The notes beneath the pieces are model-generated. The model was not told the origin of the DNA and did not search any database. It saw only the letters and a list, made by a program, of their open reading frames with translations. The position numbers were made by a program, and so were the translations under genes. A stretch of 63,916 nucleotides of DNA, filler included, from Klebsormidium nitens (Eukaryota > Plantae > Klebsormidiophyceae), in assembly GCA_000708835.1 (NCBI GenBank). It is 6 parts of 6 records of this genome, joined end to end, with 100 filler letters (N's around TTAATTAATTAA, not from the genome) between each part and the next. Parts side by side here need not be neighbours in the genome. Positions count along the whole stretch, not along the records: positions 1 to 24,082 come from DF237426.1; 5 more parts are not named here. One strand, 5' to 3'. Of the stretch, positions 1-63,916 are shown piece by piece. Numbering within the stretch: position 1 is the stretch's first letter; each line of letters opens with the position of its first letter.

Positions 1-2570
1 AACGGCATAAAAATGACCAACCACCTTCCGCCACGTGTCCCCCCTGTTTGAGACTGCTTGCGCGCGCTGAGTCTCCGCCCCGGCCAGGTTCTGATTTCGG
101 TCAACTTCCTAACTGGCCGTCCGGTTCAAGTTGCGCTCCGTTCGACTCGTCCAGTGCCAAAAGAGAGCTGCCAGCTTTCGGCAGTTGCGCTTCGTTGCGC
201 TTCGTAGCAGGGTGGCCACGTAAGTCTGCCTGTCCTGCAAGCAAGACTGAGCTCAAGCTACATAATACAGACTCGTCAGGACGGCCAGGCTACGTGGCGC
301 AGAATTTCAGGGTATAAAAGCAAGGCCACTATGGCGTCCCCCTCATTCCAAGCAACCGCAGTAGCCACCAAGCACCATCCTCTCCACTCTAGCTTTGCAC
401 TACATAAAAGCACCAGCTCGATGTGCACCTTAGAAGACCGCGACAGGCTGCCTGATCTGCCACCTCACACAATAGCTCAGGGACTGCAGGCTGAGCTGGC
501 CAGATGGTGCCAGAGGGCAGCTCCAACATGGCCCAGCAATTGCGAGCAGGGGCAGAATGCAGAGGGTGCTGGCTATAGCTGCTGGCGTTTACTTATAGGC
601 TGCCAGCTGTCTTCTAATCCAAGCTTCAGAGCAGTCAATGTCAAGCAGTCAGCAGCTTGCAGCTTGGGAGCGCCTTCATTACTGAGGCATGAGACAGCTG
701 GCAGCAAAGTACCACTGAATGACGTCGCAGATTGGAGCTGCTAGCATGGCGTCCGACCTGCGTCTCCACTGGGAGAGGTAAGCGCTATCATGGACTGATT
801 GCACTAGCATGAGGCAAGGGAGTGCTGTTGCACAGATGATCCCTGCTCTTGAATTTGGTCTACTTTTTGTCTCTTCTTTATTAGAGTTGATTTTGCAAAA
901 GGTAGACAGGGCTGTGGCGGAGGTTTAGGGCAAGGCCGGCCCACATAGTGCATTGGGACTGTAGCAAATCAGAGCCCTGTTAATAGCTGTTAGGGGAGAG
1001 CATGGCATACATTGTTTTATCCTCGTACGGTTGTCTCTGAGATGGCTGAATGTTGTGAGGACTTGACAATCGCTGGGCTGCTTTCTTGTGAATTGTTTCC
1101 ATGTGAAGCTGAACTGCTTTCCAAACTCTCTTCCTTTCAGTGACTCGTCATCCTCTGAAGGATCAGAAGAGTACATTGAAGGTGTTGAGTATGCATCTCG
1201 GTCCGTCGATGGTTCAGACTCTGGACGCTCCCTGGCGGACTTCCTCAGAGATGGAGACTCTGCCAGCAGCGAAAGCCCGTCGTTCTACAGAGCGATCGAC
1301 AATGAGAAGAGTCTCAGCCCGCTCCATCTGCCAAGAGGTCTCGCCGGTGTTGTGAGCAAGAAGAGGCCCACTTTGGTTGAGCTTGCTCTACCTGGTTTCT
1401 GATTCCCTTTGTTACAGTGCCCGCCTCTTCTCCTAAAGTGGACTTGTAGTTCCTGCTTGCAAAGTCGAGCCTCTTGGATCTGTTTGATAGCTGGGTTGCA
1501 GATCGCGCAACCCCCATGAATCATTTCAAAGGTGCTCTCTGGCGCAGACCTGCTTGTAGCACCTCAATCCAGCTGATCAATTGATCAATAGTGTCACTAA
1601 AAGTACCACTCAAACGGGGTCCTGAGTTGTCCTTGAATCATGAGTTGCTCAGCACGACCATGTGCGCTGTGCAGGTTCATCTGCCTACTTCTCCATTCGC
1701 TTGGTCCTTCGGAAGCGGCTTCAGAAAACGAATGTGCTTTACGCCACCAGACAACCCCCAGGTGAGAGAAGCTAGTACAAATCCTGCGTGACTTGTGATC
1801 TAGATACATGGTACTTCACAAATAATCACTCAGTCTTCAGCGCAAAACAGTCGGGTGATATTTCCGCCTTGCCATTGGAAATTTAGCAGATCCAGTCCAC
1901 TCAAGTACATGCAGACAACCTTCACCCAGATGTCTGCGTTGCCTGCACCCTCTTCGAGATCTCATTTCCGCTCTCTGCGTTCCCAGGCGTCCCCGCGTTG
2001 CTGCATCCCAGCTGCTTGTCAGCACCGTGCGGGCAAGATGGTCACAGTTGGTGAGGACCTTCATTCGCCTGTACGGAAGCGAGTGGGGCTTGGAAGGAAG
2101 CGCCGGCGGGTCATCCTCTCGCAAGAGTCAGAAGAGGAGCAGCACACGCCCCCGCTCTCACTTTCCAAGGTGGGTCATACAAGCTTGGCACAGCGTATCC
2201 TGTCTAGGTTTTGCATATGGAATGCATATATTGAACAGACAGAACCTAGACAGAGGCTGGAGCTCAAACACAGAGGCACCGCTGTTCTTCTCCTGTGTCC
2301 ATCTCCTGCGACTGCAAGCTCATCACCTGGAGTCGACTCAAGTGCAAGATGCCCTAGTACTCAAACAGTCATCTGCACCGCTTGCCTCGAATCTTGACGT
2401 TCAAATTGTGGAAAGGCTGGCACTTGACAGCCACTCGAACTGTTGCAGGTGAGAACAGCTCACCGAGAGGTAGCGCGCAGGGTCCTGGATGCAGCCAAGA
2501 GAAGGGCCGTGAAGAAGAGCAAGCCCAGGTACAACACCTGACTACTAGACCGGTTCTAGACTACTAATCA
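1..2570. repeat. Copy A of a diverged ~2.3-2.6 kb direct repeat (partner at 8255-10570)
   Basis: Colinear similarity from 'ggcataaaaa-gaccaaccg..ccacgtgtcccc' (1 vs 8260) through 'gcccaggtaca...cggttctaga' (~2525-2560 vs ~10530-10570). ORFs at 331, 1088 and 1855 have counterparts at 8593, 9197 and ~10090. Confidence 0.85.
1141..1402 (+). CDS. Exon of a hypothetical acidic/Ser-rich protein inside repeat copy A
   Basis: Follows a tttcag acceptor. The peptide SEGSEEYIEGVEYASRSVDGSDSGRSLADFLRDGD..SFYRAIDNEKS is kept in frame in copy B. The exon end is uncertain. Confidence 0.45.
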
Positions 2571-3239
2571 GTAGTCGTCGAAAGTCAGATCGGAGGCAGA
2601 CTTTCAAGCTGTGAGCAGCTTAGTGCAATTCACAAAAAGTAAGGAGCAAGGGACTCCTAAATAGACGCCCAAGCCACACCACGAGATTCACAAGCGGAGG
2701 GCTATACGCGTAAGCAAAGGCTTGCCAGAACGTGTAGAGTAAGTTCCTCTTGCAGATTCAACGTTCATTCGTCCTTTGGTTTTCGTCGCACATGGTTGAA
2801 TCTCTTCCATCTTGACATATTAACTTGCATGGGGTTGTGTGTCACTGACATAAGCGATTGTGTATTGCTACGACATCGAGTCGTTGAGTCGAGCATTATG
2901 TGACCTGAGCGCTACCGTTTAGACAGATGGATGCCATGAGCTCTACCGCACGCAAAAGGAAAGATATGTGCCATGCAATTGTCAGCAGGCTGAACCAATG
3001 CTATTTACTCGAACCACACACAATCTCTTCCATGTGAAAATCTGACGCATTCACACAGCATCGCCTCATCCGGATCTGAACACCTGAACATGAACAATGT
3101 CGCTTGATGACTTTTCGTGATCCTCTCCTAAGATGAATCAGAATATGGTCTGATGGCTCCTCTTTTTCCGAGGAGAAGGTCCCCACGTCTTCTTCGCTGA
3201 TGATCTACAGTCCTATCATGAAACGCATCCATGCTGTCT

Positions 3240-6200
3240 TCAGGGGCCAACCTCCTCGACATCCAATCCGGCGATCTCTCTGCCCTCAAGGGCGGCCCCC
3301 AGTGCCTGTATCGTCCCGTCCGGTTCCGACTGCGGGTCTTCGTTCTCTGCCATGCTTCTTGCTTGATGGAGCGCTACTGACGCTGCCCGAGCTTCTTCGA
3401 TGCTTTTGCACGGGGTCTGGATAGTGTTTTTCAGCCTCAGCCATGCCATCTCGATGGATGCGGGAAAAGCGCTCTGGTTCCCGGACAAGAAGTCCTCAGT
3501 GAGTCCGATCCAGTGCCTAACGAGGCCGACCACTAAGGGGGGGGGGAGCTCAAAGGACACGAAGCAGCACTCTTGCCCCTTCATCCTGACGGACTCTTGC
3601 ATTATGGCGAACGCCACGTACATCTTCGTGCTGTAATCCCCAGCGATGGCCAAGGGGGGTACTGGTGATGCTGGCAGCCCGACGATGTACTGAATTTTCA
3701 CCTGCGAGCAACAGAAATGTTGTCACTAATATGTGGATTGAAGATTCAGACACTTGCTGTAACATGAGATAACCAAGTCGTGCTGCTTCAGATCTGGGGA
3801 GAAGACATCGGTGACGAAGCACAGTTGCTGAAACCACTTCCAGGCGGCAGAATCGACAAGGAGATCCCCGAAAGCACTGGTCTCAGAATCTGCAAGCAGC
3901 ATCTTCGCGGCTGAGCAGGTGATCACTTCTATGGAGCTGCAGTGCGCTTGTTGCCTTAATATGCGCAGACTCCGCATGCTGTCAAAGCATGTCTCCGTCC
4001 GGTTTTGGGAGCTACGAAAGAATATGGCTGCCAAAAACTTATCCACCCCCTCTCCAAACGCGTAAAGATCCGTTTTTTCTTCCTGAAGCCTACCTGCCCA
4101 TGTAGGTCCTCGACCTTCTTCTCGTCCTCCATTGCGTCCGTAGGCTTTACTTCGAACATGACGGGAGTCGTCTCAGCCAGCCTGTCCGGGTCAGCGGAAG
4201 GACCTCCTACCCGGATATCAGTCAGCGCAGCGGCATAGGAAGCATGTGGCCTCGTGTCCAGCAGACACGCCATAAGATTCTTGGTCCCGTTGGCCTTGTA
4301 GGCCTTCAGAGCCTGCAGATTTGAAACAAGATAAGCCCTCAGTATCTTTAGGAGATTCAAGCCAATCAAGCGTACTTGCGCAAAACAGCGGCAACCAAGT
4401 GCAGGGTGCAAGGCCGCACGATGGACGCGCGGGGGCGCGCGCGGAGACTGCTGACGTCAGCGTCAGGCACGGGCGGGGGTGGGAGGACTGGCAACAAGAG
4501 CTTGTCAAGAAAGAACGCAGCTGCGAAAAACTGCGAAAACGTCAGCGCAAGCGAGAGAAGTGGATTTGCTGGCGTCAGCGCAGGTAAGAGAAGGGAATTG
4601 CTGACGTCAGCGCAGGCGAGAGGATTGAAGTTGCTGACATCAACGGAGGCGATAAAGCGAACCTGCTGAGGTCAGCGCAGGCGAGAGAAGTGAATATGAC
4701 AATGTCAGCGCAGGCGAGAGAAGCAGAAGTGCTGAGGTCAGCGCAGGCGAGAGAAGAGGAATGAAAGCAGGAGGCGCAAAGGGAAGCTTGGGCGACGGAA
4801 GAGAGGGAGGAGACTTTGCAGACGGAGCTCGCGAAGGAGCGGCGGGAGAGGGGGAAAGAGGCACGCGCCCATGGGAAGCAGGTAAGGATCGGTCTCTCCT
4901 CTTCTCTTGCAGGACAAATAGATTCCTAAAATGAGTTCCCACACGTCTTTAGAGTCACCAGCTCTTGACTTGCTACCTCTGGGATCAGACTCGACAGCAT
5001 GGATGCTTTTGAGAGAATGAGAGCACATGAAGTAAGCGGCTCTGAGAAACAGTAGTTCGTCTTTCTGCATGCATTTAGAGGCACGTGAAGCAGAATCACG
5101 TACAGCAGAGGCGCATCTTCAAAAGTTTTGCGTCTTCTCATATCACGGGCTGTCATACCGGCTCTCAACCTGATCATCTTGGCAAAGGACATTGAAATCA
5201 GAAGCCAACAGACGCTGACAAGCGGTTGCTTTCTGATGTGTGCGCAGCTACGAGCTCTGACGATAGAGTCACGTGCAGCGGAGGCGCACCTCCAAGTACA
5301 TTTAGCGAGCGACCTTTTGCCGCTGTTCATATTGAGCTACACGCACTCATACCAACAGCTCTTGACTTGCAACCTGGGAAAAAAGGGCGTCCGAACTGAA
5401 AGCACCTAAGAAGCTTTCAAGTGCTGCTCAGCTCTAGCAGCTAAACCAGGCTCACGTGAGACACCTTGCTCGACATACAAATGCAGATTAAGCCAAAGGG
5501 TGGCAAAATCTTCCTGCTTGCCTGACTAACCTTGTTGCCCGCATTCTCAAGGAGGCCTATGATCGTGTCATACGAATGGACCTCCTTTCCCCGTATCTCC
5601 TTTCCGCCCTCTCCTAGCTCCTCCATGTCCCACTTCAGCTGCTCCATCAGCAGTGTGAAGTAGGCACGGTCCCACATCTTGATATATGTGCATCCAAGCT
5701 GAGAAAGAAGAGCCGACGCTGACCCATGTGCCGTCTTCGAGGCGATGTATACACAGATGGTGTCCCGTACCCCTGTGAAATAGTTGCATCCTTTGGCGGA
5801 AAGCAAAAAGCCATGGGAGAGCAAAGGACAAGAGCAACATCGTGCGAGCTGCTTTATGCTTTTGACAGAGCGGGTTGTCTAAACCAGGCACCATGAAATT
5901 CTCCTTTACACGCACTTAAGCCGCAAATCAATCCTTGTCAAGCTGGCAATAAGAGTATCTGACGGCAGGCTTCTGAAAGCACCTGCTTCAAGGTGCGACC
6001 AACCACTTTTTAAGAAGCCATACATCGCAGAATCACACCTGCCAAGCATGGAGGATCCATCAGAGAACAATTTTGTGCCATTGAGTCTGTTCAAACACAG
6101 GATGACTCACTATTGCAAGAATAAGAATTAGACAAGAAAAGCCTAACCTGAACTACTTGTGAATTTGAGGAGCGTTGGCACGCCCTCGACCGGAGCATCT

Positions 6201-8071
6201 GTACGGGTATCCTGCAGCTGCTTGGACAGCGGAGAAGATGGTTCCTGAGGAACAAGAGGCAGCCGTAGTGCGCCGCTGTGCTGAGCCGTTGCATCAGACT
6301 GCGCGTCCGTACTGCCATGCACAGCTCCGCTTCGCACCCCTAGCTTAGCGGATCGTCTCGAGTGTCGCTCTTCTTCTTCTCGAAGTTCCTCTAGTGTGGA
6401 CTTCCCCTTCAGGTCTCCGCTGTCAACAGCAGCAATCAAGCCTGCCATCGAGGGTACCTGCAACAAGGAAAACATTCTGCCTGCATCAGAAGCTCACAGT
6501 CAATGCTTCAGAGGGCCCAAGTACAACATATGAAAAGCCTGCGAAATCCCTGAGACAATAACTCACTACTTTACTTAACAAACAACTACGAGTCCCTCAA
6601 TGAAGCTGCTCATCAGCACTAACGCTGGGGAAGTCTCGACACTTGCCTTTTTCAACCAGAACAGTCTACTTCTGCACCGTCTCAGTGGCCTCAGCAAAAG
6701 AACCTCTAGCCGAATCATTGCAATGCACTTCAGAAGCACAACTCGAATCATGCAAGAGAGTATCTTGCTCAGCTCTTGATCGGCCATGTCTCTGTCCCCC
6801 CAATCATGCCTTGGTTAAGCTGTTGTCTGCAACCCGCCAACTAGTACAGCGTTGCACAACAAGCGTGGGGATGCAACGACTTGGATTGTTCAAAAACAAG
6901 GAGGGTTCATGTGACTCACTTTCAAAGAGTAGGCCGTGCTGTAAAGCGCGTCCAGCTGGGGGCTGCTCAGATTCTTCCCTTTCACGCAAGTCAGCATAGC
7001 CTCAGCTTCGTCCCACTGCTTCATGCAGAGATTAACGATAGGCAGCAGGTCCGCAGGAATGGGATCTTCGACCAAAATCCAGAGGTCGTCTGGTCTCATT
7101 CTGGTAGTCCTCTTCTGCACGGAGGAAAGATTGCCAGCCGCTGACTTCCACACAGTAGAGAACTCAACAAGCTGACGGGCCTGTGACAAACGACACGTCA
7201 AATCATCAGGCAACAGATGTACGACCTCAGCTTCTCACCACAGGAACCTAGATCGACACATCACTTGATGCTAGCAGAGAGGCACTCATCTGCCACTAGA
7301 AGAGTACTCTTTCCTGTGAAGCTTCATATGTCAAAAGCAGTGACTCATCAAGACGGATGCTCACGTCAATTCTCACAATACTTCTTTGTCAGACATCCAG
7401 CAATTACTACGTCTCTGGACTCCTTTCGCAACAATTCCCGCCTCGCCACCAAGAGATGCACCCCTCCAGGCAGTTCCCACACATGATAAGAACACCTCAG
7501 AGAAGCAGCTTGAGTTGCTTTCTTAACAGACAAAGAAGACCCCTGAAGGGAAACACTTACCTCCTGAGGTATGTCACAGAACGACAGGATGCGTAGCTCA
7601 TTCCGAGTCTTGTCCGGCAGCGCTGCAAAAGGAAGAAAGAAACCAATGTTAACAGGAAGCCTGGACCAAAAGAGGCCAACTTCCGGCTGCTGTTAGTGAG
7701 CACTTGCTCTGCCCTCTTGTTATCAGGATTACTTTGGTCTATGAGGATGTAACGACAATGGCTTGTTACCAATCTCTGAGCCTCTTTAAAGCAAGGTGAA
7801 AGAAAGGTGGCAGACAGGGTGTGCTCAAATGCTCACCATCCAACGCCCCCCGTGGCCACAACTGCACCACCAGCTTGTCCTCCTCGGTCCGCAGAAGAAC
7901 TTTCAGTCTCGCATACATCTTCCAATCCTCGCTTTCCTTTTCTGGCAGCGCCTTGCCCTTTCCACTCAGATCATCGACCCCCAACCCCATCTCCGCGATC
8001 GCTTTAGTGACGTCCTCAAGCAGATTTTCTGACTGAATCCTAACACGTTTTCCTCTCCATAAGGTCCACAT
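3240..8071 (-). pseudogene. Decayed multi-exon hypothetical gene of unknown family
   Basis: Series of minus-strand coding-like segments with cag acceptors and gt donors (~7766-8071, 6890-7213, 6143-6475, 5441-5824, 4103-4314, 3240-3701). Stops interrupt the 7230-7500 segment. No domain recognised. Confidence 0.35.
4540..4760. repeat. Tandem ~33-bp minisatellite, consensus GCTGACGTCAGCGCAGGCGAGAGAAG, about 7 units
   Basis: Repeated 'gtcagcgcaggcgagagaag' is visible directly. Confidence 0.85.
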
Positions 8072-8254
8072 GCTTCTCAGATGGTCGCTTAAACGTCACC
8101 GTATCCCATGTTGGTTGCATCTTCTACAAGGGGACTCCCTCTCATGGAAACTAGCCAGCAGCCAATGGCAAAAGAAGCCCTACTACGTTGCACGACGAAG
8201 CTAGGGTTTGCGAAGGCTGAGGAACTGTATCGACCGGCGGGGCCAACTGACAGG

Positions 8255-10570
8255 TGAATGGCATAAAAACGACCAACCGCAAAGAGCCACGTGTCCCCCC
8301 TGTTCGGTCGGCTTGCGCCGCGCTGAGTCTCCGGTCGTCTTCCCCCGGCCAGGTTCCGAATCCGGTCAACTTTCATAATCGACCGTCCGGTTCGAGTTGC
8401 GCTCCGTCCGACTCGTCCAGTGCCCATGACGAGCTGCCGCAGTACTTTTTGGCAGTGGAGCTGCTTTTCGGCAGTTGACCACGTAAGTCTGCCTGTCCTG
8501 CAAGACTGCAAGACTGAGCTCAGCAAAGGTACACTTGTCCGGACGGACAGGCTACGTGGCGCAGACTGTCAGGGGATAAAAGCAAGGTCACCATGGCGTC
8601 CCCCTCATTCCAAGCAAGCGCAGTTGCCAGCAAGCACCATTCTCTCCACTCTAGCTCTGCACTACACAGAAGCACCAGCTCGCTGTGCACCTTAGAAAAC
8701 CGCGACAGGCTGCCTGATCTGCCACCTCATGCGGTAGCTCAGGGACTGCAGGCTGAGCTGGCCAGACGGTGCCAGAGGGCAGCTCCAACATGGTCCAGCA
8801 ATTACGAGCAGCTGCAGAATGCAGGGCGTGCTGGCTATAGCTGCTGGCGTCCAATTTTATACCAAATCCAAGCTACAGAGTAGTCAATGTCAAGCGTGCA
8901 GCAGCTTGCAGCTTGGGAGCTCCTTCCTTCATCACTCAGGCATCAGACAGCTGGCAGTAAAGCACCACTAAGTGACACTGCAGATTGGAGTTGCTGGCAT
9001 GGCGTCCGACCTGCGCTCTGGCGTCCGAGAATTCGAACAGAATGCACAGAGGTAAGCGCTCTTATGAACTGAGTGCACCAAGCATGAGGCAAGGGAGGGC
9101 TGAAAGTTAAGGCAAGGAAGTCGCTTTTCACTCGAGATCAGATGGCGACTTTTTACTGCGGCTCTGAGCTGGGCTGCTTTTTATGAATAGCTCCTTGTGA
9201 AGCTGACTTGCACCTCAATATCTCTCCTTTTCAGTGGCTCGTCATCTTCTGAAGGATCAGGAGAGGACATCGAAGGTGTTGAGTATGCCCCTCGCTCTGC
9301 GGACGATTCAGATTCTGGACGCTCCCTGGAAGACTTCGTCAGCGATGGAGACTCTGCCAGCAGTCACAGCCAGTCGTTCTACAGAGCGATCAACAACGAG
9401 AAGAGTCAGAGTCCGCTTCATCTTCCAAGAGGTCTCGCCAGTGTTGTGAACAAGGCGTCGGTGAGCTTGCACTGTCTGATCTCCTACCTACCTTTATCAC
9501 AGTGCCCGCCTCTTCTATTTGGGACGACTTTCATGCTGCTTGCGACGCCAAGCCTCTTTGGATCCATTTGATAGTTGGGTCGCAGATCGCGCAGATCCCA
9601 TGAATTATTCGGACAGTGCTTTCTGGCAGGGAACCTGCTTGTAGAACCTTCTTTCAACCGGTCAGCCAATCCGTTGTGGTGGCAACACAATCACAACTCA
9701 TATCAAATCGAGGACCACGAAATGTTGCGCAGGGGCATGTGCCTACTCCTCCATTTGCTCGGGGCAGCAGCCCCAGGAAGGGGACCTGCTTACCACTACC
9801 AGAGGTGAGAGAACAAGCTACTACAGATTCTGGGTGACTTGTGATCGACGCGTATGGTACTTTGCAACTGACCCTCGAGTGCAAAGAAGTTACCAGTGAT
9901 ACCACCGCCCTGCCATTGGAAGCTCAGTGAGAACAAGCAACTGAAGTGCGCTTTGGATGCAGACAAAATCGACTCAGCCCACACCCTTTTCGAGATCTAA
10001 TTTGATCCTCTTTGCGTTCCCAGGCATTTCCGCGTTGCCGCCTCCCAGCTGGTCCTCAAAGCCGTGCGAGCAAGAGGGCTTCAGTCGAAACCTCAGTTGG
10101 CGAGCCTGACCTTTCTTCGCCAGTGCGGAAGCGAGGGCGGCTTGGAAGAGAGCGTCGGCGGGCCATCCTCTCGCAAGAGTCAGCAGAAGAGCAGCACCTG
10201 CCCCAGCTGCTATCTTTTGAGGTGGGTCGCAAACTTCCACCGCCTTCCTAGTCTACATTCTGCATGAAGTCCGGTCTCGATTTTGCACGTTCAGGACAGA
10301 GCTCTGTCTGTTGTGTCTGCCTTCTCGCGCGTGCAAACTTATGAATTTGAGTCTTGCAAGACGCTCTAGTAACCAGCGGTTGTTGAGATCTCTCGCGCGG
10401 ACTTGTCGTCCGATCTGTGGGGAAGACTATCATCAACAATCACTCGATTCTTCCTGATGCAGGCAGAGAAAAGCCCACGAAGCGGTCTTGGATGCAACCA
10501 GGAGAAGGGCGGGGATGAAGATCAGCAGGCCCAGGTACAGCGTTTGTGATTCAAGGACGGTTCTAGATCA
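8255..10570. repeat. Copy B of the diverged direct repeat (partner at 1-2570)
   Basis: See copy A. Splice-like sites are conserved (gag|gtaagc at ~778/9051, tttcag at 1140/9233, ag|gtgaga at ~1761/9804). Confidence 0.85.
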
Positions 10571-11184
10571 GGGCGCAGACCAGTTGAGTAGAATCCACTA
10601 TCTAGGTAGCAAAAAGTGGACATCAGTCTTAGTAGCCACTTGTGATAGGGACCAGTTGCTGGCGCGTTTTCTGATGTAAGAGACCCATACATCAAGCATG
10701 TCACAATGATCTTTTGGTCCACCCCCCCTTCTCTGCCAATCCTCACTGTGTCGCACTTCGCATGAGGCTCTTCCAAGCTGAGCGTGTGGTTTGAGCTGCT
10801 TCCACCGCTTTCAAAGTCAGTCAACCCCCTTTCCCAAGGAGCGTTCACATGCATCTATTGCGGTCTAGCATGAAGAGGAACAACGGCTGCATAAGAGGTC
10901 ACAGCCGCCATTTGCTAAAATGATCTGCAATTGACTTGCGACCTTGTAATCCCCAGGTCATGCTCCCCAGTCGGACTTTGGACAGTGGCCTGTCGGACGC
11001 TGACCTTGAAGACCGCCTCCGGGTGGCTGGGCGGTGTGAGGAAGCGCACAACAAAGCTGTTGCGCTGCCTTCCACTCTGTACGCCTGTCCAAAGCCCACG
11101 GTGTCCGCAGTTGCCTCAACAAACGGAGGGGAAGTCCTGCGCCAGGTGGGTTTGCTTGCAACGTTAGCAGTGCCCCAGTCAAGT

Positions 11185-11736
11185 TTAGAAGTCGCCTTTC
11201 TGACTGAGTTGCTCGATCTCATCTAGCAGCGTCACGGCCCCTCCCAAGACCCTGCGCACCTTGTCGGCCCCTGCCCTCTTGAAGGCACGTGCCTTGTTGC
11301 CAGGCAGGAGGAAAAAGCAATCTCGATTAGTGTAGCAGCGTCTGCCACTGGGGTTTCCCTCCAAGAGTTGTTTGTTTGGAGTTTTGAGACTTTTACACCT
11401 GATGTGCAAAATTCTGGGAATTGCTGGATCAGCCGTTGGTCGAATCCAACCTGTCATGTTGTCACCCTTCACATACCCTCCAATCCCCAAATGCAGGTCG
11501 CCGTTGACCCCGTTCACTCTGCGTGCGACACCCTCCGAGCGACTTCCTGCGCAGACAACCATCGGACCACCAATCTGCCTGTCGTTGAAGACGCGCTCAC
11601 GGACAACGCAAGCAGTCAGCCGACCGAGTGCTTTGCAGCCCTCAGCGAAGAATGCGAGGCGCCAGCAAAAGTTAACTCCGCCGCATCCATGAACCTGGCG
11701 GTAAGGGCTCATGCGCCCCTTGTCCAAGTTGTCCAA
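11185..11736 (-). CDS. Hypothetical protein, divergent from the primase-helicase gene; may continue by frameshift or splicing to ~10520
   Basis: 183-codon ORF adjacent to the repeat array. No recognisable domain. Confidence 0.3.
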   Translation of the reverse strand: MDNLDKGRMSPYRQVHGCGGVNFCWRLAFFAEGCKALGRLTACVVRERVFNDRQIGGPMVVCAGSRSEGVARRVNGVNGDLHLGIGGYVKGDNMTGWIRPTADPAIPRILHIRCKSLKTPNKQLLEGNPSGRRCYTNRDCFFLLPGNKARAFKRAGADKVRRVLGGAVTLLDEIEQLSQKGDF

Positions 11737-11966
11737 GATTTTTAGAGACTTTTTGGACGGCCAGCTCTGATGACGTCAGCAGCCGTACAGCCACCCCGAT
11801 TCGGATTGAAGTTGTCCAAGTTGTCCAAGAATTTTGACGACTTTCTGGGGGGCCAAGCTCTGATGACGTCAGCAGCCCTACAGCCACCCCGTTACGGATT
11901 CGAGTTGTCCAAGTTGTCCAAGATTTTGAGCGACTTTCTGGGGGGCCAGCTCTGATGACGTCAGCA
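11720..11966. repeat. Three tandem ~92-bp units, TTGTCCAAGTTGTCCAAG...GATGACGTCAGC (orientation A)
   Basis: Units start at 11720, 11812 and 11905. Confidence 0.95.
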
Positions 11967-12144
11967 GACGGTTCTTGTCCCAGGTGTCTTAGTTTTTCTA
12001 GCGTCCACTTTTGTCACGGGACCCTGGCCAAGATGGGTCATGGTTTTGTCCCTTTTTGCCACAAAAATGTCCCCTTTAAGAAACGATGATGACGGATTTC
12101 CACACGGTCAACTACAATTGCATCTTTCACTCGGAATGGTGATT

Positions 12145-12290
12145 GCTGACGTCATCATTCGTGTTCTTCGAAAAAGTTGTTCAAGAACTTGGACACTTTG
12201 GACAACTACATCTTCTTGGGATGGCTTTTGCTGACGTCATCGTTCGTGTCCCTCAGAAAGGTTACCCAAAGTTTTGGACACCTTGGACAG
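12145..12290. repeat. Two ~85-bp units, GCTGACGTCATC...TTGGACACnTTGGACA (orientation B, the reverse complement of A)
   Basis: Units start at 12145 and 12230. Confidence 0.9.
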
Positions 12291-15200
12291 TCCTGGGTCT
12301 GGTGCCATCGACTATGAATACATTCTACCCGGGAATGGTCGGACGAATCGGGCAGGCTCACTTAAAACGCGCGCTCTCAACCGCAAGCGTTCCACGAGAT
12401 CAGCAGGTGTCCTACTTTTCCGAACTTGGGAAACATTCCCCCTTTGCAATACACTGATATCGTCTTGTGTGCCTGTCTCCCCCGCAGGATGCCGCGCCCT
12501 GTGCCGCGCAGGTTGGGGCAACGCCCTGTCTGGACCCCATCCTCGCCGCTGCGCATCACTTTCACTCGTTGGGAGTCGTGACCGTCACCCTCGACCTTGA
12601 TGAGGAGTGCAACCGCGCTGGCGAGGTCAAGAAGTCCGCAAAGCGCTTGGGGGCCTGGAGCCAGGCCAACTACGGCAACTGCCTGAGCGAGGAGTTTGCC
12701 AAACCCGGCCGAAACTCCATTGCCATCGTCACGGAGGCGTCCGACATCTTTGCAGTCGACGTCGATGTGAAGGACGGGGGTTTCAAAGCTCTCGAACGAA
12801 TGCTCGAAGAGCATGGGGGTTTTGTAGACGATACGCCCCGCGTGACGACCGGGAACGGGGGGCTGCACATCCTCTTTTCTCTGTCCAAGTCCGAGAAGGC
12901 CGGTCTGCGGAACAGCAGAAACCGGGCCCGGATTTGGTACAAGGGAGAAAGGGTAGGCATCGACATCCGCGGCAGAGGGGGGATGCTGTACACTGCACCC
13001 AGCCGCTACCAAGGCCTCGACGGCGAGCTCCGGCGCTACGAGTGGGACCACGAGATCCACCCCAACCGCTCTAATCTCAGGGCAATTCCGGATTGGCTGA
13101 TAGCCATTCTGAATGTGGACCAACCGGGCACTGCCAATGGGGCCCGTTCCAGAACTAGGTAAGTCTGGTGCCAACTTGCTGCAATCGCTCCCCGAGTGGC
13201 TGATCTCGGTCATCCACAGCCCGGAGTTTGAGCAGCACCGATTAAGCGCTCTGTCTGGTCCGACTTCACATTTTAACGGTTGATTCATGCTTGCGCTCAG
13301 GATGCAATGTTCATCTCTCCGTTGAGTGCGCAATCGAAGCTGTGCCAGAGATGCTGCTTACACAAACAACTGTATTAAAAGAAGTTAGTTGATTGACAAA
13401 GGTGCACGTGTTGCCCATAGTCCGAGCACTGGTGCTTTCTGCTCTGACAGAATCTGAGAGAACCTGGGCTCGTCTTTGGTGCTTCTCGTTGAGCCACCGT
13501 GCTGACGAAATCGAGGATTCTCTGCAGATTGCCAGCCCCGGTGCCGTGCCGCTCCACTCGCTCACCTGAAGACCTGTTTTTCGGGGCTCGAGAGGAGGAC
13601 CAGTCTCCCCCGCCGCCCACCGTTTTTAGCGCGTCGAGGAATGCGTGGCAGCCACCGGGGACTCGCACTCCCGCTTCGATAAGCTGAAGAGGTCTCCTGC
13701 TGGCGAGCTGTACGTCTTTCGCACAAACGGCCCGCGCACCTGTCCTTACGGGGCGCAACACAGTGGTAAAAACAACTTCTGCGTCTTGTTGCGCGGGACC
13801 GACCTCCTCTATCACTGCAACAGCCCCGAGTGCTGCAATGTACACCCTCGGCGAAAGATCGGGGAGCTCACGCTGCGCGATAGCATGCTGGGGGGAGAGA
13901 CGGCCCCTGTCGCGGCCGAAGACCCCACCGTGTACAAGATGCTGACCAAATCTTTTCGTGGACGCCTGGGCGTTTGACAAGGACAAGGGCGGTAGTCGAA
14001 TCGCAGCCCAGATGTACTCAAAGTGCCGGAGGTGAGGAGCCTTGCAGCGAGAGCGTTCAAAGTGAAGTGATCTGCACATCGTCTCTCTTGTGGACAGGTC
14101 TCCCCTTGGTCGGCCTCGGTTGCTTACCTAGAAGCTATCTCTGTCTTTGCTTCTGGAATTTTTCCGTGTTGTGGGGCGCCAAGTCTAGCAATCTGATTAC
14201 TTCCAGAAGCACGAGCATCAGTACCACTGAAGCCCCACCAATCAAAGGATGCGGTCCATGTTTTGAGGTGCTAGCAATCTGGCATGCATTCTCGTCTCCA
14301 CGGACCCATGGGCAACTTTACTACTCTTTTCTTGAAGGCTCTGGCACGACGGAAAGGAGTGGTGGATGTGGGAGGGAAAGCGCTTTCAAACGGCGAGCCA
14401 GGCTCGCGTGCGCTACATCATCATGCATCAGCTGAGCACCGTGTACAAACGAGTGAGAGTCGAGCTGAGCGAAGAGTTGGCGGGAACCACCAATAAGGAG
14501 AGGGCTGCAGAGCTTGAGGCTCTTCTCAGGAACCTCAAGTCCTACAATTGCTCGCATGAGGTCGATTCGACCCTGAAGATCATGGAGGGAGAGATGTACT
14601 TGTGCCTGGCTAGCGAGCTGGACGGCGATCCCGACATCCTCAACGTCCGGAATGGAGTGATCGACCTGCGCACCGGTCAGCTCGACGTCCACAGGCCAGC
14701 GTATGGCTGCACGATGATAGCGGATGTAGACTACAAGGTGAGGATGCATTCATCGATTCCACTTGGAGTGGCTTCTGTTTGTACGGCAGTGGGGCCCGGC
14801 TAAGCTTTTCTGTGATGAGAGCGCTCGGCATCGGCATACGCAGAGGGCCACTTTGCAAGCTTCCTTCTCAGCGTCTTCCGCTCAGATACTATCGCATGAT
14901 CAGCATTGAGAAGAAATGTTGTCCTTGCAACTTGTGGCGTCAAAGATGGAGTGTATCTAAAGCTTCGATGCAGATCTTGGGCGAGGCATTGGTTCGCCCA
15001 GATTGACGTTTCAGCTTGAGACGCAAGAGCAGAGAGAGAGAGAGAACAATTGGACTCATCCAGACCTTCCTCCTTTTTCCCTGAAGGGACTGGACCACCC
15101 GTCTCCCACTGTCGACAACTTTCTGAACGACATCTTCAACGAAGATCGGGCCCTCATCTACTTCATGCAGCGACTCTGGGGATACTCTATCAATGGGAGA

Positions 15201-15313
15201 ACGACGGCGGAGCTCATGGTGTTTCTCCTTGGAATTGGCGGTAAGTTGAAAAGATCTTTTGCACCTCAAGTCGGTGGCACGCAGCAGTCCATAGACGGCG
15301 CATATACCACCGC

Positions 15314-15372
15314 GTCCAAGGTGTCCAAGCTTTTTGTAGGCCTTTTTCAAGCGCCAATCTGGTGACGTCAGC
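15314..15372. repeat. A-type TGACGTCA/TGTCCAAG unit inside the D5 intron
   Basis: gtccaaggtgtccaag...tgacgtcagc. Confidence 0.75.
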
Positions 15373-15440
15373 CGCTGTCAAAAACGCATAGCCTTATAGA
15401 GTTGAAGTTTGTCTGGTCTGACTGGGCAGTTAAATCGATC

Positions 15441-15863
15441 TTAGGTTGGGCAGACGAGACACTCTCCACAGAGCCTGTTCAGAACAGTCAAGTATTCCTG
15501 AACTTTCCCTGGCTTGCAAAGCTCGTTTGAGATGTGATACTCAACAAGGGTCTGATGGCAAGCAGCCTCTGTCAAACGACAATCCTCGGCTTCGAAAGCC
15601 CACAGTTGAATCTCTTGACCGTAGTAGGTCACGTAACGGCTCTGGAGATCCGGAAGGGTACCCTTCCATGAGCCTATTTTGACCACTTGCACAGTGGGGG
15701 AGGTTACAAGATACACAGATCCTCTGAGGCTCTCTGCTTGTTCTGCTTGCTCTCTGCTCTTGACAAACGTGGCCTCGTCCCAGAGCAGGCATCTGAGGGA
15801 TGGCAGGTTCTGAGATATTTCTGCCGGCCGGCCGGAGTGCTCACAGCAAGCTCCGGCCGGCAT
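15441..15863 (-). CDS. T5orf172/MUG113-like (GIY-YIG superfamily) nuclease nested in the D5 intron
   Basis: GSVYLV..VKIG..L..RY.T..E...H..L..Y...E matches the T5orf172-type pattern. Confidence 0.65.
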   Translation of the reverse strand: MPAGACCEHSGRPAEISQNLPSLRCLLWDEATFVKSREQAEQAESLRGSVYLVTSPTVQVVKIGSWKGTLPDLQSRYVTYYGQEIQLWAFEAEDCRLTEAACHQTLVEYHISNELCKPGKVQEYLTVLNRLCGECLVCPT

Positions 15864-15904
15864 GCAAAACAGACGGTACTAAGTCCTGAATTGGAACGCG
15901 TCTG

Positions 15905-16020
15905 AGGTGTCCAAGCTTTTGTACGACTTTTCTGTGCACCTTCTGATCACGTCAGCAGCTGTCAATGGAGCTTGAGGACTGTACCCAAGTTTCTCTGACG
16001 GCTTTTGAATGATGTCAGCA
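15905..16020. repeat. Two degenerate A-type units inside the D5 intron
   Basis: ggtgtccaagctttt...gatcacgtcagcag and gaatgatgtcagca. Confidence 0.65.
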
Positions 16021-17112
16021 TGGGTCAGATTGCAAGAACACAACCGAGTCTAAGCTTCTAAGGATATGAATCTCCATCAGGCAACGGAAAAGGAGTCTGC
16101 AAGCAGATGTTGGAGGCCACGCTGGGCGACTACTATGGTGTGATGGCCAAGGACGCCGTGGTGAAGAGCCCCGGACAACGCCCTCCCTCCAAAGGGGGCG
16201 CGACGGGGTACCTGGCCGAGCTGCGCGGCTTGCGAGTCGCTATAACCGATGAGACCAGCCCCGGCGAGCGCGTCGATTTGGGATTGGTCTTGCTGATGAC
16301 CGGGGGCGGCAAAGTTACAGCGCGATTGCTCTACAAGAACAACGTCGCCTTCCGCTGCTCTCACACGCCCTTCAACCAGACGAACTACGATCCGGAGATC
16401 CCACTGACGCTCGCGAAACAGAACAACATCGATCGGCGTCTGATCGTGGTTCGGTTTCCGAACGAGTACGTGACGGAGAATAAATTCGATGCATCCAACC
16501 CCAGCCACAGGCTAGTAGATTCCGGGCTGAAGGATCGGATGGAGACGATGGTGGTCCGAGAAGAGTTCCTCTCATTCTTGGTGAGGGGGAGCGTCGCTTG
16601 GTACGAGAACCCGGACGTCTTGAAGACCCATCCTCCTGCCGTTCAAGCGGCGAGGAACGCATGGTTGCAAAAAGGGGACAAGCTGCAGGTATTCTTGCGG
16701 GAGCACTGCGTCATGGATCCCAACGAGACCGCCGAGAGAGATCTGTCGGTGGTTTGGGAGGAGGAGTTTTGGGTACGATTCCAGGTGTATGCCGGTATGA
16801 AGATCCCCAAGGAGGAATTGGCTAGGCAGATGGGAGAGAAGGGGTATCCTAGAAGGAAGCGGCGCTCTGAGACGGGCAATCCGGATTCAGGAAGAGCTCT
16901 TTGCTATTTGGGCTTCAAATGCGAATACTAGGCGGTTGGATGAGCCACGGTTGTTTTATTTGGTTGTCAAGACCCGCGAGCCTGCACCGTAAACAACAAG
17001 TTATTGCGACCTTGCATGTTATTGCGCAACTAGGCTTGAGCACAATACTTATACGACTTTGCGCAGTCGAGCATGGGATGTGCCTTAGCCGTGTCGTGCA
17101 TCGCGGTACTGT

Positions 17113-17296
17113 GCTGACGTCATCATTGCATGCCCACTGAGAATACTCTGCGTACAAGTTTGGACACTTCGGACATGCGCACATCTTTGGCCATGCTGAC
17201 GTCATCATCCGCATGCCTCAGGAAAGTCCTCCAGAAATTTGGACACCTTGGACAAGTGCATTCTACTCCAATGGCTGGTTTGCTGACGTCATCATC
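17113..17296. repeat. Three B-type units (GCTGACGTCATCAT...TTGGACAC.TTGGACA) downstream of D5 copy 1
   Basis: Units start at 17113, 17195 and 17282; the third is partial. Confidence 0.9.
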
Positions 17297-17351
17297 TGCG
17301 TTTGCATTTTGTATTGGCGATCATATTCTCCGCCTTCAGCCTGCCTGCTTG

Positions 17352-17741
17352 TTACGAAGATTCAGTGTAACCGCGCTCCAAGCCGGTATCGAGCATCTGC
17401 TGCACTACATGCAATATTAAGTTCACTTGCTGCACTGAATATCCGCCCTCTTTGTATCCAATTCTTAGTGCGCAATTGAGGAAGGCCACGAGAGTGCTTA
17501 GTGTGGTCGTCTTTGATATGGGTTCCATAGCATGAACTAGGAGCATAAGTATACCTCTTCTCAGATTTGTATTGTGGATCGAATGATCTTGTAGACCTCT
17601 CTCGATCAACCGGATTGCACTATCCAACTGTGGGTTGAGTTGATCGACTTCAGCTAGAAGGTGCCGCATGTCATGATGCTCGTCAATCCGGACAGTACAT
17701 AGACTAGTCGTCGGTTTGGCGAGACAAACGATATGTGCCAT
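17352..17741 (-). CDS. Hypothetical protein
   Basis: 129-aa ATG-started ORF in an intergenic position. No domain recognised. Confidence 0.35.
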   Translation of the reverse strand: MAHIVCLAKPTTSLCTVRIDEHHDMRHLLAEVDQLNPQLDSAIRLIERGLQDHSIHNTNLRRGILMLLVHAMEPISKTTTLSTLVAFLNCALRIGYKEGGYSVQQVNLILHVVQQMLDTGLERGYTESS

Positions 17742-17823
17742 GGTCCCAATAATTCCTAGTAGTTACGAAAAAAAACTTGTGAAGAGGCGGTTTCATCGTT
17801 GCTTATCCAGTATGAAGGTGGGA

Positions 17824-18345
17824 CTACTCTGAGTCGGATCCCGATTCTGAATCGTCGTCGGACTCGGCTTGCTTTGCCACCAGCTTCCTCTTGGTTTTTG
17901 ATTTCATAGGACTGGATTTTTTGCTTGCCGTTGATTGTTCTGCCAGGCTGCGACTGGGCTTGACTTTTAATGGCTTCTGCAGATGTTCGAAGGCGGCCAA
18001 GGAGAGCTTAGTAGCTGTGGTCTGATAGCTGCCGGTGAAGCCCATATTGGCCGGTCGGTCACTCTTCTTAACACTAGAAATATACACAGTATATGCGAAA
18101 TGTTTGTTAGCAGACCCTCGGGTGCATTCTCGGATCATTATGCTAAAGCTTATAGGCAGCGTCTGTCGTTTGCCCCGGCATCGCTGGGTACGATACAATT
18201 GCGACCCTGCCCTTGCACCCGCCTGACAAGGACGCCCTTTCTGAGCGTCAATCTCTAGCCGGGTATCTGCCAGCAACGGTAACACGTCGTCTCGCTTGTC
18301 ATCGAGCGCGCCAATCACCTTGAATGAGCGTTTCATTGGATCCAT
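17824..18345 (-). CDS. Hypothetical protein with a Lys-rich then acidic C-terminus, possibly spliced
   Basis: 173-aa ORF ending KSKTKRKLVAKQAESDDDSESGSDSE. Confidence 0.35.
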   Translation of the reverse strand: MDPMKRSFKVIGALDDKRDDVLPLLADTRLEIDAQKGRPCQAGARAGSQLYRTQRCRGKRQTLPISFSIMIRECTRGSANKHFAYTVYISSVKKSDRPANMGFTGSYQTTATKLSLAAFEHLQKPLKVKPSRSLAEQSTASKKSSPMKSKTKRKLVAKQAESDDDSESGSDSE

Positions 18346-18718
18346 AGTAGCCTAGTGCACTTGTTAATGATGGCGCAGGAAAAAAAAGAGCACCCCTAGT
18401 GCATCTGGTTTTGCACTAGGCCTGAGCATGGATCTCAATGTTCAACCAAGCCTGGCAAGCAGGGATCAGACGGTTAGAAACGCATGCGGGAGAGCTACTC
18501 AAAAAGTGACTCGTGGCATTTACGTTAGCAGTTACAAAGTCTAAAAAAGTCGACTTTTTTAAGGATAGTTGGGCCCCCGCCTGCACTTTATGAGAGGTTA
18601 CCATAGGGGGTGGTTTCTTGTGACACTTTATTCTGACATTGCATGTTGAAATAACTCGTTCGCTTGGCTCGACATATTAAAAATTATCTCCGGCACTGTA
18701 TTAGGAGCCCACATAAGT

Positions 18719-19552
18719 ATGGATCAAATTCGTGAAGCGCTTTCTGATGGTATTAGGGGCGAAAGTTCCGTCAACTAGTACTGCAATGGGATTGGCCTCT
18801 TATGGAAGATATGCTTCGAGGACGATATAGCCAGCCGACCTCTCCTGGCTAAAGACAAAGGCGCGCAGAATTACGGATGCTGTGCTCGAACGGTATGATA
18901 ATCCAGGCAGTCGGCGAACTCGTCTGGCGCCTTTTCTTGCGGTTTGTTGTAAGTTAGGCTTCTCGGAAGCCTATTCGATCTACTACGAACCATTTAGGAA
19001 GCAAATTACGTCCCTAAAGGCGTTGCGGACCGAGCGAGAAAAAACTTCGACCGTTGAAGATCCAGCTAATATGAGTAGTGATGAAATGGAGCACTATGCA
19101 AAGAAGGTGTCACGGAGGGTTGAAAAATGAGTCTCGATGGACACGAATTGACCTCAAAGGACTTGAAGATCGTGATGATACACGTTATCCTTGAATGGAA
19201 CTTGCTCCTAGCTTGAGAGCATCTACCACGTGTAAAACTATACGGTGAGAGTGCTCTTCCCATCTTGTCTAAGAGGCAACACCGGAAGGACAAGGAAGAT
19301 AGAGCCGTTACTCTCGTGCAAACCTCTCGTTGCAAAGGACAGTACAAGCTCGTATATGACAACGGTGAAGAATACCAGCTTTCAAAGATGTTGTGCAAGT
19401 ACATTCACAGAACACTAGAATTGGTTCCGAGGGGATTTCTGGTAACCTCGATCAAGCATCCGGAGAGTCCGATGACGGCAAGTAACTATTCGATGTTTTG
19501 TAGCAAGATAGGCACGAATGGTAAGTTTCTCAATACTGGGAGCTTAAAGTAA
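18719..19552 (+). pseudogene. Decayed paralog of the downstream tyrosine recombinase
   Basis: Blocks align to the intact copy: ESSVN*Y~DSTVNNY, LAPFLAVCCKLGFSEAY~AAPFAILAAHLHDNEAH, ELTSKDLKIVMIHVIL~KLNRHDKQLVMDHLIL, YIHRTLELVPRGFLV~VILRSFNLIPRQYLI. It has stops and frameshifts and lacks the RH/GH/Y C-terminus. Confidence 0.7.
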
Positions 19553-19614
19553 AACGCGCTTCAATTCGAGAAATAAATTTCCTAGGAGGTATTAAGGGAT
19601 TCAAGACTTGGACC

Positions 19615-20664
19615 ATGGATGGTGAGATGGAGAAGGAGATGCGCGCAATTTTGAAGAAGCAGAGTCCAGACAAGGTTCAACGTGGGGCTCCTCCAAATCG
19701 GGCAGATTCAACGGTAAATAACTACATACGAGACGTGCGGCACGTTTTTGTAAAGGGACCCTGGGGGGGGACGATCCATGACCTTGATTGGGTAAGTGAT
19801 TTCAACGCCGTCAAGAAAGTGCTGAAGGGGCTGACGAATTCTCGAGATGGGAAACCCTTGAAAGATCTCACCAAGGGGAATTACGCAGCTCCCTTTGCAA
19901 TCCTTGCGGCCCACTTGCATGATAACGAAGCGCACGCTGCATATTCTCGCTTCATACAGAAAATGAAACCCACACAGGAGGATCTGGACCAAACGGCTCA
20001 AAAAAAGACCCCAAAAGAAGTAGACAACTGGGTGAGTTGGTCCGAGCTGCTCGACAAGCGTAAAGAACTCGACCAACGCATCAACTCTGAGGTGGTGGCT
20101 AAATTTCGAGATGATCAGAAGTTAAATCGGCACGATAAACAGCTCGTGATGGATCATCTGATACTCTGTCTATACACAATGCCTCTTGGACCACTTCGAA
20201 ACGAATATGCGCATTGTAAGTTCGTTTTGCAAGAGGAGGACGAAATCGAGATCAAGCCGGGTGACGAAAATCTCTGCGAGTTGAATGAAAATCCCGACCA
20301 ATGCTTTTTCTACATCGCACGGCATAAGACCTTGGAGAAAGATGGAGTTCGAAAGCTTGAAATTCCTGAAAATCTTGTGAATGTGATACTCCGCTCTTTC
20401 AATCTCATTCCCAGGCAATATCTAATACTCAAGAGACACTATCTTGACTGGAAGGACGAATCGATAGCAAACTTTACCGTTGTCTTGAACGAGTTAGGAC
20501 AGAGGCACTTCGGTAAGAATCTATCTTGCACATTGCTTCGACACATAAGTCATACTGAGGAGAGTCCTCGATTGCATTCACGCGGTGAGATGCGGGCAAA
20601 AGCGAAGTATATGGGGCATAGCATGAGGACAGCGGACGAGCTCTATAACAGACGATACGGGTGA
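19615..20664 (+). CDS. Tyrosine recombinase/integrase of the virophage/Polinton-like-virus type
   Basis: Intronless 349 aa. Catalytic pattern PLRNE (R), HKT (K), LLRH (R), MGHS (H) and ELY (Y) in the correct order. Confidence 0.85.
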   Translation: MDGEMEKEMRAILKKQSPDKVQRGAPPNRADSTVNNYIRDVRHVFVKGPWGGTIHDLDWVSDFNAVKKVLKGLTNSRDGKPLKDLTKGNYAAPFAILAAHLHDNEAHAAYSRFIQKMKPTQEDLDQTAQKKTPKEVDNWVSWSELLDKRKELDQRINSEVVAKFRDDQKLNRHDKQLVMDHLILCLYTMPLGPLRNEYAHCKFVLQEEDEIEIKPGDENLCELNENPDQCFFYIARHKTLEKDGVRKLEIPENLVNVILRSFNLIPRQYLILKRHYLDWKDESIANFTVVLNELGQRHFGKNLSCTLLRHISHTEESPRLHSRGEMRAKAKYMGHSMRTADELYNRRYG

Positions 20665-20731
20665 CAGCTTATGGTGCGCGTCACCTGTGCCCACAAATTT
20701 TCTCAGGCTTGAAACTAAGGGGCGTACCGCC

Positions 20732-20971
20732 ATGTCGGGCATCCACAATCACTCGAGCTCTTCCTCGTGTCCAGCCTGCTTTGAATCGGCGAAGTACAAG
20801 GAGGAAGTTCAGGCAAAAGGCAGAAAATATGCCAGATCCTATTATCAACTGCATAAGGAGCGGATCTTGCTTAAGAAGGCCCTCGAACGGATAGAGAAGG
20901 GTGTTCGAGTAAGCAGATGTACTAGAGAGCGGTTAAATGAAGCTAACATTCACTCGCTGATCAAGGCGTAG
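20732..20971 (+). CDS. Small basic hypothetical protein with CxxC
   Basis: 79 aa, CPAC followed by basic helix YARSYYQLHKERILLKK, packed between the recombinase and the helicase. Confidence 0.5.
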   Translation: MSGIHNHSSSSSCPACFESAKYKEEVQAKGRKYARSYYQLHKERILLKKALERIEKGVRVSRCTRERLNEANIHSLIKA

Positions 20972-21177
20972 AAGCGCTCATCGGAGTGAAAGCCATTCAT
21001 AAGGACTGGACCACTTGGTGAATGATGCAGAAGTGCATGCAATCAATACATGCAACTTTTGAAGCACATGAAAGCTTGTGCTTCAAGGCGGCAATCGTGA
21101 GGCCATTCGTAGTGCGTTTGTCAATGTCTATTTTTTTCTCGACTTGAAAACAATAGGAGGCGAGCGGATTTGGGACC

Positions 21178-24018
21178 ATGGAATCCACAAAGCTGATTGG
21201 CGCTTTGGAGGAGTACGCACAAGAGGGTCTCTATGCTATACCAGCAAAGGCATCCCTTTGGAAAGACGGCACCAAAAAGGTGCTTGGGACCATGCCGCAT
21301 ACCAACGGAGACTCAGCTATACGGTCTGGCTCCGATTGGAGTGCTTCTAGGGCAAGAATTCTTGAACACATTGAAACGAGAGGATACAACTTTCTTGCAA
21401 TCAAAACCGGTGCTATATCCGATTGCTTCGTCCTAGATGTAGACGTGAAGGACAAACAAGATGAGGATATCTTAGCTGGAATGCCCTATTGGCAAAGCTT
21501 GATCGAGGAGCACGGTGAGCCCGACACTTTGAGAGCAACCACTGCCAGTGGGGGCCTCCATTACTACTTCTCGTTTAGTAGCACAATCAAAGAAGGGCTT
21601 GAATCCGGCAAGAATTTCGTGGGGCTGGATGTTGACGGTCAGGTCTACGGCATTGATGGTCGCGGTGAGGGGGGAATAGCATTCGCTCCACCAAGCACTC
21701 TTGGTGAAGGCAGGGAATATCGATGGAACATGCCGCCTAAACGGACCAATATCAAGGCCGCACCTACGTGGGTTGTCGACCTTGTCAATGCGTCTGCCAT
21801 AAGAGCTGGTCACACTGGAAGATCGAACGCAACCACTCGAAGCGGGATCCAAGCAGTGCATTATCCAGAACCCACTAAGCACCATGATATCGAGACCTTC
21901 GCAGATGATGGAGACCTGAACGAGGAATCTTTGGACACTCAAGAGGCTGAAGCGCGTGAACACAAGATTGCTGCTGCAATGATGAAGCTGCTAAGAGATG
22001 CTGGGTTAGATGAGAACGTTAGCTTCTCGGGGAAGGTTTCCTTTCGTGGCCCTCTTGGTTCGATTTACTCCTTCACCTGCAGGGGGCCTCGGCGGTGTAT
22101 TCACGGCCACCGCCACAACGGCTCAAACAACTTTCGACTCATCAAACGGGGATGGGTCGTGCTTTACCGTTGTTTTGGCGTAGACTGCTCGGAAAAGCCG
22201 CTCGAAGAGTTGGGCAATCTCAGCCTTGCCGACTCACTGCTTGATGCGAATCCCACAAAATTGCACCCAACTTTCGACCGTTCCGTCTTCCCAGACAATT
22301 GCAAGGCCATATCACAAGACGAATGCGAGTCTTATTTGAAGCTCATCAGACGCAACGTGATGCACCGCTATCGGGGTCTTGCAGAAATCTTCAGCGCCAT
22401 ATATGCCGTTGATGGACGTATCCTTGCTGAGGGGAAGACTCTCCGGTATTGGAACGGACGAAGGTGGCTACTTGATGGTTCCTTCCACGTGCAATCCGTC
22501 TTCTCGAGCCACATCGCAAGGATTCTGCGCTGGTACGAGAATCAGAGACTGGCAGCCTTTAAAAGGGAGATCTATAAGCTCGCAAAGGAGTCGGAAGAGT
22601 GGGGTTGCATACCGGAGGGATCCGAATATACGCTTCCGGAGTGGGCAACTCATCCGAAGAGCGAACAAGAAAAGGAAGCCTGCCGCCGGGCGTGGAAGGC
22701 AGTCGCAACCACTTTGCCATACCCCCCGCAAAAAGATCTACCGGATCTGACGCGTTGTTCTGAAGTGCGCATCTGCCTTGAGTACGTCGTCAATTCGTTG
22801 CAAATCCAAGAGGATCTTAACGCCCTGATGGACCTCGCCAACCCTTTTCTGTTTGCATGTGCTAATGGGGTGATTGACACAACGACCGGACAGCTGCTCG
22901 CACCCCATCCGGCCCAATTGTGCTCGCGAGCTTCGAAGGTAGCCTTCCGTGGTATGCCAAGAAGCGAATCTCGATTTGCCAGGTTCTTGCTGGATTGCTT
23001 CAACGGCAACAGACAAGTGCTCGACTGGTATCAACTCTACCTCGGGTACTGCATGACTGCTGACACAAGCGAGCAGATCTTTTTGGTCAAACAGGGGGAA
23101 GGATCGAACGGAAAAACACTGACAAAGATTGCTTCGTTTGAGATCTTTGGGTCCTACGCAGTGGTCATGGACCGAGACGTAATCATCGAGGCCGGCGGCC
23201 GACGCAGTGCGGGGTCTGCATCATCTCACCTCATGGCCTTAAAGGGGGCTAGATTGGCGGAATCAGACGAATCAGGCGAGAAATCCGTTCTTAACGAATC
23301 GACCATAAAACAGTTGTCCGGAGGAGGCTCGATCACGGCACGAGAGCTCCAAGGTAGGCAAGAGAATTTCATGGTGACCCACAAGGCAATTCTAAACACG
23401 AACTACAAGCCGGTCATGGAGAACGCATCATTCAGTCTTATTCGCCGTATGGCCCTTCTTCCGATGATGGTCACCTTTACGTCTGCCGAGAGTCTGAATC
23501 CAAACAAATCAAGAGAAAAGGCGAGAGACTCCACTCTCGAAGCATACCTCAAGTCTGATGAAGGCCGAGAGGACGGGCTATCATGGATTGCAGCAGGAGC
23601 GAGCCGCTACTTCGAAATCAAACGGGCAAAGCCAAGCGCCTTGGTTCTCGAGAAACGGCCAAAGGCTATGGAAGACGCACTAAAAGCTTACGTGAATGAC
23701 GCTGACGTTGCTAAACGTTTCATTGAAGATTGCTTGGAGTTCGAAGAGCTGCATCCCGGACAACGGGCAACCTGGCCTTTGGCGGGGGGTGAGCGCTTGC
23801 AAGAAGCCTTTCAGACATGGATCAAAGAAGAAGACGTGTCTAGCTCCATCACCGCAACAGCTCTCAAGAAACGAGTCGTGCTGTATGCCGATGGCGGCAA
23901 CCATCAAGTTGCGGACGGTCGCTTCACTGACAAGAAGGTCCAATTAAGGGGTCAATTCAAAGGCCTCAGTGGTGTGCGTCTAAGGCCTGAATACCTCGAC
24001 AGCATTTCACTGGTGTGA
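21178..24018 (+). CDS. Intact, intronless Prim-Pol/D5-like primase-SF3 helicase (copy 2), 946 aa
   Basis: FVLDVDVKD, TTASGGLH, GPRRCIHGHRHNGSNNF, ACANGVIDTTTG, Walker A GEGSNGKT, Walker B AESDE, motif C ILNTN, Arg finger IRRM. Confidence 0.92.
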   Translation: MESTKLIGALEEYAQEGLYAIPAKASLWKDGTKKVLGTMPHTNGDSAIRSGSDWSASRARILEHIETRGYNFLAIKTGAISDCFVLDVDVKDKQDEDILAGMPYWQSLIEEHGEPDTLRATTASGGLHYYFSFSSTIKEGLESGKNFVGLDVDGQVYGIDGRGEGGIAFAPPSTLGEGREYRWNMPPKRTNIKAAPTWVVDLVNASAIRAGHTGRSNATTRSGIQAVHYPEPTKHHDIETFADDGDLNEESLDTQEAEAREHKIAAAMMKLLRDAGLDENVSFSGKVSFRGPLGSIYSFTCRGPRRCIHGHRHNGSNNFRLIKRGWVVLYRCFGVDCSEKPLEELGNLSLADSLLDANPTKLHPTFDRSVFPDNCKAISQDECESYLKLIRRNVMHRYRGLAEIFSAIYAVDGRILAEGKTLRYWNGRRWLLDGSFHVQSVFSSHIARILRWYENQRLAAFKREIYKLAKESEEWGCIPEGSEYTLPEWATHPKSEQEKEACRRAWKAVATTLPYPPQKDLPDLTRCSEVRICLEYVVNSLQIQEDLNALMDLANPFLFACANGVIDTTTGQLLAPHPAQLCSRASKVAFRGMPRSESRFARFLLDCFNGNRQVLDWYQLYLGYCMTADTSEQIFLVKQGEGSNGKTLTKIASFEIFGSYAVVMDRDVIIEAGGRRSAGSASSHLMALKGARLAESDESGEKSVLNESTIKQLSGGGSITARELQGRQENFMVTHKAILNTNYKPVMENASFSLIRRMALLPMMVTFTSAESLNPNKSREKARDSTLEAYLKSDEGREDGLSWIAAGASRYFEIKRAKPSALVLEKRPKAMEDALKAYVNDADVAKRFIEDCLEFEELHPGQRATWPLAGGERLQEAFQTWIKEEDVSSSITATALKKRVVLYADGGNHQVADGRFTDKKVQLRGQFKGLSGVRLRPEYLDSISLV

Positions 24019-25544
24019 CCGGAGAGACGGGCCAACAGACTTGCAAGACGCTGGGCAGCGATCTGTGGGCGGCGGACCGCATNNNNNNNNNNNNNNNNNN
24101 NNNNNNNNNNNNNNNNNNNNNNNNNNTTAATTAATTAANNNNNNNNNNNNNNNNNNNNNNNNNNNNNNNNNNNNNNNNNNNNAACATTGACACAGGCCAG
24201 TACGAAATCACGATTTGTTACTTGTACACTACACTCAAGGTCACATACACATGGACAGTGCGTCAGAGGTACCGGCGGTGTCAACGCAAGAGCAGATTCG
24301 CTCAGATGCTTTGAATCCATGTCGGGATATGATCTTACTGATGCCGTCGATAGAATTCATCGGAGGGCCACTTTTGCCTTTTTGCTAATAGCAAATCGTG
24401 CTCGGCCGAATTGGAACGATCGCGACCCTTCGTTTGAGCTAGGCTAGCCTCAGCCGGCTTTCGCCGTTGATTTGGAACAGTCAAGATTCAGGGTTCAGAC
24501 CAGCCATTGCTGGCCCAATCCCCGGGCACCGCCTCCCGATCACTTTGAAGGTGTTTTATATAGAATAGTTGCTCAGATTCTAAAGCGCAAATTTGAGATG
24601 CTCTCTGTCCAATCGGTTGCCCGATGATTCTAAACAGAATCAGTCCTGTGCAAGAGGAAAAGGGTCTTCGGTTACTGTTTCTAATTCACTGAAGTTCTGC
24701 AAATGATTAAATAATTATCAGTCTGTCTCTCTTTCTGACCACTCGGCGCCGCACAGTACGTGCGTGCATACAAGAACTCGCTTTTGCTACTAGTACCGTA
24801 CGGTAATGGTACGTGTGTACAAGAATCCTGACATATCTTGGCCGTGCCCGGTTCTGGTCTTCCAAGAATGTCCGCTTCCGGTCTTCCAAGAAAGGCTTCA
24901 TCAAGCCTGATCATGCAAGAAAATGTGCACAGTTCAAGTAGTACATAGTAACACAATGTTTAATTCCAAATATTACGTCAGCAAGCTGCTGACGTCACCT
25001 CCTTGACCGTGCCTGGGCGCCGCCTTCTGCCACTAAAAATCCCGAAAAGGAAAAGCTGGAAATGAGGAAAGAAAGTTGGTTCGGCTCGCTTTTATACTCT
25101 GAAAAACTGAGGCCGGTGTCGTGACTCGGTGTGCTTGAATGCCTCACGGAGCCTGGCACGAAGGTCCACTTCTAGTCTACAACCGTCCTTAGCCTTCTGG
25201 TTAAATCAGAAAAGTTCTAAGGTATAAGCGGGAAAAGTATCGAGTATTCTAGTCAGTTCTAAAGTGACGTCTTTTATAATATTCCGGACCCTATGGTTAG
25301 TGACGTCAGAGACCTCTTATACAATCCCTGTTCCGACTTGGTCCGTCTTGGTGTCAAGGAACCCTCTTGGTGGTCTTTATTTTCCCGTGAAGAGCCGGGA
25401 CAGCATAGTCTGGGTTCAAATAAATTGCTGGGCCCGGCCGTACCAGCATAAAATATGCTTTTTGTAAAAGGGGGGTCGCTGGGGTCATAACCCAGGCGAT
25501 CTTGGCGGGCCTAGTAGGCCCCGACCCCCTGACTGCGGTCCAAA

Positions 25545-25633
25545 AAAAAAACAAAAAAGTTGGATTCGAACCCGGACCGGGCCGCAGCTTTCGACCTCTA
25601 GGCGAGCGCGCTTGCCACTTTGGTCAAGTCGCC
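25545..25633 (-). ncRNA. tRNA-derived Pol III-like element (SINE head or pseudo-tRNA)
   Basis: Minus strand has an A-box-like TGACCAAAGTGG and a perfect B-box GGTTCGAATCC (25562-25572) followed by a T tract. The acceptor stem does not pair. Confidence 0.4.
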
Positions 25634-27388
25634 AAAATGTGCACAGCCGGAGATCAACATCTGCTGCACGAGTGCGGGTTTTATACCCCGACGCCCACTT
25701 TAATTCATGTATCTCAGCAGGGGTTCTGGCGGGGCGCCAAACGGGGCGCAGTGCGCCCCGGGGCAAATACTGGCGCCCCCGGGCGGAAGCCCGGGGCGCC
25801 ACGGCGCCCTGGGCCGCAGGCCCCGCCTACATATGGAAAACTAGGTACAAAGGTCCGTTTGCATGGAATCCAGGCCGCCTTAGTGACCGGGAACTCTGGA
25901 GTATTGTCGAACGAAGAAGAGAGTATAAGCGCATTGTGTTTCAAATATCTTTAGACCCAATACCTAAATGGTCAAAGCCTACATGGTTCTAGGGGAGTTC
26001 TAGGAGCTCAGGAATACTTCCAACAGGATTCTAGTCCAAGGACAGCCCCCTATGGTTATATATTAAGGTACTTAGATATAATATATCCCCATTGAAATTC
26101 TACATAAGCAGCTTTTCCTGTGGCATCGCCTTTGAATACGCTAATAGGGTTCTTCCGACTTCATGGCAGGCTGCTTGTATACCGTACGGCGTAGACCAAT
26201 GACAAGGACCGGTATGAACAGGATGCGGCTCGGTTAGAATCTAGTTAACACCGCGGCGTCCAGGAAACCCGGAAATGTGCCGGGCGCTCGAACCCCGCGC
26301 CCGGCTTGGCTTGGGCGCCCCAGGGGAGCTGGTCGGCGCCCCGGGGCGAAGCCCAGGGGCTTCACAGCACCTCCGGGCAAAATCCTGCTAGAACCCCTGT
26401 ATCTCAGGCTCTGCCAATCAATCATAGTCCAGTGTCCATACTCTCCGTGCGAGATTGCGGATCCACGTGGCCCGAGTCCAAGACTGGTCCGAAGTTTCTG
26501 CCCTGGGGCAATCCGAGATCGAGAAGTTCTTTGTCAATGCAAGACTGCCCGGTATGAAAGCCCGGAACCGCTTCCCGGCTCAATCACCCAGCAGCTACCG
26601 TTCCGCATTCAACCCGAGACTACCCGGTAGATGTTCCCGGCCATCTTTGTACTTCCTCATCCCGACCGATCCGAAAATACGTACGGAAGTATGTCAGCAC
26701 GATGCGGAAATGTCGGGGGAGACTCTGTCGGGAGTCCGGCTTGGCGCATGCATACCTATATTGCCACCACTGCCAGACTGCTCTAAAGTCGAATCACTCT
26801 GATGGCTCTCTGTGTAGTGCGAAAAGATCAATGCGGGGACTTCCTATTGTTCCTTATAGGTAGTTCATTGGTTCTGCTTTGACCATTTGAAAGTCCTTCT
26901 TGGCCTTCCAGACGGAAATGTCTGTGATCCAGTTTCCAGATTTGGAAAGAGGTACGATGGGAAGCAAAAGCAGCTCACGGCATTCTTCTCATACTCTGTT
27001 TTAAGAGCTAGTCCAGCTGCAGTGCACGGGTGCAAGCTACATGTAGAGCTTAAAAGTCTTCAAAGCCAGCAAAACCGCCAGCTTGTTCAGCAGACGGTAC
27101 CCAAGAACTTCAATGCAAGTTAGTCCTATTCTGGCTGCTTCCACTCGCCTCCTCACATAGGCTTTCAGCTGGTGGATATTGCTGCTCAGCTGCTATTTAA
27201 ACCAGCTTGTGTTCTTTGGAGCCAATCCTGGGCGACCAATCAACTGAACAAGCAGTATCTCTTGCAGCAGCAAAAAACCAAAACGCCCCCATCCATTTTG
27301 ATAGACAGGAAGCGCGCCTCGGCTTTGTATAGACTTCCCCCAGCTGCCTGATCATAATAGCATACTAGCGATATTGGCGTCAGCATAA

Positions 27389-30300
27389 ATGAAGGGCGGC
27401 GATCTATTTTCAGACACCACCAGGCTTAAGTTGACGGCCCTCATTCACAGCTATGCCTCTAGACACAGGGGGCCGGTAGCCTGTGTGGTGCTGCTGGCTA
27501 CATTGCTGTCGGCTCTAGTTGTCACCATGTCGGGAGGAACGGCGATTCCGCCCCTGCTGAAAGCTATCAGAGGCTATCAAATGGGTAAGAGCGCTTCCTC
27601 AACTTCCACGATCTTAGAAGAGGAGATTCTGTGGAGTCCCTGCTACCTGCCTGCTAGCTGATTGCCCCTCCTCCCAGTCTTCTTTCCTCTTAACCCAGAC
27701 TCCTCGCTTGTCTTCCCTTCTTGACTACTCTGCGGATTCCCGCTGATTACTCCGCGCATGTCCACTTTCTTCTTCTCTGTCTCTCTCCCGGCTTTTGAAC
27801 CCCACAAGGATTGTTGGAGGTGATGCATGAGGTTGAGTATCACCAAAAGACAATAAACATTGCAGCTCAGGAGTCAAAGCTCTTCTCTCGCTGCGGTAAC
27901 ATAAAAGTAATGTTGTGTCGTCATGTCAAGATGATAAGTGCTGGCATTGCCTGCGGTTTGAAGGAAGTTTAGCAGCATGTCCCTGTCCACTGTTGCACAA
28001 ACAGCTCATTTGAGCTTCACGAGTACGGTGCTGATTGGAAAGTGTGGGGCGCCAGGCTTGCGACGATCGGTCTTGTCACTGCTATCTGCAGGCGATCTAG
28101 GAAGTTGGTGCACGTTTTCTTTCCTGAGCAGTCCTGTTTGAAGATGTGACAAGCTCAACGATCGCACGTGTGCCTCTTCATACATGACCTGTTAATCTTA
28201 CATTCCAGAAGCTTTCTGTTGCAAATGTGCCTATCTAACCAAGAAAGTCACCTCTCACTCTAAGCATCTCAGAAACAGACGACTCGGACAGTCTTTTTTA
28301 CGTAAAAACGAGATGAAGCAAAGCTTTGACTGCTCTGCAGGTCTTGAAAACTTTGCCCCCGCTGCCCCTCCCAGCCCCCAGATATTAGACTTTCTTGCGC
28401 GGCTGAAGGCAAAAACACTACCCCTTGGTCCGTACGCCCCTTCCGGGGGGGCGTGCCTGGCCCGCAAGGAGAGAGCGGAGTACCCCCCCAGAAAGGTGGA
28501 CGATGCAAACGGGATCGCTGCGCAGGTCTTTGACGCGTATGCTGCATATCACCGCGGTTGTATTTCCAACATGAAAAATGTCACAGAAGCGTGGCGGGGA
28601 GAGGAACCCCCCGAGGGGTGCCAATTTGTGGTCTGGTCGGGACGCGCGGGTTTGGGGAACAAGATGCTGAACCTGGCGTCGACGTTCATGTATGCAGTGC
28701 TGGCTCAACGAGTGTGAGCGTCGCAAACCCCATCCTTCTTACCCTTCATCCTTCTTTTTCACTTCCGTCGGATTGAATTTAGAAATTCGCGGTCAAATGG
28801 AACTCTGTGTCATTTGTTTCTGACTGGCAGGTGTTGTACTGAGGGTCTGGCGCAATGCTGACATGTTGTGGTATTCAAGACCCGCCTGAATGAAGGAGGC
28901 CCACGATGTTGGTAGGCTTAACATCTGTCCACAAAAATAATGCTTACACACGAGCTCATACCACTTCGTGTTGACCTTTCAGGGTTTCAGGTTTTCGAGG
29001 TTTGAAGATTCAGGGTCTCCTAGAAGCACAATCCATATCTGGGATATCCCCACCTCTGTGGATAAGGGATCTCCTCACCTCCGTGAATATGAATTTAAAG
29101 TGTGTTCCAGGTTGAACCAGTTAGGGCTCTAGATGAAGCTACTGTTGGCTTTGAGAGAGGGGCTCGCCATTGGTAACAGCACCGTTCCAGGCAAGAGTCG
29201 AAGGGTATGGTTGTCTGACCTTCAGTCTACTTTCTTCAAAAGCCGCGCATTGCTAGTCAGCCAGGCAGCGCCACTTTCAGATGCCTTGGAATCAAGTAGA
29301 TGACTCACCTGGTCAAATCTGTTCCAACTGCTGTTGTTCCTATATTACTCAAATTCTCCGTCAATCTCGTAAAGTGATTTCCAGTTGACACAGGAAGGGC
29401 AACATGACACAGTTGCTCTGCCCTTCTGAGACATACAAGTCGCCTGACACCAGTTGTGTGTCCCTTCTTCCCTTCAGGCTCTTGGTCAATCCCGGTGTCG
29501 AGGCGGCCCTCGGGCAATTGTTTTGTGAGCCGTTTCCGGGGTCGAGCTGGCTGCTTCCGGAAGAATTCCCGGTTCTCAAGATGTTCGACAATTTGCCTGT
29601 GAGACGTCCATTCCAGACTTGTTCTGCTATGTTCTGCCGTTTCGTATTTTGTGGGTTCCCAAGTCCGCATCCTAGCCCCAAGAGAATGGTCAACACAAAT
29701 CAGGACGACTAAAAATTCTGTCTCGTTGGACCTCCCTCTGGCCTTGAGTATTACAGTTCCTTAATATTACCTTTGCCAGCTTGCTACGTTCATTCCCTGT
29801 CAGCTTCGGTGTTTGACACCCAAGTGGAACTGGTCCGGATGTGCAACTTCCAGTGCCGTCGAATGTCTCTCGCCAGGCTCAAGATCCACTTTTTGAGCAT
29901 CAAGACGAACAGAAACCGGGTCCTCCGAAATCCGTCGGCCACAAGCGTCTAAAAGTCAGCACAGTGAGAGATATGAGGACTTGATTGCCGGAAATGCTTA
30001 GGAATAATTTCATTGTCGTTTCAACAAGCCTTATCGATATCATAACATTATCAAAATCTTCAATGATGGATCGTCAAGGTCCGCAGGTAAGCGATGCATC
30101 AAAAACTCTGGCTGCCACCTATATGAAGCTATATTCTGTTCTCACATGTGTGATTGTGGAAACTAGGAATCCAAGGTTAATTCTTCTGAAAGAATCATCC
30201 GACACTCTGGCAACAGAACCATTAAGAGCAGTCACAGCGCTTCGTTACTACTACTCCGCGATTTTGTCAACCGTTCAAGCTTCTACGTCCTTGTGCAGTG

Positions 30301-33220
30301 GCCTATGAGCGACGTTGGGGCCTTAACTGCCTGCGAAGAGGAGATGAAGGAACTGGAGACGCGGACGTGGTTCATCTTTCCGCACGACACGTGGAACAAC
30401 TACTGGTGGGCGCTTTTTCTAGTTCCTCTTTGTAATACAGCCAAGTCCTTACGCGGATTGAGCCTTTTCTTTTGAAATGCGGGATGAGAGACTGGGAAAC
30501 TGAGCAGAGTGCCAAAAGCCCGACCTGCCAATTGACCTCTTTCGTGAGGACGTCGAGCTTCTCGGATATTCCAGTGAGTCAGGAATGAAGCTGGCACTGA
30601 GGTCTGCAACAAGCTTCAACCTTGTCAGGCTCTCTGGTAAACGTCAATGTGATGTTACCTTTCCGCATTACGAAGACCTTAAAAGTCGACCTTGTGGGGC
30701 CAAACTAATTGAGGGAAACACCGTCGTTCAGAGACTGTTGTATGGAGGTCCTTTCGAAGAACAGTTTTATGTGAAGCAAAATAATCGCGCAGAGTGTTGG
30801 CCAAGGATCGGCGTCGATCGAGTCGATGTTGAGGCGTGGGTCAGTACTCAGTCGATGGACTGCTAAGTTGAGTTGGTCGAAAGTTCCACTTCAAAATAGT
30901 TTGGAAACTTGATTGAAAAACGTCGCCTACTCTGTAATGAGCAAACCATCATTGTGCAGGCTGCCCGGTCTTTACGTGCATCCCACGAAGCGGCTACTGC
31001 TCAAAGAGCTCTTCCCAGATAACCAGGTGAGCTCTTACTTTCAGGAGGAACCCCCTTTGGAGACGCCCAGAATCATTCTTGCCCAAACATTCTGACATGG
31101 GCACCCGTCAAGGGCTAATCGCAACTAGTCAACGCTTTCTTTACCAAATTAGAAAGCCAACAACTTGGCATTATATTTCTCGCTGAGGTAGAACTTTCTT
31201 GAAAATAGAGTTCTTGGCGGGGTTTTTGCGACGTGATATGTGCCAAATTTACGTCTCCACAAGATCACACAAAGTACAATGTCTTTTGAGGATGGAGTTC
31301 TCCGATCTTCATTTGTTATACTGGGTTCCTGCTGCCTCCCACCGGGACGCGCCACATTTTTCATCCTGCCCAAGGGCCCGTCTGAAAACTCTCGTCGCGT
31401 CCTAGGTTAGGAACGAATATAGCTGACGACACGTTTGCTTTTCTGACGAAACAGCTCGCGCGCGCAGGTGTTCCACCGGCTGTCGCGCTACCTCTACCTG
31501 CCGCAAGACCGCATCTGGACACGTGTCACTTCGTTCTACAATCAGCACATGGCCGGCGCGACCAAGTCCGTGGGGCTTCAGATCCGACAAAAGGGCGACG
31601 GAAAAGAGCTGTATTACCAGCGGACCAGTGACAACGCGCTGACGTGTATGGCCGAGCATGAATTGATTCCGAGGCTGGTTGACACACTGCCGACCCAAGA
31701 GGGGGTTGAGATTTCCGAGGCGTCGAGCAAAGACGCGTTCGATGTGCTGTTTGTTGCGAGCATGATTCCGCAGTACGAGGAGCATCTGAGGGAGGTGTTC
31801 AGCAAGAACAAGACGGTGGCGGGGCGCAGAGTCAAGGTCAGTACTGGTTGCTCATTCCCCGTTCCCCAACGTATCTCTCCTTTTCCGGTCTCTCTGTTTG
31901 CCCTTCCTTCTTTGGTTATCCCGTTTTCTTTGCAACGTCGGATGACGTCACGCGTCTACCTGCGGCATAAGATTGACGTCAGGTACCGGGGAGCGCTTCT
32001 CGAGGGGGGAAAGCTCGCTAAGGTCCATAATACGTGTCCCCTGCATCATTAGTTTGACTTCGCTTCCTCCTTTGCAACACCACATTACAATCACTTCAAT
32101 TGTGGCACGTTTTATGAAGTAACGAGCGGAGAGATCAGGCTCTTCCATGAAGGCACAGGTTCCACCTTGCTTTCCATCCTCCTTGCTGTTTGGGTCCACT
32201 TCAAGTAGTGCACGTCAAGCAGGGGAGGGTCGTTGGTCATGGTCCAAACGTCTAATAATTCTTTTGCCAGTATGGAGGAATGTTGATAAAAAAGAAGGGA
32301 CTCCGGTCGCACGAGCACGAAATGCTTACGGAGTGATGCAAAGGGAAGATCGTTGCTTGTGCCTCTTTCTCGTCGGGGCTAGTTCGAGCGTCGTCATGCA
32401 GTCCAAGTCTTTGTCAATTGCTTCGGTATTGTATTCTGGAAGTAGAAAACGAGTCTCTCAAAGTGGTTCACAACAAGCCTAGAGCCCTTTCAGGGCTCAA
32501 GAGCTTGGACTTTTCCCAGCTGAGTTGCGAACTTTCCTGCCGACGGACTCATTTGCATGAGAGACGTCTTCGTTTTGGGTTCTTAGATGCATTTGAGCAG
32601 GCTTGTTCCTCGAATTCGGGTTGGGACACCGTTCTGCCAATGAGTTCAGGCGACACGTTGCAGCATCCCCGGCGCAAGTTCTGACGTCAGCTCCTTGACT
32701 ATCTGTCAGTTGTTTCCGTTTCACCATCTCTCAAACCATTGGATGATAAGATGCAGTGGTCCCGACTTTGAAGACGGACACTTGACGCACAACGCAATCT
32801 GGCTTACGAACGTAACTCTTCCTGCAAATCCTGACACGTCTCCTTGATCCGCAGGTGTTAAGCGCGACGCATGAACAAGAAGAAAAGTGGAGCGACCTCT
32901 CGCACTATGATTCGGCCGTCGTAGACGTCTGGCTTCTCAGCTTCACCGACCGTCAGATCATCACGCAAACCTCGACGTTCGGTTACGTCGCCTCAAGCAT
33001 CGCTGGCACAAACCCCTATTACGCCAACTACTACTCCTGCGAGCGCGCCAAGAATCACGATCCGTGCTGGCACTCCGCCCCGCAGTATTTGGTGTGTCCA
33101 AAGATGCCCAACGTGGGGGGGCCCATTCACATGGCGAGTCCGGAGATGGAGCGCTGCTCGGACTTTTTCGGGGGGGTCACACTTGTGGACGCTAAATCGA
33201 GCTATCTGGAAGCGTCGTAA
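27389..33220 (+). CDS. Xyloglucan/galactoside 2-alpha-L-fucosyltransferase family (GT37, FUT1/MUR2-like), multi-exon
   Basis: Exons 27389-27584 (N-terminal TM), 28341-28713 (GLGNKMLNLASTFMYAVLAQRV), 29478-29598 (LFCEPFPGSSWLLP), 30299-30405, 30960-31026, 31468-31836 (VFHRLSRYL, VGLQIR) and 32855-33220 (STFGYVA, DPCWHSAP). Splice phases are compatible. One short exon between 29599 and 30298 may be unresolved. Confidence 0.9.
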
Positions 33221-35350
33221 GAAGCCGCTAGGATGTCGTATCGTACGACTCGGGATACCAACTGAACAAATAAGTCGGTCAATCATAGCATTCCTTGGGT
33301 CACCCTGAAGAGGGTGTCTAACTATCTTGTAAAGTACGTTGGTTTTGTGGCGTTCACCATGATCCATCTTTGATGCTGCCGACAAAAGATCAGTAACTTC
33401 TTGGGTTGAAACATGAGTCGACGTCATGCGTGCGGGCAATGGGTTTCACCTGACGCTTACGCCAGGTCAGGCTTGCTCGCTACTGGATGATAGAAGGCAA
33501 ACGAGAAGTTCCTGCAATTCCCGAAGGCTGGATCGAAGAGCGGCGCTTCCTGTGCATACACTTACATTGGCCGCGCGCGCTCAGGCTCGTAGGCAATCTC
33601 TTGTCGATCTTCACATTTGTAACCATTCTACGATAAGAGGTCATCTATAAAGTTACGCGTGACCGGCCACTTGATCAGTAGGTAGGCTTCATACAGAGTG
33701 TGTTCGTCACACATGCAACTTGATTCATTATTTTCAAAGCCAGACATGAAGGCAGAATTTGACCACCTGAATACTAGAAATGATATGCATGAGCACGATT
33801 TAATCCAATGAACTAAGGGTCTACATGCAAAGGTGCCCGATCCTGCAATTATCATGGGAGAGCAACTTTGAGCGCAGATTCAAAAGGCCCTCAAAATATG
33901 TATGAATCTGATGTTTTAGCGCGCTTACTATAAAGTCATGGCTGCAGGTTTTTAGCCGTACCGGCGCATAAAAGCAGCGCGTATGCATGTGCATGAGATT
34001 CAAACTAGATTCCCAGGCTTATGATTAGTCCAAAACTCCGTATCAGAATTCTTTAACCCCCGACAAATGGGTCCCTTTCAGCGGCCAGAAAGTACCCACC
34101 AGATTGGCGCCGATCAACGCACGTACTGGTTTGGCGTTGATGAAAGGGCACCACTTATGCCTTCGGCTACTAATTGCGCTCAAAGCCAGCTGCATTATCC
34201 GTACCGGCGCATAAAAGCCGCGTTTGTGAGAAACTGATCATTTGTTCCCTTGATGTGTCCGGAATTAACTCCGACATAAGACTCGACTCGGTGCTATGGT
34301 GCAAGTACGTACTAAGTCACATGTTAGTACATGTCACAAGAATCGGAGGAGGTTCGACCGTCAGTCAGCAATTCTATGTTCACACGTACAGCTGCCTGAA
34401 AAGAACATTCAAAAGAGAAGGCGGCATAATTGCAGTTAAGTCAGAACATAAACTCGAACTCGACTCGATCGTCACTGGCATAAGCCCACGTACTGAGATT
34501 TGCTTCCCGCGTTCGTACAACTCATGAAATCATTTCATAGGACTTCAGAAAGTATGCTTCGTCACTGTCCTCGTTGGTACCGCGGGTGGCCATGTGACCG
34601 AACCTATCGGGCAGATACATCAGTGGCCGACGTTAGCGCTCAGATAGTGCATGAAAAAACTAATTTGCTGGCCCTGGGATCCTGATTCTAACTGGACACA
34701 AACCGCGCACTAATGGCTACAGCAACCATGCTGCTTAGATGCTGCTAAACAGAAAAGCCAGCTTAGCTCGTTTCGTTTAGTGGATTGTCCATCTTGCTTA
34801 TATTACTAAGTTATCCTTCCGGAAGTTGGAACGCTACGTTGAAAGTCAACTCCAGGCAACTTCTTTGAATCCAAGGAGATTCGGAATGACTTAACCAGCA
34901 TTATTGTCACTATGCATGCTTTCATCACTGGCATACATTTAATTCTTGTCTTTGGGTGTGCAACAATGCGCCAAGGAACGTCTGCGCTTTGCCAGTTCTT
35001 TTAGCGAGGCGGTATCACGAAGGTCCATACCAGCTCATCGTGGATGGGGTCTGAAACGTGATGATCTAGTAGCCTGGCGAGACTATTCGAACATGTCTTT
35101 AGCGGATGGACACCCGATGGACATCCAATGGACACGAGAGCTTTGAGCAATTGTAAGGGTCTAGTCCGTAATACAAACCTAGCAAGCAAAATGGGACTAG
35201 ACGCACTTTGAACCCTAGTGCACCTCAATGATTCGGGTTTAAACCCGGCCGCCGGGTTCCGCTCTCGCTCAGCTGTCCTAGCTACTCGAGCGATAAGGCT
35301 TTTCGTAAAACAGGAGGATACCAGTAAGCCATCCAACCAGCTGCGCCCAA

Positions 35351-36244
35351 CTAGAGATAGAAGTCCAAAGAAGAACCGGATCTCGGTACTTGCGCACGCC
35401 CAAAAGCAAGTAGATCATCCCTTTGTAGTGTGACGGCCAAGTGCAGTGCAGTCCCCCCCTTATCGGAGACCTGAACGATCGACCCCGCTTCTCTATGCAC
35501 GGTGTATCTATCGCACATCTTCTTTTCTTCATTCAGACACTCACTGACACCAGGCATGTTCTTACAGGCGAAGAACTCCAAGTAGACTAGGTCAGTGTCA
35601 AGCAAGCGCTGCTCAAAGCCCCCCCACGCGTCACCAGCCCTTCGACGGTGTATACCCAGCTTCTCAATCGTTTCTTGTAAAGGAACCAGAAGTCGCAGGT
35701 TTGAGCAATCCCAAACCGTTCCGAGACCATGCACAACTTGCCATGGGTCGAGGACTTCGTACGCTACAGGCCTCCCTTCCAAGTAAAGCAGCACTAGTGC
35801 AACCTCCTTGACCTCTGACTTCATTGTCATCTTAGGATCTCCGGATTTACTGGAGGACGTTCTAGGGCTCTGGGTTTGTTCACTTCTCTGGTCCTCTTGT
35901 TTAACTCCTTCCTCTACAGAAACCCTGTGTTCCCATCTCTGATGATGCGTTACATTCGCAATACGGGCTGCCAGCAGTCGCTTGTAACCTCCCAGGGCTT
36001 GAACTTTGGTGTCAAAGCTCTCAAGCTCTTTCACGGGAAAGTTGCTCGCCACTGAGGGGAACAGAAACGCCGTCTTCCAAAGCTCAAGAGCGTTTTCCGC
36101 AGCGCATTGGAGTGATTTGCTGGCGAAGGTTGCTCGAAGCATGGAAAAAGGGTCCTGACTTGCGAGCTTGCTGATAACAACGAGAAGGACGTCTTCTGGG
36201 CACTCCTGTAGCGCTCCCATGGCTGGCGCTTTGTGCGGAACCAA
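35351..36244 (-). CDS. F-box-like protein, single exon
   Basis: N-terminal LQECPEDVLLVVISKL...LRATFASKSLQCAA..LW resembles an F-box motif. Confidence 0.6.
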   Translation of the reverse strand: MVPHKAPAMGALQECPEDVLLVVISKLASQDPFSMLRATFASKSLQCAAENALELWKTAFLFPSVASNFPVKELESFDTKVQALGGYKRLLAARIANVTHHQRWEHRVSVEEGVKQEDQRSEQTQSPRTSSSKSGDPKMTMKSEVKEVALVLLYLEGRPVAYEVLDPWQVVHGLGTVWDCSNLRLLVPLQETIEKLGIHRRRAGDAWGGFEQRLLDTDLVYLEFFACKNMPGVSECLNEEKKMCDRYTVHREAGSIVQVSDKGGTALHLAVTLQRDDLLAFGRAQVPRSGSSLDFYL

Positions 36245-37149
36245 ATTGTCTCAGGTTTAATAAAAAAGCCTTGATTTGGTATCTTAAGTGAAGGCCGTAT
36301 TCCCCTCAACAGATTGTGGAACAAGAACGAGCAACCTGTTCATCTGGTGTGCACCTGGTGCTCCTCATTGTGCATCCGCCGAAGGATCGGCCCGTCGCGC
36401 GGCCGCGCTTGTGTCAAGCGGCGCGCTGTGCGACGTGCGTCGAGCGCGATCAAGCCGGAATCGAGCCGCCACCACCGCACCTTGGCTGCGCGCTGTGTGC
36501 GCAAAACGTGCGCGGCCGCGACGCGTCTCAGGCGTTCGACAGAGCGGTGGAGCGGCCGCGCTCCCGGCAGTGCGCGCTAGTACGGTGTCAGACGCGCCGC
36601 ATCCCCGCCTTCAGCCCCTCAGGCTTGGAGTAAAGCGCCGCTTCCGACGGCGCTCGGCTGGCGCGCGCAGTCGAAGGCCAGTACCGGGTGTGCTGCGCGC
36701 GCGCGCGCGGGGTGCGCGCACTTCATTTGCGCCGGTGAAGGAGCGGCGGCGCGAATCTCTCTCTGACGAGGCGCGCGGCCCGCTGCGCGTTACGCGCGAT
36801 GTTGTCAGTACTCTTGAGATCGGGAGAGCGTCAGTGTCCTTGAGATCGACGAGAGTAGCCATCATAAACATCTTTGGGCTGGGCCGCACCTCGCTCGCGC
36901 GCGCGTTAGAAAGGATTGAGTGTAGTATGCGCGTCAAAAGCGCGCTATCTATGTGCGCTACGTCACGGTCGGCGCCCTTACAAGCGCTGCATGATTGCCG
37001 CGGCANNNNNNNNNNNNNNNNNNNNNNNNNNNNNNNNNNNNNNNNNNNNTTAATTAATTAANNNNNNNNNNNNNNNNNNNNNNNNNNNNNNNNNNNNNNN
37101 NNNNNTGGATTCCACCAAAGGTAACCTTTACACCACCTTCTCTTCGAGA

Positions 37150-37934
37150 AGTTTATCACCAGGCGCCTTCGCGTCTCTCCCATGCTCACAAGGAGTAAGA
37201 ACGTTTCAAGTAGCCCCTATGCTTGGCGGCATACGCCACAGCCTCATCTCCATCCGAAGTCCCGTCCAAGGACCCCGCTTCAGCTCTCAACTTTAGCTTC
37301 TGCTCTCTCTGCATTAGCTTTGGCTGGATCACATCTAGGGTCAGCTCCTCCTCTCGAGCTCCAAGACTTCCACAAGAGTGGCATACTCCACCGGCAAACT
37401 TTCCAAGGTATGCACGGCCAGCTCACCCTCTGAGACGGTTTGTCCCGCCGCCTCTAACTCTAGCTTGAGCTCCCGGAATTTCCCTAGATATTCTGCAGTG
37501 GCTTTCCTCTTAATTAACCCGTCAGATTCCTTCTTTCCACGGACTCCGGCTCCTCCAATGCACACAACCATCCCTTGTATGCAAGAAGCCCACGAAACTT
37601 GGCCTTCCACGTTGACCCGTTAACACCACACAATTGCGGAATAGACATCTTGTCTCCCGCCATCTCACTTACACTCTCCTCTGAACACAAAGAAGCCAAT
37701 CCCTCCGCTCCTTTTCCTCACAGGCTCACCGACACGAGCATTCAAATTTTGGCCCTCTAAACAACCAAAATTGAATCTGTGCGCCCTCTTCACAACCTAG
37801 CATTGTGGGCCTATAACCTGTTGAAACTCATGATAGGGAGTCGTAGTATAGTTCAGGTATCTCGTCGTTGGGTCTTATCGTGTTGCCCGGCACCTATGCT
37901 CATCACTCATTGCTGGCAGCCATGCATCTCAACA
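37150..37934 (-). mobile_element. Ty1/Copia 5' fragment: short LTR (37819-37934), PBS and degenerate gag
   Basis: TGTTGA...TCAACA LTR. PBS GGTTATAGGCCC on the minus strand. gag MAGDKMSIPQL..TWKAKF and YLGKFRELKLELEAAG..LPVEYATLVEVL. Confidence 0.75.
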
Positions 37935-38009
37935 GGACCACACGAAGTGCTTCACAAGCGGCTTCCTTCTCTCCACAAACTTCACTTAGAATGATGTATC
38001 ACAATACCA

Positions 38010-41000
38010 CCATAAGTCTACGGGTCTCTCCCGTTCCACTAGGCTCACTAGCCTATGTCACACACTATTAGGCTCACTAGCCTAGCTCACAGTCACACTC
38101 CATCTTAGCCTCCGATATCCTCATCTACGGCTTACATTAACGGCCGCTCTCAACCGCCTAACCTCCAAACCGCCCAACGGTTAAACCGTCCAACCGCCGT
38201 ACACGCACGCCGGCGCTCACTAGTTCAAACCCTAACTCGGGCCGAACCGTAATCCCGATACCTCGGCTGACTATAATCACCGAATTCTAACAAAGGCCCT
38301 GTGGGACAAATGTTCTTGTCAAATAATTGAATTCCGACCAAGACGTAGTGAAAAGCTGCCCCCCACAGCTCATCCCCAACCTAAAGAAGACTGCCTAACA
38401 AGCCGTAGCTGCTTAAAATTCATTAAAAAGGTGGAGCCGCGGATCTTGCTTATTTCCATGACACTTTCCCAACTGTCGCTTAAGAGGTGCCCGTCTACAT
38501 GCACGCGACCAGCCGTTACAACTTGCGCAATCTAGGTCGCAGTGCCAAAATGTACGCATCCGGCCGAATTTGAACCCTCGACTCTTCCCTGATCGCAACC
38601 CTCGAAGTCATTCCAACGTCAGCCTTCGGGTCCACTTTTCGTTAGAAATCATGGCCCTACTACTGCGCTATCATTGCGCAAGAATAGCCCAGTGGTACGG
38701 CCCACGATATCTAACAACTTTTTGGGCCCTTTTACTTGCAATAGGGGTGCCGTCAACATTCGTGAACCTCTTAGCTCTTCGTGTTAGGTTTTTGCTTTTT
38801 GGATTCTCGTTCGCTCTCAGAGGGAAAGCCACTTGTCAGGAGTTCGTCCGTTTAAAACGTAGTCGACAACCATGTAGTCATTTGTGAGATACTCTTCCAC
38901 CTTTGGGATGAGATCTGCAATGATTGCCAAATTGAGTTGAGTTCCATGTTGACAATTTCCTTGTTTTCGTTCGCCGTAAAGGCTGCGTTGGTCGCGTTTA
39001 TATTGGCTTGAGGCCACGATGACACCTTAGATGCATTTTTCTATGAGCTTGTTCAATATCCTTTTGAGACTGAATTCTCAAAGGTCCCGCCAATTTTTGT
39101 CACCGTTCCGATATAACCGCGTTTCGATAATCGTCGGTTGAATTTTGGGATTTCCATCATGCTGGTCAGCGTGATTCGCTTCTGGAGAATGGTGTGATAT
39201 AGAAGAGCAATCCATTTAGTATCATGATTTCCTTCCATTGATTGAAGGGTCTTTCTATACTAAATGTGTTTTCTAAAGGAAGAGATCTTCTTTGTCGAGG
39301 TTGATTACAGACATCATTTGTTGTGCTAAATCTGGGTTTGGACTGCTTCGAAGACCCAAGCAGCTTGCTCCAGGTCCCATCCAAAGTCTATATCCATGTT
39401 GACTTGTCGGAGCACCAACAATGTTCCATGTGCCCAATGGCCATGAGTTGGTTGGGGATGAGCCTTTCAATCAATGTTGTCATTTCTTCCATTTCTCAGG
39501 ATCGTGCACTAGTGGAACGGCCACCATGTCGTCCGTTTGATTTTTCATATCAATTTCGTCTTCTTTTTCAGCCATTGAAGTTCTTATTGATCATCAAAAT
39601 GCTAGCGCTTTTTTCCGTCGTTGAAGTGAATGTCCTTGTCTTTGTCTCCTTCAAAATCAATTGTGTTTGATTCCTCCGTGCATTTCATATCTTTGATGCA
39701 TACGGAAGTGCAGGGTGCCGTCTTTTGATCTCCATTCCAGCCATCAAAAGCTAATCGTCGTTATCTTGGCTATAACTATAAGGGACGGGTCTCTGAAAGG
39801 CGAAAAGAGGATGTCGAACAACCAGTCTTCAGAAGTGGCACTAAAGGAGCTGAGTGTATCAGATGATTGTGCAGCAATGTTGACGTAGCAACAGGCTGCA
39901 GCGTTCCAGATGAGCAACTCTGAATGATCATTGGCCATGGGGGTTTGGAGGAGTCGGACAGTAAGTAAAAAGCCCATGTAATCCAAAAGTGAAAGTGCTT
40001 CCTAGTCCTGTGTACACTCGGGAGGGTGGGTGAGGGCAATATGCTGTTGAAAGCAAGCGCCTTGGAGCGCGTTTCAAGTCAAGCACAACTACTAGGAATG
40101 AGTGACCAAGACAAGTCAATGGTCCAAGTCATAAAGCCGTGGCTAGATCTACTTGGTCGAGTCCAACTCTAGCTCTATGTGAGTCAACTCGAACATCAAC
40201 GGCCTAGCCTCCAAGATTCGACAAAGATGCTTATTTAACGGTTTACAGTGGCCTAGGGGGTAACTACCACTAGTGGGGGTAACTGCCAGTGGGGTAACTG
40301 CCAGTGTGGGTAAATGCCAGGGGGTAATTGCCAGGGGGTAATTACCACTCTATCAAACTCAATGAAACGGCTACGAAATCATATAGGATCTTAGAGCGTA
40401 CTCACACAATAGTAGTACTACCTAAATCCAACATATGCTTGCTAAGTAGATCCAGGTTTGAGTGCACTCGCCCGGCCCCGTGTTTGATTCAAACATTGTA
40501 TTCTAATAAGCTTCATCTGCCAACGAGACGGCTTGATACATTTTTTGATTGTGAAGCCAAACGAGGAGGATTGTGAATCGGTTCGACTCATTAACTAACA
40601 ATGATGTCCATATAGGTATGGGCAAGGTCGTTTCGCTACTGCCGAAACGATTGCAAAAATAAAAGCTTGCCGTCCGTCACCAAGTAGTTCTTCCCAGCTG
40701 GCTCCAGTGATTCGATGAAAAAGCAATGGGGTGCTCTTTGCCGTCTCGGCCAATTTGGCTCAGGGTGACCAATCCCGGGTTGTAAAAGTTTGTATGCGGG
40801 AGGAACGGCTTGTCGAAGTCGGACCTCATGAGGACGCGAGCCGAGTACAAAGCCTCATCGATAGCATGCAAGGCACCCGTTTGCTCGGGGCCCTAAACAA
40901 AGGGGACACTCGTTCCCTTTGTTAGTTGGTGTAAGATTTTGGCTTTGGCTGTAATATGTTGAATAAAGTGGCGATAATAACCAGCTAGGTCAATGAAAGC

Positions 41001-42650
41001 TCCGGGTCACGTCCACAGGTTGCGGCCAATCTTTGACAGCCGAGACTTTCTTGGGGTCAGGAAAAAGCTGATTCTTCCTTATGATATGCCCAAAATGTTC
41101 GGCGCTGCTGGTCCCGAAGAGGCATTTTTCCGCGGCTAATTTCAGATTCATGGCATAGAGCTTGGTTAAAATGCGTCTCAGGACTGCCAAATGTTTGTGC
41201 CAAGTTCGGTCAAAGTACATGTGTCATCCAGGTATTGGGTGACACACGGGTCGTGCCCATGGATGTTCTGGTGGAGCACTTCGTTCATTAGTCTCTAATA
41301 TGTACTCGGGGCGCCAATCAGCCCGAAGAGTATGCGCATTACCTGAACAACTTCTGGTGAATCATAAATGCTGTTTTATAAATGCCTTCAAGGGCCATAG
41401 AGGTTTGCCAGTTTCCCGCATCGGCATCCATATTGCTGAAGACCTCAACTTGACCGAGTTGGTCAAATATGGCGTCAGTTATGGGAATTAGGTACCGGTT
41501 TGATGTTGTTACCTTGTTAAATTGTCTTTTAGTCGATACAAAATTGCCAAGTGTCGTCTTGCTAGGACGACGGGTACCGCATAGGGGCTCTTGCTTCGCT
41601 TGATGACTTCCCAGTCTAGCATCGCTTGTGTCCGCCCTGCTACGTCTTCCTTTTCGGCATGAAATACCTGGTGTTGAGAGAGCTTGACGGGCTTCGTTTT
41701 TCGGTTGTCGATGTTGTGTAAGCAGCCTTTGACCATGCCAAGATCGCCTTTGTCTTGTGAATGTTTAAGCAATGCTCTTCTAGAAGGGCCAAAAGCTCAT
41801 CACTTTGTTGGGGGTCAAGATTGTCCCCCAATTGTGATTGTGATTTGACAATTCCCAATGAGTACGCTTTTCTATGGGGTTCGTTGCTCCCGCGGTGGCG
41901 TCGATTTCTTCTGCTGAGCGGCACCGGGCCGCTTCATCTAGTGTTTCGTTCAAAGCTTTGTAAGATTGAAATCGAAGTCTATCTAGATCAGTAAAATTCC
42001 GAATTCGAAACACTTTTGGAATCAGTTGTTGAGGCCGTGATGAACTCGGTAAAGGAGGCTATGATTGTCTGGGACCTTGAAGAAGACCGAGTAACCTTTT
42101 AGCTTGCATATTCAGCAGCTTCAATCCGGTCATTACGTTTTCCTTCAATAGGAAATGGCAAAAGGTTTTAGCTTCGGTCGCACTCTGCAAAGGACGACGC
42201 TTTCGAAGCCGTGCCTGACTATATTTAACCGTTTATTTTGGGGCAACGGGTTGCTTCCGTTCGTCCAATGTTGATTCAATATTCGTCTTTTCGAAAAGAC
42301 TCGGACCAAAGTTCTGTTCCGGTTTGAAAAACTTGAGACAATACAGGAGGGAATTTGAGTTGAAGTTCTCTTTCAATTCAGACTCAAATGCTCGGTGTGA
42401 CTTAGATGTATAATGGCCAATCATGTTCGACGTCATCATCCAAAGTCTTACGGGTCTCTCCCGTTCCACTAGGCTCACTAGCCTACTAGCTCACTAGCCT
42501 AGCTCACAGTCACACTTGATCTTAGCCTTCGATATACTCATCTACGGCTTACACTGACGGCTCTCTTAAACGCCTATAACCTCCAAACCGCCTAACGGTA
42601 TAACCGTCTAACCGCCGTGCACGCACGCCGGCGCTCACTAGTCCAACTCT
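38010..42650 (-). mobile_element. Degenerate Ty3/Gypsy LTR retrotransposon
   Basis: Direct repeats at ~38014-38225 and ~42445-42645. Broken RT (SKSPYAVPVVLARR; KCLFGTSSAEHFGHII..PDPKKVSAVKDWPQP) and RNase H (DFDKPF..EHPIAFSS) remnants. Boundaries are approximate. Confidence 0.75.
40256..40347. repeat. Minisatellite, ~14-15-bp unit GGGGTAACTGCCAGT, about 6 copies
   Basis: Directly visible. Confidence 0.8.
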
Positions 42651-42959
42651 AGACGGGTCAAACCCTGATCACATAGTAATTTGACCGGCTCAGGTCGCAA
42701 ACCTAATGCGTAAACCTAATGCAATACCTAATGAAGTAATGTCAAAGGGACTCACTGTGATATAATCGATTATACTAATAGGTTGATTTTTTACATGCGA
42801 AGTTATTCACACTGAGAACTTGGCCGGATTTCCTGTACCACTGTTATAGTTTGCACTGTGTGGGTACCGGCTACGTAGGTAGATAGGAGCCCTGCGTGTG
42901 ACACACCCGAGGCAGAGTCGAGTGAGCTCAGTAGAGGGGTTTCCGGCGATGGCGGGAAC

Positions 42960-43890
42960 ATGGCGCAGGAGCTCGACATCTTACGCAGCTAAGGCGCAGC
43001 TCTTCTTAGAAGGGTTGGAACTTTGGAGGGAAAGGAGAGGGACGAGGCAAAAGATGCTTTCAAGAGCAAGTGTGAATTGGTTAATGCGTAGTTCAACGCT
43101 TCAAAAAAGGAACTTGTCATTCAGCTAAAAAAATAAGCGCGACAGGATCGTAAACGACATTCTCGTCACCAACAAGAAGTACGTGCGAATTTCGACGCAA
43201 ATTAACGACGCGAGCTTTGCGTTTACACGAAGTAGCATCCAGATTGCCACGTCGGAAGCCACGTCTGTCATTAATGGACATGACGTAGAGGTAGTTTGTA
43301 CAGAGCACGCAAGCATCATTCGAGCAGGTGCTGGAAGTGCAGGATCACATGGTGGACACGTCAGCACTGCGTCAAGGGGAGGTATTAACGCAGCACGTGC
43401 CGAGGATCTTGGAGCCCGCTTCCAGCAATCAGACGCAGCAGATGATGCAGGAGGAGGAGGACGACGATGTCGAAAACCGGGTTCCTTCCCCACTTGGGGG
43501 CCCGCGGTTCGGAATGCAGGCGGTCGGGGCGGTAGAGGCGGGCGCCGGAGGGTGGGGGCTGGTCCGGGTAGGGGAGCTGCCGGGCCTTCTGGGGCTGCAC
43601 GGCGTGCTGCGAGGGCCCCGGTTAACGGCAAAACCGAGTTCAGTGTCACCATCGAGGTGACCCCGGGAGACGTACTGGTCGATGCTGAATATAAGCTGAG
43701 GCGTTCTTTTGGGGAGCGCATGCTCCAGGCATATGGGGGTCTTGAGAAGGGAGCACTGGAGGAGAACCTTCACAGGCAGTGTGTGGCGGAGACCCTCGAG
43801 CCCACGTCGCAGTTGGCCCTGCATCGCGCCCTGAAGCGCATTGTTCGGGGAGACAATACCCCGGCCAATGCGCACGTTCGGGTAACACAA
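42960..43890 (+). pseudogene. Broken hypothetical coding remnant
   Basis: Coding-like segments in different frames (MAQELDILRS*..., VLEVQDHM..., FSVTIEVTPGDVLVDAEYKL...) with stops and a frameshift. Family unknown. Confidence 0.25.
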
Positions 43891-44339
43891 CCGCCATCTA
43901 TGACTTTTCTCTTCTGTTTTGATTGGTTCTGGTTTTCTCGTCAGGGTTGTTCTAAGCTACACTTCAGAAACCTTTCAGGTCTTGCATGCTTTTATGAAAT
44001 GCTCTTTATGATCTTGTATATCCCTCCCGGTCGCTGCTGTGACTTGTAAGTGTGGCGCGCTGCTTCTCAGGAGGGGTACGTACCGTTTTCATGGGAGGAA
44101 TGTTGAGATTCGGGCAAATAGTGTGCGCGATCTTCTCGGTGACGTCGACGGGAGTTCGACGATAACCGGTAGTTAGCGTTGGCGGCTAGATGCGCCCGGG
44201 TTACAGCGTTTACACCCGAATGACTTATTGAGATAACCGCCGTAATGAGTAGGTTCGATAATAGCCGTAGATATTCAGATTTGCGCGACATTTGCGGACT
44301 TGCTTATCCGCGGTCAACCGAGCCTACTAGGCTGTCAGT

Positions 44340-45068
44340 GTAGACCTAGACTAGGAGTGTGACTCCTCTATGACCCTACTTGAGTAAGTTTAGCATAGCA
44401 CACCGACTGCAGAGCTTTAACGCCGCTAGTCTCCGAACACTCGATATGTACTGTGTGAACTTGATCATTCGATCATTCATTCCAAACAACGCCGTATTTC
44501 AAGAGGTTATGGGCCCACGGCGCACCGACGGCGCACGACGGCGCCTGAGGAGTGAAGGCGCAAGCATTCAATAGTAGACCTCCGGGAGGGTGAAAATTGA
44601 ATCTGTGCGCCAAGGTCGGCCAATGGTTCTCTCTTGTCAATGAAGGCATCGGTGGGGGCGTTCTGCTTTATCGTGGATGCTCTTTGAGCACAGCGACATT
44701 TGAAAGCCCGTAACGGGGATCAAGTGGCAGGGAAAGCCTAAAAGGAAATTTTCCACCTTTAGTCCGGAGAAAAAGAGAAAGAGAACGCAATCCCTAAAAT
44801 GGCCGACGGATACAAGGTCCACATCGATAAGTTGGATGTGGAGAACTATAGAACGTGGAGTTCGAAGATTAAGTTTCTTATGACTTCCAAGGATCAATGG
44901 AACGGGGTTGAGGATCCCGTAGCGCACCCGGCTCAATAAACGAAAGCGTGGTCCATCATCGGGCTGAACGTTGAGGACCACCATTTGGGGTCGATTGAGG
45001 AGTGCTAAACCGCAAAGGAGGCGTGGGATCTCCTTGAGAAGACCTACAAGAGCAAAACCAATGCAAGG
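44340..45068 (+). mobile_element. Ty1/Copia 5' fragment interrupted within gag
   Basis: LTR-like segment, then PBS GGTTATGGGCCC (~44505), then gag at 44799 (KLDVENYRTWSSKIKF..AKEAWDLLEKTYKSK), cut at 45069 by TGTTGG. Confidence 0.75.
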
Positions 45069-46571
45069 TGTTGGATTTAGGCGAAATTACCCAAGCTAAT
45101 TACGCCCTAATATCCTACGTAAGTTCGTAGCCGTTCGATTGTAATTTGATGTCGGAATATCGACGGTACGATTCGCGAGTTCGGAGTCAAGTTTTATCGC
45201 CGATATCGACGGTAGGATATTGGTACCGAGGTGGTACGAATTGGCACGAATTGGCACGATTTAGATTGACCTTTAGATTGAGTATTGGTGGTCCAGAATG
45301 GCTGTGTCCGGTTTTGGATTGTACCAGATTGTGTAGGCCGTTAGATTGGATATCGACGGGTTAAGGAAATTGGTACAAGGTGTGCGAATTTCGTTCCATA
45401 GGAAGAGGGAACAATTTTGGTGAACTGTTGATCGGAACTTGGACTCATATAGGCCGTGGATTAGTAGGTACGGTTGGAACCCGTGGTAGGCTAGCTAATT
45501 CCGAGCCCTAGCTATGACCTTGAACATAGTCTTGTTGTGNNNNNNNNNNNNNNNNNNNNNNNNNNNNNNNNNNNNNNNNNNNNNNNNNNNNNNNNNNNNN
45601 NNNNNNNNNNNNNNNNNNNNNNNNNNNNNNNNNNNNNNNNNNNNNNNNNNNNNNNNNNNNNNNNNNNNNNNNNNNNNNNNNNNNNNNNNNNNNNNNNNNN
45701 NNNNNNNNNNNNNNNNNNNNNNNNNNNNNNNNNNNNNNNNNNNNNNNNNNNNNNNNNNNNNNNNNNNNNNNNNNNNNNNNNNNNNNNNNNNNNNNNNNNN
45801 NNNNNNNNNNNNNNNNNNNNNNNNNNNNNNNNNNNNNNNNNNNNNNNNNNNNNNNNNNNNNNNNNNNNNNNNNNNNNNNNNNNNNNNNNNNNNNNNNNNC
45901 CGTGGTAGGCTAGCTAATTCCGAGCCCTAGCTATGACCTTGAACATAGTCTTGTTGTGAGTACTCATTCCTAGTAGTTGTGCTTACTTGAAAGGCGCTTG
46001 CTTTCAACAAATTATGGGCCCACAACGCTAGGGAGTGAGGGAGCCATTGCAAGCAACAACAATTCTAGGTTGGTGAAAGGTATTCCAGTGGGGGCTAAGA
46101 AGGAATGACTCGAGCACTGCGAGCACTTTCCCCGCGACGCCAGTGAAAGTACCCACAAACCTTCCTCAGCACAAAGGAGTGCCCAGCCCAAGAAGCGTTG
46201 TTTGGCTATCGGTAACGATGGCTGAAGGAGTAAAGGTTCATAGAGCCTCTAGATGTAGACAACTATACGGTGTGGTCACAGAGGATGCAACTTCTTTTGA
46301 CACACAAGAAGTTTTGGAAAGGGGTTACCGAACCGGCGGGAGATGCGGAAAGGACCGAGGAAGCAAAGGCCTTGATAGGTTTGCACGTCCGGGACAGCAC
46401 CTAGGGGCAATTTTAGCAGCTAAGAATGCCAAGGAAGCTTGGGACGCGTTGGAAAAGACCTACAAGAGCAAGAGTGCTGCTCGGAAGTTGCAACTCCGGC
46501 ATGAGATGAGCAACCTCAAGATGCGGTCCGGTGTGTCCGTTGTTACGTATGTGGCTAGAGCACAAGTCCTT
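45069..46571 (+). mobile_element. Second Copia (LTR spanning a gap, PBS, gag) nested in the first
   Basis: TGTTGG...TTCAACA followed by ATTATGGGCCC. gag AKEAWDALEKTYKSKSAARKLQLR. Confidence 0.7.
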
Positions 46572-46694
46572 TGTTGAGATTCACCTTGTAGGGGACTAGA
46601 ATTGTGTGGTTTCACTCGTCATCGGGTCTTATCGTAGTTGCCTCAATAACCTCGGCACTCATGCTCATCACACGTTGATGGCAGCCATGCATCC
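46572..46694. mobile_element. Third Copia-type LTR, inserted in or adjoining the second gag and running into a gap
   Basis: Starts TGTTGAG. Shares 'gggtcttatcgt..atgctcatcac..tggcagccatgcatc' with the LTR at 37819-37934. Confidence 0.7.
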
Positions 46695-46869
46695 NNNNNN
46701 NNNNNNNNNNNNNNNNNNNNNNNNNNNNNNNNNNNNNNTTAATTAATTAANNNNNNNNNNNNNNNNNNNNNNNNNNNNNNNNNNNNNNNNNNNNTGGCAT
46801 TTCTAGTTCAATACACACAACTCGTACCTTTAAAATGTACAACGCTCACTTTTGCCAAAAGTGACGAGT

Positions 46870-47260
46870 GCCCGGTAGATAGAAATAGTGCCCGGTACGT
46901 CAACGATTTCGAAAGGGCGCCCCACGGAAGTCGGCCTTGGTCCAACTTTCGCAAGCCGACATTTGGGCACAGGTTAGGCCTTGGGAAAGTTTAGTGCACC
47001 ATTCCTACTTCCGAAATTTCCGCACAGATTTGACCCCGGCAGGGTATTTACGATATTAATTAGTACAGATAAATATAAATAAAATTAATACATTTATTCT
47101 CCCAAGGCCGCATCCGATCAGATTTTTGAAAAGTAGGAACGCAGTGCATAAGAGGTACCCTAGGTGGGCTCAGTGCCCAAAAATCACCTCAAAAAATTTG
47201 GGCCGGGTCTGACTTCCGTGGGGCGCCCTTTTGAATATCCGCATGTACCGGCCACTTTTG
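46870..47260. mobile_element. MITE-like foldback element
   Basis: Exact 20-bp inverted repeat at 46913-46932 / 47211-47230, with looser flanking complementarity and an AT-rich centre. Confidence 0.55.
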
Positions 47261-47599
47261 CCACCGACCGGTTGGCAGGCGGTAGTGAAAATTTGTACCG
47301 GTATGTAGCTATCTGCTACCGATGGGGTACCGGTAGCAAAAATCGGAACTCAATTTGGCCATGATTTGAGTAACTGACAAGATCAAACGTCAAAATGCCG
47401 AAAAGCTGACAGTGCTGACATGACGGCGGGCTGTACTTGGAGCGTACATGTGTACTTTTGGGTCCGTCCGGGTGTACTTTTAGAAAGTACCGGAATGTAC
47501 CAACCTTCCGAAAGGTCCTAGGATCGATTCCCACCATCGACTATCAAAATTCCTTTTTTTCGGCATTTCTTTGCAATTGTTTTAAAGAGTGCCAGGATT

Positions 47600-48278
47600 G
47601 GCCCCACCTGATCCTGCGAACGCCCGACTTCGTTGACACGTGCAGAACAAAGATGTACCGCTCAGAGGCCACGACTTTGAGTACTCTAGGCTACGTTGTT
47701 TCGGACTTGCTGCCATTGCAATCTACTGCAGATGAAATAGGCGCATCTTTCTCAACGAATTGTAGCGGAACCCTTTCTTGCCAGCTGTTGGCGGATCTCA
47801 AGTCGTAACTTCGAAAGCGCATCTTCAGCACCTTCACTTCCGCGGAAGTTTCATGTGGCGAAACCAGTGGCTCGCTAAGCCTGTATATACAGGGTTTTGT
47901 TCACAACGACAGCGCTCTCTGGAATGTCTTTCCAAACCTGGCTTGACTGCGGATCTTCCCGGCTGCTTAAGCCATCAAGCCATAACGGTCCCTCGTACGA
48001 AGGGATGAACATGAAGAACTGTCCCAGGTCTATTCAGAATGCCAAGTGCTGGATAGGATACTCTTTTACTATCCACTACCCGACACGCAAACTTATGCAA
48101 GTCTGCCTGGTGGAAAAGCCCGGCCCTTCTCAGGCTCCCGCTTTCCACGGCTTGCCTCCAAAGCTTGGAGACGCGTCTCAACCGGCCTAGCTCCTCAAAG
48201 TCTAGGTCAAGAGCGGAGATGGAGCAGCTGGCATATCAGCAGGTTCACGTCCTCTGGAAGCTGATCAAAAAGGGCCAT
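47600..48278 (-). pseudogene. Frameshifted F-box paralog of 48556-49431
   Basis: MALFDQLPEDVNLLIC..DLDFEELGRLRRVSKLWRQAVESGSL..HKFACRV..VHPF aligns to the neighbour, with a 1-bp insertion near the start and later breaks. Confidence 0.75.
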
Positions 48279-48555
48279 GGCGGGACTCTGCAAAAGAAGC
48301 GTTTGTTCAAGTTGGCAGTCTAATGATGGCTGCCGAAAATTGGAGATCACCTGCTTTGCAGCGCAACCGGGCGTACCCGCGGCCGCCGGGCGCGTCGCAA
48401 ACCCTGCTGCTCAAAGCTGAGGGTTCAATCGGCTGGTTGGATTTGCGTCACGGCACGCGGCCGCGGAGATCCTGAAGAACGCGATGAAGACTATAGTCTT
48501 GGACCTGCTTTGAGCAAGCACTCCGTTCAAGCGGTCTGCTTCAAGCCGTGTTAAT

Positions 48556-49431
48556 ATGGCCGCCCTGTTTGAGCAGCTTCCAAACGACTCAAACGGTCTT
48601 ATATGCAGCTTCGTTTCTGCTTTCGACCTAGACTTTGAACATCTGCGTAGGCTAAGGTTCGTCTCCAGAACTTGGAGGCAAACCGTGGAAGATGGGAGCC
48701 TGCTGGGAAGGGCGGGAGTCTTTCTCGTGGCAGGATTGCATAAGTTTGTCTGTCGCGTGGGTAAAGGCCTGCCACAAGAATCATGCCCAGGGTTGGGTAT
48801 CCCGAACAAAGATGGGACGGAGCTTTATGTGCATCCCTTCATGGCAGGACACTTTGGCAAGGGTCTGAGCAGTCTGGGAGATGCGCAGTCAAATGAAGGT
48901 TGGATAGACACTGTTCCGGAGAGTCTCGTGATTGTTGGCAAAACCCTGTATGTTCTCAGCAAACCAAAGCTGCAACGAGGTACTCCCCTTCAGAAGGTCA
49001 AGCAACTGCGCATGCGTTCCTTTGAGCTGGGGCACCAAGATGGTTACTGGCGTGAGAGAACTTCGTTGCACTTCAAGGAGGAAGAGGCACCATTATCTCG
49101 TGCAGTTGAGTGCTTTGTTCTTTACGAAACCTACGTTGTAGCCACGACCAGCCTGAAGATGGTGGCATCAAAGCGGTACATCCTCATTCTGCATTTCTCA
49201 TTTGACGAAAAAAACCCAATGAAACATCAGGGCTTTAGGTCCGTGCATGGAAGCCTCTACGACACTCAGAATGATACCTGGCGCGTCTTCTCATTACCAG
49301 AGGATCTCTCCTGCGACTTCAGGTCGGGCCAGCTCCACAAAAACGCTGTAATCGGAAGCTTCGGCAGCGGGCCGCGAGTGGCGAACATGTCTACATTCAG
49401 TCAGACTGCAAGTTGTTCATACATTCTTTGA
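48556..49431 (+). CDS. F-box-like protein
   Basis: MAALFEQLPNDSNGLICSFV..LRRLRFVSRTWRQTV F-box-like N-terminus. 291-aa ORF. Confidence 0.6.
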   Translation: MAALFEQLPNDSNGLICSFVSAFDLDFEHLRRLRFVSRTWRQTVEDGSLLGRAGVFLVAGLHKFVCRVGKGLPQESCPGLGIPNKDGTELYVHPFMAGHFGKGLSSLGDAQSNEGWIDTVPESLVIVGKTLYVLSKPKLQRGTPLQKVKQLRMRSFELGHQDGYWRERTSLHFKEEEAPLSRAVECFVLYETYVVATTSLKMVASKRYILILHFSFDEKNPMKHQGFRSVHGSLYDTQNDTWRVFSLPEDLSCDFRSGQLHKNAVIGSFGSGPRVANMSTFSQTASCSYIL

Positions 49432-49539
49432 GATGCCACGAACTAGAGCGGCATTGGCAGATCAGTACGCTCAAACCCTGCTACCGTCATCGGAAATTTG
49501 TCATCTTGTCACAAGGCCGGATGTATGCCGGAAGGTGCC

Positions 49540-49920
49540 GTCGGCATAGGCGGCGCCCCCGGGGACCCTTATTACCGTCCGGCATCCGTGAGCGTGCCGG
49601 GGGTGCCGGCATAAGCCCGGAAGTCACGCCGGGCGGCTCCCTCAGCGCCGTGAGTGGAGCCGGGCGGCGCCAACGATGGGCCGCTTAGTGCCGGGCGGCA
49701 GATATTCCGAGTTGTAGCCGGCACCACTGCCGGCGCCGAGCTGCAACCCGGGCGGCACAGCACGTGGCGCCGGAGTGGCCGCCCGGGAGTTCAGTTTGTC
49801 CGGCGCCGGGGTGCGCAGCCCGGGCAGCTTTGCCGGCATTGGCCGGTCAGTGCCGGCACCGGCTCGGCATCTACCGGGCCGAGCAATCATGCCGTCCGGT
49901 CACCTTCCGGCGCCGGGATA
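49540..49920. repeat. GC-rich array of GCCGGC/CCGGCG-type short motifs
   Basis: Many gtgccggc, gccgggcggc and ccggcgcc units. Confidence 0.6.
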
Positions 49921-51663
49921 AAAGAACGTCGATAAATCATTCCAGATTCCATTTTATGGTATCAAAAGATACCTACCTTTCCAATTTGTACGGTACCGGA
50001 ATCGCCGGCTGCCGTAGCTGGGATGTACCGTTGAGTACAAAAGTACATACCGTACAAGTTTGCGCGCGACTTCCAACTCACCTTCACGGAAGTCCTAAAT
50101 CGGAAGCTAAGCGCCACGCGGTCTCACTGGCCTCAACCCGCAACATGTTAGAAGTTCATCAAGTGTTTACTTTCAGATTGATATCTTACATTTCAACACA
50201 AATGCAACAAACAGTAGACAAGAAGAGCGGAGTTGAGCAGCATTCCGACCGAATTTTAGGTCTATACATATGCTGAAGATCATTCAAGAATTCAAAGCTG
50301 AATCGTATATGCCTAAGATAACAAACCACTTTGAAAAGTCTGCCTTTCAAAGACGATATTAAGAGTTTCTTCAGAATGCATAGCTCAGCGATAGCGCCAA
50401 TACTGCAAATAAGTAGAGTGGTATACCTGTGGTATAGTGAGAGTCGAACTCAAGCATTCTAAGTGGATCTACTTCGTTGATTATTATAATTGGTGATATT
50501 AGATTGAAAGCTCACATGCGGCCCATCATTGGCGGCTCAATGGAGGCCGCTTCCGACCGCTCACCTGCAGTAACTTGAACCCGTCTTACCCTGGCGGTGA
50601 TCCCGCGGTGATAATGTGATGGATACTTCTCTTAAAGCCCGTGCGTATCAAAGGCATGGGGCGGTGTGCGGGTACAAGGGCATGGCGTAGTCCAAGTTCG
50701 AAACTTCTGACATCCGTAAACCCTAGCAACGTCGGCTGCATTTGCACTACGGTAATCTATCNNNNNNNNNNNNNNNNNNNNGTTTCGCTAACCCGCAGGT
50801 CAACAAAATCCTGTCGAGAACGAGGTTAGGCTTAACCAGTCGTAATCGTTACAACGCAGCAGTCAAGGGAGAGGACCGCCATGAGAGAAAGAGCCCAGGA
50901 TAGATTCGACAGGCTCGTGGAAAAGCGCTGGTTGGCCAGAATTGACGAGTTGGAGAAGGATGGGAGGACTCTACTGGTGCGGAGGTTGACCTGCTGAAGA
51001 TGGCGTCGTGCAAGGGCTTCTTGACAGATGGGGAGATCAACATCCTTTTCGGACATCAGGCAGGTAACCAACAACATGTCTATCGAGTTGTACTCGGTTG
51101 GGTGTCCAAATAAGTACGGGTTTTGCGTGAAGACCAACTATTCATTATAAGACAGAATCCTAAATCTGCCCTCTACCCTCTAATGCAGCTGACGCAGATG
51201 ATGTTTCTCACGGGAAACGCCGCCACCCTCCTTCTACCAGCCCCAATTTTGGAACAGCAACAACTTCGGATCACGGTAAGAGGCATCAGCAAGTGCTTTA
51301 GCTACAAATCATCCTATTATATTGTGGAAGAAATATCTTGAACATAGAAAAATGTCAGCTCGTATTGCGGGATTATTTTGTTCCTTCTGTAAAACGTTTC
51401 ATGGAGGCATCCTTCACCAGTCCATTTTGTGTTCATTCTGGAGGTCAGTGGGGGTTCTCGATCATAGTTTTGGAGATTTGACTGGAAAAGTCAAGCTTTT
51501 TCTTTCCTGAAATCCATTTCAATTGCTCGCAGAACACTGATCTCATCTAAATAAAGCTTTCCATAACTCATAGCGTCTCTTCCTGCAACAGGAGCTAGTA
51601 AGGGAAGCCACACCAGGGGAAGGGCATGAATCGGACAACAGCAGTGGTTTTCACACCAGCCAT

Positions 51664-52029
51664 ATGTATTTCCGAGAGTTTGAGAAGACGGATCTGATGG
51701 AGCAGCTGGATGCAGGTGGAGAGGAGAGTGTAGAGGGAGAGGCAGGGAACGAAGTGGGGCAAGCGATTGTTCTGGCGATGTCGGGCCCAAAATCTGAACA
51801 GAAACAGGGCACTGTGGATCTGCTTGCGTGGAAGGATAGTTACAGGGCTATTTCACGAAAAGGAGTCATCGAGTGTGCTGTTTGCGAGTCTGGAAAGTTC
51901 AAGAACGGGTCGGGGGTAACGAAGCACAATGCCAGCAAGCGACACCTACTCAATGTCCGACTTAGGTTGTACGAGAAGTTCCCACATCTAGCATATGACA
52001 TCAATAAGATCACTGGAAGGTACGGTTGA
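51664..52029 (+). CDS. Hypothetical protein or exon with a C2H2 (U1/matrin-like) zinc finger
   Basis: CAVCESGKFKNGSGVTKHNASKRH, i.e. C-x2-C...H-x5-H. Confidence 0.45.
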   Translation: MYFREFEKTDLMEQLDAGGEESVEGEAGNEVGQAIVLAMSGPKSEQKQGTVDLLAWKDSYRAISRKGVIECAVCESGKFKNGSGVTKHNASKRHLLNVRLRLYEKFPHLAYDINKITGRYG

Positions 52030-53026
52030 AGATGTAGGGACTGAGTCCATGTACATATTATTACCTATATTATTAATCGCACTTTGTGTCGACTCTTCAA
52101 TCTAGCGTTCCGTATCGCTGCATGCGTTGGTTCTTTGGCTGTCATGCATGCAGTAATCAAGGATCGAGTAGATCTTTGAAAGAAAACCACATTTGACAAA
52201 AAAAATCAGACTATGCAAACTTTTTGTGATCCGATGCCTCCTTTTGACATGTTGAAAGTCGTGTCTGTTGGTAATCATACTACTGATTATACTGCCAGTT
52301 GAGCCCGCCGAAAGTCTGGACGCTTACACAGCCTAGATGTCGGTCTACTTCGATATCCTCGTCAACTGTCTCGAAAATATCGACATCCGTTCGTTCATTA
52401 TGGACCACACAACCATTCCAGGGCCAAGTTCGGAGAAGCCCCGTGAACCGTCAGATTTAAAATATCGGCTCAACTTCGATCCTGAGCCGTCCGTACCCTC
52501 TTATATTGCTCTTTATCGAAAACAGCTGGGTTCACCCGCGAGTTTGGCAGAACCCAGCCAGGATCGAGGAAGAAGACGACCATTCAGACTTGGAAAGGAG
52601 GAGGACCTCAGGGCGCCATTTCAAATTTCAAAATGCGCTGCTGGTCGTTAACAAGGAAGATATCGATACTAAGGTCCTGGCACATCAAGAGCATCCCTGT
52701 TCATCAGCGCGCTGCCGAGTTGGCAAGGCTTCCCGCCCAGTGCCACATGAGCATGGGATAAGATTTGAATCAAGGTCGCAGGTGCCTGGGCTGGTGGTTG
52801 TCCACGTGAAGGTGTCACATCTGAATGTGCACCTCCCACCAAGATTTTTTGCTGATGGTCAGACTTGGTCAGCCCCTTCTTGATCCTCTTCAGCAGACTT
52901 TGACCGCTGGGTTTCGTCAGATTTGACTCCAGGCAGGAGGAGTGGAGTGCTTCCTTTCAGCCCTTGCAAGGGATTTTGCTTCCTTCTGAGATTCCATCAG
53001 CCAGACTGCTTTCTCAAAGTGTTGAA

Positions 53027-54031
53027 ATGGCGGGAGGCGAACGTGAGGGGCACAAGAAGCGCGTGGAGCCCAGGTTTGCTGATAAGAAGCGGCCCAGATC
53101 AGAAAGTGCACTTGAGTTGAGGGCGGCGCGCCTTCAAATCCCGCCAAGCTTTGTAGGAACAGAAGACATGGTATTCTGTCCTTTTCATGGAAAGCGTCTG
53201 CTGGGGGACGAACTCAAGTGCTCCACTTGCCGAAGAGGGTATGTGGACAGACGGGTCGTACATACGCCTGGCAATATGATTGCTGTCGATTACACCCAGT
53301 GGATTGTTTGGTGGAGGCGGGTGCTTTTCAATAGGATGAGACCCCCCTTTCACAGCAATGTCCTTTATAGGTCTGAGCCGCATGTGGACATTCAGGTCAT
53401 TTGGAAAGCTTGCTGCCAAGATAAGTCTGGACCTTCCTGGGACACTCGGTCAGGGGAGAAAAACATCAAAGAGCTGCAGACCACTTGGGCTGTCGAGGAT
53501 TTCTTTCGGTTTGGAAGTTTTGAAGCGGGCTACTTGAGCTGCAAGTTGACGTCTTCAAAGGAGCTTTTGATTATTGTCCCTCCGGTAGAGATCACTCATG
53601 TAAATAGCAAGCTTACAGGTCAAAGGTGTGAAATCATCTATGGCTGGTGCCAGCTGAACTCGTCGGGAGCATTCAGAAAGGCAGAAGGGATGCCGCAACC
53701 TGCTGAAGGATGGGCGCATGTAGAAGCAAGGGCAAGGGACGCTGCAGCTGGCATGCTGTTCTGCAAGTACCCTATCTCAGAAGAGTTGGTGGCCAAGTCA
53801 GAGGCAATCTTGCGAGCGAAGTATGATTCTGAGGAAGCGTTCATAAGAGCTCGTGAGGCGCGCCAGGATGCACGCAGGAACATCGTGCCGGAGAAGGAGG
53901 ACCAGTCTCAGGCAGCGCAAGATGCAAGGGTGAGAAGGGAGGAGAAAGCCATGCAAACAGCAATCCGCTACTACGAGTACCAGAAGAATCCTTACGAGAC
54001 GTACAAGTTCAAACCACGACCCGGTGAGTAA
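53027..54031 (+). CDS. Hypothetical Cys-containing protein convergent with the transposase
   Basis: Long ORF (52964-54031; first ATG at 53027) with CPFH..CSTC and a charged helical C-terminus. Possible donor g|gtgagt at ~54025. Confidence 0.55.
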   Translation: MAGGEREGHKKRVEPRFADKKRPRSESALELRAARLQIPPSFVGTEDMVFCPFHGKRLLGDELKCSTCRRGYVDRRVVHTPGNMIAVDYTQWIVWWRRVLFNRMRPPFHSNVLYRSEPHVDIQVIWKACCQDKSGPSWDTRSGEKNIKELQTTWAVEDFFRFGSFEAGYLSCKLTSSKELLIIVPPVEITHVNSKLTGQRCEIIYGWCQLNSSGAFRKAEGMPQPAEGWAHVEARARDAAAGMLFCKYPISEELVAKSEAILRAKYDSEEAFIRAREARQDARRNIVPEKEDQSQAAQDARVRREEKAMQTAIRYYEYQKNPYETYKFKPRPGE

Positions 54032-54491
54032 GGTCTTGCTTTCTGTCAGTGTTTGTGCTTCTGTGTTTTGTTCAAATTTTGTTCAAATTGTTCCAGTACA
54101 TGTTGGGGCTTTGTCATCTTCAGAGTGTTCCATAAGCCTGCACCATGCATCTTGTGTTCCAATGAAGGTTCGGGCGCCTCCGATTTGCTGGAAGTCTGGT
54201 TGCTGGTATTGCTTGGTTGTGTGACAAACATGCTTGAAGATTGTTCAGAATCAGCAATCCATGCAGTTTTCTAAACAGCATGTAAAGGAACCAATTAGCC
54301 GCCTCGTCATTTGAAGCGAGGCGAGGTGGCTTTTGGTACACTCTACTGCTGCTTAGAAAATGTTAAGTGGCTAATGAATTCATGTGTTGACAATTGGTCG
54401 AGCATTTTCAATTCCAAGCCGGACAAACTTACAATAACAAGTGTCTCTTGTTAGCGACTGTAATTTCTGCAGCTATGACAACACTTTCCAA

Positions 54492-57400
54492 CTAATTCCT
54501 TCTTCTTGCTGATGCAGGGATGACCCTTCCACTCGCAGTCAACCCCCCGGCTCCTCTGCCCCTGCCCCCGCCCCTGCCCCCCCTGCCAGGAGCGCCTCTG
54601 CCTCTGCCTCTGCCTCCCCCCGCGCCTGCTGCTCCGCCCCTGCCTGCGCCGTCTCCTGCCAGCGCTGGCCCATCTGCAGCGCTCCCTGTCGCTGCGGCGC
54701 CCCTCTCCACCTCGGCGCCCATGTCCCCCAGGCCTCCTGCTGCGGCGGCCCCCATACCACCATCTGCAGCTCTGCCTCCGCGCGCACCGCTCTCGCCTGC
54801 CACCATTGCCTCGGCGCTCCGAGGTACTTGGCTGTCTGCCCACTCCCTTGCATCTATCCTGTTGGCTTCTGCTGTCTGCCTTCTGATTTCCACAAAGCGT
54901 GCTACAATAGAGCCCAAATTGGGCTCAAGTGCGCTGATTTTTTTGTCCAGCTGGGCTTTGCTCCGACTATCAGGTAGCTGTCCTCGCCTGACTGCTCTGT
55001 CGACTCTGTCCTTGGCTGCCTTCTTTGCGAGTTCGTAACCCCCAAGATGCCGCTTCTCGTTGCGAGTCAGAGGTGTGGGCACCGTCCTTTTCAGCGCGCC
55101 CCTCTCCCTCTCCTTTGCCAGAATCTGTGCCTGCCTGCCCTTGTCCATCGTCTCGCTCCGCAGTTGGTTGTTGGTGAACAACTTTGCATCCGTTTTCCCC
55201 TGCTTCAGGAGGGCCTCCAACCACTGCTGGCTCACGTCGCTGATGTTGAGCGGGACGTGCTTGATCATCTCCGGAAAGTGGCACATGCCGTGGTGCATGT
55301 ACAAGGTAACGAGATCCATCCCCACTGCGCTAACAAATGAATCGACGTAGGCCACAGCCATGTCCTGCGCTCTTTCCCCTTTTTGCTCTCGCTGCTCTAC
55401 AACCAGGGGATTGGGGAGGGGGGTGCGGATGTAGTCGTACAGTGCCGCCAGGTTTGCCCACACCAGCATGTTTGCTGCCCGCTTCTCCTCGTCGTCAATG
55501 GCGATTGTACAGAAGGCAGTGTAAACCCTTGGATCCAGCGTCACCTCAGCTTCCCTGCAGTTTGGCATTGAAAGTTTTGTTCAAAATTTGATGGTTGGCT
55601 AATCCAGAACCCTCCTTACACTTGCAGGCTGCTCCAGAGGCTGCTCCAGAGCAGACGACATTGATGGTAGAAGGACGGCGCAGGAGATTTTGAGCCTGTC
55701 AGATCTGGAGATACAATCTGGTGAGATGATATCTGCTACATTTGATGGCGCTGACAGCCAAAGTGCGCACAGCCTCTACTGCAAAATTCATATCAGCACC
55801 TGCACCTTGGCAAGGAGAGCTTGTTTGTAAAGCATGGGAAGGGATCCAGGAGCTAGGAGCGTAGAAAGGACTTTCATGTCTACATGTACTCAGCATTCGA
55901 GGACTTCGTCCTGGTGGTAAATCAATCTGGAGGCACAGGTTGGGCCTGGCACCAGATTGTCACCCTTTTGCGCTGAGTATGTGTCACAGCCATGACTGTT
56001 TGTGGAACTGTTTGCACATCAGAATGTGCAGAGATTTTGCAGATTGGCTGTAATGACCTGCTGAAATCTGAATAGAATGCTATCTCAGAAAAAATGGTTT
56101 AAAATGCTCACCTTCCAATGAAGTTGATAGGCTCAGTATCCTTGGCACTCGCCACCGTCTTCGTCCGAATGACCACCTCCTTGCACCCAAGCTTCAGGTC
56201 CCTGATGACCTCGTTGATGGCTGCCACCTTCTCCTTCAATTCCAGGTTGACCTCCACCGTCCGCTGGAACGTGATGGCGGCGCACCGGAGGAGCTTGTGG
56301 AGGATGCAGAGGTACCACTCCTCCATGGGGAATTTGAAGAGAGGGGGTTTGCCGAACCGCACGCCGTGGTGAGTGGTTTGGTAGACGAGTTCCTGGTTTT
56401 TGTTCTGGGGGGCGGGAAGGGCATCGACTGTTTCTTGGTCTGGGAAAGCTACCCCGCAGTATGGGCAGGATTCCTCCGGTCCAGTTTTCAAAGGCCTGTG
56501 GGCCCCCGCAGCGAGTCTCTCAATCGTGCGCTTCTCTGCTTTCACGGGGACCCGCCTGCCGGTCTCATCAGTGATCACCTTCCCAAAGTCTTGTTGCATG
56601 CACTCGCACAGGAAGCACCCCCAGGTGTGGGAATGCCCCCTGTGGCCCGCAACCTCTGACATCCAGACATTGTCTCCCCCCACACTTTGCGTCACTGTGT
56701 AGTGCGTTCCTTCCACTGTCAGACCCTCCTCCTTCAGCTGCTCCATGACTGGAAGGATTGGAGCTAGAAACTCGGCATTCTGGTCGTAGTCGTCCTTGCC
56801 TTCAAACTGCACTACGGTGCGCGCTTGCTGAGGGGCCTGAAGAATAACCTTTTCCAGGGTCAGAATCCTGAACCCTATCTTGGAAACTTTTACCTTTCGG
56901 TAATATTGAGCAGCGTCTCCCCCCCAGTGGATCCTCAAGAAGTCCTCCAAAAGGTCCCTCCTTTCTTGCAGGAACCCTATCGCCCGCTCATCCACGACTG
57001 CCTCAATCAGCAGTTTGCTGAGATCCAGCCACGCTGCGCTGCCATCCTCGTTCTGCATCAAGGGATTCATGGCGGCGATCTCCTTCCTCAGCGCGTCCAC
57101 CCTCTTGCACGAGGGCAGCAGCGGTATGAACAGCCCACTTCCCTTGCCACAAAGCTCTTTCCTGTCCCAGTGCTTTGTTGCCTCGTTGTAATCCTTTCCC
57201 AGGAGGTGAATCATGTCCTGCCACTTGTGACCGTGCCCAATTTTGCAGTGGATCTGCATTTTGAGCGCGCGGTCTTCAGTCCAATGATCTCTGATTTCAT
57301 CCAACACATCACTTTGAGCTGGGAGAAGCCAGTCTGGATTCAGTTTGCAGAGCTCGTCAAACTCTGGCTGTGTTATGTTGGCGTTGAGCACTAGGTTGAA

Positions 57401-57937
57401 ATCTGCTGGGTTGCGCCGAAAGTGCTCATACAGGGCTTGCTGCCTCGCTCCCACTGAAGCAAATCTCTTTGTCAAGAATTGCCGCACTTGAGCTGCCAGC
57501 TTGGTTTTGACCCCAGCCGAGGGGCCACCCCTAATCTGCCTAATTTGAGTTGCTCGTGGAGGTTGACTGGCTAGACCTTGAGCAAGGAGCAGATTTTTTC
57601 TCTTGAGGCTTCTGACTGTTCTTGCTAGAGCCGCTTCCTTGTCTTCCTTCTCTTGCAATGCACTGACCAGCTTAGTGTTCTCCTCAAGGACTTTGCTTGA
57701 TGCCTCCTCCGCCTGAGCATTGTGATTAGCTAGCTTTTCTTCCAGTCTTTTGTTCGTCGCCCTTAACCTTTCATTGACTGTGCGGTGTGCAGTTGTTGAA
57801 GGCCCAATCTTTGCCCAACGCCCACCCTGACGAGGTTGCGCTAGCGTCAGAGCCGGGGCATCAGCTTCCGTGTCGCATAGAGAGCTCCTGGCTCGCTTGG
57901 TCCCCCAGCCCCAAGCGCCTGACAGACGGGCTGCCAT
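54492..57937 (-). CDS. RAG1/Transib-like DDE transposase, two exons (57937-56112, 55554-54492), ~962 aa
   Basis: WGGDAA (D1, ~56916), VGGDNV (D2, ~56673), CFLC, LCILHKLLR, YMHHGMCHFPEMI (cf. RAG1 YFHKTLAHVPEII), SQQWLEA (E, ~55216). A phase-2 GT-AG intron at 55555-56111 joins the two ORFs in frame. Confidence 0.8.
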
Positions 57938-58759
57938 TAGGATGCTCCACCACCTCCTGATGAGACTGTCATTGTAGACTGTAGTGTTATTACAAGTTTG
58001 CTAGCTAGGCTCGAACACTGCAGGGCTAATCATTTGAGTTGGCAGTCTGAGTTGGTTGGATAAGAATTTTGTGGCCAAGGCGAATTCTGTATTTCATTTA
58101 TTATGTATGTGTTGCTTGCAATAAGTATCTCCTCGGTGTCTCTGATCAAAAGCGAGAGTTCCTGCTACGATCAATGCGAAGACCCAATTCTGCATTATTT
58201 GTGCTATGTTGCATTAAGCTGAATGCTCACCGCACCTTGCTAAGTAGTGCTCTGTATGATGTATTGGTCTCCGTATACATACCGTTCAATGGAGAAATCT
58301 GTTTTTATATGCGAGATTGCAACCATCTAGTAGGATTGCATCCTGCTGTAAGTTTGCACTTGCAAGCTTGAATGCGTCGAGTTGCATAGCAAACTTTCAG
58401 GTGTTCATTTTCCGTAAACGTTCCATGCGGCTCCTCATTTAGCCAGTGGATCAGTGGCTGATTCAGTGTTTTAGAATCCGACTTGCAAAACGCCCGATTC
58501 TAAAGTTCGATACCGTCCAAGTTTTATTGTCGAAATGTCCGCAGAAAATGTTCGACGATAAATAATTACGGACTTTCGTATCGGCGGCCGCGCGTGTATA
58601 GCCTATGAATTAAAAATCGACTCGCCGAGCGTCCNNNNNNNNNNNNNNNNNNNNNNNNNNNNNNNNNNNNNNNNNNNNTTAATTAATTAANNNNNNNNNN
58701 NNNNNNNNNNNNNNNNNNNNNNNNNNNNNNNNNNAGCTGAGGAACGCTACCTCGTTGAG

Positions 58760-60908
58760 TTGCTCGAGAGGCGGCCCCACGAGCGAGCGACATGCGCCGG
58801 CGAGTCGTGCTTCTGTCGACAACACGATCGACTCTTTGACGAGACCGCTGCACACGTCTTTGATGATCGGGGGAGCAAGGGGGGCGATCGTGGAAGGGAG
58901 GGGGGGTCGGTTGAGGAGCAGCCCCCTCGCAAACGGGCGAGGCGGAACAAGACCTTTTGGGAAGGGCACCAACAGTGCTCGCATACGGTGGCGCCTCAGG
59001 GCTGGACCGCTCGGCCGCCAACGGAAGCAAGGGGGAAGGAGGCGATCCGGGGTTGGGTCGACGCGTGCACGAGCTGTTCGATGGCCTCTTTGGCGGCCGT
59101 CGGCGGTCGATGCGAGCACGGAGAGGCTTTGAGGGTTCGCACCCCTGTCATGCTTCTCACCACGGAGGCCGTCCAAGTCACGAAGCCCAAGCTCGCGCGC
59201 TTGAGCGACGCGCATGCCGTTCATGATCCGCTGGTGACTTCGCTCGATCGCCCGGTTCCTGTGAGCAAGCTGAGGGACTGCCACTTTGCGGAGCTTTCGG
59301 AGAAGGGGCTGTTGAGCGCGCCCTGCCCCTTGGGGCCCCCAGCGTGTGGCGGTTCGTGGGTCGAGCAGTGGGGCGAAGCGGAAGTGACGGCCGCCCAGTG
59401 GAGCCAGCGGGTTCGGTTGCGAGTGTACCACTGCCAGTGTCTCAACGAGGCGCACGCGATCCACTTTGATGGCGAGCACCTGGGGCTCTTCACGTGGAAC
59501 CGCAGGACGATCTTCGTCCAAGAGAGCTTGCAATTGCTCTTGCGGGGCATGCAGCACGGCCACAGCTTCAAGGCCGAGCTGGCAACGCATCAAGCGGCCT
59601 TCCAACGGTCGCCGGATGCGGCCGTCTTGAGCGAGGAGACGTGGCGGAGGGCGAGCCTCGACTTCTTCAAGCTGGTCGGCCTCGGGCTTCGAGAGTGCTG
59701 CTCGTTGTGCGGGCATCATCCAAAGGTGAGAGTCAAGGCCCACTAGACTTCAATCAATTTTGGACACGAGACTCTCGTGTCTGTGCCGTCTTTGCTGTCT
59801 TGGCTCTCTTACAGACCATGGAGTTTGAATGAAGTCGTAGAACGTTGTGCGGCCGGCCATACCCTCCTCATCATATGCGATGATGTACACGATTTTGAAC
59901 GTACACTTGTGCACACACGCAGGTGCTCCTGTGCGATGGGATCGTTGGGCTGGCGAGCACTGACGGCTCGCAGAAGCCTGGGGGGCTCGGCAGCTCTTCG
60001 CTTGACGCGCGACGAACGTTTTGCCACCCAAGCCGAGAGTTGAGTGGAGCACTCCTCGAGAAGAGGTCGATCTCGGGGCGCGATTATTGCGCGGCCGGCC
60101 TCCATGGAGGCGGGATAAAGCGCAAGCTTCTGTTGCAACCAGAGCTACGAGAGGCGCTCGCACGATTGTCCCAGCATCGGCCAAAGGACGAAAAGCTCGG
60201 GAAGAGGTTGTCAAGGGTGGATTTTGAGGTCCTCATTGCCGGCTTGGCTCACGGGGACACGACAATCGTGAAGCGCTTTGGCGCCGAGGAGGCCGAAGGC
60301 CCGCTCTCGGAGGACGGTAAAAGGCGCATGCTGGCCGAGCAGCAAACGATGGTGCGGGACCGCAACCTGGCCGTCTTTGAGCTGCTGACAGGCATCCAAG
60401 CCGACTTCAAAAGGCGAGGGTTGAGCTCGGACCTGTGGGAGCACTGGGTTGGCGAGTGGGTAGAGCTCCTATACTCCCTCGGCGCGCACGATTCGGATGA
60501 GGACCTGATTGGAGTTGGCGCGCTGCACGTGGTGCGAAAGCTCTTGCTGGGCAGCGAAGCCTCTCTCGAGGACCGCCGCGAGTTGGGACGAGACGCGCCC
60601 ATCTTGCGGCGGCTCTTGGACTCGTACGGAGGGCTCACGTTCCCCGCCTTCTTCATGCGCACCCTCCACCACCTGTACCTGCTCGCGCTCCTTGCGAGAG
60701 GGGCAACGGGGTTTGAAGCTGAGGGGCGGCTGGGTTGGGTGCACGAGGCAATCGACCCGTTTGAACGAGCGGTCTCCCTTCTTGCGGAGGCCCGAAGGCG
60801 TCCCCTGAGCATCGAGGAGCGCCAAAGGCTGGACGAGACTCGAGGGTTGGCGAACGAGCTACTCCCAGGGGTTGAGAGGTTGGAGCCGAGCGCGGAGCAA
60901 TGGGAGGG
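58760..60908 (+). mobile_element. KDZ (Kyakuja-Dileera-Zisupton/HMGXB3-like) CxC-transposase fragment, bounded by gaps
   Basis: CxC-like RVYHCQC..HFDGEHLGLFTWNRRTIF, then CSLCGHHPK|VLLCDG joined by a phase-0 intron at 59726-59922. Confidence 0.55.
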
Positions 60909-61008
60909 NNNNNNNNNNNNNNNNNNNNNNNNNNNNNNNNNNNNNNNNNNNNTTAATTAATTAANNNNNNNNNNNNNNNNNNNNNNNNNNNNNNNNNNNN
61001 NNNNNNNN

Positions 61009-61504
61009 CTGCAGCATTGGGAGCATAGTGTCCACCGAGCTGACCTTATCCGAGTACATTAAGACCGTTACCACAGTCCCGTACTCCTTAGACAACCCGC
61101 GAGTCAACACGGACATGGCAAGATCATCCGGCTTCACATCCGACCCCGCGCTTACCAACTCCCTCTCAAGATCCCTAGCCCTGCCAACGTAGGCGGCCAC
61201 GGACTCACCGGACCCTTGCTTGAGGGTTGTTAGCTTTTGCCGGAGTTGCAACTTCCGAGTGGCACTCTTGCCTTTGTAGATCGCCTCCAATGCATCCCAA
61301 GCAACCCGAGCTCCTCCTTCAGGCGCAGGTACCAAGCCCGCGGCGCCTGGCGCAACCCGTAAAGGGAGCGCTTGAGGAGGCAAACCATCTCCGGCCCGCC
61401 TTGCTCGTACCGCCAGAGCTCACTCTCTTCTCCCCCTACGGCGGCTTCCTGATAACTCTTGGGGCTCGGGATGCTCCCCCGACCCCTTTGGCGGGTCCAT
61501 AACC
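61009..61504 (-). mobile_element. Rearranged Copia segment: PBS, two RT-region fragments, then gag
   Basis: PBS GGTTATGGACCC. Copies of ~63365-63450 and ~62910-63020 precede gag WDALEAIYKGKSATRKLQLRQKL. Confidence 0.7.
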
Positions 61505-61866
61505 TGTTGAAATAAACGCGCCTTGAGCGCCTTTCAAGAGGAAGCACAACTACTAGAAGTAAGTTTCCAATACAAGGCAATCCGCCGAGTCATATCGAGT
61601 TCGCAAGTTTAAAATTAGGCCAAGTCTCGACTGAGTCCGAGCCCTATGTCTGCGCATAACCGAGGACTAATATTGCCGGCACATTGTGCCCAGGTTGCGT
61701 TCTGAAATTCGCGACTGCAAATTTCGACGGCACTTGATTGCCCCGGTTTTATCCTGACCGAATTTGAGTCCGGGCGACTGCCCGAGTTCGGTCGAGCGAG
61801 ATCTACGGCAAATTATACCAAGTCATTAGGGTGTCACTACCCTATACTCAAGCCTAGATCTCAACA
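61505..61866 (-). mobile_element. Copia LTR (362 bp) with a PPT on one side and a PBS on the other
   Basis: TGTTGA...TCAACA termini. PPT GGGGGAG at 61867-61873, PBS at 61493-61504. Confidence 0.85.
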
Positions 61867-61885
61867 CTCCCCCACACATTGATGA

Positions 61886-63916
61886 CTACGCAATTCCTAT
61901 CTCCTTCCTGCACTTGGAGAACTTCCCCGGAGTCAGCGCCTTGGTCATGATGTCCGCCTTCATGTCGTCCGTCCCGCAGTACGCGAACCCAACCTCCTTG
62001 CGCGCCACCCGCTCCCGTGCAAAGTGATGTAGCACGTCAATGTGCTTCGACCGCAGTGCTGCGACCGGATGCTTCAGGAGCTGTATTGCCCCTTGGTTGT
62101 CGCAGTTGATTGGGACCGTGCCAAGGCCCAACCCCAAGTCTCCCCCGAGCTTGCGAAACCACAGCGCCTCCTTCACCGCCTGCGCCGCGCTCATAAACTC
62201 CGCCTCCACCGTGGACACCGCCACCGTCGGCTGCAAACGGCTTGACCAACTCACCGCTCCCCCGTACATCAGGAAGACGTACCCCGTCGTGGAACGCCTC
62301 GAGTCAACGTCCCCCGCAAAATCCGCATCGCAAAACACCTCAAGGAGCTCATCGCTCCCCCCAAAGGTTACCCCGGCCTCCGCCGTCCCCGCCAAATAGC
62401 GCACCACCCCGAGCGCCGCCGCCCAATGCGCCTCCGTTGGCGCGCTCGTGTAGCGCGCCAGTGCCCCCACGGCCTGAGCAATGTCGGGCCGCGTGCACAC
62501 ACTCAAATAGAGCAAGCTTCCAATGAGCTCGCTATAGGGGAACTTCGCCGTGTCAAGCGGAGTCCCCTCCCTCATCAATTTCTCCCCCGTACCGAGGGGA
62601 ACCGAGCGCGCCCGCGCGCCCCCGCGCCCGCCAACCCGTGTCGTCCAAGGAGCTCCCCCGTCTGCTTCTTCTGCGTCAGCTTCAGGGTGCGCGCCTCCCG
62701 GTCGCGCGCCAACTCCATCCCGAGGAAGTAAGTCGCCTCCCCCAAGTTCCTCATGTCGAACGTCCGCGCGAGGTGGGCCTTCATCTTTGCCACGCGGTCC
62801 TTCCCACGAGTGGCGATGAGGATGTCGTCCACCCAAACGAGAAGGAAGACCTCCTCCCCGTCGACCTCCCCCACGAAAAGCGCCGCGTCCGCTACGGACG
62901 CCCCAAACTCAAGCAACCCGAGCTCCTCCTTCAGGCGCAGGTACCAAGCCCGCGGCGCCTGGCGCAACCCGTAAAGGGAGCGCTTGAGGAGGCAAACCAT
63001 CTCCGGCCCGCCTTGCTCGTACCCCTGCGGCTGCTTCATGTAGATCGTCTCCTCCAGCTCGCCGTTGAGGAACGCCGTCTTGACGTCGAGTTGGTGAAGC
63101 TCTAGGTCGCGCGCCGCAAGCACCGCGAGAAGCGCCCTCAAGGTTGTGTGCTTGCTCACCGGGGCATAGACCTCCTGGAAGTCAATCCCTTGCTTTTGCA
63201 AGTACCCTTTTGCCACCAACCGAGACTTATACCGCTCCACGTTCCCAAGCGCATCCCGCTTAATCTTGTAAACCCACTTCATGGGAACCGGCTTCACCCC
63301 CTCCGGCTTTTCGACGAGCTCCCAAATCCCGTTCTCCAACAAAGACCGCATCTCCTCGTCCATGGACAACCGCCAGAGCTCACTCTCTTCTCCCCCTATG
63401 GCTTCCTGATAGCTTTGGGGCTCGGGATGCTCCCCTGACCCCTTTGGCGGGTTATCCCTAACCCCTTCCGCCGCGAGGTTAACCCTAAAACGCTCCGGCA
63501 ATCTCCTCTCTCTTGGGGGGTTTCTCCTCGTCCCCAAATCCGCCGGGGTGACCACCGGCTCTTCCACGACTTCGCCGCTCTTTTCGGCGCCCTCCGTCAA
63601 AACGGACTCCTCGCTCCCGGTGCCGGCCTCCCCCGTAGGAGTAGCCCCTGCACCAAGCTGAGTGCCGGCCTCCCCCGTAGGGGTAGCCCCTGCACCCATC
63701 TGAGTCGGGGGGCTCACACGACAAAGGGTCGCGAGCACCCCCCTCCTCTTTCCCCGGGGCGGAGCCAAGCTCAACGACCCCGGAGGGCCCCCGCTCGTCC
63801 ACAACAACGTCCCGGGAGACAATCACAACTCCGGTCCTCTCTTTCAAGACCCGGTAGGCCTTCGCGTTCGGCTCATACCCTAGGAAGACCCCCCGTTCGC
63901 TCACCGGCTCCAATTT
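61886..63916 (-). mobile_element. Ty1/Copia pol (end of integrase, RT, RNase H), one frameshift near 62600
   Basis: KWVYKIK..YKSRLVAKGYLQKQGIDF, LHQLDVKTAFLNG, LLVWVDDIL, FCDADFAGD, SKHIDVLHHFARE. Confidence 0.95.

Follow-up and report, generated by a model that had tools for sequence, protein, structure and literature searches.

The window analysed here, a 63,916-nucleotide stretch of Klebsormidium nitens DNA, carries a recently duplicated block of four genes: a dead recombinase paralogue (YR2), a tyrosine recombinase, a CxxC protein and a primase-helicase. We put it at somewhat better than even that the block is the integration-and-replication end module of a family of endogenous Polinton-like viruses (PLVs) of Klebsormidium-type algae, with a capsid arm that is not visible here. 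What is new in the block is the conserved dead twin of the recombinase. The features are listed below.

17352 to 17741, minus strand: intronless ORF, 129 aa, with the start context GGACCATGG common to the recombinase and helicase genes
17824 to 18345, minus strand: intronless ORF, 173 aa, from an ORF call; probable member of the element
18542 to 18561, no strand: perfect palindrome, 20 bp, in the spacer that separates the divergent gene groups
18581 to 24082, no strand: stretch shared with the sister copy, from the depth and differences of assembly contigs
18719 to 19552, plus strand: recombinase paralogue YR2, broken, from ordered profile matches of its five pieces
19615 to 20664, plus strand: tyrosine recombinase, 349 aa, from fold match, conserved catalytic residues and relatives
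20732 to 20971, plus strand: CxxC basic protein, 79 aa, from relatives at 63-68% identity
21178 to 24018, plus strand: Prim-Pol, D5_N and SF3 primase-helicase, 946 aa, from domain matches, motifs and relatives
24083 to 24182, no strand: assembly linker; the right end of the element is outside the window

The recombinase, CxxC and helicase ORFs are open and intronless, with spacers of 67 bp between the first two and 206 bp before the helicase. The original prediction of intact, packed, co-oriented and intronless genes holds for these three ORFs. It fails for the interval as a whole, where 18719-19552 is a broken fourth gene, and the gene content it gave overlooked both the dead paralogue and the two small leftward ORFs. 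The scaffold stops 64 bp past the helicase gene, at a linker of the form N44-TTAATTAATTAA-N44. There are five such linkers in the window, distinct from its two plain N gaps, and the DNA to the right of this one therefore need not be adjacent. The right end is indeed lost at 24083, as had been noted, since the linker stands there and the sister copies are still shared at the scaffold end.

The genes of the block and their relatives

The 349-aa recombinase has no recombinase match in Pfam, NCBIfam or PHROGs. Its AlphaFold model (pLDDT 95) matches the folds of XerA and Cre, and residues R195, K238, R309, H335 and Y344 are kept in 77-83 of the 83 aligned relatives; the first His of the R-K-H-R-H/W-Y set is replaced by Thr here and, in most of the aligned sequences, by Ser, Thr or Asn. 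Relatives number 2,669 at E<=0.001. The recombinases of two PLV-like IMG/VR contigs are 25-26% identical to it, and IMG/VR contigs bearing this family also carry an A32 ATPase, a tail-fibre-like gene, a lipase and a presumed capsid pair, labelled as such from size and position. Relatives on such contigs agree with the earlier claim that the block is PLV-related. In a quick tree of 59 rows, with proteins <230 aa and most of 150 representatives left out, the two PLV recombinases branch apart from the close clade. The family would seem to be an OLV11-like one common to PLVs, virophages and algal giant viruses; among PLVs, it is the PgVV-like ones that have such recombinases most often.

Two in-frame stops and two frame changes break up the YR2 gene, whose five pieces match the YR2 profile in order. 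It has 11 relatives, of about 270 aa, at 48-54% identity. The YR2 and recombinase families align in HHalign at 98.75% (E 1.5e-16). In the YR2 family the loop of the catalytic Lys is deleted and the C-terminal Arg/His/Tyr region is absent: the proteins stop about 45 aa short of the Tyr, and RH/MGH motifs are found in 0 of 19 members. A fold search gave Cre and XerA as best matches, both weak (best Z 6.9, rmsd 16.1, 206 aligned), and Foldseek gave no match at E<=0.001. Judged from these alignments, YR2 is a conserved recombinase paralogue without catalytic residues that is broken in the present copy. Our literature search, chiefly of open texts, turned up no paper that describes a PLV with a dead recombinase paralogue, nor one on the present gene family.

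The 946-aa protein matches PF09250 Prim-Pol (E 5e-17), PF08706 D5_N (E 8e-11) and TIGR01613 (E 6e-38), and carries the helicase motifs GEGSNGKT (Walker A), ESDE and NTN. With its primase domain, D5_N, Walker A/B and motif C, it can be assigned on sequence to the D5-like SF3 primase-helicases. It has eight close relatives at 58-74% identity, one of them from Klebsormidium nitens, with a gene model that starts with a recombinase C-terminal segment. The scaffold of the close K. nitens helicase (13,723 bp) has no size match among 7 capsid contigs; scaffold and contig sizes are not comparable, so this was given no weight. The CxxC protein has nine relatives in the identity range given above, and in a read-through protein of one relative (P0244) the recombinase is fused to the CxxC protein. 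This conserved basic protein may serve as a small accessory factor that binds DNA.

On public contigs the four genes are found as a set, a linkage that we infer from matching contig sizes: of the 62 sizes of public contigs that bear the four families, 25 are common to at least two families, 8 to at least three and 3 to all four, and two YR2 genes have the same contig size of 14,958 bp. Searches for the DNA loci of close relatives gave none in metagenome contigs, prokaryote genomes and IMG/VR, and two distant loci in IMG/VR. Nothing can be read from these blanks, because contigs known to the protein database are missing from the metagenome collection too. The recombinase and helicase trees conflict across 6 presumed pairs, which resembles the gene mosaicism of PLVs reported in the accessible portions of PMC11296320 and 10.64898/2026.10.13.758929.

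Sister copy, flanking DNA and leftward ORFs

A sister copy of the block, about 1% diverged, is present in the same sample. A contig identical to the window ends at 18611 with a depth of 18.8. To the right of this point, contigs have depths of 27-49 and 2-14 differences each, with the exception of one copy-specific contig (18.7); the depth is 40.3 in the last bin before the scaffold end, and both copies continue past it. The same depth pattern was found in X2-X4, which are one sample. In the two main genes, 15 of the 24 differences between the copies are synonymous, against an expected 0.21-0.23, and none makes a stop. The diverged sister and its synonymous excess bear out the description of the block as young and multi-copy rather than single-copy.

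These data also speak to the origin of the block. Lower-GC intronless genes at a scaffold end could come from a free virus or a contaminant contig mis-joined to algal DNA. We regard this as very improbable, however, because a 5,759-bp contig of single-copy depth and with no differences spans from an intron-bearing gene at 12853 to the left edge of the module at 18611, the module contigs have only about 2-3 times the depth of that contig, and a named K. nitens protein is among the close relatives. Some contigs connect inner parts of the module with unrelated DNA, which suggests partial copies elsewhere. A joint that linked 19907 and 21964, with 29 bases on one side, was gone at higher stringency. 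There was no sign of a TIR, att site or circle, and an end-to-end joint was absent among the short-read contigs. PLVs are 14-40 kb long and bounded by terminal inverted repeats; here the left edge has no repeat partner in the available DNA to its right, and the right end of the element is outside the window.

The start context GGACCATGG occurs just three times on the two strands of the 64 kb, at the 129-aa ORF, the recombinase and the helicase, where 0.06 would be expected in 6.8 kb. The 129-aa ORF is at single-copy depth and had no match in protein family searches; by its start context it probably belongs to the element in the present copy. The 173-aa ORF, by its packing and GC, is probably in the element too. 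The palindrome at 18542-18561 is a candidate recombinase-binding or origin site; when 17300-24082 was resampled by dinucleotides 500 times, 4 of the copies held one as long, and it is low in complexity because its arms are A/T runs. The folding of the spacer 18346-18718 is on a par with that of its shuffles (z 0.33), and a scan for sigma-70 promoters and terminators was at chance level. The short matches of 24040-24070 to 10353-10421 (E 0.1 and 1.5) were put down to chance.

The 173-aa ORF bears on another reading, that the block derives from an endogenous giant virus, either as a piece of it or as a module that resided in it, and was duplicated once inserted. We presume that this ORF resembles the viral MC1-like DNA-binding proteins, and MC1 proteins have been reported from Nucleocytoviricota; giant-virus remnants are reportedly present in the K. 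nitens genome, and the BFVD predicted structures nearest to the recombinase are proteins of the giant viruses of Aureococcus, Tetraselmis, Pyramimonas and Heterosigma. However, the MC1 resemblance drew no support from any sequence or structure search, the 173-aa ORF having no match in Pfam, NCBIfam, PHROGs, PDB, ESM Atlas, IMG/VR or phages. There is also no core-gene match among 150 frames in 1-27 kb, a search that intron-split genes would escape. The recurrence of a compact gene set across many contigs argues against a giant virus as well, and the synonymous excess between the copies fits replication of a functional unit better than passive duplication. Taken at this weight, the giant-virus reading is improbable.

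The search for a capsid arm and the probable PLV end module

Custom profiles were run against 1,629 frames of the window, with best E values of 6.7 for the major capsid (7 sequences of one subgroup), 5.4 for the minor capsid (8 presumed sequences) and 2.4 for the A32 ATPase (6 sequences). Pfam gave no A32 in 150 frames of 1-27 kb and did detect the A32 of a control contig; it overlooked the presumed capsid of that contig, so its capsid sensitivity is limited. Divergent PLV capsids have also eluded HHpred, according to the accessible text of PMC11296320. The helicase has the sole Walker A in 1-27 kb, and no spare frame there exceeds 326 aa. It was thus rightly predicted that there is no recognisable capsid gene, in that 1-27 kb has neither a capsid nor an A32 match at this limited sensitivity.

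The absence can be read in two ways. One is an autonomous family of capsid-less elements of about 6-8 kb, which would excise as circles, copy themselves with the Prim-Pol/helicase and re-insert; the CxxC protein would share control with the dead paralogue, and the elements might ride in the particles of a helper PLV or giant virus like transpovirons. We think this possible, at odds well short of even. Besides the absence of capsid and ATPase genes, it is favoured by the recurrence of the four genes as a set, the shared 14,958-bp size of two YR2 contigs included, by the suggested partial copies, and by proposals of lone-moving replicase modules in the accessible parts of 10.64898/2026.10.13.758929 and PMC11296320. 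However, the ends of the element are undefined, the capsid searches are weak for the reasons above, the PLV capsid loci of the host lineage would need such a module, and truncation accounts for the absent arm with no new class. Put more specifically, a streptophyte-algal, self-copying integrative family of 6-8 kb with its own primase-polymerase-helicase, in which the dead twin, as one of two recombinase subunits, steers excision versus integration and genes are exchanged with co-resident PLVs, is a tentative suggestion.

The other reading, an end module of a PLV, is the one that we prefer. The order reported for such modules in the accessible text of PMC11296320 is recombinase, primase-helicase and inverted repeat; the gene order here, with the recombinase adjoining the primase-helicase and the helicase towards the presumed end, fits it. 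Likewise, the accessible text of 10.1101/2025.10.09.676808 places D5 beside the recombinase on one arm of TsV S2x and the capsid genes on the other, and that of PMC10120064 gives K. nitens 7 PLV capsid loci. The PLV-like gene content of contigs with relatives of the recombinase, the frequency of such recombinases in PgVV-like PLVs, the conflicting trees, the synonymous excess and the continuation of both copies past the scaffold end also speak for this reading. With its layout that of a published end module (PMC11296320; TsV S2x in 10.1101/2025.10.09.676808, each as far as accessible) and its right end missing, the block is not established as an undescribed mobile system or as capsid-less. Counting against the PLV reading, the window gives no capsid or A32 signal, and this layout places the capsid arm to the left, where 17 kb is other DNA. 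The position of the two PLV recombinases apart from the close clade, the giant-virus origin of the nearest predicted structures and the lack of any visible TIR, att site or circle count against it as well. No capsid gene linked to the close relatives was seen; the relatives are known here from protein records, their surrounding DNA not having been found.

As a PLV end module, the block would work as follows. The recombinase would excise the element and re-insert it at sites near the element end, and the Prim-Pol/SF3 protein would unwind, prime and extend DNA from an origin in a terminal repeat, predicted just past the helicase. YR2 would bind where the recombinase does, in a regulatory or architectural role, be it as a repressor or a directionality factor; as it is broken in the present copy, it would have to come from another copy. 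Full-length relatives would have the capsid genes, which here would be deleted or lie beyond the gap.

Comparison with known systems and significance

Several mobile elements share parts of this design. Cryptons move by a tyrosine recombinase, as here, but are not known to have a replicase, unlike the block. The bacterial Tn554 and RIT likewise have tandem recombinase genes with a small gene; their paired recombinases retain the catalytic residues, whereas YR2 does not. Among PLVs, the end modules of AHEV_PLV2, CBEV_PLV1 and Gezel-14T, as described in the accessible text of PMC11296320, have both enzyme classes of the block in an identical order, with mosaic gene exchange. Compared with these, the block adds the dead paralogue and the CxxC gene, and its primase is a PF09250 Prim-Pol, while neither the inverted repeat nor the capsid arm is seen in the present copy. 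TsV S2x of Tetraselmis also has a D5 helicase-primase adjoining a tyrosine recombinase in a green-algal genome; the accessible part of 10.1101/2025.10.09.676808 gives it a capsid arm, TIRs and reactivation, none of which is in evidence for our block. PLVs of the PgVV/Gezel-14T type, with OLV11-like recombinases, share the recombinase family, but PgVV uses TVpol-SF3, unlike the Prim-Pol/SF3 here (accessible text of PMC4642659 and 10.1101/2022.07.28.501842). The K. nitens capsid loci in the accessible text of PMC10120064 are from the same host lineage. Transpovirons and stand-alone AEP-SF3 modules similarly replicate or integrate without recognised morphogenesis genes; where accessible, 10.64898/2026.10.13.758929 pairs transpovirons with pPolB and DDE enzymes, unlike the block here, and proposes, rather than demonstrates, a bounded element of recombinase and AEP-SF3.

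If capsid genes prove to be linked to the module, the gene content of Klebsormidium PLVs would be filled in, for which we found only capsid loci reported in the literature searched. If the full-length copies are capsid-free, the block would be a bounded, lone module of recombinase and primase-helicase, of the kind proposed in recent papers, in an alga close to land plants. The literature searched offered no resolution of how a recombinase-bearing PLV switches between the integrated and the excised state. As many copies keep a dead paralogue beside the active recombinase, this paralogue offers a concrete candidate for the integration/excision switch.

The recombinase, the primase-helicase and their relatives

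The module occupies the end of the first scaffold part, with two leftward ORFs close by:

17352-17741 (-), 129-aa ORF sharing the start context GGACCATGG
17824-18345 (-), small ORF
18719-19552 (+), YR2, a recombinase paralogue split into five pieces by two stops and two frame changes
19615-20664 (+), tyrosine recombinase, 349 aa, open and intronless
20732-20971 (+), CxxC protein, 79 aa, open and intronless
21178-24018 (+), Prim-Pol/D5/SF3 primase-helicase, 946 aa, open and intronless, with family matches

The original prediction of three co-oriented, intronless, intact frames is borne out for the frames of 349, 79 and 946 aa, and so is that of a Prim-Pol/D5 helicase, as the 946-aa protein matches PF09250, PF08706 and TIGR01613 above cut-offs and has the SF3 motifs. 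Recombinase models in Pfam, NCBIfam and PHROG gave no match to the 349-aa protein, and PF00589 matches 2 of the 83 members of its family; its predicted fold and conserved catalytic residues agree with a tyrosine recombinase. Its AlphaFold model (pLDDT 95) retrieves XerA at E 4e-4, followed by a series of Cre, integron and lambda integrases, and the 83-row alignment keeps R195 (82/83), H335 (77/83) and K238, R309 and Y344 (83/83 each), with the first catalytic His of recombinases substituted throughout. The CxxC ORF is, judging from nine relatives at 63-68% identity, a real gene.

Close relatives make up 16 of 17 recombinase matches (43-73% identity) and 8 of 12 helicase matches (58-74%). The one close helicase with a named source comes from Klebsormidium nitens; this and the intron-split fucosyltransferase gene past the gap point to Klebsormidium, or an alga near it, as the likely host. 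Presumed gene linkage in the relatives was read from matching sizes of their longest contigs: among 62 distinct sizes, 25 are common to at least two of the four families, 8 to at least three and 3 to all four, and a recombinase's size is matched by 15/28 for YR2, 12/19 for the helicase and 9/10 for the CxxC protein, in a comparison that omits distant matches, the P0032 protein cluster and one ENA size. Two fused gene models are a more direct sign of adjacency, one (P0244) joining a recombinase to the CxxC protein and the other (P0024, from K. nitens) a recombinase C-terminus to the helicase. A mis-join as the source of the block is very improbable.

Trees had been proposed as a check on common ancestry. 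In a quick recombinase tree of 59 rows, 15 close recombinases lie to the same side of a branch supported by an SH-aLRT of 99, with no firm placement relative to the two polinton-like virus (PLV) recombinases. For six presumed recombinase-helicase pairs the two trees conflict on starred branches and the identities are uncorrelated (rho -0.14), which suggests gene swapping, provided that each contig holds one element.

Copies of the module and its surroundings

The window has five identical 100-nt linkers, unlike its two plain N gaps; the gap after 24082 is such a linker, and 24082 is treated as the scaffold end. The contigs through which copies were examined come from one sample, in four runs. 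They are identical to the window over most of 4.4-18.6 kb, at a depth of about 19-20 (runs X1 and X3), and from 18581 rightward the X1 contigs listed have depths of 27-49, which by the tool's own warning are not copy numbers, and 2-14 differences each. The exception is one X1 contig of depth 18.7, which has no difference from the window; across the three longest contigs, 32 of 3,591 bases differ. Raised depth together with base differences indicates a near-identical sister copy and diverged copies, so the check for multiple copies came out positive. Depth remains at 40 in the last bin, and the common stretch thus extends beyond the scaffold end. Coding differences were classed for 28 sites (27 among 40 of 80 differences, plus one other); of the 24 that fall in the recombinase and helicase genes, 15 are synonymous, where the fraction of synonymous sites is 0.21-0.23 (p 1e-4 vs 0.25; p 0.003 vs 0.33), and none is a stop, which argues that the copies likely diverged while under selection.

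Both leftward ORFs are probably part of the element: GGACCATGG has three matches in 64 kb, one where the 129-aa ORF begins and one each where the recombinase and helicase genes do. A 20-bp spacer palindrome is equalled in length in 4 of 500 resamples.

Further left, a second Prim-Pol/D5 gene (12458-16931, +), in pieces 25-42% identical to the module's, has several likely GT-AG introns, single-copy depth and diverged relatives. Antisense in a likely intron, near its Walker A region, is a 140-aa ORF (15441-15863, -) with a weak T5orf172 (GIY-YIG-like) match (E 0.02). Imperfect, partly inverted repeats of 60-93 bp, built on TGACGTCA and TGTCCAAG cores and origin-like by appearance, lie around and within this gene (11720-12289, 15311-15381, 15897-15965, 17115-17293). 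An array of related TGACGTCAGC lies at 4452-4766. Two copies of one repeat (1-2216 and 8257-10265; 70-80% identical, 8.2 kb apart) had no Pfam match, and one contig carries another tail-to-head pair with 4.3 kb between.

Beyond the gap are an intron-split xyloglucan fucosyltransferase host gene (27300-33300, +; PF03254), two intronless F-box-like ORFs (35351-36250, -; 48514-49431, +), an inverted duplication (47887-48951; about 390 bp, 68% identity), and Copia-type fragments (61009-63822, -; 46077-46577, +) with RVT_2 at E 3e-63 and pieces gag-like by appearance. Frames of 375, 362 and 630 aa (52904-54031, +; 54492-58000, -) are transposase-like by appearance only, with no match in the family search. 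A CxC4 (KDZ transposase-associated) match at 58739-60906 (+; E 5e-5) and an adjoining 336-aa frame sit on a 2.2-kb piece flanked by two linkers.

Capsid searches and the nature of the element

An absence of recognisable capsid genes had been predicted, and a search of 1-27 kb for capsid and packaging ATPase (A32) genes was carried out. Pfam, applied to the longest 150 of 677 frames (>=72 aa; recombinase, primase-helicase and any frame nested inside either set aside), found neither, its two matches both falling in the neighbouring helicase gene; on the PLV-like IMG/VR contig L001 as control it recovered A32 and missed the presumed capsid. Custom profiles over 1,629 frames reached best E values of 6.7 (capsid-like, 7 sequences), 5.4 (minor-capsid-like, 8) and 2.4 (A32, 6), and no spare frame in 1-27 kb exceeds 326 aa. 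An intact capsid gene within 1-24 kb is thus unlikely; a gene that is broken or spliced, or that lies past the gap, could still be present. L001 itself (1123-11798) has presumed minor and major capsids, A32, recombinase, tail-fibre-like protein and lipase, and encodes a Tet/JBP-type oxygenase (E 3e-20).

These negative searches bear on an autonomous capsid-less element family, a reading that we regard as possible and no better than tentative. In its favour, an excerpt of 10.64898/2026.10.13.758929 links recombinases to replicases of the AEP or PolA type and puts forward modules that stand alone; against it, in the portions consulted, some PLV capsids at first escaped HHpred (PMC11296320) and K. 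nitens has seven capsid loci (PMC10120064). A giant-virus fragment is improbable. The OLV11-like recombinase, defined for PgVV-type PLVs in the parts seen of PMC4642659 and 10.1101/2022.07.28.501842, is also placed by the former in one giant virus, in agreement with the BFVD structure matches of our recombinase.

We lean, by a modest degree, towards reading the block as an end module from an endogenous family of PLVs. As excerpted, PMC11296320 puts the primase-helicase of such modules between recombinase and inverted repeat and suggests that they are mobile, and 10.1101/2025.10.09.676808 describes Tetraselmis PLVs with D5 adjoining the recombinase on one arm (further comparison, also in part: PMC9356565, PMC12220804, 10.1101/2024.02.22.580433). 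The window module would work alike, a likeness that does not in itself establish PLV membership: no capsid or ATPase gene was found in 1-27 kb, and no terminal inverted repeat, as nothing at the left edge pairs with the DNA available on the right.

The dead recombinase paralogue

The whole interval 18719-24018 had been called intact; this fails at its start, where the broken YR2 gene (18719-19552) was overlooked. A 99-aa piece of it has 11 relatives at 48-54% identity, full-length members are 271-277 aa long, and the YR2 family gives a 245-column alignment to that of the recombinase (HHalign 98.75%). The loop bearing the catalytic Lys is missing, the C-terminus ends about 45 residues short of the catalytic Tyr, and RH or MGH motifs occur in 0 of 19 members inspected. 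With these parts missing, the YR2 relatives are a retained recombinase paralogue incapable of DNA cleavage through the known mechanism. At three of the four break points, contigs of other copies depart from the window; contigs agreeing with it were found at both frame changes, which are therefore real in at least one copy.

As an end module of a PLV family, the element would be excised and inserted by the recombinase and copied by the Prim-Pol/SF3 protein from a terminal origin past the helicase. YR2, broken in the window copy, may be a site-binding regulator or directionality factor, and the capsid arm would have been lost in this copy or left unassembled. The literature searched held no paper on the module's family or on a dead recombinase paralogue, and it is in that conserved paralogue that the novelty lies.
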